A DNA stretch of 63,881 nucleotides, filler included, from Sluysia triapertura (Eukaryota): the NCBI GenBank assembly GCA_046118255.1. It is 5 parts of 5 records of this genome, joined end to end, with 100 filler letters (N's around TTAATTAATTAA, not from the genome) between each part and the next. Parts side by side here need not be neighbours in the genome. Positions count along the whole stretch, not along the records: positions 1 to 14,258 come from JBJNIA010001564.1; 4 more parts are not named here. One strand, written 5' to 3'. The notes below the pieces were generated by a model, which ran no database searches, had not been told where the DNA came from, and saw only the letters and a list, made by a program, of their open reading frames with translations. The position numbers were made by a program, and so were the translations under genes. Shown here in pieces: positions 1 through 63,881 of the stretch (positions within the stretch are counted from its first letter, which is position 1; each line of letters opens with the position of its first letter).

Positions 1-284
1 TTTAGCTGTTAATTAAAAATAACGTTAGCAGACACTGCTATCACAATCGCGAAATAGCAGCTGTTAAATAACAGCGATGTGTTGAAAAAATATTAATATT
101 TCACAGAAGTGAAATATTAACAGACATAATAATGCATTTTTGATATGAAGAATTAAAATTTAATTTTGTTAATTTTTCTTTATTTTTGCTAAAGAATTAA
201 AACTGTTGTTCATAATATTTAATTCATAAGAAACAGAAAAAATACATTAAAAAGGTGTTTATTTTATTTATGAAGTTTTTCTAT

Positions 285-351
285 AGTTGGGGCGCCAAAA
301 ATAAATTTGTTGAAATGGGATCGCAACTTAAAAAGTTTACTCACATCGCTG
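285..351. mobile_element. Probable right end of a hAT-type non-autonomous element
   Basis: GGGATCGCAACTTAAAAAGTTT...CGCTG resembles the common hAT terminus GGGTCGCGA..AAAAAGGTTG..CACTG. The other end was not seen. Confidence 0.35.
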
Positions 352-604
352 TGGAGTACGTATTGAATTTGAATTATGAATTTTTATTTTTTAAACAGTC
401 TTTATTAATCATTGCATAAAGAAATGCTTATCGTTTATATTTCAAATGAATATACAACAAGCTAAGAGAGAATGTCAAATCACAGGAATGTTGTGAAATA
501 TATAATAATATAGTTCTTTCTATTTCAGAAATATACATTCTAAGTTATTATAGTAGATATTGGCGCTGTACGATTTAATTTATTAATATTAATATTAATA
601 TTAA

Positions 605-605
<1 letters not shown>

Positions 606-650
<45 letters not shown>

Positions 651-662
651 GTTATTGTTATT
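606..662. repeat. (ATT)n microsatellite
   Basis: Direct reading of a tattattat run. Confidence 0.95.
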
Positions 663-789
663 AAAACGAAAATTAAATTATTTTTTCAAGTTTCAATAAA
701 ACAAATACAATAAAATTCGAGATTGATTGTAAAACGTGGTAATAAAAATTGACAAGTAAACAACGATTGTTTAAAATTCGCGGCCTTCA

Positions 790-1500
790 TATTGTTGGGA
801 TTGCCCGACTGTGGAACAAGAAGTAAATAAGAGACATGGAAATTACAAAGTATAAGATAGAACATTATAAATATTGTTGGAGATATTGATGAAGATGAAA
901 TATATATATAATAATGTTAACAGCTGAAGAATACCTTTGAGTTCGAAAGACCTATATAAGACTTTGTGGAAGCTTGAGATGGTTTAGAAAACATTTAGAA
1001 GTATTAAGGTATTTTTGAACTTCTTAACCTTGAAATCATTTAAAACTTTATTAAACTTTAGGTAATCTTGAAACCCAGATAAGCATTTAAGAACTTTGAG
1101 TAACCATATGATGTAGTTGAAATCTTTAAAATATTTGAGAAATAAAATCATTGTTGATTATATTAAAGATAAATGTGATATGTTGATAATAAATATAAAG
1201 AAGTACGCGATAAATTTATATGTACACATAGTGGTGAAGATGAAAACATCTAGAACATCCTAAATGCCTTATCAAATACTAAATAATTGTAGAACTTTAA
1301 TAAAACATTTAAATGTAAAATAAGATAAAGTCTGAAAATAAATTAATTATAAAATTTATAATGATGCAAATATAATGAGTTGAATATGAGATGATTGCTA
1401 AGAAATAGGAAAATCTAGAAGTGAGTTTGAAATGTTTGAGAATAAGAACCTTAAACATTTTTCATTAGAAAATTGGGTATGAAAAACTAAAAATCAATTA
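790..1500 (+). repeat. Dispersed repeat family R1, copy 1 (unclassified, TE-derived)
   Basis: Colinear with 9048-9870: tgttgggatt, gaagaa(t/c)acct..gagttc.aaagac, gaacttcttaaccttg, ttaaagataaat, gtgaa(g)gtgaaaacat, tgattgctaagaaa, tagaaaattg. Confidence 0.8.
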
Positions 1501-1524
1501 TTTATATATGATTTTATCATTTAG

Positions 1525-1869
1525 TTATACAATTGGTGTATGATTAATAATTTCGAGGATATCGCTACTGTCAATATTGCTCGACCTAAATTCATTGAAC
1601 ATCTCAAAAACGACAATTTCGGCAATGCTATATACTGGTGCCAGAAAATCCCGAGTTCTTCAGGTGAACAAGCAGCTTTATTAAATCGAATAGCAAGTAA
1701 ACTGATGTCGATTTTGTTGTTCAATAAACAAGACCACACAGGAAAATCTGGTGAATGGACTGAAAGATCTGTGGAACATTTATTGGATTCTTTTGGAGAA
1801 GAATGTGACCTTCCAGGGAAGAAAATGTTATTTCTTCAAAAGTTGTGCCAGATTAATAAAATTATTCAG
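1525..1869 (+). CDS. NUP85: Internal exon of a Nup85-like nucleoporin
   Basis: Acceptor tcatttag|TTA at 1524/1525 and donor CAG|gttatt at 1869/1870 bound a 345-nt open frame. LKNDNFGNAIYWCQK...HLLDSFGEECDLPGKKMLFLQKLCQINK resembles the Nup85 segment NNRLGSALSWSIR...[27 protein letters not shown] (recalled, not searched). Confidence 0.6.
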
Positions 1870-2213
1870 GTTATTGTGATTATTACTGTGAATTCTGTAT
1901 AGATTATTATTATTATGTCTCAATGAAATATTCATCTTTGTTTCCAAATTTTTTATTATTTCTAAAAGATATTCAGTACTTCCGTAACGTAAGCATTTGT
2001 AAATTATTGTCATGAAATTGAGTTAGTTATCAATTAATGAACAATAAGTTTAGCTGTTTCTTTATTAGTAAATTTTCGAATATTTTATTTAATTGATATT
2101 TACACATTTTAACAATACAATTAATATTTTCTTCCGTGTTCATTTTTCAATCCATAAAACAGCTAAATCTTTAAAGTTTAAGATTGTGATTAAAGACGAT
2201 GTTGAGTTTTAGA

Positions 2214-2276
<63 letters not shown>
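2214..2276. repeat. (AAT)n microsatellite
   Basis: Direct reading. Confidence 0.95.
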
Positions 2277-2277
<1 letters not shown>

Positions 2278-5200
2278 TAATTTAAATTTATTTAATAATT
2301 TATTAATTGTCATAATGTTAAATTTATTCTTTCTTCACGTATGTTCACTTTAAAACATGCCAAAAAATAAAAATAGAAGATAATTTAGGCATTTTGGTTT
2401 CTAACCCTTTAACCGCCGGTGAGCGCATTTTTGTGAACATAAATTTATTTGAGAGATCCATAAGTCACTAACAGTCATATCAACCCATTTAGTCATTCTT
2501 TCACGTTAATAATTGTTGATGTTGTTTATAATAGCAGTCATAAAGTCGTTATCAGAAAAATATTCTAAGTAGGTTAGTTGGTCCCATGATTGATTACCAA
2601 TATTTGGTTTTGCCTGGCATGTATAATTATGAAAATTTGGTTGAAAGTGCGTATTTTGCCACGTCCATGTATCATTCTGTAAATATTTAAATTATGCAAA
2701 ATATGTAAAAAAATTGTATTAAAATATATCAAAAATGTATTAAATTATGTAAAATTGTAAATAATTAATTTATTGATACTTTAAAAATATTTTATAATGT
2801 TGTAATTAAAGAAATTGTAAATTAATTAATTTTAGACTTTACAATATAAAATACGAAATTTTGAATTTCAAACTTTAAATATTTATATTATATCACGTCA
2901 ATTATTTTTAAATTATTTTTTGAACTTTAGAATTGAACCTTAAATATTTAAATATTTACATTATTGTGAATGAATATTCGAAAATCATTTGAAAATAAAA
3001 TGTTTATATTATTAAATTTAAATATCGGAAATAGATAGCAAACGGAATTATAATAACATAAATAAAACATATCGTCTCTACAAATCACCATAACAAAAGC
3101 TAAAGACAACGCGACTCACTTTTTGAAAAATTAATATAGCAAACATGAAGAGGGCGATGTTGAAGATATCATCGAAAGAGAAATTTCTGAAGAAACACCT
3201 TCATATCCTGAATCAACATTGATGAATCAAATACTGACAATGAAGACCTATTTATTAGTAACCGGAGGAAGAGAATGAGGATAATTTCTAAATCAGAAGA
3301 TGAATGGAAAAATGAAGTAGATAAAGTTACACAAAACTTTCAATGACATGATAAACAATCTTACAATTACAATAAGTTTCGCTAGGAATTATATTAAATT
3401 AATATTTATAAACAGATTAAAAAATTCTATTATTGGAACTTCATTAAAAATAATGTCATTTTATTTTTGAAATTAATGCGTGGTGAGCTACATTGATCGA
3501 AAACCAAAAATAACATTAAAAAGTTTATCAAAATTGTAATTTCACAGTATTAAAAGTGTCCCACTTTAAATCATTCAATATCAAAACTGGGATATTTCGA
3601 GAATATTTGGTCAGTTATACGAAAAGTTAGCACACTCGAATTCTGATGGTAAGAATAATTAAGTACCTTTTTAATTTGTTTTGAACGACCAGTCGGGATT
3701 TATTAACACTTACCAATATCATATAAGACTTCGTAAGAAAAGGAACGCATGCTTTTCAGCTTTCAACGAAAATGAAGCATTATTTGCTGCGGAAACATAG
3801 AAACCATAATACGAATAAAAGCATTTGTTTGACTATCATTACCATATCTAGAGTAAACTGTTTCCAGATTCAATAAACATATGAAATGTATTTCTTTGAC
3901 CCAAAAGGCCTTCATCTTTTATTGAATCACAGAATTTATTTGAATCGAAAATTTTTCTAGATTACCTAAACCAAAATTAGTATCTGATCTTAATTGCCTA
4001 ATTACATCAACATGTTACTGTTCCCATACAATTCATTAGTGGAACCATTATGAGTGGTACAACTTCTTAACATTGTTATTTAACCTACGTTTTTACCAAG
4101 ATGAAAGATTATTTGAATTGTATTTAGATGAATTATTCTGATCAGACAATTTTGCATTTCTATCATCATGCAGAAATGAATCAATACCACAAAACGAAAT
4201 AGATAACATGTTTTCTTATCTCAAATTAATAACCAATCAAGAACATGACCAATTTATTACCAATTATAATATTACTCAAATTATTTTAAATCTAAATATT
4301 TGAAGCGTTTCTAACACGAATATCTATTTTATTTTTTCGGATCGATTAGACATAACACCATTAAGAACTTGTAATAAATGTAATGGTTCTAATGCATCGC
4401 AAATATCAAATTATGACTCTTATTAAACTATTGTCTATTTAATTCTTTTACACCAATTTTAATAAGTTCACTCATTTTGATTCATTAAATTACTTTAATT
4501 GGAATTGGATGTATAAATTTATAAATATTTTCTAATCATTTAATTTCTCCAATTATATGGAAACATGTGGTTGGTAAATGTAATTAGTCATATTTCATAA
4601 TACACTGAAGTATGATGTAATAATTGATGTACTATTACAGTACATTGTATCACTTGTTATTACTGTTATTATTGGTTATCGTATTAGAATTAGTCATTTA
4701 TAATACAATTGTTGCAAATGAAGATGCTAATGCTTGAAAACACAAATCGATAAAACTAATGTAGTTTATGATAATGGTGATGATTGTAATTTGATCGATA
4801 AATGATGTATAATAAGCATGTGAAATACATCTGCAATCAACAAAAATTTGTAAATGTTGCAGATATTTATGAAAAACAAATGATGGAATAATTTCGCAGA
4901 TTTTCCAGATTTATTTGATATATAATGTACTTTTTATAATTTTGTAATTGTAAGCTTATAATGTTCAATGTACGAAATATTTTTATTAAGTATAACAAGA
5001 GTGATTAATTTCGCTTTTTAATAATAATTTTTTGTACTTTCAATTATTTTTAAACGTTATTGTTACATACCACATAATTAAATTTCTGTCTCTGGAAGTG
5101 CTGAAACAATTATTTCTTTCGTATTTGGCATGATGTTACATGAATTGGAATTAAACTCAGTACATTTTCTTGAACATGAACAATGTCGTTTATGTAGTTT

Positions 5201-6683
5201 GAAAAACTTATAAGAATATCACAGTTATGATTCGCGATAAAAACGTTAATGTTCTTGGATCTGAACGTATCCTTGATACAAATTACTATATTCATTGATA
5301 GCCTTTTGATGAAGAATTAACAGCACAAAATAGTTATACACCAGTATACAGTTAAAAGTATAAGGTACAAGACATATTAATGCTGCCTCTAACAAACCAT
5401 ATGCAAGTGTTCTATTATGAAAAAGCTTACCTTGCATCTACAAAATTATCTGAAGGTTAGTTCGCCTAATAGATACGACTTAAATCTACGAAGAAGGCGA
5501 CCTATTAGGATTTTAAAATTAGTCACATTATGTTTTAAGTATAAGAGTAGCAGCTTATGAAACTTTTAAAGCAAATATATTCAATAAAAATTATATTTTA
5601 AATTAGCCCTTTTACGGTTTAGCGAGAAGCAATGATTTTTCCATGAAAGAGAATTAATTTTATACAGGCCGATTATACAAAAATCAAATATAATAATGAT
5701 AAAATTTTGATAATATTCTGTTAGATCTGATATTAACGCATTTTAGTATGAATGTTGAGCTATCCTTATTACGGTCTGTCACTAAAAGTAAAAATAACAT
5801 TAAGTGAGGTTTTAGGTCCTACTTTTTACAATAAGGACTTTAAACTTATAAAAATAAACTTACATTCATGGATTGATTAAAAAATGAAACTGTCCAAATT
5901 TTTCTCGCCTTGATTTTTTCATGTTTTTCTTCGTTAAATTTCCCTATTTATATAAAATTTAAGCAGCCATTTTGCATATTTATTTTATTTAATAAAACAA
6001 AAATGTTAATATTTATATTTAAAACAAAGAAATTTTTTAACTTTAAATATTTTATATTAAATTTTAAATATAAACATTTTATTTTATTTGATTTTTAACT
6101 TTACGTATTTTTTTATATTATTATACTAAAAATAAATAATAAAAATTGTCTTTATGAAAATAATATTAAATAATTTTTAAAATTCAACAAATGTCTAAAT
6201 GTTTTATGTAAATGTTTTATGTTTTATAACTCAACAATATAATAATACCATAAAGCTATAAAGACAAATATATGACGAAGATTATGAGAAATACAAATTA
6301 CAAATAAAAATCTAAAAATAAAACAAGAAACAATTACCTGAAGTTATTTATAAATATCCAAAAGCAATTGCAAAAACAAATATTATACAGTTAATTCTGT
6401 TATAATTAAAAACAAAATACCTTTAACAAAAATAATAAAGTAATAAACTATGCAGGATTCCAATCTGTAATCAAAAGAAAATGCAAGACCTTGTTCATAG
6501 GAACAATGCAGGAGCAATAAAACCGAGCTTCTCTCCATTAGCTTCTAATCATTAATTTCATTTGTTAAAAAGAAAGATATGACAATGAGGTTTTTGTCGA
6601 CTTCAGGTTTTTATAATATAAGAACCAAGGTCAAGTTAAGTAAAAATGATAAAATTAAAATGAACCAACTAAGGTGTAACTTA

Positions 6684-7379
6684 TGATAATGATAACTTAA
6701 GTTTTTATATTTAATATTAATAATTTTGAAATATAAATTTGGCGATAAAAGCTACATATTTAGTGTTAGCAATTACACAAAATATTTGGATGAATTCAAT
6801 TATAAAGTTTTTGAATTCCCCATGACTATATTTAATATATCTAAATTTGAATTATTAAATAACTTACAGACAAATGTTTTTAAATGTATTAATATTCACG
6901 AATGTGATATCCATGATAATGACGATATTTAAAAAAATCAATTTATTAATATATTACATTTAAATAAGTGTAATAATGAAACAATTAATAATTTATTATT
7001 ATAGAGCAATAATAATTTCTTATTGTAGACATGAAAGACGTTTTAAGAATAAGGTAAAAGTAGTGTACAAAGCGTTTAAGAGGATTTAGGTTAGATGTAG
7101 CATTTAATAATCATATAAAGTTATGTAGTGAAAATCTTGATAATAAATGTGTATTTACTGATCACCAACATTTACGCAGATTTTGAATATGTATTACTAC
7201 CAGACAAACAATATCAACAAAACACGAAACATAACTGTAGGTTTATTATAAGTAGCTCCAAAAAAAACAGAATACTATAGTTTTGCTGGTGATAAATGTG
7301 TAGGAATTTTTGTAAATATGATTTAAGAACTTTTTCAAAATATAACGAAGATCAAACAGAAATGAATTTAACTAGTTAC
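6684..7379 (+). pseudogene. Degenerate N-terminal/exonuclease region of a Polinton/Maverick-type protein-primed PolB
   Basis: Ordered motifs DNDNLSF...SVSNYTKYLDEFNYKVFEFPMTIFNISKFELLNNLQTNVF...INNLLL...IYADFEYVLLP..YQQNTKH...YYSFAGDKCV match the recalled pattern NDNKCF..RVSKY..LNF.GIEFP..I.KFE.QN..INVF..INLLL..IYADFE..Y.GEDCV. Stops and frameshifts are present; an LTR at 7380 truncates it. Confidence 0.65.
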
Positions 7380-8488
7380 TGCGAAGATTTTAGAATAAAA
7401 CGCTTAGCTTAGTGTGAGTTCACCAACGTACTGGGCTTACCGGTTAGGGCCGGCCGTTGGATTTTCTATCAAAAATTTAAAGTAAATGGAGCTGTTAATA
7501 ATTTAGGGAGAGATTTCCAATATTTAATTTCTTATTAGTACAACAATATAAGTCACTTTAATTATATTTTAATGAGGTTCTTCCTTCGAACCTGTTAATA
7601 GTTTAATTTTGTTCTTAAATCGAACCTTTAATTGATTTTATTAAGGTTCCTAAAGTGAACCTTTAACAGTTACAAAGAGATTTTGATTAGGTTCTAAACC
7701 GAACCTTTTACAAAAGAAATTTTAGTAAGGTTCGTACTAGAACTTGTAATGTTGTCAAAAATTTAATAATTAATACAAAAAAATGTTTTATTAAAAAATA
7801 GAATAATATACATATAAAAAAGAGATGTACTACAATTTTAATAAGATTATATATCGAAATGATTTTAATGAGCTACTTTGAAATAGTAGTGGAATAGTAT
7901 CAAAATTTTAAGTCTATTTTAAATACATAGTTTTAAAAACTGTAAAATACTTAAAAATAAAAAACAAACGATAAAGACTAATGAATCGAATCCACGTGTA
8001 ATCAAAATTGCTTCGTAAGAGTTCCCTTTTCTCAGATTATATAAGATTTATAAGATTTGTAAACAATTCTTTATGGTCAAATATGGTTGAAATTTTAGTG
8101 TTTATATATAAAAACGAATGACCTTGAGGTCATTGAAACAAAAATAAAATTATAAAATTACAATTAAAATAAATATGCTCCTTTGCGTTAAAAAGAAATT
8201 TTTTATTAAAAATTATAATTATTTTAAAAATTTGATATTTTAAAAATTAAAATTTATAAAAAAAATAAAATCTTACTTAAAATGTCTTTTAATCCAAATA
8301 AATTAATTTATTAAATAATTTGTAAACTTAAGCAATAAAAATGAATATATTTTAGTTAAACATAATCAATAGCTATATGTTGAACTTTAATTTTTGTGTA
8401 CAATTTTTAACTATGAATTTAAATACAATTAATTAATACACAAATTTATGAACTCCGTTTTAACTAAGTGAACTTTAACAATATACAA
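7380..8488 (+). mobile_element. Solo-LTR-like element (family L1); right end approximate
   Basis: Starts TGCGAAGATTTTAGAATAAA (cf. TGTGAAGATTCTTAGAATAAA at 27132 and TGTGAGAAA..TAGAATAAA at 36374) followed by the CCAACG...CGTTGG hairpin. Confidence 0.65.
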
Positions 8489-8492
8489 TTAA

Positions 8493-8903
8493 CCCTTTGT
8501 AGTCCTGGGTCGAAGCAGCCCTGACGCTTATGTAATCTGTTATGTCAAAGATGGTCCGATAAGAAAATGTTAACATTTCGTATTTTTATTTGCATCGACT
8601 CGTCATTATCGTCAAGTTCAGACCACTATACTACCATTGCACTATCTGCGAAGTATACAGATTAATTTTATCGGAGTTGTGCAAGTGTAATATCGTAAAC
8701 AAATAGGAATATTCGTGTTATTTTATTGGTAAGTTAGAATTTAGAATTTCATTTTTATACTATATAAATATTACATAAACGTAATTAAATTAATAAATAA
8801 ATATTTTTTAAATTCGATTTGAGTATGTTTTTTCGAGTCAGGCGTTTAATTGTGGAAATTTTGTGTAGAGGATTCAATGGAAATAAAGTAGGACTGCAAA
8901 AGG
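8493..8903. mobile_element. piggyBac-type MITE
   Basis: TTAA|CCCTTTGTAGTCCT ... AGGACTGCAAAAGG|TTAA: imperfect 14-bp TIRs flanked by TTAA on both sides, 411 bp, non-coding. Confidence 0.8.
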
Positions 8904-9047
8904 TTAATAAAGAAACGATAAAAAAGATTCTTTTGTGATGGGAATTTATGTAATAACGAAATTTTATTTTTTCATTTTCATCAATATATTACGGAAATGA
9001 AATGCATTATCATTAATTATAATTATAATAATATCGATTTAATTATA

Positions 9048-9870
9048 TTGTTGGGATTGTCCAGTTAGTGTAAAATACATACTAAAAATATACTATAATA
9101 TATATAAGAAAAAGTGATATAAAATATCTGAAATATGATAATATAAGCATAATTAAATTTTTCTAGAGCAAGACTAATGAACAAGAAAATGTTTATAATC
9201 ATTGTGAAACTGAAGAACACCTTGGAGTTCCAAAGACTTTTGTAGGGTATTCAGACCCTTATGAAAGCCTAAGAAGGGTTTAAAAAGAATCCTTTGAACT
9301 TCTTAACCTTGGTATCATTTGAGACCTTGTTGATCTTTTGAAACCTTTAAAGACTTTCGAGTAATCTTGTAAAATGTTTGGAACCTTTAAAATCATGGTT
9401 AATAATATTAAAGATAAATTTGATACATTAATAATTAACATAAAAAAGTACAAAAAGGAATCAGAATAGTGAAGGTGAAAACATATAGAGCCTCCTCAAT
9501 ACCTTATAAAGTATTTAACAACTTTATATACATAATAAAACCTTTTAAACTTAGAACAAAATAAGTTAAAATAAATAAATAATTAATTAAAATCTTAATT
9601 AGCTTAAGTTAAATTACGTTTGTGTGAATAACTTTTGAATGACTAATACTATGTTAAAACTGTAATTGTATATGTATGTGTTTGAAAGAGATATTCCGAG
9701 GAAGCTAATGTTTGATGAAAAGGTAATTAATTGAATATGAAATGATTGCTAAGAAAAAGGAGAATCTAAAAATGAGGTTGAAATAGTTTGCTTGGGAATG
9801 AGACCCTAAGCATTTTGCACTAGAAAATTGAATATGAAGAAATGAAAATTAATTGAATTCCAAAAACTAA
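9048..9870 (+). repeat. Dispersed repeat family R1, copy 2
   Basis: Colinear similarity with 790-1500. Confidence 0.8.
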
Positions 9871-11841
9871 AGTTAAATTCATCATTTTTAAGTATGTCAA
9901 TAATAATGAAAATGGTTATTTTAATGTAGAAGTAATTTATGAAAAAATAGATCGAGTAGAGTAGAAGAAAAAAGAGAGTTGATTGATAATCGAATTTACA
10001 GGTTGTACCATGTAAATGTCAAAGTCATTGTGGTCGATTTAATCTTTAAAAGAGGTTTCGATGATTTGTGTAAGAATAATTTCTGATTGTGAATTTGGGA
10101 ATTATTGGATGACACAAAAGTATAAAATAGAATAATTAAACCTTGCACAAACATTTATTAACGTTAGATGATCCATGCTGTCATTTTATCATAATTTCTG
10201 TCATTTTATTTTAATTTTTACTTAAGTTAATCGTTATTTAATCACTTAAGATTAAGTTATATGACAAAATGCTTAAATTATTTGACAAGAGGATTAAATT
10301 ATATGAAAAACCGCGTAATTAATTAAAATCTTAATAAACGCATTCGTTGAATGCAGAATTTTATGATAATGTTTCTTTCAGTTAGTCCTTGATAGGGAGC
10401 AAAGTCAAATTTTAATTAATTCTCAAAAATAAATTTTTAACTTTTACCTATTTCGAATGTTGTAGTGAGAATGAATTGAATATGAGATGATTGATATGAA
10501 TGAGAATAATTTGAAAATGTTTTCTATTAGAATATGAGAAGTAAAATAATGGTTGATCTTTAATAATGTTTTCTGAGTCTTGTACCATATAATTGTCGGT
10601 CTCTTCTGCATTATATGTTCGAATGATTAGTGTATAAACAATTTTATAAAACTCAAACGTGATTGGATAATGAGAAAGTATAAAAATGAGTAGTTGTAAA
10701 ATTTTATAGGATAAGAAATTCCATATTGATTATTTAATCATTTTATTATAGGATCCCACTTTTGGAAATGTTGTAATGTTTTACAAAAATTTTCTCATCT
10801 TTTCTATAGGAAGAAATAGTGCCTATATTACTTGAATATTTCCATGTATTATTATTATTATTACTATTACTATTATTATTGCGTCTGTTTCAATTTTTAT
10901 TGTGATTGAATAAAAATTATGTCTTATTCTGGTTTGTTAATTACATTTGGTTAGATATAAAATATGTTCTGGTTTATTCTAAAAACCTACCTAACATAAA
11001 TTTTATTCTAAAATCTAAAGAGTTCGCCAACAATACAAGACTTATCTAGTTAAGGGTTTGCCTAAAATTATAAAGGTTAATAAGGTCGTAAATATTATAA
11101 TTACTTAATCTATTCACTTACTACAGTTAATATTAATAATTTTATTAGCTATTTTAGATCCTTATTTAAAATAGGACTATAACAATATATTTTAAAGGCT
11201 TGTTTAAAATAAGCTTGTCAAAAATAAACTTTAATTATATTGAAACTATACAAGTTAACAATTACTGATAATAAATTAAACTTTTTAATAATTTATTACG
11301 ATATTACTAAAATAAGAATGATTATAGTCAATAGTCAATTTATTATATTAAGGTTATATAAACATTAAAAGTTTTAGGAGTATAAAAAACTTATGCGAAT
11401 GAAGCTAACGTGATCCCAAATTATAGTAATCCTCTTTCCAATCCTTCGATAATGAATTCTGTCGTAATTGAATTTATCTTCTGTTATTTTTTAAATTAAA
11501 GTTTTATATTAAATGAACTTACTTATTAAACACTTAGATAATTTCCTGTTTCCGTTAACTATTCAAATTCTTTAAATAATAATCTATTTCCGTTTTAAAT
11601 ATTTATAATCACATATTCAAATTATATACACTAAACAGTATCTGTTTTATAAATGTGTTAGTTATAATAATAAAATTTTAATTATAATATAATGTTAAAT
11701 ACTTTTCTTATTTTACTTATTAATTTCTCATTATTTTACTTATAACTCTTATATCTTAATCATACAATTAATCATAAAATTTAAAACAATATTATTTTCA
11801 ATATTATTGGTCAATATTTTAACCAATAAAATCAATTTCAG

Positions 11842-12248
11842 GTTAAATTTCCAATCGCATATTCATTGATTGTATATCGTGATCCAGATCAAGTTTACAG
11901 ACTTTTCAAAGCCATTTATCGTCCATTCAATCTTTATTGTTTCCATGTCGACTCGAAAAGTTCCTCTTCTCTGCATCGATTTGTACAAGAATTACATTCT
12001 CTTTATGACAATGTAATTGTACCTTCTAAATTCATTGATGTGGTGCACTCTAAATTCAGTGTACTGGAAGCAGAGTTATTGTGTATGCGTGCACTTTTAA
12101 ATTATTCAGAACAATTTTCATGGAAACCAGCAGCCCAATGGAAATATTTCATCAATTTAACTGGCCAAGAGTGGCCATTGAAAGTAAACCTAGAAATAGT
12201 CAGAATTCTGAAAAGTCTTCGTGGAGCTAATTTGGTGGAGAAGTTGAA
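11842..12248 (+). CDS. GCNT: Exon of a core-2/I-branching beta-1,6-N-acetylglucosaminyltransferase (GT14/Branch family)
   Basis: FPIAYSLIVYRD..RLFKAIYRPFNLYCFHVDSKS and WKYFINLTGQEWPLKVNLEIVRILK are Branch-domain hallmarks. Acceptor tttcag|GTT at 11841/11842; donor AA|gtaaat at 12248/12249. Confidence 0.92.
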
Positions 12249-12414
12249 GTAAATAATTTTATACAAATTGAATTTATTGCGATTTTAAATATGAAATTAA
12301 ATTTTTAATACTATCTCCTTTCAAACATGATTGTCACGTTAGTTTTCTATACAATATATATATATATGTAAGTATAGTTGAAAATAATGTTTTATATTAT
12401 AGATTAATGACAAA

Positions 12415-26399: not shown

Positions 26400-27060
26400 T
26401 ATTAATTATTAAACAAAAATGTCAGCAATTTTTTTTAGTTTATTGTATTAAGTCACGGATATAAGACATATATCCACGTAAAATCTACGTAAATTTATTT
26501 TGTAACTATTTTTCAAAAATGATCTTATAATAGATCTTTCGAAAAATCTTTATTAAAATATTGTCGTTTTAGGAATTAAATTGATTAAATTAATTCTCGT
26601 AAATTAGTTATTTTATTACCTTTATATTTCATTTGTAACTTTTGTTATCCATTATTTAATAAATTTTTCTTTTAAGTAATTATTTTTTCATTGATAAATT
26701 CTATAGTTTCAATTATAAAATACCCAGTAGATTAAAGATTTCAAGGATTAGAATTTAACTCTAATCACGTAAAATCATTTTTATAGATCCTTTTCATAGG
26801 ATCTTCGTAAAATACCCTCCAAATCATTTCTATTTTTTCAGTTAATAACATTTATAAATTTAATATCGTTAACACTTAACTTTTATTGAAATACCTCCAT
26901 CATTAAACTACATTTAAAAAATTAGTAGTAAGGTTGTTAAGTCAAGAACATCCTAATAAAACTATACACACTTTAGACATTTTTTCTAACCTTTAAATCT
27001 TTTATCTACAAATCCAGCGGACTCACGTTAAAATCCTATTTTATTCTAAGAATCTTCAAA
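26400..27060 (-). mobile_element. Family L1 LTR; left boundary approximate, right end rearranged
   Basis: Shares internal motifs (acgtaaaat..gatcc..ggatc..cg.aaaat) and the terminal tttattcta..cttca(c/a)a with 47518-48613 and 48810-49846. Confidence 0.65.
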
Positions 27061-28202
27061 TAGATGTTTGTAACTGAACCAAAGAATTTACACAAGATTT
27101 ATCATATCTTTGGTTCAGTTACAAACCTCTATGTGAAGATTCTTAGAATAAAATAGGATTTTAACGTGAGTCCGCAAACGTACTAGGCTTACCAGTTAGG
27201 GCTAGCAAAGCACTAGCAAGACATTGACTTTAAACGGCTTCCGATTTGCGCAAAGTGGAAATAAAGAATCATTTTCACACAAAAAAGCAGAAATATAAGA
27301 AAATTATGAATTATCCGTGGAACTAGCGTTAAAACACTAAATGTGGTCCAGAAAATAAAATTGTATAAAGAAACTGCAAGCGTACTATGTATATTATTTA
27401 AGTTCAATTCGCGAATGCTAAGAATATCAAAGGAACTAGTCATTATCTAGTAAGAATAAAATTTACATAGAGAAAGAAGACCTCCATTGTAGCTCTATTT
27501 ATGTATGTTTTATTTTTGTTACTCTCATCTTATTGCTTCTCTCCGACTGTGCGTTTTTGGTTTTTTGTTGTATTCATATTTTTATCTAAAGTATTTATTT
27601 GGGAATTTGATATAATAAGTCGTAGTCTACATTATTTTGTTTTTAAGTTTGAAGAACCTATAAGGTACCTTAAGTACCTTTTAATAAATCATTTAATGTA
27701 ATCGATATTTGTTTGATATTATATGATAAAATGATAATTACAATAATTTTTAACTTTACAATGTCAACTCGAGCATTTTCAAATATCGTTTTCGAAATTT
27801 TATTTTCTGAATCAGATTCTTAAATAACTTGATCAAAAACAATAACGATTCAAAAGTAAAAAGTGAAAAAATCCTTTTACATTTAATTGCTAAAAATTTT
27901 CATTTTATAAACATCGTGTGGACGTCTAGTTATTTTAGCTTTAAATTGTTATTTTACTGCTGAAATTGTAAATATTATTTAAATATTATTTCATTGAGGC
28001 ATAATAATCTATACAGAATCCACAGTGATAATAATCAAGCTATTTATGTATCAAAAATATACAATCAATTACCAGAGAATGTCAAATTACTGGAAGATTA
28101 TGAAATATTTACGAAAAAGGCAAATTTCTTTCTGTTTCAGAAATATTATGGTGAATGATTTACCTTAAGCACTTTTGAGTACTTACGCAGTAGATATGAG
28201 CG

Positions 28203-28302
28203 NNNNNNNNNNNNNNNNNNNNNNNNNNNNNNNNNNNNNNNNNNNNTTAATTAATTAANNNNNNNNNNNNNNNNNNNNNNNNNNNNNNNNNNNNNNNNNN
28301 NN
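28203..28302. other. Assembly spacer
   Basis: N44-TTAATTAATTAA-N44. Confidence 0.99.
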
Positions 28303-28399
28303 CAAGTTTGGTATAAAACGTATATACTAGGCGAACTGACCTTTCAGATAATTTGTTAAGTATAAGGAAATACTAGCAAATTGTATTGAATAAAAACCA

Positions 28400-30973
28400 T
28401 TTAAAAACTCAAAACTTAAATCAATGATGACGAACATTTTAGTTTTAAACTTTACCTTTAAATATTTGACCCCGCTCTTCCACCAAGGCTTCTGCTGCAC
28501 TTCTCGGTTTGTTTTGAAATATTTACAAACTAAATCAAGAATTAAATTATACGAAAAACTGATACTTACAAAATCATTTTTAACTCAGTCATGTTGGTGG
28601 TATGTTTAAGATGCGATTGTTCTGCTTCTAATGGGTATGAGCCATGGTCTAATTGCGTAGGATCATTTTTATTATTTGTTGATAGAACTTGATTAAATTT
28701 TTTTTTGTTTATAGGCATGCAACATTTCGGATCACTTGATTTACTAAAAGAATTCGTCATTTATTCTTGAAGGGTATTTCGTTGCAGATAACTTATGACT
28801 GAATTGGCCTAATTTTTAACTGTTATAATCGAGTTTATCATAATAGCATTAATGAGTTCGTAGTTTTCTGAGGAGTTTTCATCGGAAAAGTGTTGCTTTA
28901 TATTATGACATAAATCGTGTTTTTATTCCTTAATACTCTTTAATGTATTGTTGAAATTTATCATATAGTCATTCTATAATCTTCTTCAGAATTAACATCC
29001 GTATCATTACCAATTCTATTCGTGTCATAGATATCATCATTGTTATTTTTATTACCATTAGTAGTGGTATTATTTAAATAACAAATAAGATTAGTATCCT
29101 TTGGATCCATGAAGGTACTATAATCATTACTTGTAATAATTTCTTTATAATTATCAAACGGAGTTTTAATTTTCATTAAAGAACTTAGTCGTTTTGTAAT
29201 AGATAGATTAGTGATAGTAAATTGATAATAAGTTCTAGGACACAACGGAGTGTCTATCGACATGGATTTATTTTCCACATTAGTACTAATGACATCTTGA
29301 TCGGTATAATTGATAGGTGTAACTAAATTATTTCGAACAGTCAATGGAAAAAATCGTGTCAAATTCAGACGAACATAGTTCATAATGAAATTCAAATAAT
29401 TTTCATCTTTCACTTTATTATATGAATAATAGTAATGTGGCAAAGTATTACTGTGATTATTAGACCATGATTTCATGATGTTTGATTCTATGTTTTTATA
29501 ACATTTATCTTCTAAAAGCTTTTTAAAAACATCAAGTCCATTAACACCGATAGAACTTTCAAAAATTAAACAAAGTGAATTGTTGGCAACATTTTTTAGT
29601 TCATGTACTGAAATAGTTACTTTTTCATCATCTGGAGTATGAAACATTACAATATCGTTCGAATGAAACGCTTTGTCATTTACGTACTGATTAACTAATT
29701 CAGTATCTGGTATTTTCGTAAATTTCTGGTCCATGAAAATTAACATCACATAAAATTGTTTTTTAACTAGACAAAATCATGATTGTTGAAAAGAGAAATT
29801 TTTAATTGAGAATACAATTTTTAATAGTGACAGAGAATTTTTTTGTAAATGAGTTTAATTTTTATTGCTCTAAAGTTTTTTAATTCGTTTAAAACTTTAG
29901 AAATCTCGTTAATGAATGGTTCTGGTTGATTGTCCAATCACGACTCCGACAAAAATTGTAATCAGAGATATCAGTCGCGATTGGACATCAATGTCATGTT
30001 GTGAATTGTGATGGCAAGTTGATAAAAATAATGAATAAAATGTCACTATTGATGATGGTGACAACAAAAAATAATTTAATACATAAAATTAATTGATGAT
30101 TGGTAAAAATAATAACAGTAATATTATTGTTATCATTATTATTAATAAATAAAAGTAATCTGCATAATTATTTCTTTTTGCTTACAAACCACACGATCTT
30201 TCTTTTTAAATTCTTAATCTTCTACATATTAAATAAAAAGAAATAAAACTGATAACATGTTGTGAAGGAATAACAGCATCGAGGTAGATTACGTTTCAGT
30301 TGTCGTTGTTGCTTCTTGTTGAGATAATGAATTGTTTAAAGCTTAATTGTTTATCTTTAAATGAAATAGGAATGAATCGGGTATGTTAGGAAAGCTTATT
30401 GAAATTTATTAAAAGTTTGTAATTTAAGCCCTAAATGTGATAGTTTGAGATGCTTAATGAAAGGTTTTAGTTTATTCACTTTTAAGCGACGATTACAAAA
30501 TAAATCGTAATATATTATAATGTTGTTACGAATAAATGTTGATGATACATATGTATATATGAAGTAGATTTAGCCTGGTGGAGTTGGTTAAAGATTGTAA
30601 TATGAAAGTTTTCTATTTGTGAGGTACTTATTAATATTGTTAAGTGATGCTGATGTATTTCTGATTTCTGTATTATGTATTATGGTTGTGGTTTGTTTGA
30701 TAAAATATCTTATGAGTGAGTACTGTGATTTATTCGAGATTAAATGTCGGAGTTTGTTGTGATGTGAATGGTTAAAAGTGTTAGTCGAATTGTTGATGTG
30801 TGTGGGTTAATGAGATGTTATAAATATCGAGTGTTGTTTATGATAATTGAGTTGGTGTAGTTCGATAGGGAGAAGTGTGATTGCTTTATAGTTTATGTTT
30901 CATTGAAATTTAGATTATGATTACTTGATGTTATGTTTTAAAAGGTTTAAGGTTGTGAGTGTTGGCCACTACA
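28400..30973 (-). mobile_element. Unclassified element, TGTAGTGGCCAACA family (copy A), carrying an orphan ORF; left end approximate
   Basis: Terminus shared with 57744 and 17092. Non-coding 29900-30970 is colinear with 56500-57744. ORF 29749-28961 has a disrupted continuation to about 28566. Confidence 0.7.
28961..29749 (-). CDS. 262-aa intronless ORF of unknown function inside element A
   Basis: A long ORF in AT-rich DNA; weak ordered similarity to the degraded ORF of element B. Confidence 0.5.
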   Translation of the reverse strand: MMLIFMDQKFTKIPDTELVNQYVNDKAFHSNDIVMFHTPDDEKVTISVHELKNVANNSLCLIFESSIGVNGLDVFKKLLEDKCYKNIESNIMKSWSNNHSNTLPHYYYSYNKVKDENYLNFIMNYVRLNLTRFFPLTVRNNLVTPINYTDQDVISTNVENKSMSIDTPLCPRTYYQFTITNLSITKRLSSLMKIKTPFDNYKEIITSNDYSTFMDPKDTNLICYLNNTTTNGNKNNNDDIYDTNRIGNDTDVNSEEDYRMTI

Positions 30974-33900
30974 ATCGGGTTTGCCTATAGTTGACGATTT
31001 ACGCTTATGCGACGTCCCCATAGGATTTAACTATTATATAACGAGAACTATTATTAAATCGTGATAATTCTTATCATATTTTAAAATTTATTAATAGATT
31101 AGATTTATCTCTTCTGTAATCTTTTATTTATTTTATAACCAATTAAAACTTGTCAATTATTAATCTTGGAAAATTATCCGATCTTATTCTTACGAGGTTA
31201 ACTTATCTTTCTTTTGATTTAATTATAAAAACGAGTTAAAGATAAAAAGGTTTATTTAATTCTTTTCATATATTTTATATTATTTATTATCTTAATCTTT
31301 GCTATCTGTTCTCTCTTAAACATGTCCTTTTTATTCAATAATTTTGTTCGTTAATTGTCTACCAAAACAAAATCTAACAACTTGGATATTATATTATCAA
31401 ACTTTCGTAAAATAAATTGAATATAATTATAATTCACAATTAAAGGTACAGAGTTCTAAAATACATAATTTACTTTAAGACAATATAAAAATAACAAAAT
31501 ATAACAGATATAAAAGTTATTAAGTGTAGTAAAGCTCTAATATTAATGAAGATTTTATCAATCAAATTATCTCTAACAAAAAATTAGAGATGTTTTTTTA
31601 TTAAGTATTTTGAGTAAAAAATTATGCTTTAGTAAACTAAGTCAAAACTTACTACTATGAAACTTACGAAATTTTTTTGTTTAATAATTGAATGGATAGC
31701 TGGTCACAATAATGTTTCCAATTACCAATGCTTCGAGTCACGCATCAATTTAAAATCACGTGCCAGTCAAACTTATATACCACTTGAAATCACAAGCAAA
31801 TTACCAATTATGAATAGCATACCACAATTTACTGTTTTGCCCAATTACGAACAAGTATCACAAATTATTAATTTATGAATATCAATGGTAGCGTTCGCGA
31901 CAATAGTTTAAAACTTTCGTTGTGAGTTGTATTTTATATTCATTTGAACCTTTTCATATCCATTCAATTGTTTGCTTTCTTTAAATTTCAAGAAATTTCA
32001 ATTAAGATATTAAAATTAATGGATTCATATTAATTTAATGAGGTTTTATTTATTTATTTAGAAAACAAATATTTGTTTTCTAGAGCAGTTTATAATTAAT
32101 TATCATTAGTTTATAATTATAATTTTAATTATTTCAGATTCTTGATTGACACGAAAACCTTACAGTTGTAACAGTTTCAACTGCTAGATCTATAAGGTGA
32201 CGAGCTGATAAAAGACAAAGCGCTGAATATTACGAGTCAGATATTGTAAATGATAATAAAATTAAATTAATACAAGGCCAAAATTTATATTAGCAATAAC
32301 ATTTTATCTGAGCTTACAAAATAAATGTATAGGGCTCTTTAGGTTTTCAAAATTTCCAAAGGACGGCTATTGGTTTGAGTAGCGTTTTCAAATTTTTGTT
32401 ACTTTGTTAAAACTTCTTTTCCTTTTATAGACGTTATCTCTGAACTTACGCTTGATATTTAATTTTACTTTTAATCACTATTTTTCACTTATTAAAATGC
32501 TTAATTTAACTGTTCTCTTGACATATTAATGAAAATGCTAACACAAGAAAATGTACTCTAGTATTTTAATTGGATCTTAGCTAGCATGAAATAATTGTAC
32601 ATTTTGGGTAATATTTTATTTCTTCCTTAAGGAAGATAGACTCTTCAAAATAAACTTACAAAAATATGGATTCCAAAATACGATCAAATGAATTCCTCGA
32701 ATATCAGTGAAACCTTTAATGTTTACACAATAATAGAAATCTTAATATTTTTCTTTTCTTATGCGTTTGATTTTTTGTGGCTTCTATGTATATATTTTTG
32801 AACAGCAGCATTTGTTAATTTTATGTCCACTTTAATTTATTAAATTTTGGAACCGTTACTTCACATAAATTTAATTCATTTATTTAAAAATGTTAATTTT
32901 ATGTTAAGTACAATCTAATATTAATAAACTAGTTTTCAAATAAATTATTAATAATTTTTAAATGGTAAATTTTAAAGGTATATTAGTTTAATGTTTTTGT
33001 TTAGAGTATTTTAGTACTATAGAAATTGATAACTCATCTCATGAAAATCGTATTCGAAAGCCATATCCTTTCATTGATACTTGTATTTGCATAGTTTATT
33101 TATCAGAAAACGTTTATCAGAGTTATGGTTTCATCAATTACTTACAATGCTAGATATTGGTAAAATTTACGATATTTCAGTGAATTATCATAAAAAATAA
33201 GAAAAAAATATTTGAAGATTCAGTTTAGAACTATTCTGGCTCATATTCCAAACATTTTTTAAAGTTGTATCAACGCTTATTATTATATGATTCGAAAAAT
33301 AAAATGCTTAAACCCGTTTATGCATTTCATACTGATATTCATGACTGCTGTGTTACGATATCCATATTTATATCTCCAAATCAATCATTGATGAAATTCA
33401 ATCTAAAATGCAGAGAAATGTCAGTTTTTGTAACATTGTTCATATGCCTGTGACAATAAATTCCATAGTCTGTGTTGATAGTGTTGAATTATTAGTTATT
33501 AGTTGAATTATTGTTATGAGGCATCGCAAAAACGAAAGTAGAGATTAGTACTTTGTCCAAACATATTGAATTGAATGAGTTACAACGTAAAGCTTACAAT
33601 ATACCAACGAGTAACGGCTATAATACTGCTTATTATTAGCCCATTAATTGACTCACAAAAATTTTATAAAATTTAAAGAAAAATAATCACTAGAGAATTT
33701 TTAGATATTAATTGGACAGTTTTATGAATGGCAAATAGTGTCATCCGTGAAATAGAGTGGAAAGTAAAGCTTTATTGAAGAGATGATGCACAGCCTCTGA
33801 AATGTTGAATTTTTAATTTTCATACACTTTGTAAATATTTTAATAAATGTCTTGAATTTAGGCCATCTAGGCTATTAGATTAAAAATATATGAATATTAA

Positions 33901-34639
33901 AAAATTGATTTTTCGTGATTCAAATAATTTTCAAAAATAATTAAATTTAATTTAAAAGTGACGTAACAATTTTAGTAAGATTTTTCCATAAAGAAGAGGA
34001 AAAGTTGAATAAAGAGAATATCATTATGTATGTGATTTATTTTTCTGCACAAAATTTTAATTTTTAAATTTAATTTGACTATACTAAACGGAACTAATTT
34101 AAAGTTCAACTTTGGCTTAATGCTTTTAATTGTGATATACAATTCAACTATCGGGAAATTAAAATACAGTTTAGGCTTAATGACTTTTGAAACACTGTAA
34201 AATTTTAGTAATAATAAATTAACCAATTTGAAACAATTATTTATTAAAAAATAAGCAATTTAAGGTTGAAAACAAAGAATCAAACATGAACAACACTATG
34301 CACTCGAATATATGCTTTATTAAAGTAACGTTTAACAATTTCTTAGTTGTAACATAGAACCAGATTTTTAAAATTCTATTGTGTAATCGGATAAAATAAT
34401 AATTAATACATTTCTTAATAATACGGCATGAAATGACTTGAGAAAATCACATTATTTTGTAATATTGTTTTTATTATTTGTACTCATCAAATTGTTTTTC
34501 TGGTAGTCAAGAGTGATAAAATTGAGCAATAAATCATAATTTTCGTCAGCATAATTGTAATAATTTTTGTTTATCGATTTCTTTTTACTGTAGTCCTGTT
34601 TATTAATTATTATTAACCTTATGCATTTTATTTTATATT

Positions 34640-35430
34640 TTCAGGTGTTCGAGCTATGTTTTGGAGCCAACTGTTGTTCTAAATTATTTAATTCATTTAT
34701 GTCACTTGCATCATTAGTAAGGTCAACTGTATCTAGTAAAACTCATGGTTTATTTTCTTTTCCGTCGGGTTGGTAAGTACAGGCATTATATTTTTCCGTA
34801 TCATTTATTTCAGGAGTTACAATCTTATGCAAATAATTATTTTGGGGGTAATTTACAATCAGAGTTGCAATTTGATATTTCATCCATTTGAGATAATATT
34901 GTATATTCATTTTTGGATTTCAATAATTCACTCTTTCTAATAATAGCTTTCAATAGACATGGTGCCTTGTTAACATAAATATTATTCGATTCTAAATTTT
35001 CGTAGAATTATATATCAGCAGTATCTATGCCTAACATAACATGAACTATTTCGATAGCATGAACTAAATTATCATCATTTGATAATAATAAATTTTGTTC
35101 TTTATCAGCATCTTTGTCATTATGAAATAGTGAATTATTAATTAAACGATTATTAACAGTAGGTAATGATAATTGCTCAAATACATTAAAACAACACAAT
35201 ATAGCAGCCATCAATTGAAAATCATATATTAATGTTGTTTTATTCATTATTTGATTTCACGTATTGATAATGATATTTCTAAATATTTGTATACTCACAT
35301 TCGTTTGACAAAATAACTTTAGTAATTTGAATAAAGTCATTGAAAATATTGATTTATTAGTTTCCATGGTGATATTTTCAGCAGTGATTGATTTTCAGTT
35401 AAGCTATTTAACGCGTTTAATATTTCAATT
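34640..35430 (-). pseudogene. Decayed coding-like fragment of an unidentified gene
   Basis: Mostly open frame extending both sides of ORF 35247-35008 with isolated stops; protein-like composition. Confidence 0.35.
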
Positions 35431-35457
35431 ATTAGGAGTAAGATAAGGCCAAAGTCA

Positions 35458-36039
<582 letters not shown>

Positions 36040-36373
36040 TTAATTACTATAAGACAAATGAAAATGAAAGATGATCGTAACAAGAATTATCATGAGTTTT
36101 TAAAGTGTTCTTCAACATATATTGCCAAACAATTTCGAAACTCTGATAAAAAAGATCGTTTTCGGGTTTTCTAAATATTCAGGTTGTAACTAACGAATCC
36201 TTTTTTATAACTATAAACTTAACGAGCAAAATCTAGTATGTAAAATTAATTTTTCTAAACTAAACGGGAAGAATCATCTAGTCAAAATATTTTAGTATTG
36301 AACGTCAGTTCTTATTTTGAGTTTTGTAGTGCACTATTTTATTCATTTTAGAACCGAAAGAAACCAAAAATAT

Positions 36374-37483
36374 TGTGAGAAAAGTAATATGAAACTTATA
36401 GAATAAACTTATAGTAAAAGCTTAACCAACATACTGGACTTACCAGATAGGGTCAGCCGTTGGATTTGTAGATAAAAGTAAAAAGAATTTTCTCAAAATG
36501 CAACATTAATTGAAAGCTTCTTTATTTGGTTTTATTATTATTATTTTTTTTACATCGTTTTAAAAAGTCTAGAGGTATATAGTCAAAAATAATTTAATTG
36601 ATATTTTACGTAGATTCTATGAAAAGGATCGTTAATAAGTATTTTACATTGTTAGAATTAAAACCTGACTATGAAAATCTTTTTCGTGGTACTGATTTTA
36701 TATTTAAAACTATTTAATAATAACGAAGAAATGTTATGGGAAATTTTAGTAAACAATGATTAAAAGACTTTGTTACACAAATAAAAAATAAAAGGTAATA
36801 ATAAAATTTAAGAAGAATTACTTTAAGTAATTCTTATTTCATTAATATTTTAGTAAAAGATTTTACGTGGATCTGTTGCAAGATCCAAAGTAAATATTAA
36901 ATTTACGTGGATTTTTCGTTGATATCACTAGGATATCTGAAATTATTATAAATAAACTAACGGTTATTTTATTGATCAAAGGTAAATCTGTTCAAAAGTT
37001 TTTATTTTGATTTCCGATGTATCGAAGCAAAACCACTCATCAAGTATACCAAAAATTTATTGTCACAGCTTTGTTGTCAAAAAATTTATTATCGAAAAGC
37101 TATTATCAAAAAATTGTTTATTGATATTGTGAAACTGAAATTTATTTGTTCATTATATGTAGGTTTATTGACCTTGACCAGATTTGAATTTTAATTTAAA
37201 ATAAAAATATAAATTTTAGATTTTAAAAATTAAATGAAAATTATTTACAAAAATATATCTATAAATTTTAAAAACAAAATTAATATTTAAAACATTTACA
37301 ATAAAATATTTACAAAAATAAAAAATAAAACATACTTTTAAATAAAAATTTAAAATAATTGATTGAATATTGTTGGAATTATTATAAAATAGTCAATAAT
37401 TTAGTATAAAGTTAACACATAAATCAATTGTTTGAATATCAATAATTTAGTATAAAGTTCAAAATAACACACTTAATATAACA
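36374..37483 (+). mobile_element. Solo LTR (family L1)
   Basis: ATAT|TGTGAGAAA...TATAACA|ATAT: TG..CA ends, 4-bp TSD, 1110 bp, CCAAC..GTTGG hairpin near the start. Confidence 0.8.
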
Positions 37484-39857
37484 ATATTAAATTACGTATA
37501 AAGCGAGTATTTGTCATACATAATTTTGAAGATCTAATTCTATTTGAATAATTTTTCTAATACTGAAGATTTGATTTTGAATATCAATCCTGAAATAATA
37601 AAGCAAAATAAAATATTAAAGATATTCCGTAACAATTTAGTAAAGAAATGTTATGTTTTTTAAGCAACTTAGTAAAAATATAAAACCAATATATAAATAC
37701 AAAGGATTATAACTTATAATGTAAATAAATAAATCTGGTTAATGCTTGAAGCTTTAATTTTAATTATATATATATATAAAATAACGTCCGTAAATTACAT
37801 CTTAGCGAATTTGGCATACTATATTTTTGTTCTTTAAATTAGTTGAGATAACGAAATAATAAGCAGTTTATTAATGATATTTGATATTTTGTTGAAATAT
37901 TAAAAAAGATTATGTGATAAGGTATTTGTTGAATTAGCACTAAAGAATAAATCATTTTAATAAAGTAACATAGTAAAAATATTGAATTTACATGCTCGAA
38001 CAAAGAGTTTCAAGTCACAATAGTATAAGTAATTAAGGATCTTATTAAGTGTATAATAGTTTAATATTTATTATTATTTAATAGATAACGCTAGAATCTA
38101 TTTAAGTCGAATCTTTTCGTAGAGCCAATACTAATATTTAGCAAAAATCCTGTGACCTCATCTTCCATTAGGATTTAAATCGTTGATCACAGGTGAACCC
38201 AAAAACTTAAGTTATATTTACTATAAGATTTACATATAAAAACACAAGTAGTTCGTATTGAAAGAATAAGGAGATTGTTCGGCACAAATTGCAGGAGATT
38301 AGTTGGCTTATGACGGACTAAAAAGAAATGAATAATTATATGAAGTAATTATTTTCTCTTTCCAACTTTTAATCTCCTAAGCAATTACCCAACTACTATA
38401 CTTTTGTAATAAAATCAGAACAAGGTAGCTGAATGAGATATAGAGCCTCATTTCCATTAGTAGAGCTGCGTCACCACATTTGTAATAAACAGTGTGACTG
38501 AGAACTTACTTTTAGAATTGACTAAACTTTATGTGCAATATTTCTAATTTTACGGTTAGTGATATGCGTTTTTATTATTGTTAAATATGGGTTTCAACAT
38601 TTGTCGCGTTGTCATCTCTGGAATAATTGAATAAGTGTTAATAATTAATAATTTTGAATTTAAATATTTTTTTAAAAGAATAATTGATAATTTTGTTATT
38701 TCTGCGATTTAAATAACAAAATATATCGAAATTACATATTAATTTAATTATTATTTTGAATAAAAACACAAATAAAATCATTGTTTAAACGTTTCAGATA
38801 TTTGAACTCTATCACAATTCTCACAAAATAATTGCGTTTTATAAAGTGATATAATATTAAACATATTGAGACTCTTACGACATCCAACTTCTAAACTAAT
38901 TTAACTATGTTTTGTCAAGGCATGAAAACATAGACACAACACCGTAATTGTCTTATGTACATCGATGTTGGTACATGTTTAGTGGTCAGAGAAAGTAAAT
39001 CGTCACAATAGTTTAATCTGAAGGTTTATAATCATGAGTACATACCGAGAAATATTTCCATCGAATTGACTTCTTTGATGCAAAAAGTGATCACTTCAAT
39101 TACTATAATTTTATTCACAAAAGTTCTGGGTTTTGAAAATTACTTTATTCGTTGCCAAGGTGATAATAATGCATTCTAACACTATATTATCGTAGCAATA
39201 ATAATAGAAAGAGAACATCATTAAAATACAATGATTAGGTCCCAAAATTTATAATTTAGTGATTCATAAGATACCGTAAAATGTATTAATGTTTTGCCGA
39301 TGAGTAAAAGATTTGTAAATATGGTATAGTGTTATGTAGTAATTGGTGCTGAATATTTTTGATGTGTATTTATGCGATAATAAAATCGTCGGTAATGATT
39401 TGGGTCACTAAAGCAAAATTCTTCAAAGTTTCCTAACTTAATATTGCAGTGGTACTGTAAGACAACATCTCAGATAAATAGTCTACATTCAGTTGGTACA
39501 TTTTTGTACTGGGGAAGAGAAAATCTATTTTTTATAAGGTTCCGACTATGGATGTATTGGCATTATGGAAAAGTTACCAATTATTTCCCAAATCATTTTA
39601 GTGAAGGTGATCCATATGTACGCGATTGCAAATTTAGATTCAGTTGTGCGTGAATTTGCACGAGACAGAATTTTATCATTACATGAAATAAAATGTAAAT
39701 GGTATCCATGCTAATAATGCTGACATATTAGAAGTTTTAACTACATTTGAGATTAATTAAATTAAGCAATCTAACATTAAGTACATATTATTAATTTTAG
39801 CCCAAACTAATCTTGATTTTTAAAAATTATTTTTACTGATATATCATGTATGAATGA

Positions 39858-39957
39858 NNNNNNNNNNNNNNNNNNNNNNNNNNNNNNNNNNNNNNNNNNN
39901 NTTAATTAATTAANNNNNNNNNNNNNNNNNNNNNNNNNNNNNNNNNNNNNNNNNNNN
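39858..39957. other. Assembly spacer
   Basis: N44-TTAATTAATTAA-N44. Confidence 0.99.
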
Positions 39958-40057
39958 CGTTATAATAAATATTGTTAAATTTTAAATATAATGTTGGGGT
40001 AAAAAGGCCTACACTGCCATGATGGTAATATTGACTATAAAGTAAAATTGTTAGGCG

Positions 40058-40129
40058 GGACTGATAGCTCAGTGGTACAGCATCGAACTGCGCAACGAGA
40101 GGTCCCGGGTTTGATCCCTAGTCAGTCCA
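40058..40129 (+). tRNA. tRNA-like gene, pseudogene or SINE head (Cys-like body, GCG at the anticodon position)
   Basis: Perfect 7-bp acceptor stem GGACTGA/TCAGTCC-A, A box TAGCTCAGTGG, B-box-like GGTTTGATCC, 72 nt, TTTT directly downstream. The anticodon and T stems are mispaired. Confidence 0.7.
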
Positions 40130-41574
40130 TTTTATGAAGTTTAACAATAATGTTACCGGTTATTGCTGATAAAGATTATCTGCAATTTCCTTTTAAAAAT
40201 TAATTTATGTAGGTAATGTACTAAAAATTACTAGAAAATAAATAAACAAGTTCATTTGTAATGTTATAACTTTAATTAAAACAGTTTAACTAATAAAGTT
40301 GAAACTAACGAATATTCAAGATATATTGGACAGCAAAATTGTGGTTAAGGACTTTTTGAAAATAAATTTAATGCAACTTTGTAGATAAAATTTCTCTCGA
40401 TAATTTAATATAGTTCTTTTCAGATTAATTGATCAGATCAATTGAAGTAAAACGTTTTAACGAAAGTTGTATAAATAAAAATGTAAATACAGTTGAATGA
40501 ATGCTTGTGAATAATTCTATTTATACTTAGTTACCTTATTGTACTATTTAATTGATTTAAATAACAATAAAATAATTGTAATACTTATAATTTGTAAAAA
40601 TATATAATAATATTAAAATAATGTAATTTTAATAAAAATATATTTTTAATAACATAATAATAATAGTAAGTAACGTAATAATATAATTATTATTTTTTTA
40701 GAGAAAAAACAACTATTTGAAATACATAACATTAATTTATACGAAATTAATTACATAACTTAATGAAAATTACATAATTACTTAAGCTTACACCATCTTG
40801 AAAAGGTAATTAAATATGTCTTATTATTAATATCAGGTTGTCAAGAGTGAAATTTGTATAACTTACAAACATAAGGAATTATTTTATTCATAAATGTTTA
40901 TATCTATGTATTTAAGCAGTAGGTTGTTCAGAACCTTGATAGCAATTATTAATGAAGTTATTTTTGGATGCAGTTATTAATCAAGTTGAAGTTATTGTCT
41001 TGCTTGTGAAAATAATAAAATTAAAAATTGCTTTAATTTAATAATTTCGTATGATATTAAATATTTATGTTATTTTTAGATAAGTTTGTTTTAAAATAAC
41101 TCAACAACAATAAATTGGGCAGGGATCCTCTCGAAAATCTACTTATCAGTATTCCAACAAAATATAGTAATTAAGAAAAAATCAATTAAAAATTCCCCAA
41201 AAAATTTTATTTATATTAATAATCAAATAATAAAATTAAATTAGTAACGTAGTTCAAAACCTTACCCAAACTATGGATCATCTTAATAATTGCATCATTA
41301 ATTGATTGTGTGATTGTGTAAAAAAATTTTAAGTTTTTCATTTCATACTTTTTCATCATCCAATCAATCTTGAGTTTCACAATTAAACACTTACAGAAAT
41401 AATCAAAACCTCTTTGAGAGTTAGAGCTATCTGTTAAACTTTATTAGGTACAAAGCACAAAAATTTAATTAATGATCAACTATTATTTTCTTCTATTCTA
41501 GTTGATCTATTTTTACTTAAATTACTTCTGTCATTAAAATAACAATATTGTTTACATACATAAAAATAATGAAA

Positions 41575-44277
41575 TTGATTTTAGTTTTTAGAATTTAATT
41601 GATTTTCGGGTTTTCACACCAAATTTTCTAATGAAAAATGTTTAACGTTCTTATTCTCAAACAAGCTATTCTACAAAAATATTAAACTCACTTCTAAATT
41701 CTCATTTTTCATATCAATCATTTCATATTAAATTCATTATATTTTCATCATTCTAAGTATTAAAAATTCAACATTCCATAATTTTCTTATATGAACTCGG
41801 TCAAACTATACTTTCATCGAAAGATCTTTTCGAATTTAACATATCATTCCGCATTCAAACATTATTCAAAAAACGTACTTTTTCTTAATTAAGTTAATTA
41901 AGAAATTAATTAATTAATCAATTTTTAGACTTAATCCTATTTATCTTCATAAGATTCTCAGGAGATTTTAGATATTTTCACCTTCACCACTCTGACTCCT
42001 TTTTCTACTTCTTTACGTTAATTACTACCCTATTAAATTTATCTTTAATATTAGCAATGATTTTATTAATATTAGTGATTTTATTTCTCCAATTTTTTAA
42101 AGATTTTGGCTACTTTATAAGGTCTTTGTAGTGAACTCAAGCTCAAAACACTCTAATTGTGAACACAATCGTAAATAAACATCAGCAGAAACCAACACAT
42201 TCATTGGAAATTAAATCTTAAACAAACTTCAAAACAATTTCACAAAAAATATCAAATCAAATAAAAACAAAACACAAATACAATTTTTATAACATTAAAC
42301 GCCTCAAAACCTTATAATTCTGGTTATAATTCGTTGTACCGATTTTTGTCAACATTACTGCTATGTCATTGTTGTTCTTTAAAATCATTAATTGTACTAT
42401 TTTATCTTCATTTTATTTTTATGTCCTGAAAGATTTTGTTTCAGTACTGTAACCCAAATGCCTTATCATAAACCCTGTGCTAATTATAATTTTCCTCAAA
42501 AGCCAAATCATTTCTGTCAGTATGTACAAGTGCTCGAAACACATGAAGATTGGAGTAATTATTGCATACCATAATAATCAAACTGAAGATTTTACAACGT
42601 CAAATTTTAAATGAACAATACGATCACAAACTGGATCACATGCTGAAAAATACTGAAACGGAAGAACAAGAGATATATAAAATACACACAATCAATTCAA
42701 CTAATAATATCGAGTTACCATTAAATTAATTACTATTAAATCGATTTAATAGATTTAGTACTGAAATTAGTGGCTGGTCAGATGAACCAATTTGACAGTC
42801 ACTGGTTATTTTTTACAGAAGATCGTTGGATGTACATACTAATCGTTCGTAGTCATTATCTGATGTTAAGAAGAAAATAGAGGATAATAAATTGAGAATT
42901 ATGAGACAACAATAGTAACATATACTTTTCTGACTATAATAATCAGGATTTTGAAGAATTTAGACAATGTATATATAGTTTCAATAATGATGACAATAAT
43001 AATGACTACGATAATAATAATAATAATAATAATTAATGGGTATTAAAATATAATAGTTATGATTACTGTTAACTGATAAAAATAATAATAATAATAATTT
43101 AATTAATTACAATAAATTATCTACTGATAACTTTGATTAGTTTCAAAATAATTTAATTATTATAAATTCATCTGAATTTTCAAAAAAATACTAATCAAAA
43201 AAGTTTTATTAGCTTCATCATCAGCATCATGAAACCTCAAATTACAAAAAATTACAGATATAAACGTGGATTTGCCGTGAAAAATGTGTATCAAGCCCTA
43301 TTATAATTTGAAATATATTTTATGAATAACTTTATAAAATTTGTTGTGTAATAATTATTTTATGGGTCGTACTACGTATTATGACATTGTTATTATTTCT
43401 CTATTTATAACATAAATTTGATTTTATAGTTAAAAATAATGCTAATAAATTAAATAGTCATAAACGAACGATTTTTATAAAGTTATTAGTAAAAGTAAAT
43501 ATTTTTATTAACTAAATACTAAAATTGCTTTTATAAATAAAGAAAATTTGATATTGGAAATTGAAAAACATTTTACTTTAACTAATTAAATTATAACCAT
43601 GAATTTAAAAGAAAAATTGAATAGTATTTCATGAAATAACACAACACTTGGAACTTGCAATATTGGTTAAATTTCCTATTGAAATTTATTTTAAAATATT
43701 TTTTTGTTTGAACATTTACGATCTGTGTTATTTATAACATTATAATAAATAGTTAATTGAGTTTGAAATTGCGCAATTCGAGTAATTTTTGCAACGAACT
43801 TCAAGGAAACTTCTGTTCAACATGAACAATGTAATAAAATTAAGAAACAATATGAAAATTTAGCAATTTTGTATGTAAACATTTTTCGTAATTCGTCACT
43901 TATGGTTCACTTAGCTTTAAATGTAAGTAAAATTGGCCACTTGATAACTAGTAAAATGCCACAAGCTGTCATTAAGATCATAGGCGAAGTTAAGTGTCGA
44001 ATTTCTTTAAGTATGCTCTAGTCTTAAATGCTTATTGAGGTTTCAAAGGTTCTTAAAGGTTAATAAGGTCTTTGATAATCTCATGGTTCAAATGAATCCT
44101 AATGCCTTTAAATGTTTTCCAAGGTATTCTGAAGCTTCCACAATTTCATATGGGTCTTTTGAACTTCAAGATATTCCTCAATTGTCAATGTTTCTATAGA
44201 TGTTTTAATCTTCATGATTCTTACTCCAACAGTATCTGTAATATTCTCTTGACCCACAGTTTTGGGCAATCCCAATT
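41575..44277 (-). repeat. Repeat family R1 copy split by a ~1.9 kb insertion (about 42127-44020)
   Basis: 44277-44025 matches the first part and 42122-41575 the continuation of R1 in reverse orientation. Confidence 0.65.
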
Positions 44278-47200
44278 GCATAAAAAGATAAACATAAAAC
44301 AGCTTTTTCATGAATTCGAAAAAATTCCATATGGATTGATATGCGCATGAGAAAAGTTTCAAATAAGTATGAATTTTGTATGTAATTAAACGTGTAATTG
44401 TCAAAATTGTTTGTTGGATTTAGTCAAAGATAAGGGTTATAGTTTATAGTATAAGATAAAAGTAAGTGTTATTGAGGAAATACAATTAAGCATTACGACG
44501 AAATGCGTTAAAGGAATAAGTGTATAAAACATTTAAATCAAAATAAAAGAAAGATGCGAAAAGATAACCTTTTAAAAGGCTTTACTTGTTAAAATATAAA
44601 AGTGCATTTATTATTTAATTTAATTTAATATTGTTTAATTTAATAAATTTCTTGAAAATGTTTGCACATGATAAAATAACATTAGAATTAATGTGTAGCG
44701 TTGAATTTTATTAGTATTCCTAATGTTGAAATGTTGCAAAAATGTCGACGCAGATAACGCAAATAATTAGTTATTTTAATTAGTTTTTATAACGTAAGAT
44801 TAAATTTATACAAGTAGCAGAGCATAAGTATAATTAAAATACATATTAAATTGGTGCTCACGAAGATGCACGGTTGATTCATGATGTATTGCATAAAAAG
44901 CTTTCTCTAGAAAAAAATTTAGTATTTAATCAGTTTTGTTTATTTTAAGTTAACATGTTAATAACAAATGCTATAGTTAAGTAAACATATGTTAATAATA
45001 AAATCCTATAGGAGACATTTATTAGGTCATAAACTATTCATTATAAGCGAATTTCTATTTTGAGGTAAGCAAATTTTACGAAAATTCTTGTTACTTTAAT
45101 AATATTGCTATGGTTTATGCTTAAAAAAAGTTTAAACCTATACTTGCAAAATAGTTTTCTGGAGGTGAGTTTGCCTAATAACTACGACTCATTTCTGATC
45201 GAAAGCGGTCTATTAGGATTTTGTCTAAAGGCATAAGAATGTCTTGTAAGAAGATATTAGTTCTATATCTGTAATTATAATATTTTAATTATATATAATG
45301 TACATTCAAAAATTTGTCCTTGTGTTTAAGATAAATATCGTGAAATAATACGTCTTGAATTTTATATAATATATTAAAAATGTAAATTAAAATAGCAGAA
45401 TTATGGTCTAGTTTTCCGAAATAAATTGAGCTAGCCGGTTATGGTCTAGCCTGAAAAATCAAAAGTATATTTTAGAATTCTAAAATTAAAATTAGCTTGT
45501 TTAAGGTTTAATCAAAATAGTTCAACAATTTAATAATAATACAAATTAAACATTATTATTAATACAAACTCAAAGACAAAAAACGTAACATAAAACGTAG
45601 GTAAAATATATAATATTGATATGATTTTAGTCTTAATATTCAGAATCTACTTTTCTGATATTAAATTTAATTAATTTAATTTAAAATTAAGATCTAGCGT
45701 ATCTCAAAAATGATTTTACGTGTAAATATCAATTCTTCTAATTATAGTAAGAGTAAAACTTATTAGAAACTAACTTACTAGTTCATGGATTTTCTTTTGA
45801 CTGCCTAAAACCGGTGCTGAATTTTGTCAGAAAATTAGGTGTTAAATATTTGTGTATTATTATAAAGAATTCCCTCTACTTATATTGTAAATTGCCATCT
45901 TGTTTTTTAATAAAATTTTGAAATTATTTTTTAAACATTTAATTTATTAATTATTTAAAATATTAATGATTTAATAATTTATATTTTACTTACTAATTTT
46001 TTTGTTTAATTTTATGTTTATAATAAATATAAATATTTTAAGTAAAGCATTAAAAATATATAAACATTAAAACAAAAATATTTACGTAATATTTATAAAT
46101 ACACAAATAACAATATTGTAATTATATTATCATTTTTGTTATTACTATTTTCAATATTTTTTAAATTTATAATACTTACTGTACAAATATAATTTAAAAT
46201 AGCTAATAATCTTAAAATAGAATTACTTGCAAAAGAATATCAGTAATTTTAAAATTATCTTAAACATCCTCAAATAAAAGAAATTAAAAATAGAATGCAA
46301 GAAACATACATTCGGCCTCACCAAAATTACTTTCAAAGTTCAGGTTACAGATTTGTTAGTAACACCAGAAAAACAGAAAATCCATCATTGAAATAAAATA
46401 TGTTCAAATAAAAAATACAAACCAACATATAATAACTAATGCAAACTACATAACTACAATTAAATGAATTGTAATTTGGCAAAATCAATGTGGAAAATTA
46501 ATTATATAAGTATAATTAACCATATTATTACACATGCATTCGAATCATTTACATCAGTGGTGTCAAACACATAGCCCAAGGCTTGATAACAATGTATAAA
46601 ATAAGTTTATTTTAGGATTAGATTGAAATTTTAATTTAAGCATTTTAATGTTAAACATTTGAAAGGGCATTTGAGCGCCCCTTTTAAGTCGGTAACATCG
46701 ATAAAGTAGATCGTACCAAAGAGTCTTGCAATCGTTTTTTTGACAGTTTCTTCGCAGTTGCAAATTTCAGGTATAATTTCCCTAATTTATTAAAACTCAT
46801 CAAATAATTGACCGTAAGTTTTAATTAAATTAGAGAGAATTCAACTAGGAGTGAAAAATCATAGTATCAATGTTTCATAATTATTTAGAAAATTGGTTTA
46901 ATCATAGATTTTTGTATAAAATCTTGATTAAGTGTTTAATTTCTAAAGACATGTTTATATTGCATATAAATAAAACAGTGTTATTTATGTTTATTTTTCA
47001 GAAAATAAAAATTATGTCTGCTTGTAAAAATAATAAAAAAGATCAATACAAGGCGAACACAGAATTTTTCAGCCAAGATGAGAGTTAAATTACTTTTTTA
47101 TAGAGCTAAAAGACAAAGCTGCATGTTTAATTTGTAAAAAGACTTTAAATGTTTTTAAAGAATATAATTTAAAACGCCATTATGAAATGCATTCAGAATG

Positions 47201-47517
47201 TAAGCAATATACGGGAAAATAAGAGAAAAAAGTTTAAAAAATTAAAGTGAACTTAAATCACAACAATCATTTTTAAAAAATCGTTTGAAAACTCCGAAGG
47301 TCAAGTTCATACTAGTTTCATTATTTCGGAACTTAGCCAAATGTTTTAAGACGGTGATTTTGTTCAGGAGTGCATGTAACAAACTGCAAAAGTACTCTTT
47401 CCCGAAAAAGTCAAAACTATTCAATGCATTTCACTGTCAATAAATTGTGTTGCTGAGAAAGTTAATGATATCGCTACTAATATTAGTCAAACTCTTGAAA
47501 ATAATTTGAGATATATT

Positions 47518-48613
47518 TGTAACATATAACACACATATTGATACACACATATTGATACACACTTATTGATACATTTATTGATTATACATTTGTTGATTTG
47601 ATTTATTGTGAGACATACATTTATTGATTATTTGTGAACATATTAGTCATTTCGCATTGTAATTACTTATTATTTATCATTTTTGGAAAGTATATTTTTA
47701 AATTAAATGTAAGTTTCAATAAGTTTTGTCTAATTTATTAATTTTGTTTCTGAAAATTAATTAATATAAAATCTTTAATTAAACTTTTGAAAATTAATTA
47801 AACTAACGTAAAATAGAACAAATTTATAAAATAAGTCTATTGTTTCAATAAATTAATTTCTAAAATCTGAAGGTCAGATTAAAACAAGTATAAATTCTGC
47901 AAATATTTCTCAATTCATCGCAAGAGTGAACGAACACAATTTTTAGCAATTTTTAACATTCTTCGATTTTGGTCGAGACTTAAAATTCCTAGCTGAATTC
48001 TTTCAAGTTTTATTTATCGTCTTACGTTAGTTTAATTATTTTTAGGACTGATACCTTTGTGTATCAAGCGTAAATTTTTACTTAAAATCATTTTAATCAT
48101 TTTAGGATCTTATAATAGATCCAACGAAAAATATTTTAATAAAATCTTTTGTATTATTCATTAACTCAAGAATTAATTAGTGTAAATTGTTATTTTTATT
48201 ATTTGTCATTGTACACTTAGAAGTAAAGGTCCTAAATAAATCATTTGCAATTAATTTTTGTTTCCGATTTAATTTACATAGTTTTAATTATAAAATCTAT
48301 CGTTTAGAAAAGTTTTAAATCTAACTTAGAATTTAAATTTAACAACGTAAAATAAAATTATAGATTCCATTTCAAAGAATCAACGGAAAATCATTTAATT
48401 AACGTTATCATTATTAACTTTTGAGAAAATTAATTTAATTAATATTTTTGAATGAACGTTAAAAACTTACCTCCAGATAGTTAAGGATAAAGCATTTCTT
48501 TTAGCATTATCCCACACTCATATTCTCAAATCTAACGGCTGGCCCTAACAGGTAAGTCTATTACGTTGCTAAACTTTCGCTTTATTCTATTTTTACTTTA
48601 AATATTTCCCATA
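47518..48613 (-). mobile_element. Solo LTR (family L1) inserted in the hAT transposase
   Basis: TATT|TGTAAC...TTTCCCATA|TATT (or a 6-bp TATATT TSD ending at CA 48611). Excision restores the in-frame sequence NNLRYIQHFSIAIDETTD. Confidence 0.85.
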
Positions 48614-48809
48614 TATTCAACATTTTTCAATTGCAATTGATGAAACTACAGATATTACCGGCCAAGCGCAACTTGCTGTCATTATTCGTGCTTGAGACAA
48701 AAATTTTACTGTGACTGAAGAACTACTCGACATTTTATCTCTTAAAAACACCGCTACAGGTTAAGACATTTTTGAATCGGTCGACGAGCTTTTAAGTAAA
48801 CATAATCTC

Positions 48810-49846
48810 TGAAACGAATGAAGTGTGTGTAATATAAATATAAACTATCAATAGATTATGTGACTTTGTGAACTTTATTATTGGTTTAAATGATTTGTTA
48901 AATTATTATTGATTTAAAATTTGTAATTCTCATATGATCATTGATTATATTGATTAATTGATTTATTTTTATCTGGAAATTATTAATTATTTCTAACTTT
49001 CATTGTAAGTAATTATTTAATTCTAATTTTATTTATTTAATTTTAATTTTAATTCTATATTTAATTTAAATTCTAATATTAAACTAACATAAAACATAAA
49101 CTTTTAAAATTAAAAAAGTTTTTAGCATTTGTTTTAATTAAATTATTTTAACATTTGTTTTAATCCGATCAAGGTCGGATTGAAACTATATAAATATACA
49201 GAATTTTTCAATTGAAACTCACAAAAATTTTATAAAAATTTTCTTCGAAGATTATCTGAACATACCCATTCAGTTCCAACTATGCTACGATACTTTTTAC
49301 ATTCAATATTTTTTCAAAACTACGTTAGTTTAATTATTATAAGGGCGATACCTCAGCGTATCACAGGTAAAATCTTACTTAAAATCATTTTAATTAATTA
49401 ACTTTCGTAGTTAATTTGGTAAAATTTGTATTATTACTATAAATTTGTGTACATTTTTTGAATATTTTTGTAAAGAATGTATTACTAACCATTAATTTTT
49501 GTTCATATCATAACTGTTATAGTTTTAACTATAAACTTGATTGTTTTATATGTTTTCAAAGGCCAGAATTTATCTCTAGCAACGTAAAATACAATCTAAA
49601 GATTCCATATAAATGAATCCACGAAAAATCATCGAATAAACTTTATTATTATTAATTTTTAAAGAAAATTTAATTAACATCATTACTCTTAAAAGATTTA
49701 AATAAGCTTTGAAGTTTTCAGTAGCTCTTGAGATTTTCTTTTGATTTACCAAATTCAACAGCTGGCCCTAACTAGTAAGTCCAGTACGTTGGTGAACTCA
49801 CGCTAAACTTTCGCTTTATTCTATTATACTACTTTACTTTCTCACA
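48810..49846 (-). mobile_element. Solo LTR (family L1) inserted in the hAT transposase
   Basis: TCTC|TGAAAC...TTTCTCACA|TCTC. Excision restores the in-frame sequence KHNLFLPKLVCLATDGA. Confidence 0.88.
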
Positions 49847-50788
49847 TCTCTTTTTACCTAAATTAGTATGTCTAGCTACAGACGGTGCGAAAGCAATGAC
49901 AGGAAGAAAAAATTAATTTATAGCTAAATTATCAGCTTAACAACACGATGTTTTTCCCGATAACCAATTTCGCATCATACATGAAGAAATATATGTTCCA
50001 AAATAATAAAAATAATAAATAGTTTGTCAAAAAAACTATAAATTTTATACGATCTCCAAGTTTGAATCAACGACAATTTTCATCTTTACTAACATGATGG
50101 CCTTCCTGACACAATTTTGATGCGGTTCTGGGAACTTCGTAATGAAATCAAAACATTCTTAGAAATGAAACATCAGTCAGTTGAACAATGTAAAGATAAA
50201 ATGGGATGCAGGACTTAATCTTTCTAACCGATATTACAAAACACTTAAATGTGTTAAATTATTAAAACTTCATGGTCGAAATAAAGCTACCGCACAGATA
50301 TGGGAGTTTAATAAGGTATTTAAATTAAGACAAATTTGGAAAAAACAAATGTGATTTAGCTCATCTCAGTTCATTATCTCGCTTGTAAAAGTTATAAAGA
50401 ATCGTATATTAATTGAAATTTTGTCAAATATAATTTATATATATATATTAAAATTTAACTAAAAATGTTTTGTTATTAAATATGTTTTAGTGTATTACAT
50501 GCAGTGATTTGAGTCTACATGTAATAGAAAATAGTTATAACCCGAATTCACTAATAGAATTTATGCAAAATAAAAATTATCTGTTGTATTTTAAGGCTAA
50601 ACGTTTATAATACATAAAACTATAGTAATTATTTAAGTTAAAATTTTATAGAAATCGAATATAAATAAATTTTTAATTCATAGTACATATTTTGATTTAT
50701 TTTTATATCATTAAAAACTCGAAATTACGATTGTATTGGTGCTAAATAAATCAAAATACAAAAAATAATCATCTGACAAATAATAAGT

Positions 50789-51225
50789 TTAATCATCATC
50801 ACTCCACTGTAAATCATCTTTAGATAATCGAGAGTTGTTAATGCCTTCTGATTCTTGATCACGAACAATTTTCGAAATTTTATCAGACATTTTCTCAAAC
50901 ATTCCACCGCCACTACCATTTCGAATGATTGTAACTCCTTTTCCTTTATCATCATCATATTCATCATCTGCCGCCACTCCATTTGCGTGATATCCGAACA
51001 TACCCATTCTACGACGTTTTAACCGTTTCTGCATCTCCTCCAATATACTCACTGGCACATCAGAAGCCTTAATGTTTTCATTGTCTTCATCTTTACGGAG
51101 TGTTTTTCGAGGATTTGGTGTTTTCAAAGTAGATTTTAATCTGGCTCCCTCAGTACCACCAGTTTCTAAAATTTGACGTAGCAAGTCGTTACGACCTTGC
51201 ATTAAAGGATCATTCGCTTTTGAAG
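50789..51225 (-). CDS. WASHC1: Last exon of WASH complex subunit 1 (WH2-central-acidic/VCA tail)
   Basis: GRNDLLRQILETGGTEGARLKS (WH2; cf. [22 protein letters not shown]), SILEEMQKRLKRRRMGMFG (central), GMFEKMSDKI, and an acidic tail with Trp (QWSDDD*). Acceptor tttcag| at 51226/51225. Confidence 0.85.
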
Positions 51226-51466
51226 CTGAAATATATGTGAATTATATAATTTATGGAAAAAAACAAGCATTAAACCAAATACACAAACAGTTAAACTATT
51301 TAAACAGTTAAACACAAAGAACTTTTAAAACCCTAAGATTATTATTAGACTCTAAATTAATATGATAATAAAAGTTCTATAAATAAGTAGTTTTTCTCAA
51401 GATATATTTTTTCCGCAAGCGCATTATTTTTTATATAAACCACGCTTCCAAAATCTAAACGTACTC

Positions 51467-51654
51467 GAGAAAGTTTTTGTTCGGCACGCTTCTGATGTTT
51501 GTAAAGCATATGGACTCGCCAATAAAACGGAAAGTGTAATATAGAAATGGAATATCATGGAAAATGTCAACATTGTCGATATAAACGCTGCCCTGCTGCT
51601 AAATGAGTATGTCATAAAACAAGTGATTACGATATGACTTATATTCCTTGCCAG
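51467..51654 (+). pseudogene. Frameshifted fragment of a two-DBD nuclear receptor
   Basis: KF(F)VRH...NGKCNIEMEYHGKCQHCRYKRC.AA.MS (second C4 zinc finger) followed by DYDMTYIPCQ|gtacgt, matching the D(I/M)S.IPC(R/Q)V start of a tandem second DBD. Confidence 0.65.
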
Positions 51655-52889
51655 GTACGTGAATCTAAATCATCTGGATTGCATTTTGTATCTGAAGGAC
51701 GTGAAGTTTTTATTCCGAAGAATGATCAAATATTTTTTATGTTAATTTTGTTATTTTATCTAGTTTTAATTATGTAGAGTTAACTACAAATGTTGATGTT
51801 GTTATATTACAAATATTCACTTTATTTATGTTGTTACAATTAAAAGTATTACCAATCATAGTTATTGCATTCATTTTTATAATATATCATTTATTTTCAT
51901 ATTGAAATTATAAACATTATGAACACTCATTTAAGTCAAATTTATTATTTGAATTCGAAAAATTATGCCATAGTAGTATTTTTCTCTATATTATTACTTT
52001 TGACAATTTCTAATAAATGGTGTTTAAGATTTTTACAATCATTACATTATAAAGGTGTTTTTATGCATTAATTCAAAATGCTAAAGCAAGTATAGAAATT
52101 AAAATAGCACTACAAGTTAAAATGGATTGGTTTAAAGCTATTATGCTCAAGTGTATAACTAAACAACGTGTGTTTACAAATTTAAACAAAACAAACAATC
52201 TGAATGCAATAACGTGTGTACAGTCATATAATAGTATAAGTACTCTTTCGTGTCCTTATGTTCTATTTGATTGTTTCGTAATAAGAAAATTGAATCTCGT
52301 CTTGTTTAATTTGTTATTCTTTAAAGGCTTTAAGCCTAATTTATTGTCTAAGAAAGTTATTACAGTTTTAAAATTAAAAGTTAATTGTTCATTTTTAATT
52401 AAATATTTCATGCTTAATATTAAAAATATAAAACTAAACATTAATAAATATAATTTAGTAACACTTTTCAAGTTAAAGCGCCCCATACCTTGACTTAACA
52501 ATGGTAGGCAAACTCGTCTGGTACTGAATGACTTAAAAAAATAATTACAACGAACGTTAGCATGTAATATTTAAATTTATATGAAAAATAAAGTCAACAA
52601 TATTCGTATGGAAATGTATTACTCTTTCATCTTTAACTCTTTATTAAGTCTTGTTATACTAATCGTTAAATTTTTTGAATCGTTCTAAGAAATTAGCAAG
52701 CTTGCACTATAATTAGAATGCTTCTTATAATAGTTTATTTAATTTAAAATTGTTTGCAATATACAGAAGTAAACTAAACTTATGCTACAAATTCAATATT
52801 AAAATTATAATGAACTGTTGGGATTAGTGAAGAATAAGGGTTGATAGAAGGGTCAAAACTTAGGATAGCAGTATCAGTGGAACGTTATT

Positions 52890-52989
52890 NNNNNNNNNNN
52901 NNNNNNNNNNNNNNNNNNNNNNNNNNNNNNNNNTTAATTAATTAANNNNNNNNNNNNNNNNNNNNNNNNNNNNNNNNNNNNNNNNNNNN
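52890..52989. other. Assembly spacer
   Basis: N44-TTAATTAATTAA-N44. Confidence 0.99.
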
Positions 52990-53058
52990 GCCATAAGTTA
53001 TTAGCCAATTAAGTTAATATTATAAAATGGGACCAAAAAAGGTTTGGTAGTGAAAGGG
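52990..53058. mobile_element. Right end of a piggyBac-type element
   Basis: ...GGTAGTGAAAGGG|TTAA; the left part is lost at the contig edge. Confidence 0.5.
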
Positions 53059-53403
53059 TTAAGTTTATTTAAAACCTTGACAAATTGGTGTCTCAAAACA
53101 TAATAGAAAATCAAAGATTGAAAATATTAGAAACTTATTATTCATCTTGTGCTATTGTAAAATTCAAAAATATTAAGTTATCTCTAGTTTCCTGCATATA
53201 AACCTAAATAAAATAAATTGTTTATTACCAAGAAAATGTTAATTTGATTTAAAACAAGAATTTTCATTATTTTCAAAAAAAATTCTATGAAAGAAGATTA
53301 AAATTATTGAAAATTCAAGATAACTTGGTTTATAAAATTTAATGAATCAAAATAAATATAAACTTATATGGAAAAAATGCAATATAAAGAAATTATAAAT
53401 TAC

Positions 53404-53894
53404 TTAGAAATTTTTCTAGCACAAAAATCTTTTCTAGATATTTCACTCATTCCCAAAAAATGATTAATTCTCTGAAATGATTTTAATTCTGCTAATTTTT
53501 CTTGATTTACAAATGCATCTGTCCAGATAAGATAACTAAAATAGATTAAATATGCACTTTATAGTATTACCTAAATCGAGTATCTCCGCAATCTTGAATT
53601 GAAAAGCCAATATTTTCAAGAGTAGCTTTGACTTTAAATAATAATTAAAAAACAAAACAATTTACCTAAAGGAAATTTAGTATTATAAGTATTAGCTATT
53701 AATTGGCATTTTCGTTTCTTTTTCTTTTTCTTTTTTTGGTGACTGCTTGAAAAACCGTTCAACTTTTTATTTTGTGAAATATATGGTAAAATTAAATCTA
53801 AATGAAATAATTTACTTGAAAAAAGTACCATGTTCAAAACTTCCGATTCCATACTCTCCATATTTAGGTTGTAAATCTGGATAAAAATTTGCAT
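53404..53894 (-). CDS. TTLL7: 5' exons of a tubulin polyglutamylase TTLL7-like gene (exons ~53894-53666, 53631-53571, 53535-53404)
   Basis: The spliced product KKKRKCQLIANTYNTKFPL/VKATLENIGFSIQDCGDTRF/SYLIWTDAFVNQEKLAELKSFQRINHFLGMSEISRKDFCARKIS matches TTLL7 KKKGTITANVAGTKFEIVRLVIDEMGF..SNLIWCDSAVQQEKISELQNYQRINHFPGMGEICRKDFLARNM. GT-AG introns keep frame; the start codon is uncertain. Confidence 0.9.
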
Positions 53895-54879
53895 TAAACA
53901 TGATTTTAATGTTGTTAAAATATTTTCGAAATCATGTGATACAATTATATTGATAACTGCACGATAAAATAATATGTATTAATAAAATTATTTTTAGATT
54001 TACTAATAATATTAAATAATTATAAACTTGGTAATCATTGTTTTATTTTAGGTAAGTGTAAAAATAAATTTATTATTCATCTAAAAATATAAATTTATAT
54101 TAGATTACAAATTTTAAAAGAACACTATTTCTTAGGTCGCCATGAAAAAGCTACAATTTGTATAAATTTACAAAAACAAACAAAACTATACCGAAAAATA
54201 TAAATTGTTGATACTAATTAATTTTATAATATTTTACTTTAAATTACCTCAGTATTTCTACATTATTTGTAAATGTACTTATAGGTTACAATAATCTAAA
54301 ATTAAAATTATTAATTACTCTTCATGTGGTTAAATTGAAGAAAGAAAATTATTTACTAGGTACGAATGTTATTAATTTGGAAGATTTGATTTTGTTTGTT
54401 GACACCAGTTTAGAGAATTTAGTTTGTATTCATGACATGAAATTAGGGTATAAAGTTTGAATTGTATACACTTATTTAAGGTATTATTGTTTCGAATTAT
54501 ATCGTGATTTGACATGGTAAATTTGATGGCCGAATACCACGTTATAACCGAAATTTTATAATTAAAAGGTTGTATTTTGTTGAATTTTTCGATTTTATAC
54601 TCTGTCTTCAAAATTTGTCGTGAACTTATAGTAAAATATATTAATAAGTTTATATGTAATGAAATAGTTAACGACAATTCGTTTATCTATAGGATCATAA
54701 ATCTTCACTAATATTTTTAATTTAAAAACATTTACTTTAAATCTAATAGTATTTTTATTTTCAAAGATAAAGGGATAATCATAAGTCATACATGAGAAAA
54801 ACTTTATTGAATCAAAATTTAGGTTGTATATTGAATATTTTAACTTAAACCGTTCATTGCTCAAAATTTTCAAAGTTTA

Positions 54880-57744
54880 CTACCACGTCTTGCCACATGA
54901 CTTGGAGCCTTCTCTGGAGATTATTTAAATTAAATAATTTTGATGAATTTAAAATAAAAAAATAAAATTTTACTAAGAATACCTTGTTGGAGTAAATGTC
55001 TTCATCTCCTTCTCCATCTTTAACTATGACTAAATTTGTAGTTACTTTTTGTTCATTTATTGTTCCGTGTTAATTTCTCGAAGCATATTACTGGAATTTG
55101 TAATGAACATGTGTTTTTTATATTCATTATACTAAGGCTTAGACAACTTTGGACTACTATAGCGTCCTTCTGGCTAACTAAGTGCTGATAATGATTGAAT
55201 TTTTTAACCATTTGTATTATTTTACTTATGAATATAATATTATCTTTTAGAATCATATACAAAACATGTTTTGCAATATTACTCGTCTGTTTATCTATTT
55301 CTACATTTAATCGTTCAACTTTATATGCATTTTCGACATTTAATCGTTTAACTTTATATACATCCTTGACGTCTAATCGCCCAACTCTACATACATCCTT
55401 GACAATTAGTCGCTTAACTCTATCTGCATCTATAACATTTTCACATTTCACTGTTTGGGCCACATTACCCATCATACACTCACTAATTGAAAATTTAACA
55501 GTTTAGTCATGACAATGCTTTATAACTTGATTCGGAACATTAGCTATGGTTAAATTAAACAATTTACTAACAGGGATCGATTGGCGAGTCATCAGATATT
55601 CACCTATTAAAATTAATGAACAACTACCTGTTTTTAATATTAGACTCACATTTTGAAGCAGTTTCAAATTAATTGTTGTGACATTCAAATGATCACACAA
55701 ATCTTTTATTATTCTTGCATAGTTACAATTCCATCTAAATTATTTTTACATACCTTTCGGTATCTTTTAACATTTCTTGTTGAAGATGATGGAACAATTG
55801 GATCCAAAGCCCATGGTAACAAAATAGTCACGGAGTGATAACTATTCATCGAAATGGTCGGCTTAAACTTGTTTTACAAACTAGTGCATTTGATCCAAAT
55901 CCAGATGATTGTCTTTCTGAACATAATTTGCTAATAGTATTAGTCATAAATTGTTAATAATTGAACTTCCACCTTGTTTATATTGTATGTCTAATGGTAA
56001 TATCATTGTGGAATTTGATATTGGCATTTCATGATAATACGTCTTCGAACTTTGATCCCGACTGTGACTTGCATTTTGTACAAAGTAATTTCGTGTAAAT
56101 TCTGGGTGCTAGTTTAGTCGTAACGTTACTTTATTTGACAGAAAGTATTGCATCCGAGATGTACTTATATGACTGTATTGATGATAATCAGAATTTTCGT
56201 TAATAACGATGCTACTTGTACTATATGTTGATAACGTTACAATATAAGCGATAAAATAAGCGATTTCTCGAAGTCGAATCTGTTTGTAACGTTAATTTTT
56301 CATTATTTTGAATATTGAACAATCTTGGGATAGATTCATCATGAGTAAAAGAAATTAAAACATCATTTCTTCGTGAATTAAATTCAGCATAATTCGATAA
56401 TTCATTAAAATTCATTTTTGTCTTAATTTTTTGGAATTTTTTTTACTTTACTTTAGCCTTTCCATTTTTCTATTTTTTATTCGTCAAATTATTATTAGTT
56501 TTTAATTTTTTAGGTACATATTCATAATGTAGTGTTATTATTGGTCATCCAATCAGGCATTTAAAAAAAGATAGATGAATAAAGTAGGTCCTGATTGGAT
56601 GATGTGTAGTATGAGTGATATTGTACTGCTAAATCATTACTACTGATGATTGACCATCATCAGTATTGACATGCTAATGAAAAATGTGATACGTAATGTC
56701 AATACTGATGGTGGTAATAACCACTTTTAATGATTAATAATTTATTTTATAAATAATTGAGTAGTTTGATAATAATAATAATAACAATAATAATATTGTT
56801 ATAACAATAATAATATTGTTATTATTATTAACAAAGAAAACGAAGAAAAACACAGAAATCCTGTTCTAAATATCTAACACGATCTTTTCTTTAATTATTC
56901 TCTTTATTTCTAACATATTTTAGCTTTAAATAACAAGAAGATGATAAATTTGGATGTAGTAACAACAATAATGAGATGTACGATGTTCAAGTTATTGTTG
57001 TTATTGCATTGCATAGAAATGAATTGGTAAGCCTTGATAATAATTGATTTAAGTAGTGAAATAAAATAGAGAATGTTAGGATGATTTCTTAGATCTTAGA
57101 TCTTAAATCTTAGTTTTTCTTAAATTTCTACTAAATTTCTACAATATTAAAATGAATTAAAGCTGTATTTTGGGATAGGTTTCCGAGTAATATTTGTTTG
57201 AAAATGGATTGGTAAGTATAATTAACTTGTGAAGATATAATAAATGATTTGAGTCGAAAATGGAATAGAGGATATTAATATAAGTTCTTGGAATTTAATT
57301 GAGGTTTATACTTGAAAACAGGATCTATGCATTGAAATATTGTGAATAAAAAGGTTTATTAAGAAAGTTATAATTTATTGAATTTAAAAGGGTAATTACA
57401 ATATAAATCTTTGTATATTTAAGATGTTATTATGCTACGTTTTATGTGATTATTTTGTTTGGTGTTTTTAGTCTTGATGTTAAATATATTTGTGGTTTAT
57501 ATGTTGTAAGTTTATGATTGTGGTTCGATTTACGAGAATAAACTATTAAATGAATGTTATCGATTGTTAGATATTAATTGCCAAAATGTAGTGTAAGATA
57601 AAGAGTTTGGGAGTATTAGATGTATTATTTCGAATGAGTTTATTGTTAGGTTATTTGTGAGTGTCGAGTTATGTTTTTTGTGAATTAGTTAATGTTAATT
57701 GATAATGTTGAATATGATTGTGATTATGAGTGTTGGCCACCACA
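54880..57744 (-). mobile_element. Unclassified element, TGTAGTGGCCAACA family (copy B), with a degraded orphan ORF at 56415-55053; left end approximate
   Basis: Terminus TGTGGTGGCCAACACTCA, leader colinear with copy A, ORF pieces 56415-56221, 55700-55503 and 55475-55053 on the same strand. Confidence 0.7.
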
Positions 57745-58152
57745 ATTACATTTTGATGATTAACAGTTTTTAATTTTATTGTCTTCATATGTTTTAGCAT
57801 ATCTTCCTAGCTTATGGATCGTATTATTTTCAAAGATGCATCAACGTCCATTGTTACATAAATTTTGTCTAATAAGACAATTTTTTACTATTTGGATAAA
57901 TTTTATTTTAATTATTTTATCTTAAAAAATAACCAAAGAAAGTTTGATAAAGTTAAGATATTATTTAGACTGAATAAATTTTATAACAATTTTATTTCAT
58001 ACATGAATCATTTAAAATTTATTTACAATATGAATATAAATTTAAGATCCCACAATCAACTTCCTAAACTTGAATTTACTTTTTAATACAAGCTTTATAG
58101 AAAAACAATTTATTTGAATTTCTTTTAAAAATATTTAAGTCAAAACATTTAC

Positions 58153-58700
58153 ATCAGTGGTTTTAGTTTACAATATTTGCTTTTTGTGCTTTTTCAAATT
58201 ATTATCATTTCGGTAGATAAGAAATGGTTAATGAAAATTATACTCATTCTGTCCGAAAATAAGGTATACATTTCAAAAAATTCGTATATTATCGAGAATA
58301 TCGAAAACACGTGGCAATATACATTGAATGTCACATAACCTAACATAATTGGCAAGTGTTTCGTTCGTGTAAAGTAAGAACTTGAAGATCAAAGATAAGC
58401 TGTTTTAAGATAAATAAAATTGATAAACTTAAAAAGAGAAAATTCCGAATATAAACACCTGACAGAAGAACAGCGTCATATTATTATTATTATTAAAGAA
58501 AATGAAAGAGAACATGTTGCAACACGGTAACAACTAATAAGTAGAATTTGGCATAGAGCAAAAGCCCAATACGGAGAAGGAAAAATGTGTGCTGATGTTT
58601 CTTGAAGAAAATAAAAAAAAATAAATGCGGAAGAAAATGAAGATTTTTTTGAAACATATTTATGTTCCGAAGAAGTATACAATAGGGCCAAGTCTTATTT
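58153..58700 (+). mobile_element. Truncated, degenerate hAT (SPIN-like) 5' fragment
   Basis: CAGTGGTTTT terminus-like start; remnant NLA*SKSP/YGEG..KC resembles the IA..K.P(F/Y).EGEF.K.C transposase motif. Confidence 0.4.
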
Positions 58701-59511
58701 TGATTAAATTTGCATTATAATAAAATTATTTGTATTTGATTGTATTTTGTTAAAAATGTATATAATATAATTTTTATTGTGCAAAAGTTTAGTTTTATTT
58801 TATTTTTCGCAAATGTATACCATATTTCCGGACAGAGGGAGTACTGATGATCTCTAAAACTTTAATATTTACAAAAATTAAAGTTTTTTTTAATTTCACC
58901 TTTTTAATTTAATTTAATTTAATATTTGTGTTCACCTACACAAATCAATTTTCGCCTTATCAAAATCTAGTCATTATTTCCACAATTTTGAACCGCAATC
59001 GCAATTAAGTCAAAACAATCGTTTTAAAAGTTATTAATAATATTACCATACATTTTCCATTCTAATTTATATAAACCCAAAAATAAAATTTTAATAATGA
59101 AACACTGTTGCATTGTTACTATCGTTACCACAATTATAATTATCATAACTATTATTATTGCTATAAATATAATGAGTCTTGACGAGCATATGCATTGTGA
59201 TAATTCTTTCCATTTTAAAAACATTATTCGCGTGCAAGTATGTCTTAATGCTGGGTTTTTTGTGATTTTATTATTATGTTATGTTTAGAAATCGGGTTTA
59301 AGATTAATCTTAATTGTAAATTTTTTAAATATTCATTTAAAAGTTGAAATTTAATTTTTGTAAGGATTACACAATTAAACAAAAGTTTTAATTTAAGACA
59401 CAATAAGAAATAGTCATACATATTTAAATATCTATTATAAAATTTTAAAGCTAAAACGGCCGTTTGTCGTTACCTGGAAATAAATCACGATTATAATTAT
59501 TATAATCATAA

Positions 59512-60150
59512 TGAAAGATGGCAGTTACTTTGTTAATCTTAGATACGACATTGTTTTGGACATGTGTAGTTAATCATGACTCTACACTCTGGAACAGTTG
59601 TTTGATCTCGGAATCGTTCAACTTGTGCGCATATCGGCACTTTATGCAATTCATTAGACAACATCCTTGGTCATCGGCAGAACATTGGCAGAAGGTAATA
59701 ACTTTAACCGAATAATTTTCCTTTATAGTAGAATCCATTTCGCGGAGATCCTCGAAGTTGTGTTGGATTTTATAATGTTCCTCGTCAGGATATTGCGTGA
59801 AGTTGTGATGATGACATTGTTATCATGTCTTTTAACTTAAAATCGAAGTATTTATAATCATCGTTATCGTATCTTTTAACTAAAAAATGAAAGTGTTTAT
59901 AATCATCGTTATCGTATCTTTTAACTAAATGATTCTGAATGAAATCGTTACTCACTTCGCAATAGTTTACGCAATTATGATCATTTTGGAAATGGTCGAA
60001 AGAATAGCCATCATTTATATGATTTTCATTGACTATGTAACTGTTAACAGTTTCGTCATTACTTGCTTGATGTTTGAAATAATTGATATTAATTTTATCT
60101 TTAACGTACTTGAAATAGTTGTGATAGTCTTTAGAACTATAAGAACACTC
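59512..60150 (-). pseudogene. Frameshifted ORF of unknown function with 45-bp tandem repeats and a Cys cluster
   Basis: Met-less open frame (..NHLVKRYDNDDYKHFHFLVKRYDNDDYKYFDF..), then in another frame ..FCQCSADDQGCCLMNCIKCRYAH.. Confidence 0.45.
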
Positions 60151-61547
60151 TTAGAAAAGTGAAAGTTTGTTTTTGTAGATTTGAAAAAAATAAGATATAA
60201 AAATAATTGCGATGAATTTTACAAGGTTGTGGTATATTGTTAAAGAGTATAATTTTAGTTATGATGGATTAGTTTTTACAAGATTTTTAAAAAAATTTGT
60301 AATGTATATTTTAAAGATTTGTTGAATTTTGACGTATTTAAGGTGAGATTTTAGTAAAATTTGTTAAGGTTATTAGGTTATTGGAGTCATACTTAATTGA
60401 TACTCTATAATACATTTGACATAGCGGCAGTTAAAACTATTTTTGCTGGCTTTGTTGATGATTTTTCAAATATTCGAAGTCTTAGTAGAATCCCAAATTG
60501 ACTTTCAATATCAACTTAAGAAAAAGAAAACTATGTTATTATTATCATCACAATTGTTTATATTTATTATATTATTATCATTTTATTAATGTCATCAACA
60601 TTATGTAATATTTTATGCTAAATAGTAAAGACAATGTAAGTATTTTATTATGTTGTTTTATTTTTAATTTCATGCGTTTCATATAATTTATTTTGTAAAA
60701 ATTTTGTTAAAAATTATGAAAAATGCACTAATTTAAGATAATTGAAACTTCTAAAAATGTTAAATTTTAAATGTTAAGCTAAAAGTCGATTGCCATCATC
60801 CTAAATTTAGTAAATTGAATTATTTAGGTATTACTTCAAAATCTTCAGGTAAGATTGATGCTTTGTTTCTTAGTTTGGTGCTAATTGCGAGGATAGTGAT
60901 GAATTATGTAGAAATGTTCTATGTCCTCCAAATACTGTAAAATATTTTTCAAATTTAAATGTCAAAGTTTTTTGAATGAGTGCTATTCAGAAAATGATTT
61001 ATTAACTAAAACGATTGTGAAGAGTTCTCTGGAAAGAGACGTTACCACCATAATGTAATAACGTAGCTGTGACATACATGTTCTAATAATTTATATAAAT
61101 TAACTAAAGAAATTGTAGCAGGAATTGGCAATTCGAATAGTGATTTTGATGTTCTACTAGTATCCAATTACTATTTCGAAGACTATGAAAAATTAATGAT
61201 GCAAGAAGCTATGACCATCAAAATTTATAGCAAATGCCAGAAAGTCTTGTTATCCTTTTCAATATAAATTTATAAATTTATAAAATCATTCTTATCCTAG
61301 ACGTGATGTACTATGCGTTAAGTTAGCTGGAGATCAAAGTTACTGCTGTAATGAACCTAGATCTGACAGTCACAATTTGTTAATTCGTTACACTTTCGAA
61401 TGTTTGATTCCTGATTCTTACAATAAAATGTTACACGGATCCATAGAAATTGAGGCTGATTTAAAACATATTAGATTCTAGAATTCTGCGTAATAAGCAT
61501 GACCCAACCTCAAAAAGATTAATGAATAAATCCTATGAATTTATAAG

Positions 61548-62087
61548 TCACCTTACCATCCTCAAAATGACTGATTGGTAGAAAGATTTAATCGCACATT
61601 AACGAACATGCTTCAATAGTATGTCAACGAAAGGCAAAATGATTGGGATTTGTATGTATCACCGTGCTTATTCGCTTATCGTTGTTCGGTTCATCCAGCA
61701 ACTAACTTTACTCAATTTTTTCTAATGTATGGCAGACATTCTAACATGTCAGTAGATTTAGATTGGGTACCACCTACATCACAATACCTTGAAATACCAG
61801 AGTATGTAACTATCATGAGAGAAAACTTACAGAATGCCTGGAGCAGTGCAGGATTACAAATGAAATACTCACAAGTATCTTATAAGGATAGCTATGACAA
61901 AAAGACTCAATAACACAAATTTCAAGTAGGAGATAAAGTATTAGTGGATTATCCACTTGCTAAATTAGGACATTCACCGAGATTGCACAAACCGTTCAAA
62001 GGTCCTTACGAGCTTATGAAAATTGCAGCTACTAATTTATTTATCAAGGATCCGAATAAACAAAACGCAGAAACATTTGTGGTGTAA
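61548..62087 (+). mobile_element. Ty3/Gypsy integrase C-terminal half (degenerate)
   Basis: SPYHPQND*LVERFNRTL, WDLYVSPCLFAYR.SVH.AT.FT.FFLMYGR, YDKK..*HKFQVGDKVLV, LHKPFKGPY (GPY/F motif); in-frame stops. Confidence 0.95.
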
Positions 62088-62208
62088 GTCAGAGTAAAAG
62101 TTGCGAAACCGAAAAATCGTAAAAACTAATTTAAAAATAAAACCAAAACAGAAAGTCTGAGTTAAACCACACTCGGTTCAATCATTTATCAGTAAACAAG
62201 TAGTATTA

Positions 62209-62580
62209 ATGAATAGTTCGATACCTAACACAAATGGACATATAATTCACAATATTCATTTTAATGGTCGATGGACAAGAGCCGCAATTCATACAAGCGC
62301 CACTATTTCTGTTGTTCGCCGAAATTTTTTAAATTCTTGGGAATTATTAATGATGGTTTGCGATGTTAACAATCAACCTATAAATGTAATCGGTACGCTA
62401 GTATGTAGCCTAACTATTTTGCACCAATACATGTTAGTTACAGTGAACGTTTGGAACAATAGCCCGTATGAGTTAGTAGTAGGCATGGATATTTTTAGCG
62501 GATTTGACGATATAGTTATCCACAGTAAGTTGTTACTCCATGGAACACGAATGGTAGTTTGGTATCACTCAAATGTCTGA
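62209..62580 (+). CDS. Retropepsin-like aspartic protease ORF with an altered catalytic motif, downstream of integrase
   Basis: FNGRWTRAAIHTSATISVV (cf. xLDTGAxxSvi), INVIGT, and YELVVGMDIF (cf. dliLGmDfl). Confidence 0.65.
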   Translation: MNSSIPNTNGHIIHNIHFNGRWTRAAIHTSATISVVRRNFLNSWELLMMVCDVNNQPINVIGTLVCSLTILHQYMLVTVNVWNNSPYELVVGMDIFSGFDDIVIHSKLLLHGTRMVVWYHSNV

Positions 62581-62712
62581 TTCCTTAGTATAAACTTCGA
62601 ATTTGCCTACACTTCAGGAAATAAGCGCTGCAATCGAGAGTTCTAGTGATTCTGTGACATCGATGGATGAATATTCAGATTCTCAGGAATAGTTTAAGAC
62701 CATCCCAGTATT

Positions 62713-63489
62713 ATGATACTTAAAGTTACTAGAATACCAAAAGTAAAACATTCTTATTGGATAAAAATAATCTTATTGTTTTTTCTATGTGCATCTATGT
62801 TACTACCTGTTTTAGCTACTGAACCAACAGAAAAAAATGAATTTAGAAATATGAATATTGCGATTAACGATGGACGAAAACAAAAAATAGAAATTACAAA
62901 TATTTACAATCATGATTGGAAAATGAAATTCGTTTCTAAGAGAATTATTTTAAGACATAAGTTTGAAGTCTATTGTATTTACTTCAATCCATTACTTGTA
63001 GGAAAAACACATCATATTGATAATGTTCCACATTGTTTACATTACGCGTATCGCCCTATGTTAAAAGCTTTCACATTAGATAATGCTGAAAACACGCAAG
63101 TAGTACAAAACTTCATACGAAAATTGCAACACGATAATAATGAGTTATATTTGAATGTTACAAATCAAAGTAATGGAGGAACGCTAGACTTCAAAAGGGA
63201 TTATAATTCAACATTTAAAACAGCTGCATTTAGGAAAGAATCATACGAAAAACAGAATGAAAAACCAATAAACGGTTTATTTATTGTGCTAACATTATTT
63301 GCCGTAATATATGTTATTGCATGTAGCAATCTTTCGAAAACTCATAGGATTAAGCATAACTTATTACCCATAGTATTGTTAACGATAATTTCAGTTGTAC
63401 AACGTAACAGTCAATGTTACAAATCTGAGTATTTCGAATCTTATAACTCTGATACAGAAGTAAAAGTTTTGATCATAATATTATCATGA
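62713..63489 (+). CDS. Membrane glycoprotein-like (env-like) ORF of the Gypsy element; disrupted continuation to the window end
   Basis: Signal-like IILLFFLCASMLLPVLA, sequons NVT/NQS/NST, TM GLFIVLTLFAVIYVIAC, second hydrophobic LLPIVLLTIISVV; lies 3' of pol. Confidence 0.5.
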   Translation: MILKVTRIPKVKHSYWIKIILLFFLCASMLLPVLATEPTEKNEFRNMNIAINDGRKQKIEITNIYNHDWKMKFVSKRIILRHKFEVYCIYFNPLLVGKTHHIDNVPHCLHYAYRPMLKAFTLDNAENTQVVQNFIRKLQHDNNELYLNVTNQSNGGTLDFKRDYNSTFKTAAFRKESYEKQNEKPINGLFIVLTLFAVIYVIACSNLSKTHRIKHNLLPIVLLTIISVVQRNSQCYKSEYFESYNSDTEVKVLIIILS

Positions 63490-63881
63490 GTAAATGTTCA
63501 TATTCGAATGTACCATCTCATAAGGACGATGATTATCATTATACACACCACATCATTTTGACTTTAATCCACCACCAGGGATAATACCATCACCTTCTCT
63601 TATATACGAAAATGATATAGAAGGATATTATCATTTTACGTTTAACGGAATGCCATTGACCAATTTACGATCTACCTTAGTGGCTTATATCTGTTTAACA
63701 TTTATTTCGGATATGCAAGGGTTACCAAAAAATACTCATATGATAGGATTAATATCAAAGAATAACCAACCTCGAATTACTCTAGAATCAGGTCAAAAAG
63801 ATATAGTAGATTTCGCTTATAGAGAACTTGCTTAAAGAGAACAAAATCGGGTAAAGAGAACTTTTTGGTTCAAAAATGGCA

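What the first reader, a model, noticed from the sequence alone, without database searches (positions are those of the whole stretch)
5459..5513. Covarying RGTTYRCC-stem-loop-GGATTT motif shared by dissimilar LTR families, about 35-55 nt inside one LTR end
Seen: the same frame recurs at 5459(+), 7417(+), 15954(+), 22923(+), 30978(+), 36420(+), 38145-38200(-), 45168(+), 48528(-) and 49752(-), with half copies at 28328(-) and 52504(-). The flanks are conserved while the stem changes on both arms: CCTAATAG/CTATTAGG, CCTATAAT/GTTATAGG, CCTGTGATC/GGTCACAGG, CCTATAG/CCATAGG, CCAACG/CGTTGG. CC-to-GG spans are 38-45 nt, and the 44-45 nt class keeps an inner (A)CGAYTTA.ATC..G(A/G)AGA core. Where an end can be mapped, a TG/CA terminus lies about 35-55 nt away. 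Inference: compensatory change across families points to a selected cis-acting RNA or ssDNA structure (U5/R element for priming, packaging or 3' processing, or an unrecognised catalytic RNA). I cannot match it to hammerhead, twister or HDV consensus.
Basis: partly seen in the sequence, partly recalled or inferred. Interest (0 to 1): 0.8.

Follow-up and report, generated by a model that had tools for sequence, protein, structure and literature searches.

The report
Conserved U5 hairpin of LTR retrotransposons
The motif is a real, structurally conserved hairpin at the U5 end of the long terminal repeats of a very abundant retrotransposon group, about 50-70 bases upstream of the tRNA primer-binding site; this is the kind of cis-element retroviruses use to start reverse transcription, so it is interesting but not a new kind of thing.

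Summary
GTTYRCC-N28-48-GGATTT occurs 10,966 times in this 619-Mb, 25%-GC genome against 528 for the reversed-pattern control. Both window copies (5459-5513, 7417-7464) lie 38-57 nt inside the TG end of two repeats whose bodies share no homology: 5402-6236 and 7380-8480, both TG...CA.

The stem covaries. Genome-wide, the third stem pair is A..T 5,424 times, T..A 3,783 times and mismatched only 265 times.

In gag-bearing copies the order is AAATCC-hairpin-GGYGAAC, then 46-69 nt, then the LTR end ...CA, then a 4-10 nt spacer, then a primer-binding site TGGTGCCCAG.... This arrangement occurs 172 times against 0 for the control. A leader and a gag gene with a CCHC knuckle follow.

A second stem lies directly against the PBS. 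It pairs U5 with the LTR end and spacer.

So the motif is a U5 (or R-U5) stem-loop, most likely acting in tRNA-primed initiation of reverse transcription. Its single-stranded YGAAC flank can pair with a tRNA T-loop (GTTCR). Nothing supports a ribozyme. Both window copies are solo LTRs. Function, RNA ends and the acting strand are untested because no RNA data exist.

The parts
5459..5513 (-). U5 hairpin motif, copy 1 (CCT...AGG class). On the retroelement sense (minus) strand it reads AAATCC-stem-loop-stem-GGCGAAC.
   Evidence: Searches show the exact motif. The covariance model R1 scores 59.1 bits on the minus strand at 5454-5519. The sense-strand fold is a 12-bp helix with one G.U pair and one bulge.
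7417..7464 (-). U5 hairpin motif, copy 2 (CCA...TGG class, the most abundant). Its sense reading is AAATCC-AACGG..CGTTGG-TGAAC.
   Evidence: Searches show the motif. R1 scores 69.0 bits on the minus strand at 7412-7470. This class has 5,424 genome places against 8 for the control.
5402..6236 (-). Solo LTR of family 1 (835 bp). On the plus strand it reads TGCAAGTG...ATAACTCAACA. The U5 end is at 5402.
   Evidence: Both ends are defined by alignment to 11 other genome copies. No primer-binding site, leader or gag lies beside it in the window.
7380..8480 (-). Solo LTR of family 2 (1,101 bp). On the plus strand it reads TGCGAAG...AACTTTAACA. The U5 end is at 7380.
   Evidence: Ends are defined by alignment to L044-L054. 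It has no colinear homology to the family-1 LTR.
7392..7399 (-). The 5' arm of the second (U5-IR-like) stem in family 2. Sense UUUAUUCU, which is AGAATAAA on the plus strand. Its partner AGAAUAAA lies between the LTR end and the PBS in complete elements and is absent beside this solo LTR.
   Evidence: One search shows AGAATAAA conserved across family-2 subfamilies. One search lists dozens of 5' LTR junctions reading ...TTTATTCT...CACA-(TA)GAATAAAC-TGGTGCCCAG.
5438..5446 (-). The 5' arm of the second (U5-IR-like) stem in family 1. Sense AUUUUGUAG. In complete elements it pairs with the LTR terminus CUUGCA plus the spacer AAAA(U).
   Evidence: By analogy with L055, L057 and L059-L061, where MFE folds give this stem in 6 of 7 copies. 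For the window copy itself this is inferred.

Best explanation
What it is: the motif is a stem-loop in the U5 (or R-U5) part of the long terminal repeats of one large LTR-retrotransposon lineage.

Shown. On the element's sense strand it reads AAAUCC, then a covarying helix of 6-12 bp, then a variable inner helix and loop carrying an invariant unpaired UAA(R) on the 3' side, then the closing strand, then GGYGAAC. It ends 35-65 nt before the LTR's terminal CA and 46-69 nt before a primer-binding site. Between it and that site lies a second stem, which pairs U5 with the LTR terminus and the short spacer.

Inferred. It is an RNA structure of the genomic transcript that helps assemble the initiation complex for tRNA-primed minus-strand DNA synthesis. 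The helix holds the conserved single-stranded YGAAC(Y) in place, where it can pair with the G53-T54-Psi55-C56-R57 part of the primer tRNA's T-loop. This is how the primer activation signal of HIV-1 and the U5-TpsiC contact of Rous sarcoma virus work. The adjacent U5-IR-like stem would bring the hairpin and the PBS together.

In the window: the thousands of genomic copies, including both window copies, are mostly solo LTRs that merely carry the element.
For: LTR nature and orientation. The elements have TG...CA termini at fixed distances from the motif. In L055, L057, L059, L060 and L061 the order on one strand is motif, LTR end CTTGCA, AAAYT, an 18-nt TGGTGCC... site ending the complement of ...CCA, about 550 nt of leader, then gag. 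Gag has a weak PF03732 hit at E=0.0018, below Pfam's cut-off, and a CX2CX4HX4C knuckle that I read by hand from the nucleotide sequence printed.

Genome-wide link to the PBS. GGYRAAC-N30-85-TGGTGCCCAG occurs 172 times against 0 for the control, in both major LTR groups.

Selection on structure. Searches give 9,207 complementary against 265 mismatched third pairs. One search gives a covariation score of 0.419 against 0.147, with 0 of 500 shuffles reaching it. In some searches I read many distinct complementary helix variants: over 15 for the outer helix and at least 5 for the inner helix within family 2.

Second stem next to the PBS..

T-loop complementarity. In L068 and L069 the PBS continues as a 36-nt complement of a tRNA-like 3' end containing GGTTCAAT. 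UGAAC(U), the flank in most PBS-linked copies, is its 6-nt complement.

Precedent. PAS/TpsiC-arm pairing is reported for all retroviral genomes (PMC11181671). U5-IR stem-loop: PMC3601003, citing Miller et al. 1997.
Against: There are no RNA data, so the transcription start, the poly(A) site, and therefore whether the hairpin lies in R or U5, are unknown.

The strand test is indecisive. Predicted stability is equal on both strands (p=0.64). G.U against A.C counts are 40 against 26 in favour of the sense strand, on an alignment fitted to the model.

The YGAAC-T-loop pairing is only 5-6 bp and would fit almost any tRNA. The GGCGAAC variant mismatches A57 of the inferred primer.

The primer tRNA gene was not found.

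No reverse transcriptase or integrase was seen in the copies I could reach. Target-site duplications are inconclusive: a 4-bp match in L041 and none in three family-2 copies.

Much of the covariation count comes from a few large lineages, so the number of independent events is far smaller than the number of copies.
Confidence: 0.62

Rival explanations
1. It is an R-region hairpin serving 3'-end formation and/or first-strand transfer, like the HIV-1 poly(A) and TAR hairpins. The unpaired NNUAAR would act as a poly(A)-signal-like hexamer presented by the helix. Cleavage would occur at the conserved GAAC(Y)CA just 3' of the stem, with the U-rich UUUAUUCU as the downstream element. Transcription would begin at the 5' base of the hairpin.
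For: The invariant UAA(R) lies 15-22 nt upstream of the conserved GGYGAAC flank, and a U-rich block follows in family 2. In family 1 a TATA-like CTTATAC lies 30 nt upstream of AAATCC, and TTTAAAG-like strings recur at -27 to -35 in several families (read by eye). Flatworm LTR elements are known to use non-canonical A/T-rich poly(A) signals (PMC4558846). Because the helix forms equally well on both strands, a role in both the RNA and its cDNA copy would fit.
Against: The hexamer is not AAUAAA or AUUAAA; in the largest family it is GGUAAG. TATA-like strings are common by chance at 75% A+T, and family 2a has none at -30. The U-rich block is better explained as one arm of the stem next to the PBS. 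No transcript ends are available.
Confidence: 0.2
2. It is a packaging or dimerisation signal recognised by the element's Gag (CCHC nucleocapsid-like knuckle). Conserved unpaired bases (UAAR and the flanks) would be displayed by a helix whose own sequence is free to vary.
For: Conserved unpaired nucleotides on a covarying scaffold are typical of protein-binding RNA sites. The linked gag has a zinc knuckle, read by hand from the sequence printed. Many LTR families with unrelated bodies keep the module, as expected if shared proteins act on them in trans.
Against: Packaging signals of retroviruses and LTR retrotransposons usually lie downstream of the PBS in the leader or gag, so that they are unique to full-length RNA. 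An LTR-borne signal would be present at both RNA ends if it lies in R. The apical loop shows no G-rich or palindromic motif typical of nucleocapsid or kissing-loop sites on the sense strand.
Confidence: 0.1
3. It acts as DNA rather than RNA. It could be a hairpin in minus-strand strong-stop DNA (which has the reader's strand polarity) that affects strand transfer or RNase H/RT pausing. Or it could be a double-stranded protein-binding site, for example a B-box-like RGTTCRCC bound by a host factor.
For: The helix is as stable on the antisense strand as on the sense strand. Some family-level wobble pairs read as G.T on the antisense strand (my reading). RGTTCRCC resembles the first half of a Pol III B box.
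Against: A double-stranded DNA site would not require compensatory changes in a helix. The B-box resemblance fails at the spacing of the terminal CC. Sense-strand G.U pairs are at least as common.
Confidence: 0.05
4. It is a self-cleaving ribozyme embedded in the LTR, as hammerheads are in Penelope-like elements and twisters in schistosome repeats.
For: Flatworm repeats are known to carry ribozymes (my background knowledge). The motif has conserved unpaired nucleotides on a covarying scaffold.
Against: No Rfam family matches on either strand at E up to 1, including the hammerhead, twister, HDV-like, pistol and hatchet models. No CUGANGA/GAAA or other catalytic core is present, and no pseudoknot partners are conserved. 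Cleavage here would sever U5 and the PBS from the rest of the genomic RNA's 5' end, which is hard to reconcile with tRNA-primed replication.
Confidence: 0.02

Closest known systems
U5-IR stem-loop and U5-TpsiC interaction of Rous sarcoma virus / avian retroviruses
   Same: Structured elements lie in U5 just upstream of the PBS. A short single-stranded U5 segment is complementary to the primer tRNA's T-loop. An inverted-repeat stem abuts the PBS: here UUUAUUCU/AGAAUAAA, or UUUUGYAAG/CUUGCAAAA.
   Different: There is no sequence homology. The host is an invertebrate retrotransposon. Function is untested. Details of the RSV system are from my own knowledge plus the citation in PMC3601003.
Primer activation signal (PAS) of HIV-1 and other retroviruses
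   Same: It is a conserved U5 sequence upstream of the PBS that can pair with the TpsiC arm of the primer tRNA. It sits at the base of a helix that could mask or expose it (PMC11181671, PMC1865047).
   Different: The PAS is 8 nt and pairs with tRNA positions 48-55. Here only 5-6 nt (YGAACY) are complementary to positions 52-57, and two of the conserved bases (GG) belong to the helix.
HIV-1 TAR and poly(A) hairpins (R region)
   Same: They are LTR-borne hairpins of 45-60 nt with a small conserved bulge. They are conserved in structure more than in sequence and form in both the RNA and the complementary strong-stop DNA.
   Different: It is not known whether the present hairpin lies in R. It has no AAUAAA, and no Tat-like partner is known.
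Flatworm LTR elements ta-TRIM / lennie (Echinococcus) (PMC4558846)
   Same: They have TG...CA LTRs, a PBS about 4 nt after the 5' LTR that begins TGGTG.., a large excess of solo LTRs, and gag without recognisable relatives outside flatworms.
   Different: They are different LTR sequences, and no U5 hairpin motif was described there. That PBS (TGGTGGCAG, tRNA-Leu) differs from TGGTGCCCAG here.
Tf1-type self-priming U5-IR structures
   Same: They are U5 hairpins required for initiation of reverse transcription in an LTR retrotransposon.
   Different: Tf1 primes with its own 5' end. Here the PBS is complementary to an RNA ending ...GGGCACCA, and in two copies the match extends 36 nt into a T-arm-like sequence, so priming is tRNA-type.

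Membership tests
LTR retrotransposon long terminal repeat | Terminal 5'-TG...CA-3' dinucleotides at precise, reproducible ends | tested here: met
   Family 1 reads TGCAAGTG...CTCAACA in 9 of 10 aligned copies. Family 2 reads TGCGAAG...TTTAACA. Other families begin TG(C/T)RRG.
LTR retrotransposon long terminal repeat | A primer-binding site complementary to a tRNA 3' end (...CCA), a few nt after the 5' LTR | tested here: met
   TGGTGCCCAG... lies 4-10 nt after the LTR end. There are 172 genome places against 0 for the control, and six loci were read in full. The tRNA gene itself was not found.
LTR retrotransposon long terminal repeat | Internal gag and pol (RT, RNase H, integrase) genes | tested here: inconclusive
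   A gag-like ORF is present. It has a weak PF03732 hit at E=0.0018, below the curated cut-off, and a CCHC knuckle that I read by hand from the sequence printed. No pol domain was found within the roughly 3 kb downstream that I could fetch. The copies may be non-autonomous, or pol may lie further on.
LTR retrotransposon long terminal repeat | Two direct LTR copies, a polypurine tract before the 3' LTR, and a 4-6 bp target-site duplication | tested here: inconclusive
   No contig I could read holds both LTRs. There is one purine-rich flank (L033) and one 4-bp duplication (L041, AGAT). Three family-2 copies have none.
Retroviral-type U5 initiation elements (U5-IR / PAS) | Location in U5 within about 100 nt upstream of the PBS | tested here: met
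   The gap between the motif's 3' flank and the PBS is 46-69 nt.
Retroviral-type U5 initiation elements (U5-IR / PAS) | Complementarity of a conserved U5 segment to the TpsiC arm of the primer tRNA | tested here: inconclusive
   UGAAC(U) complements GGTTCA of the T-loop-like sequence seen in the extended PBS of L068 and L069. This is only 5-6 nt, it is generic to tRNAs, and the primer is unidentified.
Retroviral-type U5 initiation elements (U5-IR / PAS) | Requirement for efficient tRNA-primed initiation of reverse transcription | not testable with these tools
   This needs biochemical assays.
Structured RNA under selection | Compensatory base changes that maintain a helix | tested here: met
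   and the genome-wide 2x2 counts.
Self-cleaving ribozymes (hammerhead, twister, HDV-like, pistol, hatchet) | A match to the family's covariance model or catalytic core | tested here: not met
   cmscan of the whole window, both strands, at E up to 1 gave 0 matches.
tRNA or tRNA-derived SINE head | A cloverleaf, or A and B boxes at tRNA spacing | tested here: not met
   ARAGORN found none in the window. T-runs directly follow the motif on both strands. The elements are 0.8-1.1 kb with LTR ends.

The most novel reading that the evidence does not exclude
The hairpin with its invariant AAAUCC / UAAR / GGYGAAC unpaired bases could be a previously undescribed, lineage-wide docking module. It would be read by a specific partner: the primer tRNA's T-loop together with the element's RT or Gag. 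In that case many otherwise unrelated non-autonomous LTR families would retain it in order to be mobilised in trans. That would make it the LTR-retrotransposon counterpart of the shared 3' tails of LINE/SINE pairs. In the two copies (L068, L069) where the PBS itself extends through the T-loop complement, the U5 flank is degraded (GGTCTAAC in L068; no flank identified in L069). This hints that the two solutions may be interchangeable.
Probability: 0.15. Interest if true: 0.55.

Novelty: new variant of a known kind. Interest (0 to 1): 0.35.

Why it matters
If the reading is right, this genome offers thousands of natural variants of one U5 element, with many independent helix swaps. That is an unusually rich comparative data set for how LTR retrotransposons outside vertebrates and yeast build their reverse-transcription initiation complex, and for which cis-signals non-autonomous LTR families must keep to be mobilised. 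In practice, the motif and its fixed distance to the LTR end give a sharp marker for orienting and delimiting LTRs in a badly fragmented, AT-rich assembly. It does not point to a new class of RNA or a new mechanism.

Tried and rejected
- Rfam on the window, both strands, E up to 1: nothing. tRNA scan of the window: nothing.
- SINE head or Pol III gene: rejected. T-runs follow the motif at once, and the elements are 0.8-1.1 kb with TG...CA ends.
- Spliced-leader-like reading (GTGAGT donor plus an Sm-like AUUUU): rejected. The 'exons' differ completely between families, and the GU is specific to family 2.
- LINE 3' stem-loop: considered because a LINE ORF2 C-terminus lies upstream in L004. That LINE ends about 800 nt before the LTR and is unrelated. 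Most copies are full length at both ends, not 5'-truncated.
- Helitron or Helentron terminal hairpin and DNA-transposon TIRs: no terminal inverted repeats beyond TG/CA.
- Strand assignment from thermodynamics: no difference.
- A conserved long-range U5-leader structure by RNAalifold on 7 copies: nothing useful, partly because my cuts removed half of some hairpins.
- Primer tRNA gene. My first pattern was mis-registered by one base; it still surfaced L068, L069 and L072, which proved to be retroelement copies with an extended PBS, not tRNA genes. An exact 15-mer search found only decayed PBS copies.
- First PBS pattern, taken from a mutated copy: 0 hits.
- Expression: no RNA run exists for this organism.
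So both-LTR copies, PPT, TSD and pol could not be examined.
- Pfam on neighbouring ORFs gave only sub-threshold hits.
Full report
THE OBSERVATION

The window piece (1-14258) is contig C1564 of a 619-Mb assembly in 263,945 contigs. It is 24.7% G+C and has almost no long ORFs. One exon-like ORF (11866-12252) carries a Core-2/I-branching enzyme domain, so this is a eukaryotic, probably animal, genome.

- AGTTCGCC-TAATAG...CTATTA-GGATTT at 5459-5513
- AGTTCACC-AACG...CGTT-GGATTT at 7417-7464

The loose pattern GTTYRCC-N28-48-GGATTT has 10,966 places in the genome against 528 for the same pattern read backwards. Two sub-classes account for most of them:
- CCA...TGG: 5,424 against 8
- CCT...AGG: 3,783 against 19

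The mixed combinations are rare: CCA...AGG 145 and CCT...TGG 120. So 97% of copies keep the third stem pair complementary.

The printed samples show, by my reading, many different outer helices. Examples are TAATAG/CTATTA, TACG/CGTA, TGTGA/TCACA, TGCGA/TCGCA, TGAAG/CTTCA, TAACAG/CTGTTA and TAATTAG/CTAATTA. Within the CCAACG class there are several inner helices: CTGG/CCAG, CTAG/CTAG, CTTGG/CCAAG, TTGG/CCAA and TCTAG/CTAGA.

I built a covariance model from 38 copies and realigned 59 copies from all loci. On that alignment:
- 78% of cells pair, against 59% after shuffling.
- The covariation score is 0.419 against 0.147, with 0 of 500 shuffles as high.
- Sliding the 3' partner by 1-3 columns gives at most 0.146.

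Two caveats apply. The alignment is fitted to the model. The copies fall into a limited number of lineages, so independent events number in the tens, not the thousands.

WHAT THE MOTIF SITS IN

BLAST of the surrounding DNA against the genome shows that both window copies lie near the left end of interspersed repeats.

Aligning the copies fixes both ends:
- 5402-6236: TGCAAGTG...ATAACTCAACA
- 7380-8480: TGCGAAG...AACTTTAACA

In 37 of 40 copies in the fetched loci, similarity to other copies stops 35-67 nt upstream of the motif. The two window elements share nothing but low-complexity A+T matches.

The decisive evidence came from locus L035/L055. After four bases comes TGGTGCC...GTGAGGA, then about 550 nt of leader, then an ORF with a retrotransposon-gag look.

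Searching the genome with that internal region gave at least 40 copies. In L057, L059, L060 and L061 the same order recurs:
- motif read as AAATCC...GGYGAAC
- LTR end CTTGCA
- spacer AAAYT
- TGGTGC.CAGAGTGAGGA
- leader
- gag

Gag gives a weak Retrotrans_gag match (PF03732, E=0.0018, below Pfam's cut-off). It also has a CX2CX4HX4C zinc knuckle, which I read by hand from the nucleotide sequence printed.

Genome-wide, GGYRAAC-N30-85-TGGTGCCCAG occurs 172 times and its control 0 times. Most of these hits are family-2-type LTRs reading GGTGAACTCAC...TTTATTCT...TTTCTCACA-(TA)GAATAAAC-TGGTGCCCAG.

Three conclusions follow:
- Both LTR groups carry the same primer-binding site.
- The motif is at the U5 end of the LTR.

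About 2% of motif copies are followed by this site. The rest, including both window copies, have unrelated flanks and are solo or 3' LTRs.

Target-site duplications are inconclusive: one 4-bp match and three copies without.

ANATOMY ON THE SENSE STRAND

The layout is:

5'-AAAUCC / outer helix of 6-12 bp, often with one bulged base / inner helix of 2-5 bp / small apical stem and loop of variable sequence / invariant unpaired UAA(R) / inner helix 3' strand / outer helix 3' strand / GGYGAAC(Y)-3'

The CC and GG of the conserved flanks are the first two pairs of the helix. AAAU and YGAAC are single-stranded.

About 10-15 nt further on lies one arm of a second stem. Its other arm is the LTR terminus plus spacer, directly 5' of the PBS:
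- In the family-1 group, (A)UUUUGYAAG pairs with CUUGCA+AAAA(U). This stem is found by MFE folding in 6 of 7 copies.

Two different sequences forming the same stem at the same place is itself a compensatory change between lineages.

HOW IT MOST LIKELY WORKS

Shown:
- a selected helix
- conserved unpaired bases
- a fixed place in U5, 46-69 nt upstream of a tRNA-type PBS
- a second stem abutting the PBS

Inferred: the whole region is the cis-acting platform for initiation of minus-strand synthesis, as in retroviruses. There, U5 carries an inverted-repeat stem next to the PBS and a short sequence that pairs with the TpsiC arm of the primer. This is the PAS in HIV-1, said to be present in all retroviral genomes (PMC11181671; also PMC1865047), and the U5-IR/U5-TpsiC system in avian retroviruses (PMC3601003 citing Miller et al. 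1997; details from my own knowledge).

Here the candidate for that contact is YGAAC(Y). In L068 and L069 the PBS continues beyond 18 nt as a complement of ...CAGAGTGAARGGTTCAAT, a T-loop-like sequence. UGAACU, the flank of most PBS-linked copies, is the 6-nt complement of GGUUCA. In L068 the U5 flank is degraded (GGTCTAAC). In L069 I could not identify a flank at all. This is a hint, from one or two copies, that the two arrangements may substitute for each other.

Weak points:
- The pairing is short and generic to tRNAs.
- The GGCGAAC variant mismatches A57.
- I could not find the primer tRNA gene.

RIVALS

(a) An R-region hairpin for poly(A) site definition and strand transfer. NNUAAR lies 15-22 nt before the conserved flank, a U-rich block follows, and TATA-like strings lie about 30 nt upstream in some families. 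This cannot be excluded without transcript ends. I give it 0.2.

(b) A Gag-binding packaging signal: 0.1.

(c) A DNA-level role, for instance in minus-strand strong-stop DNA: 0.05. The helix is equally stable on both strands, and wobble counts favour the sense strand only mildly, 40 G.U against 26 A.C.

(d) A ribozyme: 0.02. There is no Rfam match and no catalytic core, and cleavage there would separate U5 and the PBS from the 5' part of the RNA.

COMPARISON AND NOVELTY

Structured U5 elements beside the PBS are textbook for retroviruses and are known for yeast LTR retrotransposons. Flatworm LTR elements with a TGGTG... PBS four bases after the LTR and a great excess of solo LTRs have also been described (PMC4558846).

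What is new here is the particular motif: its conserved flanks, the UAAR bulge, and its retention across LTR families that have otherwise diverged beyond recognition, in about 11,000 copies. I rate it a new variant of a known kind, of moderate interest.

LIMITS

No RNA runs exist for the organism. Only 86 loci could be fetched.

The sequences quoted are natural copies or IUPAC summaries of the short non-coding motif.

Noticed in passing
L068:750-1047 (minus strand) and L069:236-533: In these retroelement copies the primer-binding site continues well beyond 18 nt. About 36 nt complement a tRNA-like 3' end (...CAGAGTGAARGGTTCAATTCCTCACTCTGGGCACCA), including a whole T-loop. The extension can also fold on itself (CAGAGUGA / UCACUCUG). 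This is either read-through of the primer during plus-strand synthesis or a family with an extended PBS. ARAGORN and Rfam see no tRNA gene there. In L072 the same segment appears in the opposite orientation relative to the LTR.
   Followed up: partly
window 7392-7399 and 5438-5446; L055, L057, L059-L061; genome places: A second conserved stem pairs U5 with the LTR terminus and spacer directly 5' of the PBS. It is UUUAUUCU/AGAAUAAA in family 2 and UUUUGYAAG/CUUGCAAAA in the family-1 group. This is a U5-IR-like structure. In family 2 its 3' arm contains an AAUAAA hexamer lying outside the LTR.
   Followed up: partly
L086:1673-2928, L083, L062:3299-3568: Downstream of gag and an acidic region, these elements carry a roughly 300-aa ORF with no Pfam match. 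After it comes an ORF start with a sub-threshold match to a viral fusion glycoprotein family (PF24664 Monjiviricetes_fusion, E=6.6e-5). No protease, RT or integrase was seen between them. The copies may be env-bearing and/or non-autonomous. I only observed these; I did not follow them up.
   Followed up: no
L004:2387-3047 (minus strand) = G000:C14: An unrelated, very abundant LINE-like repeat (4,889 first-look candidates). Its ORF2 C-terminus has a CCHC-like motif, and its 3' end contains a tRNA T-arm-like sequence (GGTCCCGGGTTAGATCCCCGG). It ends about 800 nt before the neighbouring LTR.
   Followed up: partly
window 7548-7750: The family-2 LTR body contains five tandem units of about 40 nt, each holding a small hairpin AGGTTC-N7-GAACCT. 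They are conserved among copies L044-L053.
   Followed up: no
window 825-1472 and 9293-10140: Another interspersed repeat family occurs twice in the window in direct orientation, about 8.3 kb apart (67-85% identity). It is also present in L010 and L051. I did not characterise it.
   Followed up: no
window 572-700 and 2202-2308: Long (ATT)n and (AAT)n microsatellites in inverted orientation flank a 1.5-kb segment that holds the 120-aa ORF 1540-1902.
   Followed up: no
window 11866-12252: An exon-like ORF with a Core-2/I-branching enzyme domain (PF02485, E=2e-17). It is the only clear host-gene fragment in the piece and the basis for calling the genome animal-like.
   Followed up: partly
L005/L006 (G000:C14:7686-7854) and L018 (G000:C212:4427-4856): LTRs of different families are nested or abutting. 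One pair lies head to head, with one LTR cutting the other 20 nt from its motif. Another pair lies in the same orientation, 383 bp apart. This indicates repeated insertion into older copies.
   Followed up: no

What the first reader, a model, noticed from the sequence alone, without database searches (positions are those of the whole stretch)
28400..30973. Unclassified element family: TGTAGTGGCCAACA terminus, ~1.2 kb leader and an orphan ORF
Seen: three copies end identically (17092, 30973, 57744). Copies A and B are strongly diverged yet colinear across the leader (acacgatctt, tgataa, aaca..gttgttg, aatgaattg, atgttagga), and both lead into an inward-reading ORF at a similar distance. The ORFs share weak ordered motifs (VRLN/LRLN, TYYQF/NY*QF, TPFD..NDY/RPFD..RDY, HDLCHNI/KDLCDHL). 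No gag, RT, integrase, transposase, PBS or second terminus is visible. Inference: either very long ORF-containing LTRs or ends of giant Gypsy-like elements (giant LTR elements are known in planarians), or a TGT-ended DNA element (Ginger-like) carrying an undescribed protein family.
Basis: partly seen in the sequence, partly recalled or inferred. Interest (0 to 1): 0.75.

Follow-up and report, generated by a model that had tools for sequence, protein, structure and literature searches.

The report
Retrotransposon carrying backwards GSK3 gene fragment
This repeat is likely the tail end of an LTR retrotransposon in an AT-rich animal (probably a flatworm), and it carries, on the opposite strand, an open gene whose first half is a decayed piece of the host signalling kinase GSK3, which suggests that such backwards extra genes can be built from captured host genes.

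Summary
The three shared ends are real (3 found, 0.12 expected). On the + strand, copies A and B read: purine-rich tract, TGTTAGGA (30384/57074), then ...CCAC(T/C)ACA (30973/57744). These are 590/671-bp 3' LTRs, and contig depth jumps inside this interval. The ORF therefore lies antisense in the 3' internal region, not inside a giant LTR.

ORF A is not an orphan. Residues ~19-144 match the GSK3 kinase N-lobe (E 9e-8 against 1.84 billion proteins; 1.5e-8 against PDB). The Gly loop is lost, and there is no HRD, DFG or C-lobe similarity. Copy B's broken ORF weakly matches a PDE5/6 GAF domain (E 0.001). A-B ORF homology is only weakly supported (0-4 of 100 shuffles reach it; not significant in a local test). 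No gag-pol is linked to these copies, and expression and function are untested.

Verdict: a new variant of a known kind, the plant/fungal antisense 3' ORF layout in an animal, with a recognisable host origin.

The parts
30384..30973 (+). Copy A LTR, 590 bp, TGTTAGGA...CCACTACA; read as the 3' LTR
   Evidence: ends; A-B global score 66, best of 200 shuffles 43; all 13 listed sites inside have depth 2,164-85,022; all 21 listed sites to the left have 169-1,479.
30359..30383 (+). Purine-rich, PPT-like tract before the LTR of A
   Evidence: 15 of 20 and 19 of 25 purines; 2.6% of 1282 TGTNR sites in the window reach 15/20
29747..30358 (.). Non-coding 3' internal region conserved with copy B; likely holds the antisense promoter (inferred)
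   Evidence: z 7-9; score 134, best of 200 shuffles 26
29931..29987 (.). Inverted repeat with a TCCAATC/GATTGGA core (15-bp arms, 27-nt spacer), aligned with the one in B; three arm pairs differ between copies yet still pair
   Evidence: z -2.8/-4.4; 3 of 5 such repeats in the window lie in the A/B leaders; 0-1 in 5 shuffled windows
28961..29746 (-). Antisense ORF of copy A (ATG at 29746 or 29734; 257 aa from the second)
   Evidence: 5-17 contigs of the laid run carry each listed difference, so the ORF is multicopy
29303..29680 (-). GSK3-derived part (N-lobe, hinge, alphaD; aa ~19-144). Gly loop reads ANNSLC; the Lys/Glu pair is kept; no HRD, DFG or APE in the ORF
   Evidence: (E 1.2e-15 to a profile of the 39 hits)
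28569..28960 (-). Possible broken continuation of the ORF in another frame, with internal stops; GAF-like motifs seen by eye only
   Evidence: copies differ in length just before the ORF stop; no search support
28303..28380 (.). Different high-copy repeat at the contig edge; copy A cannot be followed past it (gap at 28203-28302)
   Evidence: bin depth 114,453; matches window ~5427-5484
57074..57744 (+). Copy B LTR, 671 bp, TGTTAGGA...CCACCACA
57049..57073 (+). Purine-rich, PPT-like tract before the LTR of B
   Evidence: 16 of 20 purines; 0.7% of 1282 TGTNR sites reach this
56545..56602 (.). Copy B inverted repeat TCATCCAATCAGG/CCTGATTGGATGA
   Evidence: (z about -6)
56653..56715 (.). Second inverted repeat in B (20-bp arms); only one arm is recognisable in A
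55056..56415 (-). Broken antisense ORF of copy B (~450 codons; frame changes and stops, e.g. at 56111, 55946-55742, 55505)
55191..55718 (-). PDE5/PDE6 GAF-A-like part of B, with a 33-nt tandem repeat (55298-55429) made from a GAF segment
   Evidence: E 0.0012; E 0.0011; top 5 of 7 hits PDE5/6; E 0.011; no Pfam GAF hit
16834..17092 (+). Copy C: last ~260 bp of a related LTR, abutting another repeat
   Evidence: (z 13-18)

Best explanation
The locus is likely the 3' end of a Ty3/Gypsy-type LTR retrotransposon: a ~600-bp LTR preceded by a purine-rich tract, a conserved ~630-bp non-coding stretch, and an antisense open frame whose first half matches the N-lobe of the kinase GSK3, likely captured from a host mRNA and predicted to be catalytically dead. 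Shown: the sequence layout in two diverged copies, the depth step, the GSK3 match and the missing catalytic motifs. Inferred: (1) gag-pol lies or lay further left, beyond the gap or the neighbouring repeat. (2) The paired CCAAT/ATTGG inverted repeat ~190 bp before the ATG is part of the ORF's own antisense promoter, as for maize Grande gene23. (3) The ORF was assembled from pieces of host signalling genes (GSK3, then probably a phosphodiesterase GAF domain) by template switching during reverse transcription. (4) It was kept open by selection on the element while it diverged fast, and acts as a non-enzymatic accessory (binding or decoy) protein and/or antisense RNA that tunes the element's replication or its host cell. 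Copy A is a decaying member of a subfamily of roughly tens of copies; copy B is a more decayed member of a sister subfamily.
For: LTR: inner TGTNR at aligned positions in A and B, each after a purine-rich tract in the top 2.6% and 0.7% of 1282 TGTNR sites. TGTNR is the Gypsy/Ginger end pattern (PMC2836005). In one search every listed site inside 30384-30973 is deeper (2,164-85,022) than every listed site to its left (169-1,479), as expected with solo LTRs; contigs identical to the flank have depth 14-18. GSK3 origin: 39 hits at E<=1e-3. 30 of 30 scanned are Pkinase. Of 20 looked up, 8 carry names, all kinase or unnamed-protein labels, 3 naming GSK3 or tau kinase. All 51 PDB hits are GSK3-family or Ser/Thr kinases. 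The end-to-end score against P0001 is 111, best shuffle -4. mRNA/exon-bounded capture: the match is colinear without introns and ends at PINYT, where 5 of 39 hits (P0004, P0007, P0027, P0034, P0038; read by eye) leave the kinase sequence after YxK-V, the mark of a conserved intron. Selection: 271 open codons in 25%-GC DNA (shuffles reach 134) at ~30% identity to GSK3. Host: the best hit is a schistosome protein. ORF A shares a one-residue-shorter beta2-beta3 loop with 4 of 34 scorable hits, two of them the trematode pair P0001/P0014. Layout precedent: PMC7264820.
Against: No 5' LTR, PBS, gag, RT or integrase is linked to A, B or C. Pfam found none in 87 stop-free frames (whole-frame scans failed on size), and no TSD pair was found. 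The only genome evidence is summed contig depth from one run of unrecorded type, possibly the window's own source; the tool says this is no copy number. Bins 29953-30252 are also high (5.6k, 10.4k); I put that down to an AAT microsatellite without testing it. The PPT-like tracts are A-rich and imperfect. A-B ORF homology is weak, and B shows no direct GSK3 similarity. The GAF match is E ~1e-3 with no Pfam support. The 11 listed differences inside ORF A are 3 synonymous and 8 non-synonymous, which looks neutral; they mark copy A against most other copies and do not test the active lineage. Both AlphaFold models are poor (pLDDT 36 and 33). The tree cannot place ORF A. Transcription, promoter activity and protein function are untested.
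Confidence: 0.7

Rival explanations
1. Same LTR element, but the ORF is inert passenger DNA: a GSK3 fragment captured once and carried along, with only antisense RNA (or nothing) mattering.
For: Copy A's listed differences look neutral (3 synonymous, 8 non-synonymous). B is broken in many places. The catalytic motifs are gone, and the second half of ORF A matches nothing. PMC7264820 allows an RNA-only role.
Against: About 70% of residues changed from GSK3 with no stop in 257 codons is unlikely under neutral decay in 25%-GC DNA (inference; one search gives the random baseline). The start position is kept in two subfamilies only ~60% alike.
Confidence: 0.15
2. A TGT-ended cut-and-paste DNA element (Ginger-like, Pack-type) with long subterminal regions that captures host gene pieces; A and B could be different ends or derivatives.
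For: TGTNR end pattern is shared with Ginger; short G/T-rich motifs recur near the end; no retroelement enzyme is linked.
Against: No inverted copy of the end in the window. Flanks fit neither Ginger target preference. Shared sequence (~1.1 kb) far exceeds 40-270-bp TIRs. An inner TGTNR with a purine tract and a depth step are not predicted by this model.
Confidence: 0.07
3. The whole >2.6 kb is one giant ORF-containing LTR of a Burro-like element, and TGTTAGGA is just an internal motif.
For: Burro elements have long LTRs (internal region up to 25 kb, total >30 kb) and host-like domains (PMC6431247). A stops at a contig gap.
Against: Depth falls 10-60-fold left of ~30400, whereas a single LTR should be evenly represented. 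A purine tract plus TGTNR sits exactly there in both copies.
Confidence: 0.06
4. ORF A is a host GSK3 retrocopy or exon into whose neighbourhood an LTR fragment inserted; the adjacency is chance.
For: A and B cargo match different host genes by direct search.
Against: The ORF zone is multicopy at the same depth as the adjoining non-coding stretch. The same spacing recurs in B, and the end-to-end A-B test is weakly positive.
Confidence: 0.02

Closest known systems
Antisense additional ORFs between pol and the 3' LTR (aORF-3R): maize Grande gene23, rice RIRE2, Silene Retand, bean PvRetro13, fungal Boty (PMC7264820; parts 1-2 of 3 read, the whole main text)
   Same: Antisense ORF in the 3' internal region, reading away from the 3' LTR, present in many copies; Grande's has its own upstream promoter.
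   Different: Animal host. The review says these ORFs show no clear similarity to host proteins, that their origin is mostly unknown, and that transduced genes are usually in sense. Here the ORF is recognisably GSK3-derived (and probably GAF-derived). The pol link and transcription are not shown here.
Burro/GYPSM1 giant Gypsy elements of planarians (PMC6431247, section 7 read; Grohme 2018 not available)
   Same: Probably the same kind of AT-rich host; Gypsy-type ends; host-like regulatory cargo (BIR, BCL2, MATH, ankyrin, SUMO-like) and accessory ORFs.
   Different: The section read lists no kinase or GAF domain and no antisense 3' ORF. The LTR here is ~0.6 kb, whereas the quoted sizes imply kb-long Burro LTRs (my inference). 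Element length is unknown here.
Bdelloid rotifer LTR retrotransposons with non-env ORF3 (GDSL esterase, DEDDy exonuclease; PMC5408684, passages)
   Same: Animal Gypsy-like elements with family-specific extra ORFs after pol.
   Different: Those keep their catalytic residues and are described as ORF3 downstream of pol; 'kinase' does not occur in that paper. Here the ORF is antisense and catalytically degenerate.
GSK3/shaggy kinases (best hit: a Heterobilharzia GSK3-like protein; human GSK3 alpha/beta in PDB)
   Same: N-lobe, hinge and alphaD are colinear at 28-39% identity; the KK.L.DK..KN.E and DE.YLN motifs are kept.
   Different: Gly-rich loop lost, the Arg of KNRE replaced, no HRD/DFG/APE, no C-lobe similarity (99 of 100 shuffles score as well).
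Ginger1/Ginger2 DNA transposons (PMC2836005, passages)
   Same: TGTNR terminus; extra host-like domains.
   Different: Short TIRs, specific TSD sequences and a transposase, none of which is seen here.

Membership tests
LTR retrotransposon (Ty3/Gypsy-type) | LTR bounded by TG(TNR)...CA | tested here: met
   TGTTAGGA...ACA in A (590 bp) and B (671 bp)
LTR retrotransposon (Ty3/Gypsy-type) | Polypurine tract next to the 3' LTR | tested here: met
   15/20 and 16/20 purines, top 2.6% and 0.7% of 1282 TGTNR sites; imperfect, A-rich
LTR retrotransposon (Ty3/Gypsy-type) | LTR more abundant than the internal region (two per element, solo LTRs) | tested here: met
   13 of 13 listed LTR sites are deeper than 21 of 21 listed internal sites (40 of 365 rows shown); depth is only a rough measure
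LTR retrotransposon (Ty3/Gypsy-type) | Two direct LTRs, PBS after the 5' LTR, TSD | not testable with these tools
   No genome held; A ends at a gap; no second LTR or TSD pair within the contigs
LTR retrotransposon (Ty3/Gypsy-type) | gag-pol with PR-RT-RH-IN order linked to the LTR | tested here: inconclusive
   None in 87 stop-free frames by Pfam; a Ty3-like integrase remnant at 61506-62126 lies on the wrong side of B's 3' LTR to belong to it
aORF-3R (antisense ORF between pol and 3' LTR) | ORF antisense to the element, in the 3' internal region | tested here: met
   ORF on the - strand starting 638-659 bp inside the PPT/LTR junction in A and B; rests on the LTR reading
aORF-3R (antisense ORF between pol and 3' LTR) | Present in many copies of the family | tested here: met
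   5-17 contigs per listed site, depth 169-1,479 against 14-18 for contigs identical to the flank
aORF-3R (antisense ORF between pol and 3' LTR) | Antisense transcription from its own promoter | not testable with these tools
   No RNA holder listed
Burro/GYPSM1 | Length >30 kb with a giant gag-env-pol polyprotein bearing BIR/BCL2/MATH domains | not testable with these tools
   Internal region not assembled here; no Burro sequence available to compare
Burro/GYPSM1 | Multi-kb LTRs (inferred from the sizes quoted in PMC6431247) | tested here: not met
   590 and 671 bp
Ginger1/Ginger2 | TSD CCGG/CCGT (Ginger1) or RTATAY target (Ginger2) | tested here: not met
   Flanks ATCGGG, ATTACA, TGCTGT
Ginger1/Ginger2 | 40-270-bp TIRs and an integrase-like transposase | tested here: inconclusive
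   No inverted end in the window; the far ends are missing
Active GSK3 kinase | GxGxxG loop, HRD, DFG, C-lobe | tested here: not met
   ANNSLC in place of GNGSFG; no HRD/DFG/APE; C-lobe test negative
GSK3-derived sequence | Significant, family-specific similarity to GSK3 | tested here: met
PDE GAF-A domain (copy B) | Colinear similarity across the GAF domain | tested here: inconclusive
   E 0.001 to PDE5, 0.011 to PDE6, ordered stretches; no Pfam GAF hit; fold unusable

The most novel reading that the evidence does not exclude
A flatworm lineage of Gypsy elements builds antisense accessory genes out of host signalling modules: a GSK3 N-lobe fused to a cyclic-nucleotide-sensing GAF domain, under an own CCAAT-pair promoter. 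A neighbouring Gypsy remnant carries a Wntless/TMEM181-like ORF. The proteins act as decoys or sensors that tie the element to Wnt/cGMP signalling in stem cells, giving the first traceable origin for antisense 3' ORFs and a route by which transposons could touch body-axis signalling in regenerating worms.
Probability: 0.15. Interest if true: 0.85.

Novelty: new variant of a known kind. Interest (0 to 1): 0.58.

Why it matters
The review of antisense 3' ORFs in LTR retrotransposons (PMC7264820) says their origin is mostly unknown because they resemble no host gene, and that captured genes usually lie in sense. This element shows the layout in an animal, with a traceable source (GSK3, probably also a PDE GAF domain) and a break point at a likely exon boundary. 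That makes the capture hypothesis directly testable across tens of copies. If the host is a planarian, a transposon-borne GSK3 derivative also matters in practice: it can confuse kinase annotation and RNAi design, and it may interact with Wnt signalling, which sets head-tail polarity (own knowledge). None of 10 literature searches (open-licence PMC and bioRxiv only) showed a GSK3- or GAF-bearing LTR element in its listing. Repbase, Dfam and Grohme 2018 with its supplement could not be seen and may already hold the family.

Tried and rejected
No whole genome is held, so genome-wide end and TSD mapping was not possible.

Homolog searches. Word-index searches with ORF A (near and longer lengths) and with B's read-through frame found nothing; only full phmmer did. 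The ESM Atlas gave no usable hit for ORF A. Weak Pfam and PDB rows were taken as chance: DUF1961, Viral_alk_exo (E 0.001-0.004, over the tandem repeat), UbiD, RNF180_C, EspG (0.024), and a metalloproteinase (0.55). A dUTPase reading of B's SGFGS motif (recalled motif) found no support in Pfam or PDB.

GSK3 and GAF cross-tests. GSK3 similarity in B is negative by profile, hhalign and frameshift-aware tests. GAF similarity in A's tail is seen by eye only: LCH.I..H and CMPI, compared with the PDE5 letters printed. It is negative.

Structure and tree. The AlphaFold models (pLDDT 36 and 33) are unusable; Foldseek on the first gave only GSK3 rows at E>=0.02, and that model was built on a GSK3 alignment, so it is not independent. 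The tree could not place ORF A.

Collection scans. The terminus pattern gave 2 metagenome matches, both chance, and 0 viral matches. The GSK3 alignment found no viral locus. Rfam found nothing in the hairpins, so a miRNA-like reading has no support. No RNA holder was listed. Earlier findings of the scan: nothing.

Other element classes. A CACTA reading was rejected because CACTACA points outwards. A Helitron reading was rejected because there is no CTRR end (recalled feature), and a Polinton reading because there is no AG end (recalled feature).
Full report
Setting. The window is ~25% GC eukaryotic DNA in five contigs separated by 100-bp gaps. No genome is held. The host is probably a flatworm. 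The best protein hit is from a schistosome, and ORF A shares a one-residue-shorter loop with 4 of 34 scorable hits, two of them trematode proteins that form a 100/100 clade. A tree could not place ORF A itself, so the host remains an inference.

The observation. The 14-mer occurs three times, all on the - strand, against 0.12 expected. I call the copies C (17092), A (30973) and B (57744). C shares only ~260 bp. A and B share ~1.1 kb at ~59-60% identity, above 200 of 200 block shuffles in both halves. No DNA similarity remains in the ORF zone. ORF A is open for 271 codons, and shuffled windows reach at most 134. B's frame is broken many times. A-B protein homology is not significant locally (5 of 150 shuffles, 3 of 74 other stretches). 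It is weakly positive end to end (0, 1, 4 and 2 of 100 shuffles over two matrices and two shuffle types; 0 of 130 other stretches). The end-to-end test was chosen after the local one failed.

The second terminus. Each is preceded by a purine-rich tract: 15 and 16 of 20 bases, reached by 2.6% and 0.7% of 1282 TGTNR sites in the window. From there to ...CCAC(T/C)ACA is 590 bp in A and 671 bp in B. One public run held the stretch, and its contigs were laid on 28303-32800 at >=80% likeness. Of the 40 difference rows shown (of 365), the 13 inside 30384-30973 have depth 2,164-85,022, the 21 to the left 169-1,479, and the 6 in the right flank 35-47. Long contigs identical to the flank have depth 14-18. 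The bin spanning 30384 (10,987) fits a step there (6,100-12,000 predicted). Against this, bins 29953-30252 are also high, probably through an AAT microsatellite (untested); the tool warns that summed depth is no copy number; and the run may be the window's own source. Read roughly, the LTR has hundreds to thousands of near relatives and the ORF-bearing interior tens. This is the pattern of a 3' LTR with its PPT plus many solo or shared LTRs. No PBS follows any of the three ends (sequence), and no TSD pair or second LTR lies in the contigs. No gag or pol is linked: Pfam on 16 + 71 stop-free frames found none, and whole-frame scans did not run.

The ORF is not an orphan. phmmer against 1.84 billion proteins gave 39 hits at E<=1e-3, best 9.3e-8, all within residues 17-151. 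All 30 that I scanned are protein kinases. Of the 20 looked up, 8 carry names, three of them GSK3 or tau kinase. The 51 PDB hits are GSK3 or close kinases (best 1.5e-8). A profile of the 39 hits finds only ORF A in the window (E 1.2e-15). The alignment keeps the KK, KN.E and DE.YLN motifs and the hinge. The Gly loop reads ANNSLC, and HRD, DFG and APE are absent. The second half has no similarity to the GSK3 C-lobe (99 of 100 shuffles score as well) or to anything else. An active kinase is excluded by standard kinase chemistry. The Axin-binding surface lies in the missing C-lobe (recalled), so a simple dominant-negative role in the destruction complex is not likely. The match ends at PINYT, the place where 5 of 39 hits leave the kinase sequence after YxK-V (read by eye). 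That is the signature of a conserved intron, so the captured piece seems to end at an exon boundary and to lack introns. Other copies differ in length close to the ORF's stop, so the frame may be broken there and may once have run on to ~28570.

Copy B. Read with X at stops, its distal part matches the GAF-A domain of PDE5 (E 0.0011-0.0012) and PDE6 (E 0.011-0.08) in ordered stretches, and its 33-nt tandem repeat is an amplified GAF segment. Pfam does not confirm this and the fold is unusable. B shows no direct GSK3 similarity. A's tail has GAF-like words by eye only (negative). So either the ancestral ORF was a GSK3-GAF chimera that decayed differently in the two subfamilies, or the cargo differs between them. 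I put the chimera at about even odds.

The non-coding stretch. A and B hold an aligned inverted repeat with a TCCAATC/GATTGGA core. Three arm pairs differ between the copies yet still pair. Three of the 5 such repeats in the window lie in these two stretches; shuffles give 0-1, and fold z-scores are -2.8 to -6.0. Two sequences cannot separate selection from local conversion, and Rfam has no match. The repeat ends ~130-200 bp before the ATGs and consists of two opposed CCAAT boxes, so I read it as part of an antisense promoter; this is inference.

How it most likely works. A Gypsy-type element transposes with gag-pol lying left of what is assembled. Its 3' internal region carries an antisense gene with its own promoter, built by capture of host mRNA pieces and then diverging fast while staying open. 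About 70% change without a stop in such AT-rich DNA is hard to get neutrally (inference). The 11 listed differences in ORF A (3 synonymous, 8 not) look neutral, but they describe this one copy's decay. The product would be a non-enzymatic accessory protein, or the RNA may matter more. Confidence: LTR reading ~0.85, Gypsy type ~0.7, selection on the protein ~0.7, retained GSK3-related activity on host signalling ~0.15.

Comparison. The layout is that of plant and fungal aORF-3R elements (Grande, RIRE2, Retand, Boty), for which PMC7264820 (main text read) reports no clear host homologs and an unknown origin. Planarian Burro elements carry host-like domains, but the section read (PMC6431247) names no kinase, GAF or antisense 3' ORF, and their LTRs seem much longer. 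Grohme 2018 and its supplement could not be read. Rotifer ORF3s are catalytic (PMC5408684, passages). Passages of PMC8532177, PMC11410931, PMC13524379 and PMC8220671 added nothing specific, apart from env-bearing Gypsy elements being reported in flatworms. Ginger fails on target sequence. It works like an aORF-3R element; membership of any named family is not shown.

Verdict. A real feature: an ordinary-sized LTR with an unusual, traceable antisense cargo. New variant of a known kind; interest 0.58.

Noticed in passing
window 61506-63835 (+): A separate Gypsy remnant: broken Ty3-like integrase (E 9.5e-5 to Ty3 Gag-Pol), then a protease-like frame (62161-62577; by eye, no PDB or Pfam support), a 263-aa membrane-protein ORF (62698-63486) and a 100-aa ORF. 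The Atlas puts the 263-aa ORF nearest Wntless-like/TMEM181 clusters (score 0.93, 207 of 256 features, PF06664 on 39% of members, but low recognition); no PDB hit. It may be a second host-derived, Wnt-related cargo. Same orientation as the three LTRs.
   Followed up: partly
window 15923-16833 and 22894-23864: Two copies of another repeat, 86% identical; the first abuts and truncates LTR fragment C. Class not determined.
   Followed up: no
window 28303-28380, 5427-5514, 45155-45222: Short pieces of a very high-copy repeat (bin depth 114,453).
   Followed up: partly
window 27017-27175: Near-perfect ~160-bp foldback, MITE-like; one arm also matches 49761-49823.
   Followed up: no
window 11830-12252 (+): Core-2/I-branching glycosyltransferase exon (Pfam Branch, E 3e-19).
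   Followed up: no
window 21331-21858 (-): Frame with an ankyrin repeat (E 6e-4), probably a host exon.
   Followed up: no
window 12415-13113 and 13417-14256 (-): Two long open frames (232 and ~280 aa) without a Pfam match; host exons or other cargo, left of copy C across a gap.
   Followed up: no
window 40058-40129 (+): tRNA-like sequence at the Rfam threshold (33.5 bits), not called by ARAGORN; perhaps a SINE head or pseudogene.
   Followed up: no
window 59785-60150 (-): 121-aa frame with a short tandem peptide repeat (HLVKRYDNDDYK twice).
   Followed up: no
window 9388-10140 / 41328-42065, 26470-26814 / 36602-36962 / 48023-48600 / 49321-49836: Further old interspersed repeats at 65-70% identity.
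   Followed up: no

Follow-up and report, generated by a model that had tools for sequence, protein, structure and literature searches.

The window, by which we mean the whole stretch of 63,881 nucleotides of Sluysia triapertura DNA that was analysed, ends in a decayed copy of a Ty3/gypsy element whose integrase (INT) groups with those of Gag-Env-Pol elements, and in which INT is followed by a second retropepsin (PR2) and by an ORF with the layout of a membrane protein. The reading that we prefer, with a probability of roughly 0.62, is that the membrane protein is an accessory surface protein and not a fusogen, and that PR2 frees the integrase. LTR retrotransposons are assumed to carry a single protease and no more than one env. 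The clade to which this copy belongs has two or three retropepsin domains in each sequenced polyprotein, the positions of which are movable, and a fusion of INT to a second membrane protein that follows it. A signal-and-TM ORF behind an integrase need not be env.

The features of the copy are as follows.

61509..62129, plus strand: C-terminal half of a Ty3/gypsy integrase, with the region of the last catalytic Glu, GPY/F at 62001 and the C-terminal domain; five stops.
62161..62580, plus strand: ORF of the second retropepsin (PR2), 139 codons from stop to stop, with the profile match at about 62251-62517.
62581..62760, plus strand: broken linker between PR2 and the signal peptide, with stops in all three frames; one contig of run X1 aligns with 29 gap letters.
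62761..62817, plus strand: predicted signal peptide, with a basic n-region, a hydrophobic core and a predicted cleavage site with small residues; the hydropathy of its 19 residues is 2.52.
62818..63267, plus strand: ectodomain of about 150 residues, with 2 Cys and 3 N-glycosylation sites; homologue searches were negative.
63268..63324, plus strand: predicted transmembrane (TM) segment; hydropathy 2.52 over 19 residues.
63325..63417, plus strand: basic loop of 12 residues, then another hydrophobic segment, with a hydropathy of 2.78 across 11 residues.
63418..63881, plus strand: broken remainder of the element, with a 100-codon ORF at 63533-63835 in another frame; it ends at the window edge.

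The copy begins inside the integrase and is cut at both ends. Homology to the C-terminal half of gypsy integrases starts at about 61510-61540 and continues in one frame, with YHPQ..VERFNRTL from about 61554, to near 62072-62085, and the frame of 195 codons has five stops inside it. The GPY at 62001 lies within the GPY/F module typical of Ty3/gypsy integrases, and the copy is assigned to Ty3/gypsy (Metaviridae) on this gypsy-type integrase with GPY/F. A search with the integrase read through, with X at the stops, gave 47 protein matches; the best five, all RT-RH-INT or INT proteins, are gypsy integrases with 42-50% identity to the window (best E 7.7e-59) and are set apart from the remaining matches. 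One contig of run X1 covers 60350-61753 without a gap and thus confirms the 5' truncation. With this truncation, the stops and a degenerate protease motif, the copy in the window is dead. An LTR pair was absent from all four of the contigs of relatives that were tested, these contigs being partial. The window is AT-rich, with about 25% GC overall and 32% GC over the last 2 kb scanned; planarian genomes are given as more than 70% AT in the available part of PMC11410931.

The initial annotation had placed a retropepsin-like ORF soon after an INT with GPY/F, and this is borne out. The first Met of the PR2 ORF is at 62212, some 130-140 nt past the end of integrase homology, in a frame one off from that of INT. 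On a profile made exclusively of the pre-RT proteases of six relatives, PR2 scores 36.4 bits, which was reached by none of 1000 shuffles (the best shuffle gave 10.6). Atlas gives PR2 a recognition of 2812 and a first match of 0.95, with the best ten of ten matches in one clan, and an alignment that includes PR2 retrieves DDI1, ASPRV1 and retroviral proteases from PDB. Judged by these sequence comparisons PR2 is a retropepsin (clan AA). An ORF of 139 codons was found in 8 of 1000 Markov simulations. Taken alone, the PR2 ORF matched no protease family in Pfam, none of the three candidates from its homologue search was usable, two PDB sequence matches were judged to be due to chance, and a single-sequence structure model had a pLDDT of 37.9, too low to use.

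The catalytic motif of PR2 in the window copy, at 62290-62298, reads HTS in place of D[TS]G, just as had been annotated, and copies related to it have the canonical form. Among the contigs of run X1, 37,720.6 of 37,736.5 units of depth differ from the window copy at the first codon of the motif (16 contigs) and all 17,787 at the third codon (12 contigs), and the contigs that differ read canonical DTG; run X1 is the only run listed as containing this sequence and possibly the source of the window itself, and thus gives no independent support. Canonical DTG is also found behind INT in three relatives (L002, L003 and L008). The claim of a gypsy element with an extra protease behind its integrase is supported. 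With regard to fusion of PR2 to INT or env the answer is divided, as the parts are in one frame in these three relatives, whereas in the window copy INT is one frame off from PR2 and stops lie between PR2 and the membrane ORF.

The membrane ORF (62698-63489, plus strand) has 263 codons in the same frame as the PR2 ORF, and none of 1000 Markov simulations yielded an ORF as long. Its hydrophobic segments are at 62761-62817, 63268-63324 and about 63361-63405, and its N-glycosylation sites at 63154, 63163 and 63205. The succession of signal, ectodomain, TM, short tail and signal that had been described in the PR2 frame is thus present, the second signal being recognised by sequence pattern only. 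There are five in-frame stops between PR2 and the membrane ORF and the linker (62578-62760) has 5, 5 and 4 stops in its three frames, so a fusion of the two is not evident in the window copy. Cleavage would be expected at the first signal peptide, and the second hydrophobic segment, which follows right behind the TM in the window alone and in none of the relatives, is likely to serve as the internal signal of a further unit in the lumen. The part of that unit that can be seen is poor in Cys (1-3 per frame across 154 codons), and the remainder at 63418-63881 has no Pfam match in any frame and a depth of 3.6e4-5.3e4 in run X1.

We found no matches to the membrane ORF in Pfam, PHROGs or PDB sequences and none in viral contigs, no usable homologue among 719 candidates, and by tblastn a single match (E 0.83) in 56 loci. 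Two low-complexity repeat proteins were rejected as homologues, and one bacterial match, which is short, driven by pattern and seemingly in an antisense frame, was put down to chance. The ectodomain was also considered as a form of the FN3-like repeat present in relatives, and this was rejected: it scores -0.6 bits on the profile of that repeat, with 859 of 1000 shuffles as high, a profile on which 3 of the 18 candidate repeats themselves fail when their group is left out, and hhalign against the clade repeat gives a probability of 0.3. The clade Env profile gave nothing above 0 bits over the 3' ORFs of the window. As homologues were found nowhere and the clade repeat profile failed, the role of the membrane ORF is assigned by position alone. 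With an ectodomain unlike the clade repeat, the clade Env or any family, the 3' ORF is likely to encode an accessory surface protein rather than a fusion envelope.

The depth of the run X1 contigs changes sharply at the start of the copy. Summed depth, which is not to be equated with copy number, is 29-75 over 60997-61522, whereas each of the nine bins between 61523 and the window end has 10,882-100,222, with about 1e5 in the bin at 61523; single contigs in the flank have a depth of 13-18. INT, PR2 and the membrane parts are all abundant repeat DNA, with no host gene among them, and the jump in depth from 61523 on argues against a single-copy host gene. Two run X1 contigs with deletions keep the order of the parts, one joining 62079 to 62563 (33 letters on the short side) and the other joining 62323 to 63548 (54 letters on the short side); none of the contigs listed covers the whole stretch from INT to the end. 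No RNA dataset is listed as containing the window sequence.

Elsewhere in the window there is a frameshifted short reverse-transcriptase fragment at 44245-44380 (plus strand), with weak tblastn matches to members of the clade. Host exons are found at 11830-12252 (plus strand), for a core-2/I-branching glycosyltransferase (E 3e-19), and at 21331-21858 (minus strand), with a weak ankyrin match. A duplication of about 0.9 kb is present at about 15935-16833 and 22904-23864, 7 kb apart, and the four 100-base gaps, at 14259-14358, 28203-28302, 39858-39957 and 52890-52989, each consist of two runs of N flanking 12 called letters.

The alignment of the five best integrases was used to scan metagenomes and genomes for relatives, which gave 31 and 24 loci, respectively; scans of other collections gave zero or one distant match. 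The INT tree has 18 rows and about 187 columns; L010 was dropped because the search for the anchor motif in it was negative, and P0005 and P0007 were excluded as duplicates of P0052 and L002, the last being the same as P0007. The window and 12 relatives, including P0052, L004 and L007, form one clade with support of 100/100, and the INT part of the phylogeny that the initial annotation had proposed as a check puts the window inside a clade with Gag-Env-Pol elements. L010, which is outside the clade, has an F-type env after Pol at 3993-6125 (Pfam Baculo_F, E 2e-32). One relative, L033, was filed as a Turicibacter MAG, and it and many of L034-L053 are eukaryotic gypsy-type Pol sequences in contigs of bacterial MAGs, where they are likely to be host contamination.

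In the case of Env the relatives are informative, as a fusogen of Pfam PF24664 (Monjiviricetes-type, class III) lies upstream of Pol in all three of those that reach far enough, with E values of 1e-83 to 5e-94. P0052 (3,735 residues), L007 (3,703) and L004 (3,426) are single ORFs in which Env is followed by two or three proteases and then RT, and in P0052 and L007 there is an N-terminal Gag, with Env between Gag and Pol. The order PR-RT-RH-INT holds up to INT in the relatives of the clade. The window itself has a relic of the clade Env at about 17800-18110 (plus strand), which scores 48.6 bits with the profile made from the three Envs, with nothing above 0 elsewhere; it is 33-40% identical to the Envs of L004, L007 and P0052 (E 1e-11 to 8e-10), matches PF24664 at E 0.004, and lies 43 kb along the window from the copy with INT and PR2. 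The suggestion that the lineage bears an env is thus upheld, with a class III Env ahead of Pol in P0052, L004 and L007. The suggestion that the 3' ORF is itself that env is not supported, given the upstream position of the fusogen in all three relatives and the failure of the 3' ORFs on the Env profile and in Pfam.

Behind INT, a signal, small ectodomain, TM and tail are found in 11 of the 12 clade relatives, mostly in one frame (L033 has one stop within the module); the exception is P0006, with no module in its extension of 148 residues. A strongly hydrophobic segment behind INT is present in 4 of 45 integrase matches, and all 4 are inside the clade. We aligned 18 candidate repeats of about 85 residues each from nine relatives; when each group was left out in turn, 14 passed with 0 of 200 shuffles, one passed with 1 and three failed. 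One repeat of L007, modelled by AF2 from 13 aligned repeats (pLDDT 73.1), gave 22 Foldseek matches at E <= 0.001 (best 2.2e-4), every PDB entry listed being FN3-type; viral structures gave no match at that threshold, and in VIA the FN3-type was again at the top, with a best Z of 9.1 and an rmsd of 3.7 over 83 aligned residues. The repeat sequence profile matches PDB weakly (best E 0.024), with all 17 matches to FN3-bearing proteins. The ectodomains behind INT in the relatives are thus predicted by this modelling to have mostly the FN3 beta-sandwich fold. L008 (about 4000-4390) and P0009 have a short Cys-rich domain in the slot, unlike the FN3-type repeat. The tails of both also have a PPSY motif, which we take to resemble a viral late domain.

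An intact DTG protease behind INT, in the same frame as Pol, is found in 3 of the 12 relatives (L002, L003 and L008). L002 and L008 in addition retain a DTG protease before RT, and L003 is cut inside its own. The layout of L008 is that of the window, namely INT, protease, short linker and signal, and the spacing from GPY to the protease motif is 96 codons in the window vs 87, 86 and 108 in L002, L003 and L008. A scan with a clade-derived profile in the plus-strand frames found a protease within 1.5 kb downstream of the integrase in these three loci only, out of 46 with an integrase match, several of which end soon after the integrase. The three proteases are only about 20% alike to PR2 of the window, and the retention of DTG despite this, and in nearly all of the run X1 depth, suggests that catalysis is under selection. 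On the INT tree the four proteases fall in three places and a single clade is rejected (p-AU 7e-6); the protease tree lacks resolution, and a single origin, with p-AU 0.23, is neither shown nor rejected there. The distribution may reflect repeated gain, repeated loss or swapping of modules, and P0009 is without a protease behind INT while its close sister L008 has one.

There are two or three retropepsin domains before RT in the most complete relatives, three in number. The relatives together have nine extra protease domains; five of these have a hydrophobic segment no more than 175 residues away, and the other four, in L002 and L003, are separated from the signal by 405-533 residues that include ankyrin repeats. 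In both of these a second, motif-less retropepsin-like domain is found behind INT (L002 4163-4430, L003 3750-4015), followed by the ankyrin repeats, and it might form a single-chain pseudo-dimer with the first. L004, which has three retropepsin domains before RT, has there, at about 4240-5320 (plus strand), a further cassette, made up of protease, signal, a single repeat, a Thr-rich stretch and TM, and by eye the repeat resembles those found behind INT. Separate ORFs for DEDD-type exonucleases follow the polyprotein in L002 (9043-10371), L003 (8592-9920), L004 (10617-12104), L005 (3712-5556) and L007 (12085-13470), all five matching Pfam RNase_T with E 1e-11 to 3e-3; L002 and L003 each have one more similar-looking ORF, with no Pfam match.

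In L002, L003 and L008 the INT, extra protease, internal signal, small ectodomain and TM are in one reading frame, and a mechanism can be proposed on this basis. The polyprotein would be threaded through the ER during translation and signal peptidase would free the ectodomain, but Pol would stay anchored through the signal segment, and its release would need a cytosolic cut. A copy of the protease beside the junction of integrase and signal would supply that cut locally, and the extra protease is thus likely to act by cutting the integrase free of the membrane-bound module. Nine of the 12 relatives have no protease behind INT, which must therefore be dispensable, and these would depend on the proteases upstream. 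The slot after the signal is exchangeable, with FN3-like repeats in most, the Cys-rich domain in two and a two-unit protein in the window. A more speculative extension, which we hold to be doubtful, is that in a lineage of invertebrate endogenous retroviruses a single polyprotein with 4-6 ER membrane crossings carries an entry system of two parts, a class III fusogen ahead of Pol and, behind INT, an exchangeable attachment or decoy glycoprotein (of FN3 type in most members and a new two-unit protein in the window), each with its own movable retropepsin; if true, there would be a division of labour such as that in paramyxo- and herpesviruses, within a retrotransposon.

The second unit in the window, cut off at the edge, could be a fusogen, and it has to be considered whether the 3' ORF encodes a genuine env polyprotein on the pattern of Gn-Gc or E2-E1, with a small partner followed by a fusogen after the second signal and with PR2 exposing the first signal in the manner of an autoprotease. 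The layout of signal, ectodomain, TM, short loop and signal does differ from the single-TM modules of relatives, the ectodomain fails their FN3-like profile, the second signal has some 150 codons behind it up to the window edge, where they are cut off, and the window copy lacks the region upstream of the integrase where Env would sit. We nevertheless consider this unlikely, as Pfam, PHROGs, PDB sequences and the clade Env profile all gave no match, the fusogen is upstream in each of the complete relatives, and the second unit has few Cys residues; class II fusogens are Cys-rich. That the membrane ORF belongs to an adjoining host membrane-protein gene is scarcely credible. The first Atlas match is to a Wntless-like TM cluster at 0.93, but the recognition of 1472 is under the mark of 2300, so the match is weak and the Wntless-like identity was rejected; the ORF is intronless with broken frames behind it, and the run X1 depth over it, 1e4-8e4 as compared with 13-18 for single contigs of the flank, argues against the host membrane protein that had been named as a possible refutation.

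The other two alternatives concern the order of the parts. A chance junction, in which deletion or nesting joined the integrase to a pre-RT cassette of protease, signal, ectodomain and TM from another element, draws on the presence of such a cassette in L004, on the different frames of INT and protease in the window and on the absence of a run X1 contig over the whole stretch. Against it, INT and protease are in one frame with similar spacing in three relatives, depth is 1e4-1e5 in each bin from 61523, the contigs with deletions (one for each join) keep the order, and the gap between INT and protease is too small for an LTR and gag; we regard it as very improbable. The order may otherwise be a trait of the family, with an extra protease that arose as a duplicate and is neutral, redundant or directed at the host, and that processing next to the membrane module does not need. 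The patchy distribution over three places on the INT tree, the difference between P0009 and its sister, the motif-less second copies in L002 and L003 and the several domains before RT are all as expected for this, and what counts against it is the DTG kept in three proteases so diverged from PR2 and in nearly all of the run X1 depth. It is on balance a rather improbable account, and we retain the reading of an accessory surface protein with a protease that frees the integrase.

The several retropepsin domains and the second membrane protein of this clade make it possible to ask how a Pol set between membrane proteins is released, and whether class III fusogens captured by retroelements use a partner for cell attachment. 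With regard to release there are parallels in RNA viruses, namely cleavage of the flavivirus capsid anchor and the alphavirus capsid autoprotease; in both, a protease of the virus separates a cytosolic protein from the signal that follows it in an ER-threaded polyprotein. These are serine proteases whereas the protease here is a retropepsin, and the comparison is an analogy only.

Closer parallels are found among retroelements. Burro / GYPSM1 are giant planarian gypsy elements, over 30 kb long, whose env is placed after Gag and ahead of the protease in the same frame, according to the part of PMC6431247 available to us, and P0052, L004 and L007 are like them in being single polyproteins of 3,400-3,700 residues with env before protease. 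Another likeness to Burro is that L002 and L003 have ankyrin repeats, and there are weak ubiquitin/SUMO-like matches in relatives (E 0.013-0.095); unlike Burro, none of BIR, MATH, BCL2 or dUTPase was detected when looked for in the relatives of the window. The Burro description, in that same part of PMC6431247, has one protease; neither a protease behind the integrase nor a membrane protein of FN3 type is mentioned. GAG-ENV-POL errantiviruses with HSV/gB-type Env are described from Platyhelminthes, Nematoda and Bryozoa in the available sections of PMC13524379, the flatworm entries among the nine rows listed there being of 12-18 kb with 1-215 copies. By that description P0052, L004 and L007 are like them in gene order and Env class; the protease is given there in the canonical scheme only, and chromodomains alone are described behind the integrase. 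In bdelloid rotifer LTR retrotransposons, as covered in the sections of PMC5408684 to hand, ORF3s encode small TM proteins and DEDD exonucleases in an exchangeable 3' slot, which the downstream DEDD-type exonuclease ORFs of our clade resemble; those ORF3s are separate ORFs, with fibronectin mentioned 0 times and an extra protease undescribed in those sections. A protease or FN3 membrane module behind the integrase of a gypsy element was unreported in the literature covered, and an earlier description may exist. By the grouping of its INT and the gene order of its relatives, the lineage of the window fits the known Gag-Env-Pol (Burro-like) gypsy elements.
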